From positions 44,702,001-44,766,000 of the forward strand of contig OZ024746.1 in NCBI GenBank assembly GCA_964016885.1: a DNA stretch of 64,000 bases. The letters are read 5' to 3'. Position 1 is the first letter of the stretch, and each line of letters starts with the position of its first letter. A model generated the notes under the pieces. That model saw only the letters and a program-made list of their open reading frames with translations, was not told the DNA's origin and made no database searches. Source of the DNA: Eledone cirrhosa (Eukaryota). Positions 1-64,000 of the stretch are shown piece by piece. Both the position numbers and the translations under genes were made by a program.

Positions 1-123
1 TTACTAATTTTTACTTATTCCTAATTAAACTATTTTTCACTGGGAACAATTTGTCAGCATTTTCTTTTCCTCTTACCAATATATCATAACTCGTGTGTTA
101 CACCTATATTCTTTGAAAAAAAA

Positions 124-157
<34 letters not shown>

Positions 158-186
158 TATTGAGTAAGTGTAAAAGACCAAAGTTT

Positions 187-418
187 ATTATTGAAAGTCT
201 CTGGATTTCGCAAAATACATAATATTTTTTATTGTAGGAGGTAAAAATGTGTTTGCACTGTTCTGTTTCCACTTGTAAAAGTTTGATTGCACTGTACTGT
301 TTCCATTTATGTATTTTGGGAAAATGTTATTTATTCATTATAAAAATTAAATGATAGCATTCTATATGTAGGGGGCCCTCTTCATCTGGTAACCAATAAT
401 CTTAGACCTCGTCAGCCA

Positions 419-421
<3 letters not shown>
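187..421 (+). mobile_element. End fragment of a hAT-like DNA element (copy 1)
   Basis: Homologous to 2067-2258. Ends in cagccactg followed by (TA)n. The end motif matches the TIR-bounded element at 40568-40742. Confidence 0.5.
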
Positions 422-492
<71 letters not shown>

Positions 493-539
493 GATTTAGG
501 TCTGTCCGGGTATCAACTGTTCATCCCTCTCATATATCC

Positions 540-592
<53 letters not shown>

Positions 593-766
593 TATAAACT
601 CTCGCTATTCCCTGTCAGTAATGTGCTCAAAGGAGAAGGAATCCCGAGCTCTTTATAATACAATATGTTGAAAAGGTGACAATCAAAGAGGGAAGGCGCG
701 CTATCTCTCTCTCTGACTGGACGGTCGTTTTAGATTCTCTTAGAGTTGTCTGAAATGTATAGCCTT

Positions 767-848
767 ACACACGCTGATGAACCATGGGCTATTCATTTCT
801 CTCAACAACTTATTGGAAACAGATCTCTTTGGATTTGTACTTGTGTGT
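767..848 (+). ncRNA. Type I hammerhead ribozyme motif in a probable solo PLE pLTR remnant
   Basis: acacacg-CTGATGA(774-780)-degenerate stem II-GAAAC-agatct/ggattt stem III-GTA-cttgtgt. Lies in a ~430-bp unique island between two (TA)n tracts. Confidence 0.65.
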
Positions 849-1022
849 TAGATAGTTATCGAGGCATGTATTTACACTTTAATTTATACTTTTAATTATC
901 GTGTGTTTACTCTGCCTTCCATGGGCTATAGATTCCATACAGTGGTGGTTTTTCCCTGTTTGATTGATGGCGCACTATCTCTCTCTCTCTCTAGTGTGTT
1001 ACCTTTTCAACATATTGTATTA

Positions 1023-1104
<82 letters not shown>

Positions 1105-1136
1105 CATATATATATATATATATATACATATATATA

Positions 1137-1515
1137 AACAGAAAAATGAAACAAAATTTCATTTCCCACTCTTAGTACGGCTGTTACTGAAATATAAGTA
1201 TGTACACGTACATACATATATGTATACAGACGTACAGTAGTATGTATATATATATACTTACATGCACACATATATATATGTACGTATGGATTCACCGAAC
1301 ATTTATTATAATGCTTGGTGTGTTTGTAAACAAACATCCCGTATTAAGCCATAACGTCCAGCAACCATCGTTGCTCGTTTGTTAAAGACTGACAAAGGAA
1401 CGCTGTACTAGTTTCAAGCTTATTAGCTATCGTCAGCAACGTATACCTTCCTGCCAGATTGTTGAACGTATATACTTATCTTATGTATATTAACGGGTGA
1501 GTAGCCCAACTTCCG
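1137..1515 (+). repeat. Interspersed repeat family A (copy 1)
   Basis: Homologous to 56592-56915 and 56960-57205, and in reverse to 62088-62177. Confidence 0.75.
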
Positions 1516-1616
1516 TTTAGAGAAACGAGGTGCAACAGAAATGAAACATGGATTACAGGTTAAAATACAGTCTAGATAGATGTGAAACAAAACGAGGATG
1601 TAGTTTATAGAACACC

Positions 1617-2035
1617 CAGAAGTCGCCCTTAAGTAGGAGCAATAACGTTAAGAAAGACATGAACGACACCACAAAACATTTTGTTTTGAAAATTTTGAGC
1701 GTAGGTTTATAAGTATGAATTTTCTTAAGAGTTTCGTAGTTGTCTCAGTGCCCTAACAGTAGGTAGTAGATATGGTGGAGACCCTGGCCTTGGGTTCAAT
1801 CCTGGTCAAGAGGTACATGTCACCTTCTCCAGTTTTTATTTTACATTCCATAGAAAAAAACTGAAAAGGTTTACCGGGAACCCCCCTCCCGACTAGGACC
1901 GAACTTTAGACCAGGATCACCACCATCTATGATTTCTCCAAATAGGCCACCGAGACTGCTCCGAAAGTATAATGAAAATTGATAATTATAAACTTACTTT
2001 CAGAATCAAAGTTAAAAAGATGGGTTTCATACAGC
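1617..2035 (+). mobile_element. Fold-back repeat family B with internal Pol III B-box-like motif
   Basis: Reverse-complement homolog at 40940-41341. Imperfect subterminal inverted repeats. GGGTTCAATCC at ~1792. Confidence 0.6.
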
Positions 2036-2066
2036 TATTAGTAATATTTAAGGTCGACTTCTGGTC

Positions 2067-2258
2067 ATTATTGAAAGTCTCTGGAGTTCGCGAAATACAT
2101 AATATTTTTTATTTATTTGATTGCACTGTTTTGTTTCCGCTTTGATATTTTTGAAAATATTATTTATTCATTATAAAAATTAAATGATAGCATTCTGTAT
2201 GTAGGCGGGCCCCGTTCATCTCCTGGCAACCAATATTTTTAGACCCAGTCCGCCACTG
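2067..2258 (+). mobile_element. End fragment of a hAT-like DNA element (copy 2)
   Basis: Direct homolog of 187-421, ending CCAGTCCGCCACTG-TATA. Confidence 0.55.
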
Positions 2259-3546
2259 TATACAAGCTACGTCCCCCTAATTAGAATTTTAAAATAAATA
2301 ATATAGATGTTAAATCATATGTTGAATATTTTTTTATAAATTTTATTGACGCGGATATTTTTTTATAACACTTGATTTTTCGCACTCTCATAGATATCAT
2401 CCCTCCAGCGCCCTCTATAATTTGCGTAAATTGGTGCTGGTTTGATATTTTGATGCTTGACAATTCTGCTATCGCGTTTCTTTATAATAATAAAAATGAT
2501 TGATATTTGTTACTGCGTTGTTTTCATACTTAAATAGCCAATGTACATATTTTGTTAATTTCTTGAAATAATTGAAACTGTTTAATGTTTAACTCCTATT
2601 ATATTGACTTTATAGAATTGCTGCTCAATTGAACGAAGTTTTGACTAGCGCTTGTGATTAGCTTTAATTACGTATTAGGAAAATATGCCATCACAAATTT
2701 ATATTGAAAACAAATATTGTTGAACTATCATTATAAAGATCAAAGTTGGTTTGAATGCTACGTATATCATAAACGATTTTAGATACACGCTTCCTATTAA
2801 ATTCATTCAGTTTTGTTAGATGGAAGTCATGCATCAAGTATAGTCTAAAATCATGCTAGCCTCCTATTTTTCGTAACGATATCGGGAGAGGAGAATAGAA
2901 CAAGAAATTACTAATTTTTTCGGTGCAATTAATTATTGATGTCACTTTCAACTTCTTGTAATGAGCGCATATAATACGGCAGCTTCATCGAACATCTTTT
3001 CTGTGATATGAAATCAATGAATGAAGTAAACAATTATATACTTTAAACAACCTTGGCAGAGGGAGAATTCTAAATTGATTTCCTTGTTCTCAGAAGCACA
3101 TTTATCTGTTTTACATTTAATTAATTCTCTAATCCGATTCCATATAATTCAGTTCTCCAAATACATTTGTCTTCAACCGTACACCCGTTAAAACTATTTC
3201 GGTGGTCTATTATCTTTCATTTTTTATTATACAGAAATCACTCGTTCTCAACAAAATTCATAAAGATATATAAATCTTTCTAGATAATAAGGTGTGTCAT
3301 CTTCTAAGAGTAAATTTTCATTCAGTTTCTCTGACTTTTAATGTCATGTTAATAAATTTTCCTTTCAGCAGCTTTGCACGCACGCAGCATTCTGTTGCCT
3401 CAATGATTAAGAATGGAATTTCTATTTTAGAATATTGGAATATAAATTTTGTTTGTCACCTAAACATTAGATATATTTTTGTTAAGAACACACACAACAT
3501 ACTTGCACATAGACACATTCACACACACGCATGTGTTAATCCCCCG

Positions 3547-3600
<54 letters not shown>

Positions 3601-5691
3601 TGTAATAAACAACATAAGATAATTGATTCATTTACCAGTGGTTTCTTGAAGACAGATATTTATCTCTGTCTTCAGTCGTTAGAATGAATTACCTGCACAG
3701 TGTTGGCATATTTCTATTGTTTTGAAAAATAATTTAAGAAATGAATGTAATCTTCTCATGAAAGAATTTGGTGAGACTATATAAAACAAATTAAATGTTT
3801 CCCGTCCATATAGAGTACTCATAAAGAAAAGATAGTGAATGACTACTTTTTGCTATTGGTTGGTCCTATATCAGCCTTGATAAAGAAAACCTGATGAAAT
3901 GCTTCGCAGAAACTCTTGTCCGCACTTGCATAAACGTTGAGAATTAAAAAGTACATTATACAATGTGTCCTAGCTTTAAGGTATGATATGAATACGATTC
4001 AGCTCCTAAGGTTAGCAAACCGATGAGCAAAGTAGATGTTCTATTATTGACTGGATTCTAGTCAATCCCACTTGTATGAACCAGCTAAAACTGGTATTGA
4101 AATGTCTGATAGCTGTAGAAGAGAGTTACATTTTCTATATGGAAGAATAATGTGAAGATTATTGGTGAATTCCGAATTCCAAATCCCTTTATGTTCTTAA
4201 GCCACAATTTCAATAGTGTTTTAAAGATAACGTCTGCAAAATGTTTTCGAATTATAAGTTACAATGATATTTGTTGCAGTAGTCTATAGAAATAATTTGC
4301 GCTTATACAGTAAGATGTTGCGGTGAGCAAACAACAATACGGATAGCAATCTATTTAGTTATATACAGGTTTTTAATTCTTCTATTGTTCACATTTAGTC
4401 TCATCTATTTTAACATATTGGATAATGAGTACTGAAATAATAGATAAACAATGGAATTCTAGCAATTTAACAATTTAATTGAAAAATAATATGAACAATA
4501 GTTTGTGGGTAATATGAAAAATGGCAGTCAAAATAAATATAAAGCAACAGTTAATGTACGGATAATTATAATGAATGTATGTTTATTTGTTGTAGTGAGA
4601 AAGAGAGAAAGTTAATCACAAAGTAAATGTGTGTTGAATTGGATAGTTAAAGTTAACAATATAAAGGTTATAAAAAGAATGTGGCATTGTGCCAGGCCCA
4701 AGGAAGGCCGACAGGGCAAAGTGCAAATCTCACCGTTACATATTGTTTGTGTTTGCGGAGCAAAAGAAGAAGTGGTGTTTACCTTAGCATGGTCAAGCTG
4801 CAAGAGAGAGATTTCTGAATCGACGCGGGAATTTTTCCCTCAGGGCGTGTCGAGATATATTCTCCTACGCTGGCGGCGATTGGCTGAACTTTGCCAAACA
4901 ACGCACGGAGAATGCATCTATGAGCCCTAGGAACATAGGTCATTACAGATTCAAGCAACCAGATGGAAATATGTTTAAACTTCGCTAATTTGTGTGAAAA
5001 ACGTAGATTTCTTATAACCTGATCATATTTTCTACATCATATGAATAAGAAAAACTAAAATTAAGAAGTCCTTTATTTTCATTAACTCTTTCCCTATCAT
5101 ATATTTGTGAGGCTTTCACGTTGAATTTCTGTCATATATAAATATGAATGTAAGTATTGCGCATCATCACGAAATGATGGATTATCGGAAGATCGAATCT
5201 CTTAAGCTTAAGGCGTATATTGATACGGATGGTGTTTCTGGAGTATTTCTGTGAGTAATAAATACTGTTTGATTTGTTATGCATGATGAAAGAGTTTCGC
5301 TTCATTAATGCAGACACACACACACACACACAGACATACACACACACATACGTATATATAAAATCTGATCCCTTTTTCTGGCTCTTGGAATGTACATTCC
5401 CGTTAAGTACCTACATTTTATAGTTAAGTCTGTGTTGTAGAAGCTTGTGGTAAGTTAACATACTTTCAATACATCTACATACACACACATATATGGCATA
5501 CATATGTGTATGTGTGTATGTGTGTATGTATGTATGCATATTTGTGTATGTATATATGTATGTATGCAGACAATACAACACTCTTTTTGAAGGCAGTTTC
5601 TAAGTCAAATTTTCATTTTTCACTTTTCAATTTTTCAGCTTGTTATTCCCTATTCCCTAGCATCTACGTAACCATTTTGTAATTCTGTCGA

Positions 5692-5769
5692 ATTTTGCTG
5701 ATGAGACAGTCCTGCCTTGCATTATAAATGGGTGATGGAGCTGGGCTATTGAAATATGTATAGTGATTT
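5692..5769 (+). ncRNA. Degenerate hammerhead ribozyme motif
   Basis: CTGATGA-G-acagtcc...gggctat-T-GAAA-TATGTATA. Stem I is poor. The stem III sequence matches 48732-48797. Confidence 0.45.
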
Positions 5770-8700
5770 CACGGAATTAAAATGTACAGCATATCTACGA
5801 ATTCGGCCTTCAGGTGTAAACACAAAATTCGGTTCGTCTCTTTTAAAACAAAAACGTTCATTTTCCTGTGAATGCTGGTATAAAACAATATATATTATTT
5901 CCACACACGACGATACATTCGACATATATGAACATTCATATTGTTCAATGCAGCTTGATTATCGTTACAATGTTTTACTCAATAGTTTGTATAATGCTGA
6001 AGAATTGTCGTGTCTTTGAATTGCATTCTAGATATAATTATAAGGTCCCAATATCAAATAGCTTCCAAGTATGCAGAAACGTGATATTGTTTCTAAATAT
6101 TTGCCTATAGTTAAGTGCACCAGACAGTTTTTATCCTCAAATATATTTTGGTTGATATGGAAATATTGAATGCAAACTTGATTAATGCATTCATAACTCC
6201 TCAGTGTCATTTTATACATGTAAAATATATTATGGTCATAGAAAGCTTGACAAATCTTAATCGAGAAATATGCCTGTTCATTACAAGTTATGACACGCTC
6301 GTTAAATTAGAAAAAAGGGTATATTTACTAACCGCTTGACATGCTGTTTCACTGGTAACCTATTATACGGAACATATATAGGTTATTCCACTAATTTAAA
6401 ACTATAATTATAAATATGAGTTCTTTGCTTGTAAAGTATTGAGTAGACTTTAAGATCTCGTGTATGCATGAAAACATTCGATTTCAGCTCTCCTTCCCAT
6501 CGTCCAACTGTAGTTATTATTCTATATAATAGTGAGTCTAGAAATATTGGGCTACAAATTCTCTGCAATAGATATCTATTTATTTTGACTTTTTCACTTG
6601 AAGAGGTGATTCTTGAAACGCCACATTTAATTTTTAGAAGGGAATTCCTCATTTTATAATCTAATTAATTGCATTTTCTCGTCATTCAAAATTAAGTATC
6701 TTCACACAAACAGAAAATCTTTAAGGTAAAATTTAGATCTAAATTTATTCTTCACTTCAGAATACCCCCACCAAAACGTCTATTGTTGCGAAAGTGTTTT
6801 AAATTGGTGGTGAGTGACAGAAACGAGAGTGTGACATTTTATTCATGTCACTTTCGTTCAGCATTTAAATATCTCTGAAGATTACGCTGTATTTATCCTC
6901 CTGCAATCTATAAAAGTACCGTTCAAACACAGATCTCAATTAAATTGTCTAGACCAGATGGTGGTGTTAAGTGTAGCTCTCAAGTAAGCCAGGGTAGGTT
7001 TCAACAAATGGCACAAAGAACTAGAACAAATACAGCAAGAATCTCGTCATACGCTATGAGTATTCTGCTAGGTCACTATACTTTAGTGTTACGTTTTTCA
7101 TTGACTTCTGGAAGAATGAAAGATAAAGTTGATGTCAGAGAGGCTTCATCACTGAGCATGATGAAAATGATGATGATGATGAGGAGAAGTAGCAAAAGGA
7201 TGAGGTGGAGGAGGAGGAGAATGATGGTAAAAGTTTAGTTCAACATATACATTATTTGTGACACTGGTTTACTGTTCAGTTGATTATCAGTGTCCACACA
7301 TATCATTTACCTGTCCCACTTCATTATATAAAACCACCACCACACGTAGAAAGGTATCGGAGTGCAGGTTAGAACATTTTAGTGGATATCTATTCGTGGA
7401 TAGTATATATTTTGAGAGAACTAATATAATTTCAATGTGATTCCAGAAAGTATTTTGAGAATACTTATGTAAATATACATAGGTGATTCTTGCATACGGA
7501 TAAATGATTCACACTTATACATGTATGGAGCAGAGTTCTGCAATATGTTAGTACAGGACTAGGAACATACTAAATGTTTTCATGTCTGTTAAACTATGCA
7601 AAGAAAATATTTGTGTTTGATGACTGCGTCAACGGACATTGTTAAAGGGCATATATGATGTGTGTATTTTGTACATTTAAGTTTAAACAAAGAATGTAAA
7701 TAATTATACACACATGAAACTACAAGCATAAACACATATACTATCGCACATATACAGAAAAGATATTCACGTTATATGAGAAAGAATCATAATAATATTA
7801 GATATTAAAGGTTTATATAGAACATGATGAATGAAACTATGTTTTCATACTGGTTTACTTTGTTACAAACCGATACAATATGAGTAGTGCATTATATTCG
7901 TATATCGCCTTACGTGATTATTAAATAAATTCTTCATAGTTGTAAATACAGAGATATTGTTCAATTCATCCAAAATGAGAGTAATGTTAGGAAATGTTAA
8001 TAGATTATTCCTTATCCCTTGGAAAATATTCTTAAATGATATTATTTATTGAAGGTCATATTTGCAATTGTTTCATCCAGATGAAATTTACAATGCTAGA
8101 GGAAACTATTTTACTTTAAATATCTTCTCGATCACAATACCTTCAGGAATAAATTTGGCATAGACGATTTATGAAAGTGTTATTCTTTTCAGGTATATCA
8201 TTTGCATTTCATTCTATAAGGAACAAAAACCAGGGGGTTTTCATGCAAGTAAATATTCAAAATTTGATTTGGGAATTTAGCTAACAGATATAAATTAAAT
8301 TAAAGATATGCTTATATGAAACTTATAGATTAATTACTAAGGCATAATATATAAATCGGCCCAGTCATTGATATATATACGTATAAAATACCTTATGATA
8401 AATTGATGCTAATTAAAATTTAATTTCTTCCTATACGTGTAAGGTTATGACTTAGATATTCCCCAGTGAAACTAAAGCACTTTACTAATATAATATATGG
8501 CTTGTTTACACTTCAATGTAATTTATTGTGGCCTTTTGGTGTATGCATTTCCATGTAGATATTTAATGTTCGTCAGAGTTTCTTTATTTGCTGTGTATAG
8601 CTGATTGTATAGTTATCTATGTTACTGCGAAGATGGGCAATGTACCAAATGCTTCATAAAAATTTACATTTATTGATTGAAAGCATTAGTGGGCTTGGCA

Positions 8701-8819
8701 AAGGTTTTTCTGGTAAACTGTAAAAATAATGATTGTATAAATCAGATTGGCTATCCGGCAATTGTATGTTCAACCTCATGTTGTATATTCGAGCAGTGTT
8801 ACGATTAACATGTGTCCCA

Positions 8820-8898
<79 letters not shown>

Positions 8899-8911
8899 AT
8901 GTGTGTGTGTA

Positions 8912-8992
<81 letters not shown>

Positions 8993-9071
8993 CAAACACA
9001 TTTACAAAGACTTTGAATGAATCATCTGTAAAACATATGTAAAATTCGATATGTAACATAAACATTATTAT

Positions 9072-9257
9072 GGTGGATTGGCAGTATCGGTAGAGAGTCG
9101 GACGCCATGCTTTGACGTATAGAGTTACGGCCCTTGCCATTCTAAGTTCAAATCCCGCCGAGGTTAACTTTGCCTTTCATCCTTACAGGGTCGATAAAAT
9201 AAAGTACCAGTAATGCACTGGTTAATTGCTGGCCTTGTGCCAAACGTAGAAACAATT
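9072..9257 (+). mobile_element. tRNA-derived SINE with MetaSINE-like core
   Basis: A/B-box-like head (GTTCAAATCC), core GCCTTTCATCCTTAC-GGGTCGATAAAATAAAGTACCAG and tail GCTGGCCTTGTGCC..AGAAAC. More than 10 copies in the window. Confidence 0.9.
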
Positions 9258-9304
9258 ATTATACATAATACATATATACATATACATATACATATATGTA
9301 TATG

Positions 9305-9382
<78 letters not shown>

Positions 9383-10599
9383 TATATACACTCATATATA
9401 TGGGTTTGTATTCTTAAGATTAGGTGAAATGAATTATGAAAATAATGCATACGAATCGAGGTATAAAGAGACATGTTTATCCTGAAAACTTCGTAAGAAA
9501 GATTAATATGGAATTCAGCATATAGATTATCTTGCCAAAATCTTCTTGATATAACATAAAACATGGTTAAGAAAACATTGCTGTCTTTACTGTTAAAAAT
9601 CAACGTATCTACATTGCTAATTCTTTCCATTTATTGCCGAATATAAGCTTACTTTCATTTTTTTCTCTCTCTGTGTATACCCGTACTCATTTGTCAATTC
9701 CCTTGATATTCCGCTTTCCTATCAGGCATAAAAAGGTACCACTACTTAGATATATACATATTCATACAAATTTAATCCACCTGTATATTCTCCACTCTCA
9801 TATTTTATAACAATACATATAAATTACTTTTAGTGACCGAATTAAATCAATGTCAATATATGGTGAGTTGATTTTAATTGATATAGAATAAGGAGGTTAT
9901 GTATTAAAAACATACATTAAGGATCATATAATTTTTGTGTTAAATGACGTCTACTTTCAATATGTATGCTCTGAAATAAAGTTATGAAGAACACTAGTAA
10001 AATTATGGATAAAGAAATATTTCTTATCCATGAATTTTAAAGGCAAATTCATTTAACAAATTAAATACATTCTGTAAAATCCAAATAGCCCCTATTTGAT
10101 AAGCGGAAAACATCATATAATTTATAACTTCCCACATGCATGAATAATATACAGGATAAAATTAATCATAAGCGTTAAAAATGTGTGCAATAGAACTGTA
10201 TCAGGCTTTAGTAAAAATCACAATATAAAATAAATTTGTGCAAGATCATTAACAATCTGTTACTGAAAACCTTCTATTTGAACGAATTTCAACGATCTCC
10301 TTTTTCAGCTTACATGGTAAAGTCTATGCTAAGTGTCTGGCAAAGATATGTAGGAATATTGTCGGGTCATGATAGCTGGCGTACAATGAATTGTTTATAC
10401 CAGTCGCAGTTAAGCCGACCAAATAGTCAAACTGCAGAAGGCATTCGAGAGGTCGTGAGAGTCTTGCCACCTTCCACCATATCTGCTGTGGAATTCTCTG
10501 CAGGCGTTGAAGTGTCACGGGGTCGTTTTTAGGATTGAGGGAAGGCAGGAGGCTGAATTAAGTGACAGAATTGCTGGAGTTACACTAATGCACCGACCA

Positions 10600-11115
10600 C
10601 AGGAATCGGTTATCAGAAGAACGTGTAAAGGCTGAACTCGCTATCTTCAATTCGGGCCTACAATTTTCTATGGTCATGAATATTGAGTAACGACCGATAG
10701 AATGCAACCGCGAATACACGTGGCCGAAATGCGATTCCTCCGAAGGGTCTTAAGAGTAACGTTATTCTATAGAGTGCGTTGCACGGAGGTCAGACAGTTG
10801 CTACACTTATATCCACCACTTTTCCGAATTGAGAGATTACAGCTCCGATTTTACGAACATGTGGTTAGAATGTTTAAGGAAGGAATCGCTAGACAGATTT
10901 TATGGGCAGCACCATCCAGTATGAGACTCAAGAGTAGACGTCGAGCAAAATGTTTGAAAAACACCTATGAGCTCGGCTGGTCTCGCTTGGGGATCTAGCC
11001 GGATAAATTGAAGACAGTTTCCTCTGACAGGAGCTACTGGAATGCGTGCTTGAGGACTCTGTCCTTACGCCAGTCCCATGAATAAGTGAGCAAAGAAGAA
11101 GTAGAGGAGAAGAAT
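10600..11115 (+). mobile_element. 3' remnant of an RTE-clade LINE
   Basis: Translation AEMRFLRRVLRVTL..RVR..IERLQLRFYEHVVRM..ARQILWA.P resembles RTE ORF C-termini. GAA-rich tail. Confidence 0.75.
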
Positions 11116-11156
11116 ATCTATGGAATTAACAATAAAACAAATGAAACTCTTGAAAT

Positions 11157-11458
11157 AGTTTATTTCAAAATAATTGTTTCTACTTTTTGGCACAAGGCAG
11201 GCAATTACTATATACATTACTGGTACTTTATTTTATCGACCCCATAAGGATGAAAGGCAAAGTTTATTTCAAAATAATTGTTTCTACTATTGGCACAAGG
11301 CCAGTAATTACCCAGTACATTACTGGGTAAGGATGAAAGGCAAAGTTAACCTCGGCGAGATTTGAACTCAGAATGGAAAGGGCCGTAACTCTATGCGTCA
11401 AAGCATGGCGTCCGACCCTCTACCGATACTACCAATCCACAGTTTATTTCAAAATAAT
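11157..11458 (-). mobile_element. Tandem pair of SINEs with triplicated 18-bp target sequence
   Basis: AGTTTATTTCAAAATAAT at 11157, 11261 and 11441 brackets one 5'-truncated and one internally deleted SINE. Confidence 0.85.
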
Positions 11459-12519
11459 AGTAGTCAATCAGAACCATGCTGTTTCTACACCTCCGCTCAG
11501 TAAGCGACACAATGACAACAAAGGTAACTGCAAAAAGTGATGAGAGCAACGGCAATAATTGATGTGTCAGTGACCTTAATTCAAAATGATCTGATTAGGC
11601 AAGAAAACATAAGGGCAGGGGTTCTGACAGCAGGAACTAGGACAACAATAACACTGTAGGGAGAAGGATATTTTACAAAATATATTATGTTGTTAATTCT
11701 TACCGTAATTGCTTTTGATGCTGTTGTACCTCTTACTGAACGGATATGTAGAAAATAGATGGGTCTATCTAAATAAAACTACTTTAAATGTCAATGTTTG
11801 TTTATTATTAATTTATAAAAAGTGGTTGTGTTTTCCGTCATTCACACGGAAAACTACATATCTGTTGCAGTTTCCAAACAATCGGAAGGTGTTTGCCTGT
11901 TATCAATACTTTCTTCGGAATTTAGTGATTTTAATTTGTTGTTACATTTCAGTTATTATAACACTTTTGAGTGGTGCGATGCTACACTGAAAAAACTAAG
12001 ATATCAATTTAATGTTACCTCGTCTCTCTCTATTTTGTCTCAGAGAAACCCAGCTATGGTAGTTGTACGTTTGTCCCAGGCTAGCTTTAAATAAATAGAC
12101 GAATGATCAAAGTTGTTCAAACTACGAACTTCTTGTCGGTTTGTATACCAGGGTCAGATTGTCATATTTATCCTTCTTTACTCTACAAAATAGGGTGGGA
12201 ATTTGAGGGAGATTTGACTGATCTGTCCAACGACTACGCAGTGACTGCTTTTGTACGTTGCCGAGAAAAATAAATTTATTTTATTAGGCTGATGCACTTG
12301 GACATTATACATATGAGTTTGTGATTTATAGTGAAAACGTGTTCATATGTATATGGTGTATGTATGGATGTATATGTACGCGTTTTTATGTTTTGATATA
12401 AATATGTATTTCTAAATGCTTATAAATATGTGCACGAACGGGTGTATTTCCGTATATTTATACAGAGAGATTATGTATGAAAATCATCCACAGCTGTACC
12501 CAGCTCACCCATATTCTGC

Positions 12520-12792
12520 AACGATCATCATCCCCATCACCATTACTTCCCCTAGTTATCATAATTACCATCAACAGTATCATCAACATCACCGCCACTG
12601 CCGAGACCACCACCACCACCACCACCACCGCCATCTTCTGTATTATTACCAACACCGCCGCCGCCGCGGCCACTACCATCATCACCACCGCTAGCACCGC
12701 AAACGCCTCCGCCGCTGCCGCCACTGACATCCCCACCATCAACGCTACTACCTCACCACCACCACCACCACCACCATCGCCACAACCACCAG
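12520..12792. repeat. Compound CAT/CAC/CCG trinucleotide low-complexity tract
   Basis: Direct reading; gives poly-H/T/A/P translations. Confidence 0.85.
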
Positions 12793-14456
12793 CTCTATCT
12801 CTAACGTCTTTTTGTGTACGTATATGTCTAAATCTTCATAAACAAGGAACGTTAGGGGATATTAAAAGAAGATAAACAGCAACATACAAGCAGTAGAGCA
12901 TCAGTCATTTCGATTGAATGTCTTAGAGCATTAATTGTCACTAATTCATTTCTATAAAGGAAATATATCAATTGTGAAAACAATTAATATATTTTCATAC
13001 ACGAAGGTAATAAATTGAAATTTTAAAATTGAAAATTCATTAGCGCTCAAACGAAATGAAGAGTGGGAAATACAAAAGACTATATTATGAGAACAAAATT
13101 GAATACCAAAAATGTAGTTTTCTATTAATGAAATATATTGACAATCTCGATTATAGTATCATATTATTCTTAAATTTATTGATCCCCCCCCCCCTCCGCA
13201 ATAATACGCTATTGCATTCTAAATACAAGCGTATGATTCATTGCTTATTATTTCCGTAGACGGTTTATTGCAAATATTTTGTTTACCATGCAAAGATAAA
13301 ACTATTTAAGAGAAATCTTTCTCTTCCAAAACACATCTTCTGTATTATTATCAAGAATCATTTTCATAGATATACTCATGTGTATTGAAAGATAATAATA
13401 CATTTAATGAGTGTTATTTTCGATTAATTAAAAACAATATTCTTTTAAAATCTTGCTCATTTAATTTTATCTTTCTTTTAAATAGAAATGTAAATGCGTA
13501 CATATTGAGTCATTTTCAATAATCACATACATCAAACTGTGACTTTGATTTAGCGTTTTTGGTCAAGCTTCTACTTTTAAAATCCAATAAATCATTTAAA
13601 ATTAAATCTCTATACTGACATCCAGTTTATACTGTGATATAATTAATAAAGGTATTCGTTACTCTGCATTGTTGAGTATGTTATATGAAATGCTTTTATC
13701 AAACATAGAAGTACTTTGGTTTGATATAAACTACAATATCTACAAGTGAAATAAGAACCCATTTTATTTGGCTCTATGAGTGTATATTTAAAACGTCTTT
13801 GTATAGAGACACACACGTATTTATATAGCATTGCTTTCGAACTCAATACCCATATTTACCGTTCATTTTACTCGGAGTGAGATATAATTAAAAAAGCAGC
13901 ATATAAAATATAGATAATGCTTCATAGTTCATATATCTGTGAGTAAGTTTGTATATTCGTACTTGATAACCATTTTCAATTACCTGCAACTAGTGCATCA
14001 TGAATCTTTTAAATTCAGTATACAGTAGTATATATTGATATGCTTAACACTTTATGTAGTATTGCTGTCATTTGGCATAAAGAAAAATTCTTGGAGAATA
14101 GACACAGAACTTTCATTAGATTATATTGACTTAAGTTTAATATCTGCATTTGTCGTTGAAATTTGTCGCCAGTTTGCATGTAAAACCACATCATAAATTA
14201 TATAGAAAATGCTTCAGTTACATAAACATGTAATACTACAGAGAACCCGTGAGATATATTCCGTAATAAGATTATATTTTTAAAACAGTGGTATTTTGCA
14301 GATGTAATGCTGTAAACAATAAATTTGGAAGACGATGTTAATTTCCATAAATAACCTTACAAAATATATCACTGAACAAACTACAGATACTCGAAAATGT
14401 TACAAAATATCACAATTCAGATTGTTTAAAATGTAACATTTTAGAATTATTTAACA

Positions 14457-14495
14457 CTAGCAGAAAAACCGCCCGTAGGGTGGTTTTTCTGCTAG
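14457..14495. repeat. 39-bp hairpin with CTAG ends
   Basis: CTAGCAGAAAAACCGCCC-GTA-GGGTGGTTTTTCTGCTAG, with one G-T pair. Confidence 0.85.
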
Positions 14496-14840
14496 CATGT
14501 GTAATGTGTATATTGATATATACACAAATATATAAGCATGTAAATATGATACATCAAATAAAATCGTAATCGTAATTGAACAAAGCCTATGTTACACTGT
14601 CTTCTGCAATCAGTAATCCATGGTATATTAAAAAAAGACGACATTATATTTAAACTTCATTAGGAGAAAATTAGAGACGGAAATATATGCGATTATAAGT
14701 ATTATAATATAACAGCCGCTAACCGGAAGTGTTGACATTTGATAATTTTAAAGAAGTGAATTTTAAAGATTAAGCTATAAAATATGTTTAATCAACAGCC
14801 ACAAAATTTAGCACATAAATTTTGTAATATTCATTCATTA

Positions 14841-15268
14841 TTTATTCAAAGTAATGCCATAATAGGGCGGTGAATTGGCAGTATCGGTGGAGGGTCGGAC
14901 ATGCTTTCCAGCATAGTTACGTCCCTTTACGATCTGAGTTCAAATCCTGCCGAGGTTAACTTTGCCTTTCATCCTTACGGGGTCGATAAAATAAAGTACC
15001 AGTAATGTACTGGTTAATTGATGGCCTTGTGCCTAAAATAGAAACAATTAGTTATTCAAAGCAAGGGCGGTGAATTGGCAGTATCGGTAGAGGGTTGGAT
15101 TATGCTTTCCAGCATAGCTACGTCCCTTTACGATCTGAGTTCAATTCCCGCCGAGGTTAACTTTGCTTTTCATCCTTACGGGGTCGATAAAATAAAGTAC
15201 CAGTAATGTACTGGGATAATTGCTGGCCTTGTGCCAAAAAGTAGAAACAATTATTTATTCAAAGTAAT
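14841..15268 (+). mobile_element. Tandem pair of full-length SINEs with triplicated target sequence
   Basis: SINEs at 14865-15049 and 15065-15252. TTATTCAAAG(T/C)AA occurs before, between and after them. Confidence 0.9.
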
Positions 15269-17237
15269 CCAACTTATTTTACAAACGGTGTAAAAAAAAA
15301 AAATCTGGACGCAATCCCGCAGACCTTCCTTTATTATAGTTAAGCTTTGAAGATTGTTTAATGGATACTTTCATAAATTGAACTCGATTAAGATGGATTA
15401 AGTTGATTTTTTGCTTAATAATAAATGTAGATTGTACCTAGATATTACGTGCTGTATAGTTGTTCTCCTGGTTTTCTTCTTGTACTCCGTTGCACCATTT
15501 CGATTATCCTACGTTTCTTTATATTTATATGTTTGCCTGTTAAGGTGTCTATCTTCTACCCCTAGAAGATTTTCGGTCATTCTTATAACAGAATTTCCTT
15601 CAACCATGTAATTACTACGTGCCACTTTATAGCTTGCTTCCTCAGTTTATATTTCTTGGCTTTCCTGCGTATTCACTTCACAATCAATTTCGCATTGCTT
15701 TCAGAATGACTATCTCAACCTTTTCTCACCCTCCATCTTTGTTCCTCGCACACATTTCCCACACAAAGTCATTCTGAATGTTCTCATTTCTTACGTCAGT
15801 TTTTCCTCACTGCTTTCTTTTTTTACCTGCCTGCTACTAAACAGACAATACGTTCTCTATCTTTCAGACTCTCTTACGAGGGGCTGGGATGGTACCTGAC
15901 ACATTAGAATCTTCAATATACATAGCAATGGGACGCACGGAAGTCCTCTACGAAATATTCTGTCTGTTATATGCACACCAATTATTCTTTGTATCGTGTT
16001 TACTTATACTTTATTATGCAAATTATTCTAAAAACAACGCGTTCTAAAATGCACCACTTCTTCGGAGGCAGGCGTTTCACAAGTGATGAAACGCAATTCA
16101 TAAGTTATCCTTTATTCTCATTAAGATATGATTTCAACTTGTAATGTAACGCTCATACACAGAGAAACGGGTGTGAGTAACGCCCCTTCCAAATAACATG
16201 AATTTTAACTTATTGAGAGGTAGACGATTATCAGCCATAACTACTTTTCAGCAGACCTTATTTAAATCTGTTGCCACAAAAAGTATATATAGCCATTGAT
16301 AATGATTCCTTTATTTGATTTGAGTGGGGCACAAATATCAAATAATAATATTTATAGTTTCTGTTTAGTGATATTATTCCAGAAATATTTTAAGATTTTA
16401 TATATTCTTCGATTTCCAGTGAAACTGCTATGCGCCTTCGCGAGATTTTAGTTAGTTTACAAATTATTTTGCAATATTATATAGCATAAATCTGATTTAT
16501 CATTAGAACACATCCGCACGTAATCTTGTAGGAATAAAAGACAATAAAATTTAAGAATTCCATAAAATGCATTTTATGAAAATGTTGCTTTTATTACTTG
16601 TGCACTTTTATAGGTATTGTTGAAAAGTAATCTTAATGTTTATTTTAATAACCTTTATACTATACAATGGGAGTAACATATAGAGTTCGCTGTACAACTA
16701 TAATCTACCAAATACAATAAATAATACATTTAATCGTATAAATTGTTAGTTAATTCTATGTTACTCATGTGTGGAAGATACATCTGCCATATGAAGTGCC
16801 ATGAATCTATTATCTTCTTCCTTCTTCTTGAACACATATAATCCCACACACTTTTCCAAAGCTGAAGAATGATTTTATATATTCAATATGATGTGTTCGG
16901 AAGAAGTAGTTCTTATAGATTTATATTCAAATACATAGCTTTATATTTATACAGAAGATAATAGAATTTCTCAAGTTAATGCGACAAAAATAATAGCATA
17001 TACATTTGATCGTATTAACCCGCATGCTTATACATCACCAACATATATATGCGTTTATAATTAAGTGAAAAAAATGTTGTGTAAATATATGAGGCTGTGA
17101 AAAGAACTATCTATATTACGTAGTAGATTAAGTAATAATAAAATATTTAAGGTTTCCGCAAATAACTAACATTCTGATGGAAGGGCAGGTGTTATATGTA
17201 TATGGCAATGTGAATTTGTTATATTATTCCTCTAGAA

Positions 17238-17274
<37 letters not shown>

Positions 17275-17762
17275 GGAACGAGTAGGATCCCAACGGCTGA
17301 GCTCAAGCCGTTTCGACGGCTAATTCTGGACTAAATGAAAATGTTTATCCTGGACTAAAGAAAGGTTTACTAGGTGGGACGGAATTATAATGAGACCCTT
17401 TTAAGAGGTATAAGTAAACAACCGAATATATCTTACGGTGACGGGTCAACAAGTGTGTGGGTGGGTGGGGACGGGGGGGGGGGGGGCAAAATACTAAAGA
17501 AACTAACACGAAATAATAAATCAGAGTCCCGAGACCAGTACGAAATAAAGGTTTCTACCCCAGGCACAAGGCCAGCAACCACCCAGTGCAAAAAAAATAA
17601 ACTAATACGAAATAATAATTCAGAATCCCGAAAAAGAATACTAATACTATCTCTAAGGGTGCCGCCACGCTACAAAAATTCTAGTGCAAACTACATAAAT
17701 GCTCGTACGAAGTATATGTAAAATTTGATACGGAAAATCAATTCAGAATCCCCCCCCCCCCA

Positions 17763-17808
<46 letters not shown>

Positions 17809-18224
17809 AAAAATAAATAAATACTGATATACGAGAAATTAAAGCAAAGATACCACTAAGAAATATAGAAAGCACGGAAAAGGTGCGGCCATCGGATAAG
17901 AAGGCTAGTATCCGGGATCTAACACATCTGCTATAAAAAGCGGAGTCGGCCAAATCTATCATAGATTAGGGGTAGGGGGTGGTGGTACTGAGGCTAGAAG
18001 GGACGGAGGGGCTGCCTCGGGTGGGCGAGAAAGTAAAAGGACGACGACAAAGAAAGAGGACTGGGGTGGAAGGACTAGGGAGGGATGGGGGGGATGAAGA
18101 AATATAGAGGAAGTGATAAAAAGATATAGAAGACGATATTAGGTCTACTTTTGCAAATAGGGGTTACCCGATACAAAATCGGCGAGTGGGGTGTTATAGC
18201 CCTAGTCTAACCCCCCCCCCCGAG

Positions 18225-19478
18225 TCATTATGGGGTTTGAGGGCGAGGTAAGTCCTACGCAATCGGTGTTTACATGCAGTTACCAGTTCATCTTTCTTGT
18301 TTAGGAGTTGGTCCGTCGAGAACGGCATTTGTAAAGTTTCCTCCGACCATAAATTTTACGGACGGCGTCCTCCCGTGTAAGAGTTGGCTCTGGACAGTAA
18401 GCTCCAAGTGAGATCATAGGTAATATTGTTATCCTTGAGGACCCATATGTGGCCCGAAAGTGTAGTGGCGTGACGCCGGGCCGGGTTTCGGAAGGTATGT
18501 CTGTGTTGGTATAGCCGGGTCTTGAAGTCACATGCGGTTAATCCTATATAGGCTTTGTTGGAGGTGTCCGTTCTGACGTTGCACTGGTAGATCACATTAC
18601 GATCTCTGCATCTGTTGTCGAGGGGGCTATGGATCCATCAGGACAGTTGCACCTCCTGGTCGGCTTTCCACTACTATTTCGGTTATTTCTTCCATGGGGG
18701 TTGAGTTTTTTGTTGTTAGAGGAGACGATGTTTCGTGCAAAGTTTGGTGTGGTGCTGTAGGAGAGTTTGATGGTATTTTTGTTAATTATGTTGTGGTAGT
18801 GGTGTTGTAGTGGGAAGTGTTTTTCAATGAGCCTAAAGAAGATTTTCCCGATAGGAGTTGTCACCTCGGCGTTGTGGGGAGGATTGAACCATGTTACGTT
18901 GCGTGAGCGGCGGTGTCGCCTGCTGGTTCCGCTGTTGGAAGCTGGACACTAGGATATTTCCTCCCGGAAACCACTCCACTTGAGGGCCTGGTTGTAGTAA
19001 GGCGCATGTTCCTCGAATATCTGCTCATTAGCTGACAAACCAGATATGCGGAGGGAGATGTTTTTAACCAGGTTATTGGTGATGTTCCTAATATGGTTTG
19101 ACCGGCGGTGGATGTAGTGCAGGTTGTCGTTAGGTTTCTTGTATGGGTAGTACAGATCATTATCGAGGTCAAGGGTAACATCCAGGAAGTTAACTCGGGT
19201 CAGGTACGTTTGTAGGGTTATTTTAAATCCCCAGTCGCGGAAGAAGCTGATTAATTGTTTACGGACCCGATCTGTACTATTGGGGTTGAACCCTTTAAGA
19301 GTAAGGAGCCCATCATCACGGTACAATCCGCCGCCGAATGCAGGAAACAAATCGGTGAGTTTGGTTATTAGGAATAATCCTATAAGATCTGTGACCTCAG
19401 CCGAATCCGTCGCGCCCATGCTGACGGAGTTGTCGAAGAGTAAGACTTTCTTCCTGGCGTGTAGGATGATGTTTCTTT
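18225..19478 (-). pseudogene. Frameshifted PLE RT + GIY-YIG endonuclease (C-terminal half)
   Basis: MGATDSAEVTDLIG, GLYRDDGL, VNFLDVTLDL, WFNPP, CNCPD, VIY..YIG, YQHRHTF and ACKH motifs across ORFs 18949-19419, 18592-18864 and 18356-18595. Confidence 0.92.
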
Positions 19479-20456
19479 CCCTCCGTCCCTTGTAGCCTCA
19501 GTACCACCACCCCTTTCCCCTAATCTATGATAGATTTGGCCGACTCCGCTTTTTATAGCAGATGTGTTAGACCCCGGATACTAGCCTTCTTATCCGATGG
19601 CCGCACCTTTTCCGTGCTTTCTATATTTCTTAGTGGTATCTTTGCTTTAATTTCTCGTATATCAGTATTTATTTATTTTTTATTTTATATATATATATTT
19701 TTTTTTTTTGGGGGGGGGGTCTGAATTAATTTTCCGTATCAAATTTTACATATACTTCGTACGAGCATTTATGTAGCTTGCACTAGAATTTTTGTAGCGT
19801 GGCGGCACCCCCCTTAGAGATAGTATTAGTATTCTTTTTCGGGATTCTGAATTATTATTTCGTATTAGTTTTTTTTTTTTTTGCACTGGGTGGTTGCTGG
19901 CCTTGTGCCTGGGGTAGAAACCTTTATTTCGTACTGGTCTCGGGACTCTGATTTATTATTTCGTGGTAGTTTCTTTAGTATTTTGGACCCCCACTTGTTG
20001 ACCCGTCACCGTAAGATAAATTCGGTTGTTTACTTATACCTTTTAAAAGGGTCTCATTATAATTCTGTCCCACCTAGTAAACCTTTCTTTAGTCTAGCCG
20101 TACTAGTGAGAGACTTGATAGCTGTCCTTAGTTTATAGTAACCAGAAATTGTTTTTTTCTTTACACTTAATTGTTTTTTAACACTCCCGGTATTTTTCTA
20201 TATATTTACCCCATATTCTTTTACTTATTGTTTCGACTTCCTCCCTCTCCCCCTAGTATCTTCTTTGACCTCCTTCCCAGCCGTAGTTGGCACTATCAAC
20301 GCACGACTGGGTTTCTTCCAGCCCCTCTGCCTCTTTCTTCTACTGGCAGGTTCAGCTACCCATTCCTTCCACAAATTGCCATGATAGAATTATTATGTCT
20401 CAACAACAAACTTTTGACGAATCCTTGTGACAATCACTTTTACCATATATGGAATT

Positions 20457-20552
20457 ACCCCCTGAGAAGCTCGGCTATTCAAATACCAGGATAAAAACTT
20501 TCATTTAGTCCAGAATTAGCCGTCGAAACGGCTTGGGCTCAGCCGTCGGGGT
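20457..20552 (+). ncRNA. Type I hammerhead motif with A8 core variant (CUGAGAA)
   Basis: Stem I ACCCC/GGGGT, stem II CGGCTA/TAGCCG, GAAA, stem III ACGGCT/AGCCGT, and a GTC triplet at 20545-20547. Confidence 0.75.
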
Positions 20553-20643
20553 CCTACTCGTTCCTATTACCCACTCTACTACCCTAAGTATTGAGTACTT
20601 TGGTGCGTTATGGTCCACCTGGTTCCTTGCCACATTTCCTTCG

Positions 20644-20696
<53 letters not shown>

Positions 20697-21681
20697 ATTA
20701 GTTACAACAGTGACATATACAGGTACTTAAGTTCCGTTGTGTTATACACCCCAACTCATTCAGTCTGTTAAATAAAATAAAAAATGGGTTCCCCCACAGG
20801 TTGGGTCGAGGTTTTTAGAAAATACACGAGAGTTCTTTAAGGGCAGGTAATTCCGAATTCACTTATAAATAAACAAATCTGTTAGATAATGTAAAGGGAG
20901 CTAACTATGAAATATGGCTACAAAGAGCGGGAACTTGTGCAAAGTTGGTAATTCAAAGAAATTAAATTCCTTGAAATTAAAATCAAGTAGTCTGATCTAT
21001 ACCATTTTCCCAGAATGAACTTCGCTTCGTGTGGACAGCGACTAATGCGGACGAGGTGGTTAACTAAGCAGTGTTTCTCTGGAGTTAGTTTTGAGAGTAT
21101 ATTCTACTTTTCCGAGTTACGAGGTTGGGGATGGAATGAGGTGTTGACATTTTTAATAGTGGACAGATTGGCGCCAATGTGGTGGTGTGATGGGGTGGGG
21201 CTAAGGTTTAAGGAATGGTGAGATGCGAAGCAGAGGGGGGTGGGGGTAACAAGGGGTGGATGAGTAGTACAAATATGTACACTATTAAAATGGTCAACGC
21301 CTCACTCCATCACCAATTTACCACTGGATGTAACCCACCACCATTCACTCTTTTTCTCAAACCCTTTCTTCTTTCTATCTCTTCCCTTTTCCTGACTCAC
21401 CTCTTTACATATTTTTCTCCCCCAAACAAACAATAAAAAAAAAGAAAAACTGACTATCACAAATCAATGAGAAGTGGTATATTTTTTAACGCTGTACGCG
21501 AAACATTCCGTCATTAAGAAAACAGAAGTAGCACCTGAAAAAACTTGATGCAAATTTGCAACGTCTTCCATACATATTAATATTACACTCTGCTTAGTAC
21601 AACTCAAAAGTACATACGGGAAACTACGCATTAATTGCTCACTTTGATGAACCAAAATAAACTTGACGTTACAATACCTAA

Positions 21682-21744
<63 letters not shown>

Positions 21745-21747
<3 letters not shown>

Positions 21748-23895
21748 ACGAAACATAAGTCAATTGTATGAACTCATAATCCTTTATTTACTGCTATATA
21801 TATTTCGATGATAGCCAGTGAATGGCTATGACCTCATCAGGTAGTTAGTCAGTTCTTAGATGTGCTAGCTCTGTGTGATTAGTGCTGATGGTATCAGAGC
21901 CTTGGGACATATGAGCTTGTTAGGAATATTTTGATGTGTCAGCAGGAATAGTCTTGATTCTCATTGGTCAGTTTGTAGATGGTAGTAGGTTGGTATTTGA
22001 CCTCAAAGGGACAGGTGGATCTGTAAGGTTCAAACCGTCAGGCAAGATGACAATAGTTCCACATGACTGATTTTCACAAAAGGCATTCTTGGTCAGATAT
22101 ATTATCAAATAAGGTTAATAGTATGAAATAGATACTACAGGTCATTCTTAAATTGAGGAATTTATGTAGAGTTGTGCTACTGAAAATTATGGTTGGTGTA
22201 GAAAGTTTACAAATAAAAAGGCTTATGTAGGTTGGCTTGCCCTACACTCACACACACCTCCACAGACACACACACACTTCCACACATACAAAAAGTGGGG
22301 TGGTAATACTTAATATAAAGGTTAGAGTCCAATACTTAGATAGTTTAGAAAATTTAGAAATAAAACGTTTATGCAGGTTCACTTGTACATACACTCACAC
22401 TTACCCCCTCAAGCACTCACACATCTACACACACAAATCCATACAGGTGTGTATATATATATATGCATGTATGCATGTATGCACAAGTATACACATACAT
22501 ATATATATAAAATATACACATATATATATATATATAAGATATATATATACACAGAACATACATATATATAAAATATATACATACAAAAATATAAAAAATA
22601 TATATATACATAGAATACACACACACACACAAAATATATACACACGTAAAACATACATATATATATATAAAATACACACACACATACACATATATATATA
22701 TAAAATATATACATACAGATACGCACACATATATAAAAAATACGCATACATACACATAAAATACACATATATATGCACATGATACATATGTACCTATATA
22801 TATAAAATCAGGTTCAATACAACATTGTTTAGATGACTCCTAACCAGTAGAGGATCCGGTGGACAATCCACCATAGGGACCGCAAACCTGCGTGGTTATT
22901 GTTGTCCATTGGTCATTGGTACGGGGTGTAGGGGGGGGGGGGGCTTGTGGGAAGCCGTAACCGGGGTTTATCCATATAGCTTGAGGAAAGTTCCCGTCCT
23001 TAGGTGTCTGCAGGCACCGAATAAGTCGGCCCTTCTGTTTAATAGCTTGGTTCCGCCATGAAGAATCTCGAGTGTCTCACTAAGACAGAGGTTGCAAATA
23101 CCAGACCCGGCTCTGTCTGGGGGAACCTTTCTAACCAAGGACCAGACCAGAGAGTGCGGGGTTTTTGCAAGTTTGAGCTTCCAGATCAATTTAGAAAGGG
23201 CCGTACATTTCCTCTTATCTATTCTGTTAAAGGAATGGCGATGGTTATACCACCACGCTTTGAAGCTCGTCGCTGTGGATCATATGTAGTGGTACTCCGA
23301 GTTAGGGGTTGTGACCTTGCACCTGTAGACCACGTTTTTGGTCATGCATTCATTACTAAGGGGGCATAGTGATGGGTCTCTGTAATTACATGACTTCTTA
23401 AGCCCCACTACATGTACCGCCTGGTTATCATCACTCGGGATTGGCTGGGTAGCCTCCGCAATCAGCAGAGGGTCGTTGAGATCCGGTGTGCTAGTTGGGC
23501 CTGTCCGGGTTCCGATGCGTCCCGCGTGCTGGTTCTGTTGGGTGGCTCCGGGGTTTACGGTGGTATTAGAGGCAGTGAGCCTATTCCTATTTATGCCAGC
23601 TATGTGCTGGGCTACGGAGCGTGTGATTGAGTAGGAAAGTTTCACCGTGTGCCTGTTGAATATTGTATGGTACTTATGGTACTTATGGGCCCTAGGGAAA
23701 CATATATCCAGTACTCTAAAGAATGTTCTAGCCAGGCTGGTACGTAGACCCACCGAGTACGGAGGGTTATATCATGTGACCTTCCTGGTCCTATTCTTGC
23801 GGGGTTGTTGGATTTTCGCCGTGGGCCATCGCGTGGTTGTGCACAGCTCAGATCGAGCTCGGTTGGTGTCACTTGGGTGTGCGGAGCGGTCACTA
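21745..23895 (-). mobile_element. PLE locus 4: 5'-truncated element (linker + EN, 3' UTR, ribozyme) ending at (TA)n
   Basis: PPYS, FPRAHKYH, IFNRHTVKLSYS, SCNYRDPSLCPLSNEC, NVVY..YI, ICNLCLSE and ACRH at 22968-23800. Hammerhead near the 3' end. Confidence 0.85.
21790..21846 (-). ncRNA. Type I hammerhead ribozyme with canonical core
   Basis: Minus strand: actac-CTGATGA-GGTCATAGCCA-ttcac-TGGCTATCATC-GAAA-TATATATA-gcagt. Stem II is 10/11 paired and stem III is self-complementary. Confidence 0.8.
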
Positions 23896-23932
23896 TCATT
23901 GTATTGTAAAGTCTACACTACTACGCTATGTT

Positions 23933-24063
<131 letters not shown>

Positions 24064-24130
24064 AAAAATATGAAATCGAAAATGCAACTGGAATCTTATT
24101 TTTAAAAAAATATATATATTTATTTGGTTC

Positions 24131-24166
24131 CTTTACCGGTTTCGCAGTTCTTCTCCTTTTCAAAAG
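24131..24166 (-). ncRNA. Minimal hammerhead motif with UUGAAAA core (left arm)
   Basis: Reverse complement of 24248-24283. Confidence 0.6.
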
Positions 24167-24247
24167 TAGAGTTGAGATGGAGGGTCTGTGGTTTTTCTCA
24201 CATCTCTCAGATGTGAGAAAAACCACAGACCCTCCATCTCAACTCTA

Positions 24248-24283
24248 CTTTTGAAAAGGAGAAGAACTGCGAAACCGGTAAAG
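24248..24283 (+). ncRNA. Minimal hammerhead motif with UUGAAAA core (right arm)
   Basis: CTT-TTGAAAA-GGAG-aagaa-CTGC-GAAACCGGTA-AAG. The palindromic ACCGGT stem III is typical of dimerising PLE hammerheads. Confidence 0.6.
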
Positions 24284-25404
24284 GAACCAAATAAATATAT
24301 ATATTTTTTTAAAAATAAGATTCCAGTTGCATTTTCGATTTCATATTTTTTCGCTCTCTCTCTCTCTATCTATATATATATAATAATAATAAACATAGCG
24401 TAGTAGCGTAGACTTTACAATACAATGGGAGGAAACATAATAGTACCACTGATGTCGCAGATGTGTGGCGAAAGAACTTTGATAGGCTATATATATATAT
24501 ATATATATATATATCCAAAATTAAGTTAAGGTTGTCATGTCTGAGAGACATGCGCCATATTCACTGCAGAATAAGCTCAAAGATGCCAATGAATAGATCC
24601 GGGCATGTTATATCAACTAGAAGTAGATTGACGCATATATACATATAATAAACACATGAAACCATCTCAGGGAATAATTTGTAAAGTGTGTAAGCACACA
24701 TAGCTAGGTAGGTAACTAATTAAAGTTTAACTAGAATTTCAAATATAGATACCTTTTAAAATGATTAATCTCCTTTGTATATATTTCTTTAAATAAAAAA
24801 TATATTTCACCAATTAACCAGTAAATCACAGCGGTCAAATACGGATGGTCACCAAAGGAGAAGATCCAACCATCTGCATTTACACATCAAATGCAAATCT
24901 GTGAATGACTCGAACCACGTGTTGCATTTTATTAAAAAATACAGACATCGCTCCGCGTCATCCCAGTGGCGTGAATAGGATTTAATAGGTCTGTATTTTT
25001 TATAAAATGCAGGATGGTGGAAAATGCACCCATAAATTACCCCCCTCCCTCCCCCCACACACAAATAGACGGATCTGGTCTTACATCAAATATTACTTAG
25101 AACGTAAACCAACATACATCTAATGATATTAACTACACAACCACAACCTGCAAAATATTCGCTACCTTAGCTCAATTAAATGAAGTATCTAGCAATCATC
25201 AGTCTGTAACAATCTCCTCGATTGGTTTTATCATTGAAAATACACCCGCTACCAGCCGAGCACCAACTAATCTAATGCAAACAAACCTTCTATCTAACAA
25301 TTCTGTATCCATAATACCATTCCCAATTAGTAGCATTACCAACGAAGTTGACACTAATACAAGCAATGATACCATATTTGATAGTAAAAAAAATAATATT
25401 AATA

Positions 25405-25776
25405 ACATAAATAATTGTTTCTACTTTTGGCACAAGGCCAGCAATTACCCAGTACATTACTGGTACTTTATTTTATCGACTCCGTAAGGATGAAAGGCAA
25501 AGTGAACCTCGGCGGGATTTGAACTCAGACCGTAAAGGGACGTAACTATGCTGGAAAGCATGGCGTCCGACATAAATAATTGTTTCTACTTTAGGCACAG
25601 GCCAGCAATTTACCAGTGCATTACTGGTACTCTATTTTATCGACCCCGTAAGGATGAAAGGCAAAGTCAACCTCGGCGGGATTTGAACTCAGATTGTAAA
25701 GGGACGTAACTATGCTGGAAAGAATGGCGTCCGACTCTCTACCGATACTGGCAATCCACCGCCCGACATAAATAAT
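25405..25776 (-). mobile_element. Tandem pair of SINEs inserted in a PLE remnant, with triplicated 11-bp target
   Basis: ACATAAATAAT at 25405, 25570 and 25766. Confidence 0.88.
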
Positions 25777-26238
25777 AATCTTAGATTATATAACGCATCC
25801 CACACAAACCAATGCAACTGTAAAATTAAAGCTAACTGTCCCTTTAATGCCAATTGCTTAATTAGCGGTGTAGTATATAACTGTAAAGTAATTACTAAGG
25901 GCACTACACAATCCTACATAGGTGCTACCTCTAATTTATTTAAGAAAAGTTCCTATTCGCATACCTATTCTTTTAACAATACTAAATTATCTCACACCAC
26001 CTCACTAGCAGAAACTATTAACAATTTTTAAATGAAAGATATAGCATGCAGCCTAAAATGGAGTGTCCTGAAGAGAACTAATTCATATCAAGGTGAAAGA
26101 AGGGAGTGCCCATTATGTTCTCAGGAACTGTTCCAAATCATGGAATCTAAGGATAGGTTACTAAATAAAAAGCAGGAATTAATTATTTCATGTAATCATA
26201 ATATCGTGAACATTTTTAAGTACTATAAACCCACCTAA
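25777..26238 (+). pseudogene. PLE GIY-YIG endonuclease remnant related to 33814-35334
   Basis: QCNCKIKANCPFNANCL, VVY..SYIGATSN, ECPLCSQELF..LLNKKQELIISCNH..FKYYKP. One internal stop. Confidence 0.88.
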
Positions 26239-27063
26239 TTCTTGAAATCACTATGATCATAACTAATTTCTTTAACCAAGAGAGACATAACTAAACATAA
26301 TATATTCTTACCCAAATAAACTATCTATAAAATAAATGCGGGTTGGTAATTAATTAAATCTGATCTTTCAAAAGCGGATATAGTGTTACCTCATTTCAAG
26401 AATACTATGACTCCTAACCTAACCAAAATAACTTAAAATGTAACTAACCAAATTGATTTAATGAAAAACATGTCTTTCTATCTAAACATTAATGAATATT
26501 CAAAAGCAATATTAACATTTGAATACAACTTAAATTACAACGTATCAATACCACATTGAAAAATTTATATCACCTTTATATTTGCCTTGAACATTTTATA
26601 TCACTCAATATTTTCCGATACAGGAATTACGATTCACCTGTTATTTCTATATGACTTACGAATTAACTCAAACAACCTATATAATTAGCGCAAACTTCTT
26701 ACACTCTCCAACATTTATTATCTATCCTAAATCAGCATTGGATTGGGAAATTACTTTTTTCTTACCAAATATATATATTTATATAACCTCGATTAAAAAA
26801 CAAGGGATGCCTTCAAAATTTGGGTTTTTATTAAATATTATTTATTGAATATTACTTTCTCAATACAATAAGTTTTAAATTAATCTAAGCTTGTATAATA
26901 AACAAATAATTTCTCTCTATCTAAATTAAAACACCTATGTAAAATTAGATTTGTTTATCATCAACCAAATGCTTAACATCCCTCAATTAAGATATCATTT
27001 CTCAGAAGATTTATTATCCCCAGCACAATGCACTCACAACTTTTATGATCTTCCTTTCCCCAT

Positions 27064-27236
27064 TTCTTCTTCTTCTTCTTCTTCTTCTTCTTCTTCTTCT
27101 TCTTCTTCTTCTTCTTCTTCTTCTTCTTCTTCTTCTTCTTCTTCTTCTTCTTCTTCTTCTTCTTCTTCTTCTTCTTCTTCTTCTTCTTCTTCTTCTTCTT
27201 CTTCTTCTTCTTCTTCTTCTTCTTCTTCTTCTTCTT
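27064..27236. repeat. (TTC)n microsatellite, ~57 units
   Basis: Direct reading. Confidence 0.97.
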
Positions 27237-27299
27237 TACCTACACATTAGACTCATGAAGAGAAGGGAACGTCACTTACAAGTTTATAAACATTAATAA

Positions 27300-27482
27300 T
27301 TGGATTGGCAGTATCGGTAGAGGGTCGAACGCCATGCTTTCCAGCATAGTTACGTCCCTTTACGATCTGAGTTCAAATCCCGCCGAGGTTGACTTTGCCT
27401 TTCATCCTTACGGGGTCGATAAAATAAAGTACCAGTAATGCACTGGGTAATTGCTGGCCTTGTGCCTAAAGTAGAAACAATT
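27300..27482 (+). mobile_element. tRNA-derived SINE
   Basis: Nearly identical to the other copies. Confidence 0.9.
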
Positions 27483-29173
27483 AATAATTTCTTACTAAAA
27501 ATGAGCTTCATGAATAAAATAATGATGCAATTTAAAACAATCCCGATTTCAGTCCATAATGAAACAGGTTGAAATATTTAATGGCAACTTTTAAAATCTA
27601 CACACATTTAATAATAAATTAGATATTCAAATTCTCACCTATTATACACACAATGTTTTATCTTCTGACTGCGGTGTTCTACTTTGTGCAAACACATTAT
27701 AGTAAATGTTGCGCTGATATCTACTACAAAATGTTGCTTAAATTGACTTCTGACTCACTTCTATTTCATAAACGAATCAGACAAGAATATCGATACAGCT
27801 TAAGGGAATAAATATATGTACTTTCTTTCACTCGTTTTGCAGTGAAGCCATCTTATTTTAACCTTTGACCGTTTGATTGATCATTAAAAATAAACATCTC
27901 ATAGATTCAATTGATTTAATACATAAAACTTTGTCTATATTTAAAATACTTTTGATATTCTAAAATGAAGTTGTATTGAGTTGATTTCTAAACCCAACGA
28001 AAGCTACTGACATTTAACCCCTGAAAGCGTTTTTGGAGAATAGAAACGTTTTCAATATTCTTGCAAACAGAATAGAAATGCTATATTTAGTATCTTAAAA
28101 CTTTCATGTTTTCGCAATTTTGTTGCGTGCAAGCATTACTTATATTTATAAAACTTAAATACATTTAAATATGTTTAAATAGGTTGAATATATTATTTGA
28201 CTGGAATAAAAATCTTCATGTAGTTATGGAAACTACTAGATAAACATAAGCGATTTGAATCAAATCATTCTTATATTTTTTAATCATCCCCATAATTATT
28301 TTTTCTAAGCTTAAATTTATAGCAGAACAAGCGAGAGTATAGAAATTGAATGAAAATATCTGTTTACTCAATGATTATTAGCTAAGTAATAGTTGTTAAC
28401 AGTTGAACAACACTATTAATTAGCGATCTATATATTGATATACACAGAAATTACAATTTCTGAGAATTGCATTATCTTACACCAACATCCTTTAATAAGA
28501 ATATTTATTTCTGATTCGAGGAACTCTTCAATAGAGTTTTATCTAATTCAGCAAGTAATGACAAAGATACTAATGTATGGACTACGAAATATACATGCTA
28601 TTTTAGATTTGAGTGCTGTATTTCAATTGAGAGCTAAAAGCTTAGAGGTCAAATATATATTTTTTTAATAAGAATATAACTTTTTAAATGCATATTTAGT
28701 CAAATAATGATGCACACTTAGTCAAATAAAATATATAAATACAAACATATTTCAGATGTTCTCGGTAATAAAATGGACATTTTGCACCCAAAACATTAAT
28801 CTTTCAAATAAATAATATAATCATGAATATAATTTAAAGAGACTAAAAAGCAAAACAAGTGAAAACATTATTTTTATGGGAGGTATATTTGAGAATACTG
28901 AATTAAGCGTGAAAAAGATAGCGGCCAGCTAGCTACACATGACTGTTTCAAACGATCGAGTAACGTTATTTGTATTGCGATATGAAAATAGGGTATTCAG
29001 AAAGAAATATTGAATCAATAATAAAGCAATTAATTGGTCTGCCAGTTTGTAATGGGATAAATAAAACATGTTGAGAGTTTTATCTATATATGTTAAGTAA
29101 ATGTTATAGTCATATAGACAGAGACACGCAGACAGTATATGTGTATTTATATAGGCGTGTCTATATATTAATG

Positions 29174-29406
<233 letters not shown>

Positions 29407-29600
29407 GATAAATCTACCAAGAGTTTACGGTAGTGTCCAATCCGTATGAAGAACTCAATGTAATCCGGATATCATGGAAAGAAGAGATGCAATGAAAAAT
29501 CACTTTCGGTGAAAGATAAACGGAATACAGAGTCAAGATATAATATTAAAAAAATAATGAATAAAACAATGAAACAGTTCCTTATATTAAACAAAAAAAG

Positions 29601-29755
29601 TTCATTATTTAACGATCGTTTCTAGGATATATATGTGTTAGAATTGGCATGCATATTCAACAGATCTATGTACAAAATTATACAAAATTATACAAACTAT
29701 CAAAATTAAATATACATACCCAACACATATATATGCCGTCTTCAGAAATAATGAA
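29601..29755 (-). ncRNA. Type I hammerhead ribozyme (left arm)
   Basis: Reverse complement of 38637-38791. Confidence 0.8.
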
Positions 29756-30361
29756 ATATATTTATTGATAATAACAACAATTCAAAATTTCAGGTCCGTT
29801 TGGGAACAGAGTTCAAATTGACCAATGAGAATACAAACAATTTTATGCAGTTTGGTGTGTGTATATACATGTAATTAACTTCGTACACATATTTACATAA
29901 AGATATATGTTCACATGCATACGCATGCCAAAAAGATGTATGCAAATACAAAAATTCAAGGCTAATGTCTCTGTAAGTCTATAATCCACAGATAAAATGC
30001 GTATAGACACATAAATATGAAATAAATGTATACACACATTCATATACTCACACATATTCGTACACTCACACACACACGCGCGTATATGCATAAACATACA
30101 CATAACTACGAACATACATACACACACACACCCCCACACACATATATATGTGCATATAGTATTATCATAAGCATATGGACATTAATGCACGCACATAAAC
30201 ACTGCCACACATATTTAGATCAGGATACAGAAATTAGGTGGGAGGGGGGGAGAGGTCAGTATTCAACGGTTTCGGCAGACTGCCTATTTATAGATGTATC
30301 TATAAACTTAGAAATAAAAAGAAAAGAAAAAGAAAAAAGAAAAAAGAAATATATCAAGAAA

Positions 30362-30392
<31 letters not shown>

Positions 30393-30874
30393 CACACATA
30401 CACACACACACACACACACATATATATACATATACATATATATATACACATATATAAACACATACATATATATATACACATACATATACACATATATACA
30501 CACACACATATACACACACATATATATATATATATACACACATATACATACACACACATATATATATATAAACAAGTAAAATATAAAGTATATATCGATA
30601 TACATACATATAGACATATAAATAAATACACACGCATACACACACATACATATACATACATATACATACACATATATATAAACACATACATACACATACA
30701 TATACATACACATACCATATAAATACACATACACATACATAGACGCATACATATAGAGACACATACATATACACATATAAATACATAGACACATACACAC
30801 ATAAACACATATATATATATTTTTTTTTTTACACACATATACACATACACGCATACATATATATATATATACAC

Positions 30875-30927
<53 letters not shown>

Positions 30928-30987
30928 TATATACACTCACAACACTCGTATATATATACACACTCATACATATACACACATATACAT

Positions 30988-31048
<61 letters not shown>

Positions 31049-31193
31049 CATATATATACAGTCACACCTACATACATATATATATATAAATACACTCATA
31101 TATATACACACATACACATACATACCCACATATAAATATATATATATATATATATAAATATATATATATATACACACATACACACATACACAT

Positions 31194-31258
<65 letters not shown>

Positions 31259-31722
31259 TACATACACATACATACACATATACACACATACATATATATT
31301 CACACACACACACCTACACATACAAACACATACACATATATAAAGATATATATATACACACACACACAAACATATAATAAATATATATATATATATATAT
31401 ATACATATATATACATATACATATACATACATACATACATACATATACATACATATATATACACACATATACATACACACATACACACATACATACATAC
31501 ACACACACATACATACACACACATACATACTCATACATAGACATAGATATATACTCACACACACATACGCACTTACATATACGCATATATACAAATACAT
31601 ACACATCCATATATGCGTATATACATACAAACACCACTACACGCTCACACAACTCAGACATACAAAGAAAAAGGTATATACATATACATATATACACATA
31701 TAAATAGAGATACATATACACA

Positions 31723-31754
<32 letters not shown>

Positions 31755-31791
31755 CCCACACACACGTACAACTATAAACACACATACAAAC

Positions 31792-31826
<35 letters not shown>

Positions 31827-31839
31827 CACACACACAAAG

Positions 31840-31914
<75 letters not shown>

Positions 31915-32185
31915 TATACATACATACACATACACACACACACATATATAGACATGCACACACATACATACATACATACATACACATACACATACATATA
32001 TATAAAAAAAAAAAAAAATTAATACACACAGTCAGACAAATATGCACACACATACATATACATATATGTATATATATATATACACACACACACATACACA
32101 CACACACATACATATATATACACACATACATACACACACACATATATATATACATACATATACACACATCAACTACAAATATACA

Positions 32186-32218
<33 letters not shown>

Positions 32219-32528
32219 TATACATATTTTCACATATATATATATATACATATATTATATTATAATAATAAATAATATATATATATATATATACATATAT
32301 AGACATACATATATATACACACACACACACTCACATATATATGCGCACATACGTACACATATACACATACACACATATACACATAGACATATACATGTGC
32401 ATACATGTACATACGCACATATACCCACATAGATACAAAGATACACATATATATAGAGAGACATACATATACATACACATATATACACACACATACATAC
32501 ACACGTACATATATATACATACACGTAT

Positions 32529-32605
<77 letters not shown>

Positions 32606-33813
32606 TATACACACAATCATACACCCTTATTTGCATGCGCATATATGTATTTTTATACTTACAAATAAACACCCAAACATATATACACCTACCTACATAT
32701 ACATACATACATACACGCTTACAAATACAAATAATAATAGTAGGGGGGGAAAGGGTGGGGGGAGAAGGGGATTATAGTAAATATATGTTTCAAGAAACAT
32801 AGAATATTAATCTGTATTTGGATCTCAATATGTGTTTACATAGTTTCAGTATTAGGAAATGCAAGAAAGAAGGCAAAATTATGCATTTCAATATAAGTAT
32901 ACCATTAATTATAGGTTAACTAAACTAAAGATAGTTAATATATTGATTTCTAAGGTGTAAATTACTTAGGTTTATAATATTTGAAGCAGAATTTTGAAGT
33001 TAAATAGTAGTAGAGTATTAATTATAGTATAACTAAATTAAAATTATTAACGTTATGGTATCAATTTTAGGAAATGAATTTAGTAATAGGGAAAAAACAA
33101 ATAAAGTATTACATCGGTAGTAGAATATAAATTATAGGTTAACTAAATTAAAAATTATATATTAATTTCTATAGTATATGTTAATTAGGTATATAATAAA
33201 TAAAACAGATATTGTATTTTATCAATAGTAGAATATAATTATATGTAAACAGAAATTAAAATTAATACATACACATATACATATACATACATATATATAT
33301 ACACATATGTATACATACATACACATACACATATATACATACATATACATATTTTTTCAAAAATTGCAAAGAATATATTAACTATGTATACATCCAAAAC
33401 CCATCCCATTCTATGATTACATGACACTCTGCAATCCGTCTGTATTAGGATACTAATTTTAAGCCAATTAAATTAAATTTTTAGGTTGACCAAATTTAAA
33501 ACCAAATTATAAATATATTTCTAAAATGTATATTAATTAGGTCTATAATACTAAAAATTATTTCTCTGTCATTGAATACACGATATTTTGTTATATTTTA
33601 TCCGTAAAGGAATTTTAATAAAGGGTTAAATAAATTAAAATTAATCTATAAATTAAATTACTAAGTATATATTAGTAATATTTAAAGGTTTTTCACAATT
33701 TATGATTACACAATATTTTATATTCTCATCTGTAGTAGAATTTTAATTAAATTAAATTTATAGGTTAACTAACATTTAAATTAAATTATATATTAATTTC
33801 TAAAATAATGTTA

Positions 33814-35334
33814 TTAATTAGGTTTATAATATTTAAATGTTTTTTTTAGTTTATGATTACACGATATAATTAATTCCTGTCGTTTATTTAATAGGATATC
33901 CTTAGATTTCATTATTTCAAATAGTTCTTGGGAACATAATCTACATTCATTTCTATTATTTTGATAAGGGGTGGCTCTTTTGAGCACACTCCAGGTCAAA
34001 TCATATTCTATATTCTTATTTTTATAACTATTGATTTTTTCTGCTAGAGATGTTGTATTAGCCAGTGCGGCATTTTTAAAACTATGTTTGTGGGTATTAA
34101 ACCTTGTCTTAAAATTGTTAGAAGTAGCTCCTATATATGAGCAAATAGAATCTTTAGTTTTAACATTACATTTATAAACTATGTTGTTAACAAGACAATT
34201 TCCTTTTAATGGGCAGTTTGCTTTGTTTCTACAGTTACAACCTTTCGTTAATTCTGTATTTGAGGAGATATTATGGTTAGTTTGATGTATTGGTGGTATA
34301 CTTATGGTTTTCTTACATTTATATGCATTATAGGCACTTATATTTTGTTTTATGTTATTTGTTGTTGAGTATGAGAATTTAACTGTAGACCTATTTAAGA
34401 TTTGATGGTATTTGTGGTTTGGCGGGAAGTTTTTCTCTAGGATATAAAAAAATTTTTTAGCAATATTATCCTTAATTTGTAAATTAAATGGAGCATTATA
34501 CCAAGTAACCCGTCTATTACGGTTTCTATGTTGTTTATTATTTTTATTATTTTTATAGGTTGTATCGTGATGTTTACTAGGAGGATTAATGTTAATGATC
34601 TCACCACAACCATTTTTAGTTATATTTGTAGATTTAGGTGTTTTATCTTTTTTATTAGGAGTTTTATTATTAATATTTATTAGAGTTGTATGATGAGTAG
34701 TTTTTTGAGAGTTACTATATTTTATATTAGAAGATTTGGTATTTTGGGGTATAGTGTGGGTGGCATTTAGGTGTGTACTTTTCATTTGGTGTTTGTTGGT
34801 AATATTAGGTTGTATGTTTTTAGTATTTTTAGTAGAAGGTATATATTCTAATCTATTTTTGTGGCCACTTCTATCTAGAGCTTCGTTATAGAAGGTCGCA
34901 TTTTTATCAAATACATCTTGGTTAGAAGAAAGGTTAGAAATTCTAAGTGATATATTATATGCAAGGTTTTTAAGGATAGATTTAGGGTGATTAGATTGTG
35001 AGTGTATGTAATGTAAGTTTTGGTTGGGTTTATGGTAAGGTTGGTAGATACCCGTAGCTAAGTCTAAAGTTATATCTAGGAAATTTACTACTTTACTTGT
35101 TTTTTCAAAAGTAATATGAAGACTATAATAGTCTTTAAGGAAAGTTCTAATATGCTTTTTGTTTTTTTCTATTTCTGAAAGGCTAAGGTTGTTGGAAAGA
35201 AGAAGACAGTCATCACGATATAAACCACCTGTAAGGTGGGGAAAGGAGGCATTTATGTTGAAAAGGGGAAAGAGGCCCACAAGATCAGTAATTTGGGCGG
35301 AATCGCTTGAACCCATAGTAATATCAAAATTCAT
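33814..35334 (-). CDS. 5'-truncated PLE polyprotein: RT palm/thumb, long linker, CxC-X5-C-X5-C, GIY-YIG endonuclease (Hydra-clade-like)
   Basis: 506 codons with no stop: FDITMGSSDSAQITDLVG, GLYRDD, VNFLDITLDL, WYNAPF, GCNCRNKANCPLKGNCL, IVY..YIG, HKH, CRLC, CNH. The ATG comes from the inverted-arm junction, so the RT N-terminus is missing. Confidence 0.93.
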   Translation of the reverse strand: MNFDITMGSSDSAQITDLVGLFPLFNINASFPHLTGGLYRDDCLLLSNNLSLSEIEKNKKHIRTFLKDYYSLHITFEKTSKVVNFLDITLDLATGIYQPYHKPNQNLHYIHSQSNHPKSILKNLAYNISLRISNLSSNQDVFDKNATFYNEALDRSGHKNRLEYIPSTKNTKNIQPNITNKHQMKSTHLNATHTIPQNTKSSNIKYSNSQKTTHHTTLININNKTPNKKDKTPKSTNITKNGCGEIININPPSKHHDTTYKNNKNNKQHRNRNRRVTWYNAPFNLQIKDNIAKKFFYILEKNFPPNHKYHQILNRSTVKFSYSTTNNIKQNISAYNAYKCKKTISIPPIHQTNHNISSNTELTKGCNCRNKANCPLKGNCLVNNIVYKCNVKTKDSICSYIGATSNNFKTRFNTHKHSFKNAALANTTSLAEKINSYKNKNIEYDLTWSVLKRATPYQNNRNECRLCSQELFEIMKSKDILLNKRQELIISCNHKLKKTFKYYKPN

Positions 35335-35806
35335 TTCCTAAAATTGATACCATAACGTTAATAATTTTAATTTAGTTATACTATAATTAATACTCTACTA
35401 CTATTTAACTTCAAAATTCTGCTTCAAATATTATAAACCTAAGTAATTTACACCTTAGAAATCAATATATTAACTATCTTTAGTTTAGTTAACCTATAAT
35501 TAATGGTATACTTATATTGAAATGCATAATTTTGCCTTCTTTCTTGCATTTCCTAATACTGAAACTATGTAAACACATATTGAGATCCAAATACAGATTA
35601 ATATTCTATGTTTCTTGAAACATATATTTACTATAATCCCCTTCTCCCCCCCCCCCCCCTTTCCCCCCCTACTATTATTATTTGTATTTGTAAGCGTGTA
35701 TGTATGTATGTATATGTAGGTAGGTGTATATATGTTTGGGTGTTTATTTGTAAGTATAAAAATACATATATGCGCATGCAAATAAGGGTGTATGATTGTG
35801 TTTATA

Positions 35807-35871
<65 letters not shown>

Positions 35872-36183
35872 ATACGTGTATGTATATATATGTATGTGTG
35901 TATGTATGTGTGTGTATATATGTGTATGTATATGTATGTCTCTCTATATATATGTGTATCTTTGTATCTATGTGGGTATATGTGTGTATGTACATGTATG
36001 CACATGTATATGTCTATGTGTATATGTGTGTATGTGTATATGTGTACGTATGTGCGCATATATATGTGAGTGTGTGTGTGTGTATATATATGTATGTCTA
36101 TATATGTCTATATATATATATATATATTATTTATTATTATAATATAATATATGTATATATATATATATGTGAAAATATGTATA

Positions 36184-36216
<33 letters not shown>

Positions 36217-36483
36217 TGTATATTTGTAGTTGATGTGTGTATATGTATGTATATATATGTGTGTGTGTATGTATGTGTGTATATATATGTATGTGTGTGT
36301 GTGTATGTGTGTGTGTGTATATATATATATACATATATGTATATGTATGTGTGTGCATATTTGTCTGACTGTGTGTATTAATTTTTTTTTTTTTTTATAT
36401 ATATGTATGTGTATGTGTATGTATGTATGTATGTATGTGTGTGCATGTCTATATATGTGTGTGTGTATGTGTATGTATGTATA

Positions 36484-36531
<48 letters not shown>

Positions 36532-36565
36532 GATATATATATGTATGTGTGTCTTTGTGTGTGTG

Positions 36566-36596
<31 letters not shown>

Positions 36597-36633
36597 GTTT
36601 GTATGTGTGTTTATGGTTGTACGTGTGTGTGGG

Positions 36634-36669
<36 letters not shown>

Positions 36670-37131
36670 TATGTGTATATGTATCTCTATTTATATGTGT
36701 ATATATGTATATGTATATACCTTTTTCTTTGTATGTCTGAGTTGTGTGAGCGTGTAGTGGTGTTTGTATGTATATACGCATATATGGATATGTATGTATT
36801 TGTATATATGCGTATATGTAAGTGCGTATGTGTGTGTGAGTATATATCTATGTCTATGTATGAGTATGTATGTGTGTGTATGTATGTGTGTGTGTATGTA
36901 TGTGTGTATGTGTGTATGTATATGTGTGTATATATATGTATGTATATGTATGTATGTATGTATATATGTATGTATATGTATATATATGTATATATATATA
37001 TATATATATATTTATTATATGTGTGTGTGTGTGTGTATATATATATCTTTATATATGTGTATGTGTTTGTATGTGTAGGTGTGTGTGTGTGAATATATAT
37101 GTATGTGTGTATATGTGTATGTATGTGTATG

Positions 37132-37184
<53 letters not shown>

Positions 37185-37327
37185 ATGTGTATGTGTGTAT
37201 GTGTGTATATATATATATATTTATATATATATATATATATTTATATGTGGGTATGTATGTGTATGTGTGTATATATATGAGTGTATTTATATATATATAT
37301 GTATGTAGGTGTGACTGTATATATATG

Positions 37328-37384
<57 letters not shown>

Positions 37385-37444
37385 ATGTATATGTGTGTAT
37401 ATGTATGAGTGTGTATATATATACGAGTGTTGTGAGTGTATATA

Positions 37445-37488
<44 letters not shown>

Positions 37489-37836
37489 TGTATATATGTG
37501 TATATATATATATATGTATGCGTGTATGTGTATATGTGTGTAAAAAAAAAATATATTTAAATATATATATATATATGTGTTTATGTGTGTATGTGTCTAT
37601 GTATTTATATGTGTATATGTATGTGTCTCTATATGTATGCGTCTATGTATGTGTATGTGTATTTATATGGTATGTGTATGTATATGTATGTGTATGTATG
37701 TGTTTATATATATGTGTATGTATATGTATGTATATGTATGTGTGTGTATGCGTGTGTATTTATTTATATGTCTATATGTATGTATATCGATGTATACTTT
37801 ATATTTTACTTGTTTGTATATATATATGTGTGTGTA

Positions 37837-37867
<31 letters not shown>

Positions 37868-37992
37868 GTGTGTGTATATGTGTGTGTGTATATATGTGTA
37901 TATGTATGTGTATATATATATGTATGTGTGTATATATGTGTATATATATATGTATATGTATATATATGTGTGTGTGTGTGTGTGTATGTGTG

Positions 37993-38032
<40 letters not shown>

Positions 38033-38636
38033 CTTGATATATTTCTTTTTTCTTTTTTCTTTTTCTTTTCTTTTTATTTCTAAGTTTATAGATACATCTA
38101 TAAATAGGCAGTCTGCCGAAACCGTTGAATACTGACCTCTCCCCCCCCTCCCACCTAATTTCTGTATCCTGATCTAAATATGTGTGGCAGTGTTTATGTG
38201 CGTGCATTAATGTCCATATGCTTATGATAATACTATATGCACATATATATGTGTGTGGGGGTGTGTGTGTGTATGTATGTTCGTAGTTATGTGTATGTTT
38301 ATGCATATACGCGCGTGTGTGTTTGAGTGTACGAATATGTGTGAGTATATGAATGTGTGTATACATTTATTTCATATTTATGTGTCTATACGCATTTTAT
38401 CTGTGGATTATAGACTTACAGAGACATTAGCCTTGAATTTTTGTATTTGCATACATCTTTTTGGCATGCGTATGCATGTGAACATATATCTTTATGTAAA
38501 TATGTGTACGAAGTTAATTACATGTATATACACACACCAAACTGCATAAAATTTTTTGTATTCTCATTGGTCAATTTGAACTCTGTTCCCAAACGGACCT
38601 GAAATTTTGAATTGTTGTTATTATCAATAAATATAT

Positions 38637-38791
38637 TTCATTATTTCTGAAGACGGCATATATATGTGTTGGGTATGTATATTTAATTTTGATAGTTTGT
38701 ATAATTTTGTATAATTTTGTACATAGATCTGTTGAATATGCATGCCAATTCTAACACATATATATCCTAGAAACGATCGTTAAATAATGAA
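38637..38791 (+). ncRNA. Type I hammerhead ribozyme (right arm)
   Basis: Stem I TTCATTATTT/AAATAATGAA (10 bp), CTGAAGA core, stem II ATATATATGTGTTGG/CTAACACATATATAT, then GAAAC-GATC-GTT. Confidence 0.8.
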
Positions 38792-38846
38792 CTTTTTTTG
38801 TTTAATATAAGGAACTGTTTCATTGTTTTATTCATTATTTTTTTAA

Positions 38847-38925
<79 letters not shown>

Positions 38926-38971
38926 AAGGATACTATTTATGGTTATGTATATATATATATATATATGTGTG

Positions 38972-39314
38972 TGTAAGCTATCGCCGTATTTTGACTAAAG
39001 AAATTAAAGAAACTATTTAGCCTGATAGTGGGGTTAAGAACCCTCGGAGAATAATTTCAAATCAACTCGCTGTTTAGAAAATATTCTTACTTGACATTAC
39101 AGTCGCTAAGTTTATAGCTTCTAATTTGAATGGAAAAAGACAGGTGATGTGTTGGTGTAAATGGTAATACAGTGGTCCGGATAACCAAAGATGTGAGTTC
39201 GGCTCATGTACGTCAATACTCATCTTTTTTCCATTTCTCCGAGCGTTCTTAATCCCACTATCAGGCTAAATAATTTTTTTTATTTCTTTAGTCAAAATAC
39301 GGCGATAGCTTACA
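38972..39314. mobile_element. MITE-like element with ~80-bp TIRs (TGTAAGC...GCTTACA) and tRNA-like core
   Basis: 38972-39050 is inverted relative to 39236-39314. A related element lies at 41431-41617. Confidence 0.75.
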
Positions 39315-39462
39315 TTTCTAATAATTTCAAACCCACTCGCTGTTCAGAAAATATTCTTACATATATATATGTATATGTATATATATATATATGTATATAT
39401 ATATATTTCGTTTCTGAATTTGTTTAGCAATATTCCTTATCTGAAAACGTGTGTTGAAACCG

Positions 39463-39820
39463 ATATTGTTATACTTTGGGAGGGTCATGTTGCCAATAAG
39501 AAACGCACGCACCAGATGTTTCACTTCAATTTATTATAATAAATTTATAAATTTAGGAACAGCAGTTCATGAACAGCAACATCACAACTTACAATTAAGG
39601 ACAAAATGAAAACACACACGCACATAGAACAAACAACCAACCAGTAACATGTGACGAAAGAACTTTGACAATATATAAACAACCATCTGGTTGTGGAACC
39701 AACCAACCAACCGGAAATTTATAAATTCCTAAATTTATAAATTTATTATAATAAATTGAAGTGAAAGCAACTGGTGCGTGTGTTTCTTATTGGCAACATG
39801 ACGCTCCCAAAGTATAACAA

Positions 39821-39823
<3 letters not shown>
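39463..39823. mobile_element. MITE-like element with ~97-bp TIRs
   Basis: 39463-39559 is inverted relative to 39726-39823. Confidence 0.8.
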
Positions 39824-39856
<33 letters not shown>

Positions 39857-40235
39857 ATGCCTAGCATATAGGAGCGAAAGTGAAACACTCAATGCCGCCG
39901 ATCAAGCTACTTGGAGTAGCAGCTATAGTCTCTCAAGCCACACCTTTCCGTGTCAAAACAGCAAATGATACATAATTCTGGCTTCAATTCATAATATATA
40001 AAACAAAATGATGGTTATCAACAATATTATAATGCATTTCCCGATAGACTTTGGCATCATATAACCAAATGAAGGTGGTATACTCTTCATTAACTGGGAT
40101 CAGAGATAATTTATATGTTAAACTATCTCTCTAACTTTCAGTATATAATCTCTAATATACATATGCCTACACGATAGCGCACACGACACAGACAAAGACA
40201 CACATGCTCACACAGACACAGACACAGACACATGT

Positions 40236-40270
<35 letters not shown>

Positions 40271-40480
40271 ATTTTGTTTGACCCATTTAGCTTGCTTCGT
40301 TTTTTGGCTTAGGTGGTTTATAGTTTCTTAACCGCCATCTCAGTTTGTATGGCCTTTGTAACATATTTATTGCTCTGGTCTCTTTTGGTCCATGGGGCGC
40401 TTGCCAGACAAATCGGAAATTGAGTTTTGCTTATTTCTATCCACCGAAATACAATTCTCGCTGAATTTATATATATATAT

Positions 40481-40546
<66 letters not shown>

Positions 40547-40567
40547 ATATCTATATATATATATATA

Positions 40568-40742
40568 CAGTGTTGGACTCTGTCTAAAAATATTGGTTGC
40601 CAGAAGATGAAGGGGGTCCACTTACATATAGAATGCTAGCATTGGTCCTTAAAATACGACAGTGGGCCCTGCAATGCTACTGTGGGCCCGCTGGGGCCCA
40701 CTTGCCATTGGGCAACCTCGCAACCTGGCCAGTCCGCCACTC
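40568..40742. mobile_element. Short non-autonomous hAT-like element in TA-rich repeat
   Basis: Ends CAGTGTTGGACT / AGTCCGCCACTC. The left part is homologous in reverse to 2190-2258. Confidence 0.6.
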
Positions 40743-40939
40743 TATGTATGTATGTATGTATGTATATATATATATATATATATAATAGTTAAAACAGAAA
40801 ACAAAAAAAAAACAAACAAACCGAAGAGTACAAAGTGTTACAATTTGTTTGTTAAAATAATCAAATTAAATTAATTATATAAGGTTGTTACCAAAGAGCC
40901 AGTTGTTTGACAAGTCGACACTAAATATGACTAATAATT

Positions 40940-41341
40940 CTAGGAAAGCCATGAACGACACCACATCTTTTTAAGTTTGATTTTGAAAGTAGGTTTATAA
41001 TTATTAATTTTCATTACATTTTTCTAGCTGTCTCAGCGGCTTAGTTTGAGAAATCGTAGACGGTGGTGATCCTGGTCGGATGTAGGGCTCTCGTTATACC
41101 TTTTCTGTTTTTTTCTATGGAATGTAAAATAAAAGCTAAAAAAGACTACATGTACCTCTCGACCAGGATTGAACCGAAGAACAGGATCGCCACCGTGTCT
41201 AGTATCTGCCACAGAGCAAACTACGAAAATCCTATGAAAATTCATACTTACAAACCTACTTTCAAAATTTTCAAACCAAAATAGTGTGGGACATTCATAT
41301 TTTTCTTAATGCTATTGCTCCTACGTAAGGGCGACTTCTAA
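40940..41341 (-). mobile_element. Fold-back repeat family B (copy 2)
   Basis: Reverse complement of 1617-2035. Confidence 0.65.
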
Positions 41342-41430
41342 ATCATTTGGGTTTTCCATAAACTTTCTTTCTTTTAGATTTCAGGTATTTTTTGAGTAAG
41401 TATGTTTTGAAACAGTGTTTGAAAATAGAG

Positions 41431-41617
41431 ATAGAAGCTTTCCCCGTATTTTTTACTAAATGACTTTTAGCCCGATAGTGGGGTTTAGAACCCTCCAAGA
41501 AATGGAAAATGATGGGTATTGACGTCGTCAATACTCATCTTTTCCCACATTTCTTAGAGGGTTCTAAACCTCACTACCAGCCTAAATATTTTTCGGTAAT
41601 AATCTGAAGGCTTCTAT
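41431..41617. mobile_element. Imperfect palindrome, core-less derivative of the 38972-39314 family
   Basis: Arms meet at GTATTGACGTCGTCAATAC and share TAGCC.GATAGTGGGGTT.AGAACCCTC. Confidence 0.7.
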
Positions 41618-41669
41618 TTATCTCTCTCTCTCTCTCAGTGTCTCTCTCTCTCTCCCTCTCTCTCTCTCT

Positions 41670-41758
<89 letters not shown>

Positions 41759-41944
41759 AATATATATATATATCATACTCTACTCTGTAATGAGTACCTG
41801 TGGTGATCCGCGATTGAACCTGGGATGCACACACGCATATATATATATATATATATAAATATAATCTGAGTTTTTCGAATATTAATAATAATATTCGCAA
41901 ACCTCAGATTACATTTATTGTATTCAGCCTTGAAGAGCGAAGCT

Positions 41945-41989
<45 letters not shown>

Positions 41990-42989
41990 TAGGCGTCTCT
42001 CACAATCGAGGTGTCTTAGTAGCATGATCCAAGCTTTCGCTACAGGCTTTCGATGCACATGCAGTCACGTGCATATATACGCACTCTCTTGCCTCTCCAT
42101 ACGTTCATCCAACAAAACATTTAGCAAGGAACGGCTAGAAGAATGCGCCATCAAGAATGTGCCACAAGAATGTGCCATCTACTCCACACGTATGAAAGGA
42201 AAAGTGAACCACAGTGGTCTTTGAACTTAAAACACAGATATCCAAAGGCTACCGCAGTCATAGAGAATTTATCACACTAATATAGATTGTTGGTAGAAGT
42301 GTAACAATTTTTATACGCTCAGAAACTCACTTGAGTTAGATGTCCTTCTGTTGAAAGCACCCAGAACGTTTCACTTTACAAACGTGTGTTGTGAATTTAT
42401 AACAGTATGATCAGAGGTCTCTGCAAATCGTATTGTGTCTTTAAACTACATCGAGCACACATGAAACAGATTTTTGTTACTGCTGATGAATTATAATACA
42501 CACATCTAGTTTTATTAGATACACAATATTCTCGCGTTCTGGAAATACTAATAAACTATGAACAGTAGAACTTCAAAGAATTTTAGCATTGTTTCGAGAA
42601 ATACAAGATATACTTACAACCATTCTTCTGAATAAGAATAACTGAATATACTAGCATACAAAAGACGCAAAATAACATCAAATAATTCATAATGAGTGGT
42701 AACATGTGGACTATGATCCTTGATTCATTAACAAAGGTAAATATATTAAATAATAATATATATATATATAGTTACCATATAAATGATGCCTTGTTCAAGT
42801 GAAATGTGAGGTGATAAACGAATTGCAATAGTCAACATATGACTATATAACATATAGATTAAATATATAATTTGGTAGATAAAAATGTGAGTGCAATGTC
42901 AATGAGGTTTAGAGACCAACTGCTTAGCGTTAGGCTGTCTAAATAATATTTCTAATTGAGTCATTCTGATCTATGCTTGACTATTATTT

Positions 42990-43122
42990 TACTTTATGGA
43001 ACTCGGAAGAATGTCAGGCACGTTTAATCCCCATCGTATATGAATGCAGAACGGAAAAATCCTGACCATATACTGAAAAGCAATTGTCCGACGCTCTAAT
43101 CTCCCTGCCAATCCACCACCCT
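42990..43122 (-). mobile_element. Degenerate older SINE copy
   Basis: Minus strand GGGTGGTGGATTGGCAG..TAGAGCGTCGGAC resembles the SINE head. Confidence 0.5.
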
Positions 43123-43670
43123 CTCCAGTTTCAATACTGTTACCGGTGCTGTGACCCAGGTTCTCAAAATAGGTATTGCATAGGATATAATTAACTGAAG
43201 ACTGAATCAACTCTTTTGAATTCATTAATGATAGCACACCTCGCACTGCCAAGGCCTGTTGCTCTACCAGGGGAAAACAGCTCTATATAAGATATAAACA
43301 TGTATTGTATGTGTGTGGGCGTTCGTGTTCTATTCACAAATTAAAAAATGAATTCCGTCAACATCCTATATATTATGCATTACTAACGCACGGAGCAAAT
43401 ATTTATAAAATTTATATCAATATTTGATGCATGATTTTTTTTATTATTTACATTCCTATAAAAAATCTGATTGTTTTGCCTTCAAATTACCTCTTTTCTT
43501 GTACTCTCTTTCTCTTGAAATATATCTATGAAAGATTCTATGCTATCTGATACTGACGCGTTGAGCAGGAATTATAATTCTTGGTAATCTATGTGCCTCA
43601 GTCGCTATAAGGGTATTAGACCCATTATAACGCAATAATATGCTTCTTCTTATAGAGATGACAATTGTTT

Positions 43671-43911
43671 TTAAAAAGGGGACAAAATTGTTGGAATTAG
43701 TTCTTTCATTTCTTGGATACGACTGAAGCCAACATATTTTCCATTCAGATGGAAAAAGCCCCGATTCGTCATGATTGTCAATCGATGTATAAAGAAATTA
43801 CTGAAAGGTGATGGTTCCTGCTGTTTAACATGATTAGCTTTTGTCTTAATTTTATCAGCACAATTTCTTTTATTACAATGTATTAGAATGGACATGGACT
43901 TTGACAAGAAA
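43671..43911 (-). CDS. Candidate terminal exon of an unidentified host gene
   Basis: tatttttag acceptor, then 79 open non-repetitive codons (FLSKSMS...ELIPTILSPF*). No family recognised. Confidence 0.25.
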
Positions 43912-44665
43912 CTAAAAATAAAAGCTTCACCAAATTATTTTGACTATAGTCTGAATAATATCGAGACAAATGGACATTAAACAAGCATACAAATAAGACG
44001 ATTTTTAAATCAATTATGTAAGCGTATTGCATGTGGAAAGGCATGTTTAAACCTAGATCAGCCCCGTTTCAGCTGGACTGTCATCAAAGAATGGTACTCC
44101 AGCCAACAATATCTTGTTTATGTTCGGGTTATTTAGAACTACATTATCTTATATGTCATTTCTTTTTCTAATACGGTAAGTTGTGAAGTTAGGGATAGTT
44201 GGCTGCTATTTCAAGACGTCCTGGCTCTAAAAGTAGTGTCCTTTAGTAATAAAGAAGCCATATTTCTTGTAAATACCTATGTTTAGCTTCTGAACTTTTA
44301 TTATTCAAATTCAATTATTGAACATATATTAAGAACACAGAAATATGACTAGATGTCTTACAGCATATTACTTATCTGCTGTCCGTTAATAGTTTCATTG
44401 ACATTCACTCAGTCGATGGTTTGAGCGTTTCTATATATTATATTTGTGTGAAAATTGGAGTTTCTATATAACGTATGCATGAGTTTTATCCATAAAAATA
44501 CGAGAATTGTATATCTGAATACAAATTTATCCAGTTCAATGCAATACTTTTTACTCTATTGAGAACAGCATTATTGGTATGTTTTACGAAATCGTTAACC
44601 ACCTAAACCATCTGCAGGCCGCTGTGAGATTATGCAATATCTTCATCCATGGCTGCCTTTTTCTG

Positions 44666-44756
<91 letters not shown>

Positions 44757-44960
44757 CTCTCTCTCTGTATATATATATATATATATATATTTATATAACA
44801 AAAATTAGCGAAAGATAGAACTTCACGATCGGCTGTGGAAATGATATTCTTGCATTTGTTGCTAATTTCGCAATATTATCTATGACGCACATGGCTCCTG
44901 CTTATCCTTTGTTCAGTTGGTCCATATATATATATATATTTAATTGGATTTTAATATATA

Positions 44961-44998
<38 letters not shown>

Positions 44999-45092
44999 AA
45001 ACAATGAAGAGTAACATGGTAGGCTGTACAACAAGGGGCTTTATTTCGTATATACATACACACACGCACAAACGCACGGACACATACAAACA

Positions 45093-45231
<139 letters not shown>

Positions 45232-46127
45232 GTATGCAAATGTATTTACAAATGTATCTGAAGACAGTTAACCAACTTCTATTAAAACAGTTGAATCACT
45301 TACAATTCTTTCTAGTGTATTGTGAAATAAATGTGTCACTTTGTACAACATAAAGGAAGATAGAGCTATTAAGTATAACTAAGAGTAATCTGAGACCAGT
45401 TAAGCTATAAAAAGTGTATAATTATCATATCCGTGTATAAGTGAATGATGCCTAGTTAGATTATAGTATCGTATGAAAATGCGGTAATTAACTAATATAT
45501 CATTATATTCACAGAACTCAAAATACAAAAAGTTGGCTGCTATGTTGTTAAGATAAAAAGTACTCATTAATGCCCCAAAAGTTAATTTAAATACAGAAAT
45601 ATGTACAGTCCCACTTATCAATACTTAGTTGAATATTTACATAGTCATTATTATAATTAATTTCAAAATTAAATTAGGTTATCACATCTTGATCATAATC
45701 AATTTGTAATTTCCTCTCTTATATGAATTGATTCGCAGTAAATTTATTAAATCAAATAAAAAAACTAAAGAAAAAAACTATAAAATTATTAAATCAATTA
45801 GCCAATATGAAGTAAAGTAATAATTACTAAATTGCTGAATAGAATTACTAATGTGCTATGAAGTACAGATTATATTGTATATAGAGTAACTAACCAGATA
45901 TAACTATGATTTGAATAATACTTATACTTTTGATTGTGGATTCGTATCCCACACCTTACTGCGCAACAGGAACGAGTAGATATATAATATCCAGATTTCA
46001 ACGGTTAAATATATTCCACAATACACTAAAAACAATTGTAAGAGCTTAAACAGTTTCTAATGAAAGTCGGTTAATTTTCCTTAAATACGTATGCTCTGCT
46101 TATTCCCTAAATACATCACTAACTATT

Positions 46128-46233
<106 letters not shown>

Positions 46234-46670
46234 ATAATAATAAATTTGAAGACTAAAATCCAAAGAGGGCTCGATAAGGATAAATATATATCAAATATAT
46301 AAGAACCGTAGAGCAAATATTCATTAAAATAACAGATTAAAGTTTAAGCAAAGAAATGTATATATATATATAAATATATATATATATTAATATATATATA
46401 TATAAATATATATATATAAATGTATATATATATATACATACATTTGCAATCTTATGTCACCTGTAAAATCAATCATTGAAGCATGGCGTAAATTCATATT
46501 TAGCCCTTAAAACTGTTGTTATATATAAATATCTCTTTCATTTCGGAGTTCTTTTTATAACAATTCTAAACATGATATTTGTATGTGCACTTTGCAGACG
46601 AATCGACAAAAATAAAAAAGAATAAAGAAGAAATTAATGTTTTTCATATGGATATATCTAAATGCCATAC

Positions 46671-47317
46671 CGTTTCTGAACAGCTATTTTTCATGTCTAT
46701 ATAAGTCAATTGTGAAGTGAATGTGCAAAATCCTTGCTCAAACCAACGTGTCCCTAAAATCTTTAACACTCTTCTAATTAGTCATACCAAATTACTAAAA
46801 CCGGAAAAATCATTTTTCATAACTATTCAAAAGCAATATTCCATTGCGATTATCAAATCACTTCAATTTTGAATGTTCACTAATTGCCTTCGCTCTAGGA
46901 TACAACAATACATGTTTTACTCACTTAATAGAAACTTCTAAATGGCATCTAACAATAGGGTTCACACTCAATAGGTTTATGTGCAACTTTGAAAGTATAT
47001 ATAACAAAACTCATTTTATTGCATTAATTCGGTTTATTGATCTCATAATTTTAGCGTTCATACAGTAAGCAGAGAAATCTGAAAAATAACGAAACACATT
47101 TTTAAATATTGTATAATTCCATTACAAAAATAGATAACATCCCATCTAGTCAAAGAAAGACATAATTGTCTTAATGCCGTATTAAATATACAATATTAAT
47201 AATATCAATCTTTATCTAGTTTATGTTCAAAACATAGTACGACAATGATATTAGTTATCCTTCTCAGGAACACAACATAAACAAACCAATATGAACTCAC
47301 CATTGCAACTTTTTAAC
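46671..47317 (-). CDS. Candidate spliced exons: 17-nt micro-exon 47301-47317 and 83-nt exon 46671-46753
   Basis: cttctag|...ATG|gtgagt and ttttag|...ACG|gtatgg. A phase-compatible join reads LKSCNGTRWFEQGFCTFTSQLTYIDMKNSCSET. Confidence 0.3.
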
Positions 47318-48071
47318 CTAGAAGTATATTTAATTTTCCTATATGAAAATATATTTTAGAAGTAGCTTTTATACTTTAGCGAAAAACATTTAAACCATAG
47401 CTATATCACATTATTTTTACTAGTTAGATTTTATCTGGGCGCAAATATTGGTGTTTGGTTTTCGAAGATCAATTTGAAATAACGTAGATGGCACCTTGGG
47501 TAAGTGTCTTCATATAGTCTCAGTCGTGTGAAACTCATGTATGGGAGAGTTGGTAGAATAGAATGTTGTCAATGACACGCGGAAGGACAGTTTCCGCGTT
47601 TGTTTGGTAAATATCACCTGATTAAAACCAACGCTCACATGGGCGTGTGCACTGCAGTGGGATTTATTAGAAGCATTCGGGACGGGTTTCAGCTTTAAGG
47701 ATAAATTTCTGCATATATTCTCAGGAACCATGTGTAAACACCATGTAGGCTGCCCTTCCACTTCTGACTAAACCATAAAACACATTTCAATTCTTTTGTA
47801 TATCAATGCTAGTGATATAATATTCTGCCCAACATTACAAATATAATAAAGATGCAATATTATCATTATTGTTTCGAAAATTCAGTTTTACCAATTCAGA
47901 TAACGGATACATTCTATCGGCTTTGACGATTCCTTGCATTTTATTACGTTTCTGATGATATCTCCGTATGGCAAACGACATAAACTGTAATGAACAAAAA
48001 CAAAATTAATGTATATATATAAGGTAAATTATACAATTGAAAAAATATTTCAAGCTCTGATTCAGTTTATC

Positions 48072-48112
<41 letters not shown>

Positions 48113-48323
48113 TACGTGAATATTTGTCTTGTCTTTTACTCCACTGGTCAACGCTTTGGCTTTTGTCAGACACTATCTCCGTGTGGTCCAACAGTATCGT
48201 TCGTAGGGATCGAAATTACCAAATCCATCTCAACGGCTGATGAAGCTGGAGTTCTGTGTCTTTCGGTTTGCCTTGTTTTCGTTCGTTGTTGTGTGCTTTC
48301 TTTGTTAATTTTGTTAATTTTTT

Positions 48324-48369
<46 letters not shown>

Positions 48370-48395
48370 TATACATATAAATATAAATTTCTATA

Positions 48396-48479
<84 letters not shown>

Positions 48480-48557
48480 AATGTAATATATATATAATGT
48501 ATATCTATATATATGTATATACATATATATACATATATATATAGAGATATGCAATAT

Positions 48558-48589
<32 letters not shown>

Positions 48590-51219
48590 TTAAGAGTTAA
48601 ACAAGATTCAATGAATACATCAAAGAATGAGTTTCATAATAAATTGTAAGCACTCTACAAGAAAAATATTTTCTAGAGTTATTAATATTAATTCAAAATA
48701 TTAACAAAATAGATATTCTTGTGATCAATTATATTTTATTATACATATTTCAGAGGTACTGAATTAAGTTCAACAGTACGTCCTCATCAATAAAATAAAA
48801 TGATACATGACATACCCTGACATGGTAGATGGTTAACATTTAATCAAAGTAGTGATTAACTTATGACAAAACTCAATATTTATATTGAGAACATGAGAAC
48901 ACGTAATACAAATAATAGAGAGAGCGTGAGTAATCTATTTTAAGAAATACATGACATCAATATAACAGTTATATAATTTTTAATTTTTAAAAACTACTAG
49001 AGAAAGAGGAGGGAAATGAAAGCATATAGGAAGAAACAGCTGATGTGATAACTTATTTAGTATTTAGCTTGAGAAGACAGATGAAAGATGATAAAAGAGA
49101 GAGAGAGAGACAAAGGCGAGTAATTTATGTTCAAGTTTCTACACACAGAGATTCTTATATAGTATAGTTGGCGTTAATTTTCAAAATATTTAATTTATGT
49201 TATTTCAGGGTAAAGAATCAAATTTTAAGTTTTAAAAGTTAATAGGTATTTGTATTAGTATTATAATATAATTATGTTAAATTTCTAAAATTCAAATTTT
49301 ATGAAAACAAATTTAAAGGATTTACGAACCCCGAGAAAGAAAGAAAATATATATATATAATGTTTTATATCCCCACGAGGGTAATCTTTACCAAAATTAC
49401 TAATAATATTAATTTCTTTTTTTATTTTTTTAAAATTTATAATGATTTCTTTATTTAACAACAGTTTCTATAATATATCTTATAAGATATTTATAGTTAT
49501 AACTATTAAAGAATTTATTGTTAAATAGTTTGAGTATCAACCGGCCTTATAATTAAACTTAAAGAAGTTAGAATTTTAAACTATATATATGTATTGATCA
49601 TAATATACCAACATTATAGTTTATTATTTGGTTATATATTGTATTAAGTAAATGATTATATAAGTTCGACCTTCCAGGGAAAACCAAATACTTATAATAA
49701 TACATAATGTCATTTGAGTGTTTAAATTATTTATAAATATAACTACGATTATGTTATTACACTAGATAAAGATATTTGTACAACCTATATATAGATATAA
49801 TTATAGGTATATGAAACGGTATACATTTAATAAAGAATAATAATTATAATCATTGTTAGTAATGCTATAATTGTAGTTTTACCTCCAGTTCAGTGGAGAG
49901 ATAGACCAATATTTGTCAGCTATTATGGTTTGTTAAATATACATAAAAAAACAAAGTGCTAATCCAACTTTCTGAGTCCCCCCAAACCATCTCAAATTGA
50001 GTAAAATATATATATATATAAAATATGCAAACGCATGAATGATCCACAGTTCAAATTATAATCAGTAAATTTACAGGTTAGATATCTAAACTATATATTT
50101 AAAACAGAGACAGAAAAATAAAGATCTGTATCAAAGTTAAAAATATCCAAAAAATCATAGGCTATGCATATCTATCAAGTAAACAAGTTATCAAACAAGT
50201 GTCATTCATTCGAACATTAATTCCATTATAAATAATTAGAAGATAGAGCATTATTAAAATTTTATAAACCGTTATGACTTATATATTCAACAGGTGATGA
50301 TGGACGTCGAAAATCAGGCTTGATTGCTTACTGTTTTTTCCTGACTTTTTGCGAGGCTTTATGAAGGCACTCAAACTATTTAACAATAAATTCTTTAATA
50401 GTTATAACTATAAATATCTTATAAATTATATTATAGAAACTGTTGTCAAATAAAGAAATCATTATAAATAAAAAAAAAATAAAGAAATAAATAAAGAAAT
50501 CAATATTATAAGTAATTTTGTTAAACATTACCTTCGTGGGGATATAAAACATTATATATATATTTTTTCTTTCTTTCTCGGGTTTCGAAAATCCTTTAAA
50601 TTTGTTTTCATAAAATTTGAATTTTAGAAATTTAACAAAATTATATTATAATACTAATACAAATACCTATTAACTTTTAAAACTTAAAATTTGATTCTTT
50701 ACCCTGAAATAACATAAATTAAATATTTTGAAAATTAACCGCCAACTATACTATATAAGAATCTCTGTGTGTAGAAACTTGAACATAAATTACACCCCTT
50801 TGTCTCTCTCTCTCTCTTTAATCATCTTTCATCCGTCTTCTCAAGCTAAATACTAAATAAGTTATCACATCAGCTGTTTCTTCCTATATGTTTTCCTTTC
50901 CCTCCTCTTCCTCTAGTAGTTTTTAAAAATTAAAAATTATATAATTGATGCCATGTATTTCTTAAAATATATTACTCACACTCTCTCTATTATTTGTATT
51001 ACGCTTTCTCATGTTCTCAATATTAGGGTATAAATATTGAGTTTTGTCATAAGTTAATCACTACCTTGATTAAATCTTAACCATCTACCATGTCAGGGTA
51101 TGTTATGTATCATTTTATTTTAGGTGAGGACGTACTGTTGAACTTAATTCAGTACCTTTGAAATATGTATAATAAAATATAATTGATCACAAGAATATCT
51201 ATTTTGTTAATATTTTGAA

Positions 51220-51228
<9 letters not shown>
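48590..51228. mobile_element. Non-coding head-to-head inverted repeat (~850-bp arms) in (TA)n, probably PLE-derived
   Basis: 48683-49535 is inverted relative to 50369-51228. Hammerhead relics lie near both outer ends. Confidence 0.8.
48732..48797 (-). ncRNA. Hammerhead relic (more degraded mirror copy at 51116-51179, + strand)
   Basis: TATTTTAT-TGATGA-GGAC-GTACTG...CAGTAC-CTCT-GAAA-TATGTATA-ATAAAATA. C3 is missing or replaced by U. Confidence 0.6.
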
Positions 51229-51257
<29 letters not shown>

Positions 51258-51336
51258 CCGGGTTGAATCGGAAGTAACCACAGTAAGTAAGGTACTAAAT
51301 ACATAGCAGAGTATAAATGTTTTAATATAGAAGAGC

Positions 51337-51381
51337 TTCTACAGGACTAGAACTGTTTCATTCGTGAGAAATCATCAGGAA
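51337..51381 (-). ncRNA. Minimal hammerhead motif in a ~130-bp island between (TA)n tracts
   Basis: TTC-CTGATGA-TTTC-tcac-GAAT-GAAACAG-ttctagtc-CTGTA-GAA. Confidence 0.65.
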
Positions 51382-51407
51382 TATATATATATATATATAT
51401 ATGTACA

Positions 51408-51446
<39 letters not shown>

Positions 51447-51459
51447 TTATATACATATG

Positions 51460-51554
<95 letters not shown>

Positions 51555-51661
51555 TTATATACATATGTACATATTTATATATATATATATATATATATAC
51601 ATTTATATACATATGTATATATACATATATATACATATATACATTTATATACATATGTACA

Positions 51662-51718
<57 letters not shown>

Positions 51719-52299
51719 TTATATACATATGTATACTTTAAAATTTAGACTGACACTTATAAATAATGAGATTTGCAATTTTGAAAGTGTTTATACATAC
51801 TCAAAACAACCATCAATAGTAGTGGGTTTTATGATGTCCATCTTGCAATATATGCTATTAACCTGGTAACAGGCTAGGCAATTTTTAAAACACCCCTTTT
51901 CATATTCAATCGAATATATCTGCACAACTCCAACAAGGAGGCAGAACAGTATGACTTTCGAATTCATTATTTTTCTGTTAGTTAGACAGCTGAAATATAA
52001 AGTATGATAGAAAATATTTTTATGCTATGAAAATATTTAAATAATACACCTACAGGTATACATTATGTATATATATATATTTAGTAACGAAAGCAATATG
52101 TTGATTAAGTTTTAGATGTAATATTTATATAAAGTGCTAAAATTATTGATTTTTTTTAAAATTCGAACGTGGCCACAATTTTATAGTGAAGAATATTTCC
52201 GTATTGAGGACTTTCTCTTATTCCTTAAAACATCTAGATTCGATATTAGAAATAAAGCATGCATGTGAGTCACCGGGATCGTTTTGAAATCTGTAATGT

Positions 52300-53050
52300 T
52301 TGCCAGTGACATGTATATATACATAACATCCCAGGAATATTTTTCAGGGCCGTTGACCATTACTTCCTCCCAACACATAGATCCCAGCAATTCTTCAATA
52401 AGCACGTGGTGAAGTTCTCTTTCTCAACAACATCGAATCTTGAGAGCGTGTTAATGGCCATCAACCGAAAAACGATTGGGAAATTTACTTCCTACGGTAG
52501 CCCTGACTCTGCACCGAACCAGCAACTCCGCGTTGCAAGCAGATAGGAAGTCCCAAACATCGGACGAACAACGACCAAGCAAACCATGCCACAGACCTTC
52601 CACAAACCCGCACCACAGAGCCGGCAGATACCCGTGTCCCCATGAATATGAAGTGCAACTGCAGATCCCGTACGGAGTGTCCTCTTCGAATTAACTGCTT
52701 GGTCTCTGGTCTCTGGTATCATGCGGAAAACAGGAGAAAATGTGTATACATAGGTGCAACCGGTGGAGATTTTAAATCCCGTTTCTATAAACATGCATGC
52801 TCCTTCAGAAATCGGCATACAAAATCGCAAACCAGTCTGTTCTCGCAGGTGTGGCCGCTTAAGGACGATAATATCACCTTTAGAACGGAATAGAACGTCA
52901 CAAGACGACAAACTCCGCTCCACTTAGGAGTATGATACTGCCGCTTATGCCTTGCGGAAGCTGTGGAAATAATAACATTGAAAAAACACGGTATAAACAC
53001 GAGGCCTGAAATCGTTATGAACTGTTTGCGTCAGCGAGTCCACCTGTTCG
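52300..53050 (+). pseudogene. Decayed PLE linker + GIY-YIG endonuclease
   Basis: FNKHVVKFSFSTT, KCNCRSRTECPLRINCL, VYIGATGGDFKSRFYKH and YCRLCLAEA, with stops. Confidence 0.8.
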
Positions 53051-53100
53051 GTTATATTAATATACCTATCTACATCAGACATTGGTAAAATCAGTAAAAT

Positions 53101-53289
53101 AATTGTTTCTACTTTAGGCACAAGGCCAGCAATTACCCAGTGCATTACTGGTACTTTATTTCATCGACCCCGTACGGATGAAAGGCAAAGTCAACCTCGG
53201 CGGGATTTGAACTCAGATCGTAAAGGGACGTAACTATGCTGGAAAGCATGGCGTCCGACCCTCTACCGATACTGCCAATCCACCGCCCT
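53101..53289 (-). mobile_element. Full-length tRNA-derived SINE
   Basis: Matches the family; AGTAAAAT occurs on both flanks. Confidence 0.9.
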
Positions 53290-53399
53290 TAGTAAAATTA
53301 GTAAAATAATCCTAGATAGAATAATACCCAGATTAAAGGATAAGGCTAGTATTTTGCTATGAGGTAACACAGATCAGATTATTAATTAGTTCACTAAGA

Positions 53400-54262
53400 T
53401 ACCGGAAAAGAAAGCACTTAAATTTCTCCAATTCAATATTGGTAACTACTATGCTTCTATCTCCCCTATCCTAAACAACCCTCGTAAAATAGAAAATCTT
53501 AGTAAACATATACACAAATTCTTTAAAACAAACGGCTATTCGGTAACCATTGACCCTAACCATAAGATAGTTAACTTCCTAGATGTAAGATTAGAACTAG
53601 ATACAGGCCTATACCGACCATACCATAAGCCTGGTGAGGTGTTTTCTTACATTAGTAAATCATCTAACCACCCCCATCTATCCTCAACTCTATAGTGAAG
53701 AACGTCTCTCATACAAACTCAATGAGGACGTATTTCACAGTACTGCATAGTATTATAACTGCGCTGGCAGCACTATATTAATAATATATTTTACATCCAA
53801 GATATTAAATCTCTTAAAATCCCATAAAATAGTAATAACATAATCACACAACGCAGTAACATTACTAACGAAATGAATAATAAAACTAGATTAGGTAAGA
53901 TGATTAGCACCAATAAATATCATCATAGTAATAAAATAGCTAGGTCTGGCTATAATAACCAACCATACTCCACAAATAAAATTGGAGCAGATAACCTAGA
54001 TATATCCCCTGTTTATAGACGTAATAATGGAGATGGGTTGCTACCTACACCTAACAATAAGCATAGAATCAAGCCTGTGAACTTCCTCAATGGCATAAGA
54101 ACACATAAGGCAAATACGGACAGAGCATGCAAAAGGCCCGGTTTTGGTAGCAGCAGGAATAACACATATTATGGCATAAATGACCGTGCCAACGTCAGAG
54201 CACCACGCAGAAGACGCTGGCATAATATTCCATAGAATCCTTAACAAAAATATTGTTAGTAT
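53400..54262 (+). pseudogene. Decayed PLE RT/thumb/linker fragment
   Basis: KFFKTNGYSVTI..IVNFLDVRLELDTGLYRPYHKP..YISKSSNHP and RRRRWHNIP. Confidence 0.8.
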
Positions 54263-54469
54263 ATATATATATATATATATATTAATAAAAGGAATTCAAA
54301 CTTTGTCTGATTTACTCGTTTTATTTACAATCCTTTAACATTTATAATGGTCTTAGAATGAAATAGTATGGTAGAATATTAAATGTTAAGTGTTAATTGA
54401 ACAAGTACTTTCATGCTTTCGCAATCTTCAGATTCATATTCTGTGGTGACAGTCAAGTTTGCAATTTTC

Positions 54470-56407
<1,938 letters not shown>

Positions 56408-56479
56408 CTAACAACATTTCTATGGTACTTATGGTTGTCTGGGAAGCTTTTCTCTAAGATGCTGAAGAAGACATTAGGG

Positions 56480-56546
<67 letters not shown>

Positions 56547-56551
56547 GGGTG

Positions 56552-56591
<40 letters not shown>

Positions 56592-56594
<3 letters not shown>

Positions 56595-57205
56595 TATGTA
56601 TACGTACATACATATATGTATACAGACGTACAGTGGTATGTATATACATACATACATGTACACATATATATATGTACGTATGCGTTTACCGAACATTTAT
56701 TATAATGTGCGGTTTGTTTGTAAACAAACAGCCCGATTTACGCCGTACAGTGTTCGGTAACCATCGTCGCCATTTTGTTCAACACTGACAAAAGAACGAT
56801 GAACTAGTTTCAAGCTTATTACCTATCGTCAGCATCGTATACCTTCCTGTCAGATGATTGAACGTTTGAAAATATATACTTTCCTTATGCATATTAACGG
56901 CTGAGCAGCCTAATTTGTATAGTGAGTGAGTTAGTCGGCCGAGCGTAAGGAAAACGATAAATGGAAAATAATGAAACGAAATTTAATTTCTCACTCTTAG
57001 TACGGCTGATACTTAAATATAAGTATGTATACGTACATACATATATGTATACAGACGTACAGTAGTATGTATATATATACATACATGTACACATATATAT
57101 ATTTATGTACGTATGGGTTTACCGAACATTTATTATAATGTTTGTTTTGTTTGTAAACAAACATCCCGAATTACGCCGTACAGTGTTCGGCAACCATCGT
57201 CGCCC
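56592..57205 (+). repeat. Repeat family A, two partial tandem copies
   Basis: Homology to 1137-1515. Confidence 0.75.
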
Positions 57206-58521
57206 TTTATATATATATATATGATGCAGTTCTTCACTTTTCGGTCCCGTAAAGTCTGTCAGGTGTCACAGCAGAGTTTTGAATTGCAGATCCTCCCAGA
57301 GCGCAATCATCGATATTCGTCTGCATTTGTTATCGATGATGTACATCCTAGCATAATGTTGGGTGACACAGCCCCTGCTGATATCTTTAGAACATTTTGT
57401 GCTTATATCAAAATATTGACGTGGAGAAAATGATTTGGAATGATTTCGCAGTTAGTGTGCTGAGGTTTTGTTAAACTATTTTATATTAATCGGTAGCTGC
57501 ATGTGTAGAGAACACAGTTTCTTTCATTGACTCAGCGAGCTAGGATTACTCAAGTAGGCTTAAATTAATCTTGATGTGATTATCTTCTTCTTATGAATCA
57601 GACAATCATATTTACACGGAGAATTTCATTAAATGTTGACGGATACAACTGCTCATGCATTGTCGAAAATGACAAATACATTTAAACTGCTAACGCATCA
57701 TTAAATACCCAGCTAATCGGAGATTTATCGTATTTTCTTCTAATCTGAGTAAGTAATCTCTGAGTATATTCATTGAAGGTGTTGTGACATGGAACCACTG
57801 CTTTGTGTTCCTCATAGTATAGTACCTTTTGTTTTTTTCCTTTCACTTACTCATATGTACAACAGGTATCTACCGATACAGAGTCTACAACGTGCTAGAA
57901 ATAGCAGCAGCCTCTCCATATAGTGAATCAGTATATAGGGTTGTATATACATACACACTTAGTAGTATACACCATTAAACGAACAATGTTGTTTGAGTTT
58001 ACATATTTAAGCATATACAAAAATGCACATTTCTATATAAATACGTACCTAGCCATACATATACTCAATCATACACACACACACATATATATTCACACAC
58101 ATTCACAGACATATACAAGATCTCCGTTTCACAGAACAGCCTGGAGAGAACCTGTAAATGGTAGGAGTGGAGCATCTATTCAGTGCGTTCGACAAAAATA
58201 TTCTAATCGTTGTGGTACGGGAAAATATATGAAAGTATATAATTTGTAATGAATATAAAATATGTTTGATACAACTCAAACAACAAGAATAAAATCAACA
58301 TATTAGGTGATACTTTACCTTACTCTTTGCTGCAAGCAAATGTAGTAAAGATAGTCTGAAAAAGAGTTCTTTATATAAGGAATATTTCACCTATATAACA
58401 TGATTCGTCCTTTTGTTTGGTTTGAAATTAAAGAGTTGTTTCATGTTACGTAATAAAAAATACACATTATTTTATTGATCGCAAATAAAATGAACAGCAA
58501 CAGCTCAACAGCTGACATTAT

Positions 58522-58706
58522 CGGTGGATTGGCAGTATCGGTAGAGAGTCGGACGCCATGCTTTCCGGCGTAGTTACGTCCCTTTACGGTCTGAGTTCAA
58601 ATCCCGCCGAGGTTGACTTTACCTTTCATCCTTACGGGGTCGATAAAATAAAGTACCAGTAATGCACTGGGTAATTGCTGGCCTCGTGCCAAAAGTAGAA
58701 ACAATT
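58522..58706 (+). mobile_element. tRNA-derived SINE
   Basis: Matches the family. Confidence 0.9.
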
Positions 58707-59339
58707 ATAGCATATATAAGTTATGAAACAAAAAAACAAACTGACATTTGAAATCACTTTAAAACTTTTCATATTTTGTATTTACACAATCCATGGAACA
58801 TTTGCAGATGTTTAATTTTTATATATTTGTTTTCTGTAAATCCTCTGTATTTTACATTTGTCAGTATCAGCTGTTACCTGTACAATTACATAATGAAAAG
58901 GCAGATAGTACGGAAAAAATAACTTGTAATATATAGTTACGGTCCTTTGTGTCCTAAGTTCAAATCTCTATGTGGTCTACATGGCCTTATATTCTTTCAT
59001 GGTTAATGAAATAAATTTGCGGCCAAATATTGTTTTACATTTGATTGTTGATAGTTTCCCACACGATTTATGTGTTTGACCCTATATTATAAATTAATAC
59101 ATATAGGAATCAAAGCAGCAAATTGGCGCATATTTTAAAGCGTCGGAAGATAACATTTCCAATAGTTACAGCTCTTTTGAGTTCATTCTTCCAAAGATCA
59201 CTATTTCAAAGCCATCTAAAAAGCACAGTTTCATTTCGATAATTATGTAATGGTGTGCTTCTGAAATAAATTAAAAGCCGTAAGAGACAGAAACCATAAT
59301 TTAACCGAACAGCTCATGGGAGGAAACATATTTCAAGTA

Positions 59340-59567
59340 TTATTTGTTTACATTTCGGTTTACATAACGGTGGATTAGCAGTATCAGTGGAGGGTCGGAC
59401 GCCATGCTTTCCAGCATAGTTACGTCCCTTTACGATCTGAATTCAAATCCCGCCGAGGTTGACTTTGCCTTTCATCCTTACGGGGTCGATAAAATAAAGT
59501 ACCAGTAATGCACTGGGTAATTGCTGGCCTTGTGTCTAAAGTAGAAACAATTATTTGTTTACATTTC
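59340..59567 (+). mobile_element. tRNA-derived SINE with 17-bp TSD
   Basis: TTATTTGTTTACATTTC on both sides of SINE 59368-59552. Confidence 0.9.
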
Positions 59568-59838
59568 TAAATGTTGTGCGCTACAAACTCATCTTGTCTG
59601 ATTCTGATTTTTAAAACATTTTGTGGTTGACGAATACTGTGTCGATTTAATCGACTCTTCCCTTTCGAAATATTTATGGCCTCAAATTCTAAGAATAGAC
59701 CCATAATTGAAGCAAGCAATAGCTGTGGATGATAAACATATTTAATAACATCTGTTTACGCCCTGGATTCAAATTTCATCAGACGGGTCTTTCCATTTCA
59801 TCTTCTAAAAAACGGATAAACAAGTGTCAGTCAAATAC

Positions 59839-59950
59839 TTGCCTTTCATCCTTACGGGGTCGATAAAATAAAGTACCAGTTATGCACTGTGGTCGATTTA
59901 ATCGACCCCCCCCCCCCAAAAAAAAAATTACTGGCCTATAAGAAACCAAT
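59839..59950 (+). mobile_element. 5'-truncated SINE with a variant tail
   Basis: Family core followed by GGTCGATTTAATCGACC and a degenerate tail. Confidence 0.7.
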
Positions 59951-60338
59951 ATAAGTAAATCGTCGATTGGCCAAAGTGTATGACTTGTGGAAATTTAACT
60001 AAACAATTGATTCAGACAATACAAATTTGATTCAACCGTCGAGGAAAGCATTTATCACCCAGTACGCATATTATATACCTCATAGATAGAGCAATAACAA
60101 ATTTAAATGTTGGTTCATATTCGAAACTGTGGTTCTTGTGACACAAAATGAATTCAACTTCTGGGTTTATTGTCTACATTCATTGAAAATTGAGGTGTAT
60201 GGGGGTTATTAATCTAAATAAATTATCTTACGTTAAACCATGCATAGATAGTGTTCGTATTTTGGATACATGGCGATATATTTTGACATCCTTGTAATCA
60301 AAGTACATGTTATTCATAAATTTTGCGTAAATTTCTGC

Positions 60339-60369
<31 letters not shown>

Positions 60370-61711
60370 GCTTGTGTGCGTGTGTGTGTGTGACCGTGTG
60401 TGTGACCGTGTGTGTGTGTTGTGTGGTTGTTTGTGTATATAGTTTATTCTATCGACTTTGAAAAGATGAAAGTCGAGTTCTTTGAGATTTTTACCACTAA
60501 TAAGTACCACTATCATAATTATACATTTTAAGTAAGATCTAAAAAAAAGCGATATTGTACATACACATACATTTGATTTTACAGTTTCGCTTTCATACAC
60601 AAAGTTGAATTCATTTTTCTTTCGGTGGTAAAGTAAGATCATTGGCTATGGTCTATTCACCTCAACAATCTAGTGAATATATTGTGTTTTTTTTCTGTAA
60701 TACAGAGCATGATTTTCTAGATAAACAACATCCATAATGATAATTTTGAAAAAACTTTTATATATTTGTTCAAAGCTAAAATGGCATATTTGAGATCAAC
60801 AATATCCAGCCTAGTTTGAATATCTATTTCAAACTATAGATTCCATTCAGGTAAAATCTACAAAATATTAATATAACAAGCGCCTTTGAAAACCTGTCTC
60901 TCAGGTAATTTCGCTCCTCAGTTGAAGTCAAATCGCTAAAACCTTGAGAAGGGCATAGACGTCTCACACTCATTCCACTTCACTAAAGAACAGTGGCTTT
61001 GGGTCTAACTAAGGAATTAATAATTAGGTTACGCAGCTAAAATGTTAATTTCTTATTATGATTAATAAATATAGCTTATATTCAGGCGATTCGGTAATTA
61101 ATCAACATATGCATATTATCAAATCAACTAATAATGGTCGGTTTCACAGTGTTCCAATCAATTCCTCCAGTTCTATAAAACAAAAGAATTGCAATAAATT
61201 TAATTGCTTTCCATTTACCTTATTTTTGAACATACCTAGTTGATATGAACTCCAATAACACGAGTTGTGTAATGTATAACAGGATATGCATACGCTAGTC
61301 TTCGTATAGACATAACAATTGTCCACATCACATTACGACAAATTATTAATAATAGATATAATTTGGCTTCTTAAACGACTTAGGATTTTACATACTCTAC
61401 ATAACAGAATGTTTTCGTTTACAAAGATATGTTACATTTGATTGGTCTATATAGTTTTATGTCTATATGTGGAATAAATAACTAGATAAATTCTTTGCAT
61501 CAACTTTGATTGACAGACTATTAGAGTACGTTCTCTCAATTGATCACGTAACTGTGGGTTGAACGTAAAAGGAAAACCCATTTATATCACATTTAAAAAC
61601 ATTTCTTGCTTATTTTGGGTTATACATTTAAACTGTCTTCTTGTTCAGCGCAAACACGGAAGAATTCAGTGCATTTAGTGAAACCCAGTCGGGGGTAAAT
61701 ATTCGGTCAGT

Positions 61712-61809
61712 GCATATGATGTCTTTCCTTTTATCAGCAGACCTGGATTTCTTGCAAAACAGGCCCCGTCGTTCCTTGTCCTAACGAAAATCGCCATACT
61801 TACATCAAT

Positions 61810-61884
<75 letters not shown>

Positions 61885-61915
61885 CATATATATATATCTA
61901 TATGTATATAATATG

Positions 61916-61990
<75 letters not shown>

Positions 61991-62086
61991 TGATGTAAGT
62001 ATGGCGGTTTTCGTTAGGACGAGGAACGACGGGGCCTGTTTTGCAAGAAATCCAGGTCTGCTGATAAAGGGAAAGACATCATATGC
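61712..62086. mobile_element. Fold-back element: ~105-bp inverted arms around a (TA)n core
   Basis: 61712-61816 is inverted relative to 61982-62086, with few mismatches. Confidence 0.85.
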
Positions 62087-62173
62087 TTACATATATGTAT
62101 GTACGTATACATACTTATATTTAAGTAACAGCCGTAATAAGAGTGATAAATGAAATTTTGTTTCATTTTTTCC

Positions 62174-62857
<684 letters not shown>

Positions 62858-63169
62858 TCTTCTGGTTTTTACCAATATAGAGAGAGTCGGTTTCTAACAC
62901 AGACACAAGACTCTCTCATTGGAATTTACACAACATCAACTAGGTAGATATGTATGTATGCATGCATGTGTAGATATGGATGTTATTTTATGTGTGGATG
63001 TGGATGTTTTGAGTTACGTGTATGTGCTTTGATCTGTACATGAATATATGCAGTGATTAGATACAAAACTTGTATGTATGTATGTATATATGTATGTATG
63101 TATGTATGTATGAATGTATGTATGTATGTATGTATGTATGTATGTATGTATGTATGTATGTATATATTT

Positions 63170-63780
63170 ATGTCAGGTCATCAGTTGGTGCTACTGGTAA
63201 CATGTATCCCAGTACAACCTGTCTCATGGTCGGGTCATAGTCGACTAAACTGGCAACCCCACCAAGGTTTCTTGGTGAGGAGGGTGACTTTGGACATCCT
63301 GCAGGACTAAAAACAAAACCTGTCAAAGGGCAAAGGAGCTCTTAAGAGTCAATGGCCATCCAAAATCACAGGGAGAGATGACCCCTTAGCCTTTGTCAAG
63401 GCAGAATTCTAGGAGAAGGCAAACTCTGATACAACACCTGCAACCCTGATGGTATCCAATGATGTTGACTTGTTCTTCTTTTTGGTAAATATCATCTAGG
63501 TTAAGAGAGTGGGACTGGCTTTGTGCAGTGCCTTTGCTCACTATAAAAGCTTCACGGCATAGGCATTGCTTTATATCTGGAAATCTCTCTGTACTTGTCG
63601 TCACATGGTACCATGGACCCAGCACTATATGTCAATAATTGTCACAAGTGTAGTGTTTGTACCAGAGTTTTCAAGTCGCTGGCTGGACTAAAAAGTCACA
63701 CTCGTTCAGCGCATCTCCTACATGGATATAAAGTAGTGGCCGTACTCGAAAACGAGTTGGCAGCCACCATATATGTATGT
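63170..63780 (+). mobile_element. Probable internally deleted RTE-like LINE derivative next to (TATG)n
   Basis: GC-richer UTR-like 5' part. The 3' part encodes a C2H2 finger (CSVCTRVFKSLAGLKSHTRSAH), then a CTCG-AAAA-CGAG hairpin and a TATG tail. Confidence 0.5.
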
Positions 63781-64000
63781 AATAATCAATTTAAATAATA
63801 ATCAAAGACTCTTTAATCTTTCAAACATTGAATAACTAACGTTCGTTTCATCCTAGCACAAGGCAGTAAACATCGGAGTTTATCCAAAAGTTAAACACAA
63901 ACATAGGATCAAAACTTTGCTTCAAGAACATTTGGAAGATACATATTATAAGAGGTTAGATTAGAGTAATCATTAATATTTATATAAGGTAACTGAGGCG

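Follow-up and report, generated by a model that had tools for sequence, protein, structure and literature searches.

Published families of the Hydra clade of Penelope-like elements (PLEs) are 1.4-3.0 kb long, and Hydra-1_Obim of Octopus bimaculoides measures 2,507 bp, according to the available text of Craig et al. (2021, PMC8557442). In penaeid shrimp, young Penelope copies (>98%) with syntenic internal simple sequence repeats (SSRs) were reported, and the accessible part of that paper takes these SSRs to travel along with the element and to lengthen later (Yuan et al. 2021, PMC7878876). Since the shrimp Penelope consensuses given in the available part of another source reach 7.6 kb (PMC3124438), long Penelope elements are not unique. 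The birth of microsatellites in retroelements and their targeting by retroelements have been reviewed (Grandi and An 2013, PMC3812793), and Waldo, Mino, Kibi, Koshi and Dong are described in the accessible text as targeting microsatellites (PMC3812793; Tay et al. 2010, PMC2887409). The available portion of a repeat annotation of O. vulgaris lists active Penelope families and gives no such cargo detail (PMC13282606), and that of a retrozyme preprint (10.64898/2026.07.22.740005) contains nothing bearing on cargo. What is known comprises the architecture, motifs and (TA)n target of the Hydra clade and Penelope elements with SSRs in shrimp. The literature covered, with most subscription papers outside its scope, contained no report of a Hydra element bearing a strand-polar, target-like tract of kilobase length.

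A 64,000-nucleotide stretch of the Eledone cirrhosa genome (hereafter the window) was analysed. Self-BLAST revealed an inverted repeat, 29538-33081 against 38855-35327, with 97.0% identity over 3,581 columns, the sole one around the ORF. The main arm lies on the minus strand. It comprises a 5'-truncated ORF (33814-35326, with its stop at 33814) corresponding to residues ~311-810 of an 810-aa reverse transcriptase (RT) and GIY-YIG protein, an AT-rich proximal 3' UTR with short local duplications (32610-33813), a TA/TG mosaic referred to here as the microsatellite cargo (30362-32609, TRF), and a distal 3' UTR of unique and semi-repetitive sequence (29538-30361) that extends as far as 29538, where the first of the fixed 3' ends lies. 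A motif scan located a type I hammerhead motif in this distal part (29603-29753, minus strand). Only this arm has a 134-bp extension (29404-29537, minus strand). The second arm, consisting of the 3' 3.5 kb of the same element, is inverted and joined at the truncation point (35327-38855, plus strand); its cargo of 2,228 bp (35803-38029, TRF) and its hammerhead motif (38639-38789, motif scan) are on the plus strand. (TA)n adjoins both outer ends of this two-armed copy, and the host target tracts were delimited by TRF at 29162-29403 on the left and 38856-38966 on the right, without strand assignment. The left flank (28000-29160) had no match among the loci listed.

The first-pass annotation had described ~2.7 kb of microsatellite lying between the ORF and a terminal ribozyme and mirrored "interruption-for-interruption". 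Its position was correct, as the ORF stop at 33814 and the hammerhead motifs flank the tract. The tract itself is real, but the proper tract is 2.25 kb long, and the rest consists of semi-repetitive margins. The mirroring is nearly exact: between the two cargos (2,249 and 2,228 bp; 71% matches by TRF for the mosaics at 30362-32609 and 35803-38029), there are 13 substitutions and 18 small gaps, the majority of the gaps being of even length, and the adjoining unique UTR of 1.3 kb shows 3 substitutions and 5 gaps. Because the arms differ in substitutions and gaps, they do not represent an identical assembly duplicate. The main-arm cargo contains 14 runs of (TA)8 or longer. Elsewhere in the window, other fold-back or inverted-arm elements stand beside microsatellites (17350-20097, 24043-24371, 48683-51228 and 61712-62086). 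There is also an interspersed repeat of ~190 bp, tandem in places, which is presumably a SINE (9058-9261, 11167-11440, 14864-15264, 25405-25764, 27286-27489, 53097-53289, 58517-58708 and 59365-59559).

An uninterrupted natural copy with an ORF of 810 aa was found at L021:4871-7303. The full unit is about 7 kb long and includes ~0.3 kb of 5' UTR, 2.4 kb of ORF and 4.3 kb of 3' UTR. The single ORF encodes an RT with YRDD together with a GIY-YIG-like nuclease at its C-terminus (IVY-x-YIG motif). The motifs given for the Hydra clade are present as SDKTG, with DKT replacing DKG, and as VRWR, in which R substitutes for the K of RWK. The CxCx5C linker appears as CNCRNKANC, and CxxC and CxH, which surround the conserved E and N, appear as CRLC and CNH; a simple pattern search for the paired-His motif of CCHH found none in the last 130 aa. 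Pfam gave no match for the 810-aa protein. A profile of 10 relatives matched retron RT weakly (E 0.006), a related window fragment matched GIY-YIG weakly (E 0.004), and 119 relatives at E <= 1e-20 were obtained among 7,995 candidates. Several hallmarks of EN+ PLEs were seen, namely partial tandems, an inverted 5'-truncated arm and an extension on one end. By its motifs, architecture and target, the element is classified as an EN+ Hydra-clade PLE. The length generally below 3 kb, a descriptive rather than a diagnostic trait of this clade, does not apply to it, the excess over that length being 3' UTR. Naiad and Chlamys, which have an N-terminal GIY-YIG and no canonical hammerhead, were considered and rejected, since the nuclease here is C-terminal and a hammerhead motif is present. 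Hydra ORF fragments of other families occur in the window at 18230-19479, 52325-53674 and 55317-55895, and hammerhead motifs of other families at 1436, 54431 and 56832 on the minus strand.

The hammerhead motif consists of an 8-bp stem I, a CUGAAGA core, a 116-nt stem II and a palindromic stem III, with GUU as the predicted cleavage triplet. It is situated on the sense strand, close to the element's 3' end, and has a fold z of -5.3. In 16 copies, the core was invariant and 98% of cells were paired; the single compensatory pair found in these copies was reached by 57 of 500 shuffles, i.e., covariation was not above chance. Rfam produced no match in the window at the gathering score. The stem II hairpin (116 nt; window 29622-29738 and 38654-38769) was nearly invariant, and subfamily flanks differed by 10-20%. 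A sister family, designated family C, also has a long stem II, of different sequence.

Element ends were found to stop at two fixed points 134 bp apart. The 5' UTR of the next unit opens with these 134 bp, and tandem copies (L034, L055, L064 and L080) continue through it to the ORF; the extension was present on 67 of 137 ends. Tiny copies dominated: 41 of 65 unbiased 3' ends stopped within the last 493 bp. In 23 of the 41, the copy started at positions 277-285 of the last 493 bp, which is the 5' edge of the hammerhead, suggesting that transcription starts or reverse transcription stops there. Usually these 23 were back-to-back pairs of ~215 bp with differing junctions (window 29538-29752; L042, L048, L054, L058-L060, L062, L063, L069, L075 and L077).

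A genome-wide search was made with the anchor proposed in the first-pass annotation, which had suggested that the tract was copied as part of the element. With at most one mismatch, 1,066 matches were found in the 3.0-Gb genome and none in the reversed control. The anchor is thus not confined to this locus, the outcome that the annotation had named as refuting its view. Linkage was studied for 68 anchors in 60 stretches, picked from 95 exact places among the matches listed. Downstream on the same strand, the hammerhead part was present for 64 of the 68 anchors, 3 were at a stretch edge and 1 was without it. Upstream, the ORF was found for 39 and the proximal UTR for 21 (60 of 68 together), 7 were truncated and 1 was at an edge. 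Complete cargos were recovered from 69 arms, with the ORF directly upstream in 49. The order ORF, UTR, cargo, hammerhead and fixed 3' ends was constant at unrelated loci with different flanks on many contigs. Since the tract lies upstream of the hammerhead and the fixed ends, the cargo is internal UTR and not 3'-transduced flank. Thus, the cargo is co-transposed with the element. It is true that the tract resembles an ordinary host microsatellite and that the window copy is a local inverted repeat, as would be expected of a host flank duplicated at one site or of an assembly fold-back. The anchors are dispersed, however, the landmarks keep the same order on many contigs with different flanks, and the arms differ by 16 substitutions and 23 gaps, so that such an origin has practically no chance of being correct.

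The relation of the element to its target was also studied. (TA)n adjoined 128 of 137 element 3' ends, and each cargo contained 4-20 runs of (TA)8 or longer. Therefore, as the first-pass annotation had supposed, the element carries and targets the same repeat type. Ten nested insertions were found in 8 of 69 cargos (150 kb of cargo): two short copies of the same family, one other Hydra element, one other hammerhead element, four copies of an element of ~620 bp and two pieces of one repeat with a tandem unit of ~590 bp. In the other 192 kb of the same arms, there were two nested insertions (p = 0.006), a comparison in which detection methods differed and intact flanking parts were required. The further proposal that such elements seed their own target sites was upheld by two self-insertions in 69 cargos, but none of 57 unbiased insertion ends lay in older cargo of the family. 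Self-seeding is therefore real but numerically minor: the TA runs are usable targets and too few to change the supply. One of eight candidate nested inserts (L052) proved to be a cargo edge and was dropped, and inspection of the one flank that had seemed to resemble cargo (L066) showed it to be host sequence. The ~620-bp element, which looks to us like a non-autonomous RTE derivative, was inserted five times in the sampled arms (cargo of L023, L039, L124 and L125; proximal UTR of L128), mostly in TATG-type runs, and its copies were 91-97% alike where compared. The repeat with the ~590-bp unit sits in a (TA)n run of the L108 cargo, with a short piece in the L046 cargo.

Other Hydra families were compared. 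Family B, locus 4 of the first-pass annotation, is represented in the window at 21746-23915 (minus strand) by an ORF end, ~330 bp of TA/TG cargo, a hammerhead and a (TA)n target. The tract that had been placed in its 3' UTR at 22400-22800 is indeed there, at 22461-22790, and is multi-copy: an internal anchor occurred 66 times, and 12 of 20 fetched copies spanned the tract, which measured 304-347 bp in 10 of them. The cargo of one copy (L088) carries a 1.3-kb insertion at a TA, which resembles a mariner transposon. Sister family C (25780-27300, plus strand) has an ORF end and a 3' UTR without the TA/TG mosaic. Among the other families found, it was the closest, with about 70% DNA identity to the main family in the nuclease part. 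Where stop and hammerhead were both located (3 of 16 copies), a related long-stem hammerhead followed the stop by 1.0-1.6 kb and there was no (TA)8 run between them. The 3' UTR of family C contains an internal (TTC)n, (TTC)57 in the window (27064-27236) and (TTC)4-18 at a similar place in 8 of 16 other copies; hence, this is a third family with an internal microsatellite, of a different motif. From stop to hammerhead, the mosaic was scant or absent in most other Hydra families in the fetched DNA; some of it may be present in two single copies.

Cargo length differed by subfamily, from 0.7 to 2.4 kb. In a subfamily tree of 62 of the 69 arms, namely those with enough flanking UTR, which are not independent of each other, the group means along the ladder were 1,577, 1,874, 1,902, 2,041, 2,072, 2,112 and 2,271 bp, and the most divergent arms had cargos of 735, 1,259 and 1,618 bp. 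Short landmarks were common to the shortest through the longest cargos. The length differences were situated in slots between these fixed landmarks, with ~17 TG per 100 bp in the six younger groups. One clade had an internal duplication of ~640 bp; the cargo of the window lineage showed no excess of block duplication (31 repeated 12-mers against 66 expected from a Markov control). Internal divergence was similar in six groups (0.008-0.014), and the midpoint root of the tree fell beside the youngest clade, which suggests recombination. Because the six groups are about equally diverse, the midpoint root lies where it does and the arms are not independent, the order of growth is less sure, and its direction inside the family was not proven. 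Nevertheless, the sister family without the mosaic and the subfamily-specific lengths make it likely that the cargo grew inside the element, and the lack of a (TA)8 run in family C makes a gain in this lineage likely.

Taken together, it is highly probable that the mosaic forms part of the 3' UTR of a young Hydra-clade PLE and is copied along with it to further (TA)n sites, and it likely grew within that UTR step by step. Growth would have proceeded by repeat slippage with occasional block duplication. Reverse transcription of the RNA would start at a cut in (TA)n. Every insertion would presumably acquire two arms, the main one and an inverted 3' one, which would allow a single event to deliver the cargo twice, and expansions in a source copy would pass to its daughter copies. 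The cargo is likely tolerated rather than needed, since the majority of insertions are not long enough to contain it and the sister family lacks it.

Two other accounts of the origin and persistence of the cargo were weighed. The cargo could have been captured once from host DNA if an element had inserted in a TA tract upstream of the hammerhead end of an older element, the intervening microsatellite thereby becoming a new 3' UTR with only minor change later. Elements do nest in TA tracts, which makes such chimeras possible; the UTR diverges faster than the ORF (82-90% against 96-98%), and even the shortest arm already has 735 bp with the shared landmarks. However, an end swap is unnecessary, since the ORF end is shared by family C, as is an extended hammerhead of this kind. 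The threefold difference in length among subfamilies is spread over many slots, and a tract upstream of fixed 3' ends is not an ordinary 3' transduction. A single capture is therefore considered unlikely. Slightly less credit is given to selection for the cargo, according to which the RNA of a U-purine repeat, able to pair with itself in any register through A-U and G-U, would be of use in folding, in priming at (TA)n, in export or in the binding of proteins. The TG:CA polarity, which holds for each of the 69 arms once nested inserts are set aside and recurs in family B (48:8), would agree with this, as would the net length being highest in the group with the most sampled arms. Against it, the 41 of 65 unbiased 3' ends that stop inside the last 493 bp hold no cargo, several Hydra families have no such tract, and large length variation and nested inserts are tolerated.

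This polarity was pronounced. The sense strand of the main-arm cargo contained 398 TG and 9 CA, with 20% G and 2% C; in the main family as a whole, TG:CA was ~40:1 on the RNA strand, with all subfamilies leaning the same way, and family B had the same direction (6:1). Lone interruptions after a TG were 69 TG to 2 CA in cargo, where they are not independent, and 24 to 27 in host tracts. Host tandem arrays can also be polar, through their founder unit. Between sister arms, there were 18 A/G and 8 C/T changes in the cargo and 3 and 9, respectively, outside it. Rare and majority bases were compared in 46 young arms, and no excess of A>G was detected outside the cargo: among UTR singletons, A>G numbered 18 on 644 A and T>C 33 on 856 T (p 0.32), and the corresponding counts were 10 and 14 for shared variants (p 1.0) and 7 and 6 for ORF singletons. 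The polarity likely reflects inherited early TG units together with some presumed bias of the RNA or reverse-transcription phase.

The contribution of the element to the microsatellites of the genome was estimated. In a systematic sample of 39 stretches of 10 kb, 12.3% of the sequence was alternating repeat (12.7% by TRF with periods up to 6), and there were 1.39 (TA)8+ tracts per kb. Hydra ORF fragments made up 2.2% of this 390 kb, in which 16 hammerhead motifs were found against none in the reversed control. The hammerhead motif occurred 9,705 times genome-wide, and 22 of the first 65 exact matches carried cargo, which averaged 546 bp per arm. Scaled up, this amounts to 5.3 Mb of cargo against about 368 Mb of alternating repeats (about 1.4% of microsatellite bases) and, out of about 4.2 million (TA)8+ tracts, to about 30,000 (0.7%); these values treat one-mismatch hits like exact ones, miss older copies and cover the main family only. 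One sampled stretch held old cargo, 1,329 of 47,802 repeat bases (2.8%). The main family thus likely supplies 1-3% of the simple repeats of the genome. The contribution to microsatellite load suggested in the first-pass annotation exists, but it is small.

Two stronger interpretations of these data must be considered. The polarity could make the cargo a fossil record of mutation in the RNA phase, a self-pairing (UA)n being edited A-to-I or miscopied to yield TG on the sense strand; each round of retrotransposition would then turn pure (TA)n into TA/TG mosaic, exported with fresh target sites. Adenosine editing is extensive in cephalopods, and editing of the RNA would give the direction observed. 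The TG:CA ratios of ~40:1 and 6:1 in two families, the interruptions in cargo as compared with host tracts and the A/G-rich changes between sister arms are consistent with this interpretation, but the unique parts show no A>G excess and this direction would equally be expected if TG units already present had slipped, so that it remains doubtful. It is less plausible still that such PLEs are a main source of the microsatellites of this genome through a loop of self-seeding, which is the strong form of the idea in the first-pass annotation. The two self-insertions, the 2.2% of Hydra ORF fragments and the existence of at least two families with TA/TG cargo point in that direction. The ratio of about 5.3 Mb of cargo to about 368 Mb of alternating repeats and the absence of older cargo at the 57 unbiased ends argue against it, and the polar tracts of host DNA that were inspected (L173, L178 and L169) resemble local tandem arrays.

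The element provides a countable case in which the same repeat is both targeted and exported, and its subfamilies record the build-up of a kilobase-long compound microsatellite. As for mobile elements driving microsatellite load, a prolific family accounts for about 1-3%, which is far from dominant. A repeat annotation that begins by masking simple repeats would break this element of 7 kb apart and overlook more than half of the 3' UTR, and any marker placed in a tract of this kind would be multi-locus. The bias towards TG on one strand, a testable oddity, is the part that merits follow-up.

Compared with the Hydra clade as characterized in the available text of PMC8557442, the element is similar in its C-terminal GIY-YIG, in DKT, RW[KR], the CxCx5C linker, CxxC and CxH and no CCHH, in its type I hammerhead, which is on the sense strand and has a CUGAAGA core and a GUU triplet, and in its (TA)n target, inverted 5'-truncated arm and extension at one end. 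It differs in length (about 7 kb against 1.4-3.0 kb), in having a 4.3-kb 3' UTR with 2.2 kb of microsatellite, in its 116-nt stem II (against 80-100 nt for whole motifs with flanks) and in its extension of 134 bp (against 30-40 bp). The shrimp study, in its accessible part, offers one example pair and genome-wide overlap counts, without clade, UTR position or polarity and, unlike the present case, without subfamily growth or nested insertions (PMC7878876). Like the retroelements treated in the available text of PMC3812793 and PMC2887409, the element seeds or carries microsatellites. In those cases, poly(A) tails, short proto-microsatellites and terminal repeats are involved, whereas the tract described here is internal, mature and kilobase-long, and it corresponds to the target of the very element that carries it.

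What the first reader, a model, noticed from the sequence alone, without database searches (positions are those of the whole stretch)
38637..38791. Hammerhead with microsatellite-built stem II and a C-A mismatch in UAG context
Perfect 10-bp stem I, canonical CUGAAGA core and a palindromic GAUC loop III. Stem II is a 15-bp helix of (AU)n(GU)n sequence with a large loop. In both arms the pair closing the core is C38654 opposite A38769, and that A is in a UAG triplet next to a long helix, a preferred ADAR context. Speculatively, A-to-I editing could repair the pair and tune cleavage.
Basis: partly seen in the sequence, partly recalled or inferred. Interest (0 to 1): 0.7.

Follow-up and report, generated by a model that had tools for sequence, protein, structure and literature searches.

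The report
Edited hammerhead of a Penelope transposon
This is the predicted self-cutting RNA motif carried by a young jumping gene present in about ten thousand copies; the odd C-A pair is normal for the family, and the host's RNA-editing enzyme likely does change that A, but likely together with neighbouring catalytic bases, so the edit more likely disables than repairs the motif.

Summary
The motif is real: a dimer-type type I hammerhead at the end of a 5'-truncated, fold-back insertion of a Hydra-like Penelope retroelement; an identical copy lies at 29601-29755 (-). About 10,000 copies exist. C38654/A38769 is the family consensus (A in 9,879 of 9,928 pattern matches) and is kept in a sister family with a different stem II. 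Mismatches at this position are usual in published Hydra hammerheads (15 of 25). Stem II is a predicted 44-bp rod, not 15 bp with a big loop. Editing of A38769 has support: G appears in one likely-RNA run (kind not on record) but not in a DNA-like run, and in genomic copies that carry A-to-G bursts. It is not selective: the invariant core A15.1 (38773) changes as often in that run, and all six heavily edited genomic copies with G38769 also have G at A15.1. Editing would give C-I, not the canonical G-C. Best reading: an ordinary, slow transposon ribozyme under promiscuous ADAR editing. An editing switch stays possible (about 10%): a predicted alternative fold hides the core and is lost when A38769 is read as G. 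The scan noted such editing fossils before, on other pieces of this genome and in other genomes.

The parts
38637..38791 (+). Type I hammerhead, dimer type, at the outer end of the inverted arm (strand opposite to the ORF)
38637..38646 (+). Stem I 5' strand, pairs with 38782-38791; also a hot spot of 5' junctions in fold-back copies
38647..38653 (+). Core C3-A9 (CUGAAGA)
38654..38654 (+). C10.1, opposite A11.1; family consensus
38655..38768 (+). Stem II, predicted 44-bp rod with a 5-nt bulge; likely ADAR substrate
38769..38769 (+). A11.1 in UAG; A in 9,879 of 9,928 genomic matches; G in run X5 and in hyper-edited genomic copies
38770..38781 (+). G12-A15.1, palindrome ACGAUCGU (38773-38780), U17; predicted cut after 38781; A15.1 also edited
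29601..29755 (-). Identical hammerhead in the sense (ORF-strand) 3' pseudo-LTR
29404..29537 (-). Tail: element sequence present at one end only
29538..33081 (-). Left arm of the 3.5-kb inverted repeat (3' UTR, pseudo-LTR), 97% identical to the right arm
35327..38855 (+). Right, inverted arm
33814..35337 (-). 5'-truncated ORF, 507 aa open: RT half (GLYRDD), CxCx5C linker, GIY-YIG-type endonuclease
35803..38029 (.). 2.2-kb TA/TG array inside the 3' UTR (mirror at 30362-32609); shared with other copies
38846..38966 (.). (TA)n target flank (other flank 29162-29403)

Best explanation
The motif is the consensus hammerhead of a young, roughly 10,000-copy Penelope-like retroelement with Hydra-clade protein motifs, predicted to cut slowly and only as a dimer, and its C-A pair is a tolerated family trait whose A is likely edited by ADAR as one of many sites rather than selectively repaired. 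Shown: the anatomy, the copy number, the consensus C.A, and A-to-G changes at 38769 together with A15.1 and other sites. Inferred: full-length tandem copies carry two hammerheads 7,079 nt apart; their ACGAUCGU palindromes would pair to form a stable stem III and cut after U38781, releasing unit-length RNA. Copies that hold both sides of the cut site must come from uncut or re-ligated RNA, so a weak ribozyme is tolerated. ADAR likely acts on the 44-bp stem II rod and on the near-perfect duplexes made by fold-back insertions such as this one; the net effect on heavily edited molecules would be loss of the core.
For: Fold-back insertion with tail, ORF and (TA)n flanks. Full-length copy with an 813-aa ORF and direct pseudo-LTRs. 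8,604 and 9,879 exact motif matches, controls 0. Non-A at 11.1: 49 copies, of which G 15, C 8, T 26. Sister family: 94 of the first 100 of 641 matches have A there; C10.1 in all 8 copies with a core, A11.1 in 7 of these 8. Published Hydra hammerheads: U.U 14, U.C 1, G-C 7, G.U 3 of 25; C.A in Chara PLE-X1 (my count). Natural U10.1.U11.1 hammerheads cleave (PMC3088659). Run X5 against X1: A38769>G depth 415.7/2470.8 in 23 contigs against 0/962,427; A38773>G 527/2,632 against 38/995,313; A38748>G 364/1,068 against 0; A>G places 17 against 6, T>C 7 against 5. X5 against X2: A>G 13 against 6, T>C 9 against 7. Genomic copies: 6 of 23 arms with G11.1 also have G15.1, expected 0.065, P about 5e-11; these carry 10-25 A>G per arm; two have a partner arm with 32 and 16 T>C. 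Changing A14 or A15.1 lowers activity more than 100-fold (PMC4075628; not measured for inosine).
Against: No cleavage assay. X5 is not on record as RNA, comes from another sample than X1/X2, is one run, and contig depths are not editing levels; the 38769 row was hidden. C.A is conserved between sister families whose proximal stem II differs wholesale, which is also what a selected editing site would look like. 17 of 23 arms with G11.1 keep an intact GAAA, and two insertions carry G11.1 in both arms with GAAA intact (L140, L152), so molecules changed only at A11.1 existed. The X5 excess is on the sense strand only, which fits the element's own fold better than fold-back duplexes. No tree with Hydra reference proteins was built; Pfam does not recognise the 813-aa ORF.
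Confidence: 0.68

Rival explanations
1. Editing switch: the RNA rests in an inactive fold in which UUUCUG (38644-38649) pairs with UAGAAA (38768-38773) and hides the core; selective ADAR editing of A38769 breaks that fold, makes a C-I pair and licenses cleavage.
For: The alternative fold is predicted slightly more stable than the hammerhead fold (-45.5 against -44.6 kcal/mol at 37 C). Reading A38769 as G drops its central pair from 0.23 to 0.006 and gives C-G 0.84 at 20 C. The sister family keeps the same complement, with CAGAAA. G at 38769 in X5. Copies L140 and L152 have G11.1 in both arms with an intact GAAA.
Against: A15.1 is changed as often in X5 and in all 6 hyper-edited G11.1 copies. 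The A15.1-U16.1 pair does not become more likely in the model (0.09 to 0.05). The UUUC/GAAA complement follows automatically from a U-rich stem I. Uneditable U.U is the clade's usual state. UAG is not conserved: CAG in the sister family. Inosine was approximated by G.
Confidence: 0.1
2. The hammerhead no longer cuts at a useful rate. The conserved rod and core serve as an RNA signal for the element's RT/endonuclease or for joining the inverted arms; editing has no consequence.
For: Fails the strict 10.1-11.1 filter of PMC3088659; no Rfam hit. In the anole Poseidon element, hammerhead mutants do not affect insertion in vitro and no reads ended at the cut site (PMC11167929). Inversion junctions cluster at the stem I 5' strand.
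Against: Core, H17 (U or A, never G in the alignment), palindrome and stem I pairing are kept across subfamilies and the sister family.
Confidence: 0.15
3. The A-to-G differences in run X5 are alleles or one over-represented copy, and A38769 is hardly edited in living tissue.
For: Run kind not on record, other sample than the DNA-like runs, one study.
Against: The differences with many contigs found only in X5 are all A>G among the rows shown. Genomic G is 15 of 9,928. The same sites recur in hyper-edited genomic copies, which do not depend on X5.
Confidence: 0.07

Closest known systems
Hydra-clade Penelope-like elements and their hammerheads, incl. Hydra-1_Obim of Octopus bimaculoides (Craig et al. 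2021, PMC8557442; section 11, passages, part 2 of 59 of the supplement)
   Same: C-terminal endonuclease, DKT, RW[K/R], CxCx5C linker, CxxC and CxH around E and N, (TA)n targets, a type I hammerhead near the 3' end that often has a mismatch at 10.1/11.1.
   Different: Unit 7.08 kb with a 4.1-kb 3' UTR (published: mostly under 3 kb). Stem II region 116 nt, predicted 44 bp (published: 3-7 bp). C.A instead of U.U. The hammerhead differs from that of Hydra-1_Obim, so this is another family.
Dimer-type PLE hammerheads with a small palindromic helix III (Cervera and de la Pena 2014, PMC4209133; parts 1-2 of 4)
   Same: Type I, in pseudo-LTRs, palindromic 15.2-16.2/loop 3, often as close pairs on opposite strands; low activity expected.
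   Different: No G10.1-C11.1, long stem I (10 bp), very long stem II.
PLE-X1_cBra hammerhead of Chara braunii (PMC8557442 supplement S2)
   Same: C after CUGAUGA and A before GAA: the same C.A.
   Different: EN-less element of an alga, 6-bp stem II; ADAR is recalled, not tested, to be absent there.
ADAR hyper-editing of repeat dsRNA (Porath et al. 2017, PMC5625713; passages)
   Same: Clustered A-to-G in inverted or self-folding repeats; octopus has the strongest signal; lizard Penelope is heavily edited.
   Different: Here the edited bases include a ribozyme core, and edited RNAs were likely copied back into the genome.
Engineered editing-dependent hammerheads (Fukuda et al., PMC3923133; passages)
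   Same: A C placed opposite an editable A makes cleavage depend on editing.
   Different: Artificial, trans-acting, other position; no natural case found in searches.

Membership tests
Type I hammerhead ribozyme | Core C3 U4 G5 A6 N7 G8 A9, G12 A13 A14, A15.1-U16.1, H17 | tested here: met
   invariant in alignment A2
Type I hammerhead ribozyme | Three stems round the core, stem I open | tested here: met
   (96.9% of cells paired, 8 cells changed on both sides, 0 of 500 shuffles; 25 of 41 distinct copies, all related)
Type I hammerhead ribozyme | Standard pair at 10.1-11.1 (usually G-C; natural exceptions cleave) | tested here: not met
   C.A. Strict filter of PMC3088659 would reject it until activity is measured; the same paper reports active U.U. 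Filed therefore as a variant that likely works like a hammerhead.
Type I hammerhead ribozyme | Rfam hammerhead model at gathering score | tested here: not met
   the 116-nt stem II region is a likely cause (not tested)
Type I hammerhead ribozyme | Self-cleavage after H17 | not testable with these tools
   needs an assay or raw RNA ends; only contigs were served
Dimer-type PLE hammerhead | Short stem III with palindromic loop; located in pseudo-LTRs of tandem copies | tested here: met
   ACGAUCGU; two copies 7,079 nt apart round an intact ORF
Hydra-clade PLE | RT followed by C-terminal GIY-YIG endonuclease | tested here: met
   GLYRDD at 344, YIG at 707; motif level only, Pfam gives no hit on this ORF, weak GIY-YIG hits on relatives
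Hydra-clade PLE | RWK and DKT motifs, CxCx5C linker, CxxC and CxH round E and N | tested here: met
   RWR 37, DKT 115, CNCRNKANC 673, CNH 799; CRLC..E in the translation; definitions
Hydra-clade PLE | Insertion into (TA)n; pseudo-LTRs, inverted 5'-truncated arm, tail | tested here: met
Hydra-clade PLE | No CCHH motif in the endonuclease | tested here: inconclusive
   none evident by eye; no alignment with reference endonucleases
Hydra-clade PLE | Placement with Hydra RTs in a tree | not tested
   reference proteins not available as tool sequences; 107 unnamed homologues at 31-47% identity
Site-selective functional ADAR site | Edited far above its neighbours, conserved context, changes function | tested here: not met
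   neighbours changed as often or more; co-edited with the core; UAG becomes CAG in the sister family; function untested

The most novel reading that the evidence does not exclude
A natural ribozyme under host editing control: one ADAR edit at A11.1 releases the core from an inhibitory hairpin and speeds cleavage, while heavier editing that reaches A13-A15.1 kills it, so that the ADAR level of a tissue sets whether the transposon RNA is cut or stays available for reverse transcription.
Probability: 0.1. Interest if true: 0.85.

Novelty: new variant of a known kind. Interest (0 to 1): 0.45.

Why it matters
The role of hammerheads in Penelope elements is an open question (PMC8557442, PMC11167929). 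This family gives a direct handle: about 10,000 near-identical copies, an unusually long ADAR-sized stem II, and editing marks in the catalytic core both in a likely-RNA run and fixed in genomic copies. If editing mainly kills the core, it is a host effect on a transposon ribozyme, and the edited insertions show that cleavage at this site is not needed for insertion. If the single A11.1 edit activates, it would be a natural editing-gated ribozyme; searches found no such case in the held library.

Tried and rejected
Rfam scan: no hit. Pfam: no hit above cut-off for the window ORF or the 813-aa ORF. Search for RNA runs: no RNA holder listed; six runs of unrecorded kind. Runs X4 and X6 had too little cover (4 and 11 contigs). 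The second lay showed no GT..AG joint in the 5' UTR, so it did not prove that X5 is RNA, and the 38769 row was among 18 hidden rows. Depth ratios round the cut site were not used: contig depth cannot show ends or levels. I first read the sense-only A>G in X5 as proof that only the element's own rod is the substrate; copies L147 and L155, with T>C in the partner arm, show that fold-back duplexes are edited too. 'Microsatellite-built stem II' as a design: rejected, the sister family has a G/C helix there. Excess of genomic G at 11.1 as a sign of selection for the repaired pair: none, G 15 against T 26. L137 was flagged hyper-edited but dropped (2 A>G in 38637-38854). Classic kinetic papers on 10.1-11.1 inversion and on inosine 15.1 were not held; those points rest on recall and. 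Luense et al. 2017 on dimer cleavage was not read; one search listed only papers that hold its title phrase. Sequence look-up in earlier findings gave nothing.

Full report
Observation. The region folds far better than shuffles (z -5.72, 0 of 200). One detail is wrong: the 'large loop' is mostly paired, and stem II is a predicted 44-bp rod with a 5-nt bulge. On 25 of 41 distinct copies, chosen by hand for diversity and including copies found by a non-A at 11.1, 96.9% of cells pair and 8 cells change on both sides (0 of 500 shuffles). The copies are related, so this is modest support. Rfam has no match at gathering score.

Context. The motif ends one arm of a 3.5-kb, 97% identical inverted repeat (29538-33081 and 35327-38855) around a 507-aa 5'-truncated ORF on the minus strand. 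There is a 134-nt tail at one end and (TA)n at both. A full-length copy elsewhere in the genome has an 813-aa ORF between two hammerheads 7,079 nt apart, with RWR, DKT, GLYRDD, CxCx5C, YIG and CxH motifs. These match the Hydra clade as defined in PMC8557442 (section 11 read); no tree was built. The family is young and large: 40 of 170 candidates scored, all about 100% identical; 8,604 and 9,879 exact motif matches, controls 0. Among the first 100 matches, 34 of 42 close neighbour pairs are fold-back pairs. No tool named the host; an octopod is inferred from earlier AI notes on this genome and from recall of its SINE.

Is C.A special? It is the consensus: A in 9,879 copies, G 15, C 8, T 26 (letters counted from the listing). 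A sister family of 641 matches has a different proximal stem II but keeps A11.1 in 94 of the first 100, in CAG context; C10.1 is present in all 8 fetched copies with a core, A11.1 in 7 of them. Other hammerheads of this genome show U-A, U.U, A-U and A.A there, and two in the window show U.U. In the supplement of PMC8557442 (part 2 of 59 read) I count U.U in 14, U.C in 1, G-C in 7 and G.U in 3 of 25 Hydra families, and C.A in Chara PLE-X1. PMC3088659 (passages) reports that U10.1.U11.1 supports cleavage. A mismatch here is thus normal for the clade and mostly of a kind that editing cannot mend. Editing of A38769 would make C-I, the inverse of the conserved G10.1-C11.1 (PMC4209133, parts 1-2 of 4 read); that the inverse pair is slower is recalled, the paper was not held.

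Is A38769 edited? Probably yes. No run is on record as RNA. Run X5 (88 million letters of contigs) has G at 38769 with depth 415.7 of 2,470.8 in 23 contigs; X1 (1,428 million letters, DNA-like) has 0 of 962,427. X5 has 17 A>G places against 6 in X1 and 7 T>C against 5; against X2 on an overlapping, longer stretch, 13 against 6 and 9 against 7. X5 is one run from another sample, its depths are not editing levels, 10 and 18 rows were hidden, and the 38769 row was not shown. An independent test came from a lead in earlier AI notes. Patterns that allow further A-to-G found 23 arms (20 insertions after removing 3 arms' double listing is 21 places at most; L141 and L153 are partner arms) with G at 11.1 and 28 arms with G at 15.1. 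Six arms have both, against 0.065 expected (P about 5e-11, arms treated as independent). These six carry 10-25 A>G in 38637-38854. Two have a partner arm with 32 and 16 T>C, and in L147 the unpaired tail has none, as if a whole fold-back RNA had been edited and copied back; one (L143) has the same changes in both arms.

Is it a selective repair? The evidence says no. In X5, A15.1 (38773) shows 527 of 2,632, A38748 364 of 1,068, A38686 98 of 237, A38762 173 of 969: A38769 is not the top site. In both searches every heavily edited copy has both G11.1 and G15.1 (6 of 6), four of them also A14. Changes at A14 and A15.1 lower activity more than 100-fold (PMC4075628, passage) or at least 10-fold at 15.1/16.1; inosine itself was not covered by what I could read. 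Against my reading: 17 of the 23 G11.1 arms keep GAAA, and L140 and L152 carry G11.1 in both arms, so singly changed templates existed; L177 shows the same for A15.1 alone. C.A has also been kept over the split of two families. Hyper-editing of repeats is known, strongest in octopus, and lizard Penelope is heavily edited (PMC5625713, passages). ADAR prefers UAG-type triplets but edits poorly at stem borders (PMC3113232, passages).

Mechanism. Inferred: tandem master copies give RNA with two hammerheads whose palindromes pair into a stable stem III (dimer model of PMC4209133), with slow cutting after U38781. Every genomic copy that holds sequence on both sides of the cut came from uncut or re-ligated RNA, in line with the anole element, where unprocessed RNA is the main template (PMC11167929, part 1 of 4 and passages). 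A weak base of stem II costs the element little. ADAR likely edits the rod and the fold-back duplexes broadly; heavy editing would destroy the core. The bold alternative rests: a fold that pairs 38644-38649 with 38768-38773 is predicted about 1 kcal/mol more stable than the hammerhead fold and vanishes when A38769 is read as G (0.23 to 0.006), but stem III does not gain (0.09 to 0.05) and the same fold is also weakened by the A15.1 change (0.074). I give it 10%.

Novelty. The element and its ribozyme are of a known kind; an octopus Hydra element with another hammerhead is published. New against what I read: the 116-nt stem II region, the 7-kb unit, and editing marks in the catalytic core. Searches found no natural editing-controlled hammerhead in the held library, which lacks most subscription papers. 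PMC7229834 (passages) only names editing as a possible cause of retrozyme heterogeneity. Also seen without effect on the verdict: bioRxiv 10.64898/2026.07.22.740005 (part 1 of 5), PMC11300833, PMC544870 and PMC3923133 (passages). Supplements of the other papers were not read and may list similar long stem II variants. The scan had already noted editing fossils in Penelope copies of this genome and others.

Noticed in passing
window 38640-38643; loci L078, L089, L098, L054, L103: Fold-back junctions cluster at the stem I 5' strand: 13 of 34 inverted pairs have motifs 260-300 bp apart, and 7 of 15 distinct upstream contexts end within 12 nt of the core. This is not the cut site; cause unexplained.
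   Followed up: partly
L147 (G000:C4:21004123-21007147), L155 (G000:C12:32422797-32425821): Whole fold-back insertions with A>G in one arm (24, 25) and T>C in the other (32, 16), tail unchanged in L147: likely an edited hairpin RNA copied back as a unit.
   Followed up: partly
L143, L140, L152, L177: A>G changes identical in both arms, which suggests that both arms are copied from one template RNA.
   Followed up: partly
window 30362-32609 and 35803-38029; L134:4516-8659: The family's 4.1-kb 3' UTR holds a 2.2-kb TA/TG array; the unit is 7.08 kb, far longer than published Hydra elements.
   Followed up: partly
window 1436 (-) and 56832 (-): Two small hammerheads of another family with U.U at 10.1/11.1 and a CUAG palindrome.
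   Followed up: no
window 17350-20097, 48683-51228, 24043-24371, 39463-39823, 61712-62086: Further inverted repeats; ORF pieces with GLYRDD or CxCx5C at 18949-19497, 22968-23771, 25687-26031, 52507-52893, 55332-55916: several more Penelope-like insertions.
   Followed up: no
window 14864-15267, 25405-25764, 27301-27489, 53097-53289, 58519-58708, 59365-59556, 9067-9264: About ten copies of a 190-bp SINE-like repeat; recalled as an octopus SINE, not tested.
   Followed up: no
L033/L034 (G000:C3:142268001-142288000): Another Penelope-type element with a 1,217-aa stop-to-stop frame, in tandem and inverted, lies between two arms of this family.
   Followed up: no
genomic copies, position equal to 38769: T (26) is commoner than G (15) among non-A copies, the reverse of the usual transition bias seen at A15.1 (G 20, T 6, C 7).
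   Followed up: no
stem II position 4 (38657/38766): A C.C mismatch or bulge at the fourth position recurs in the sister family and in a CUGAGGA family; a tertiary contact is possible.
   Followed up: no
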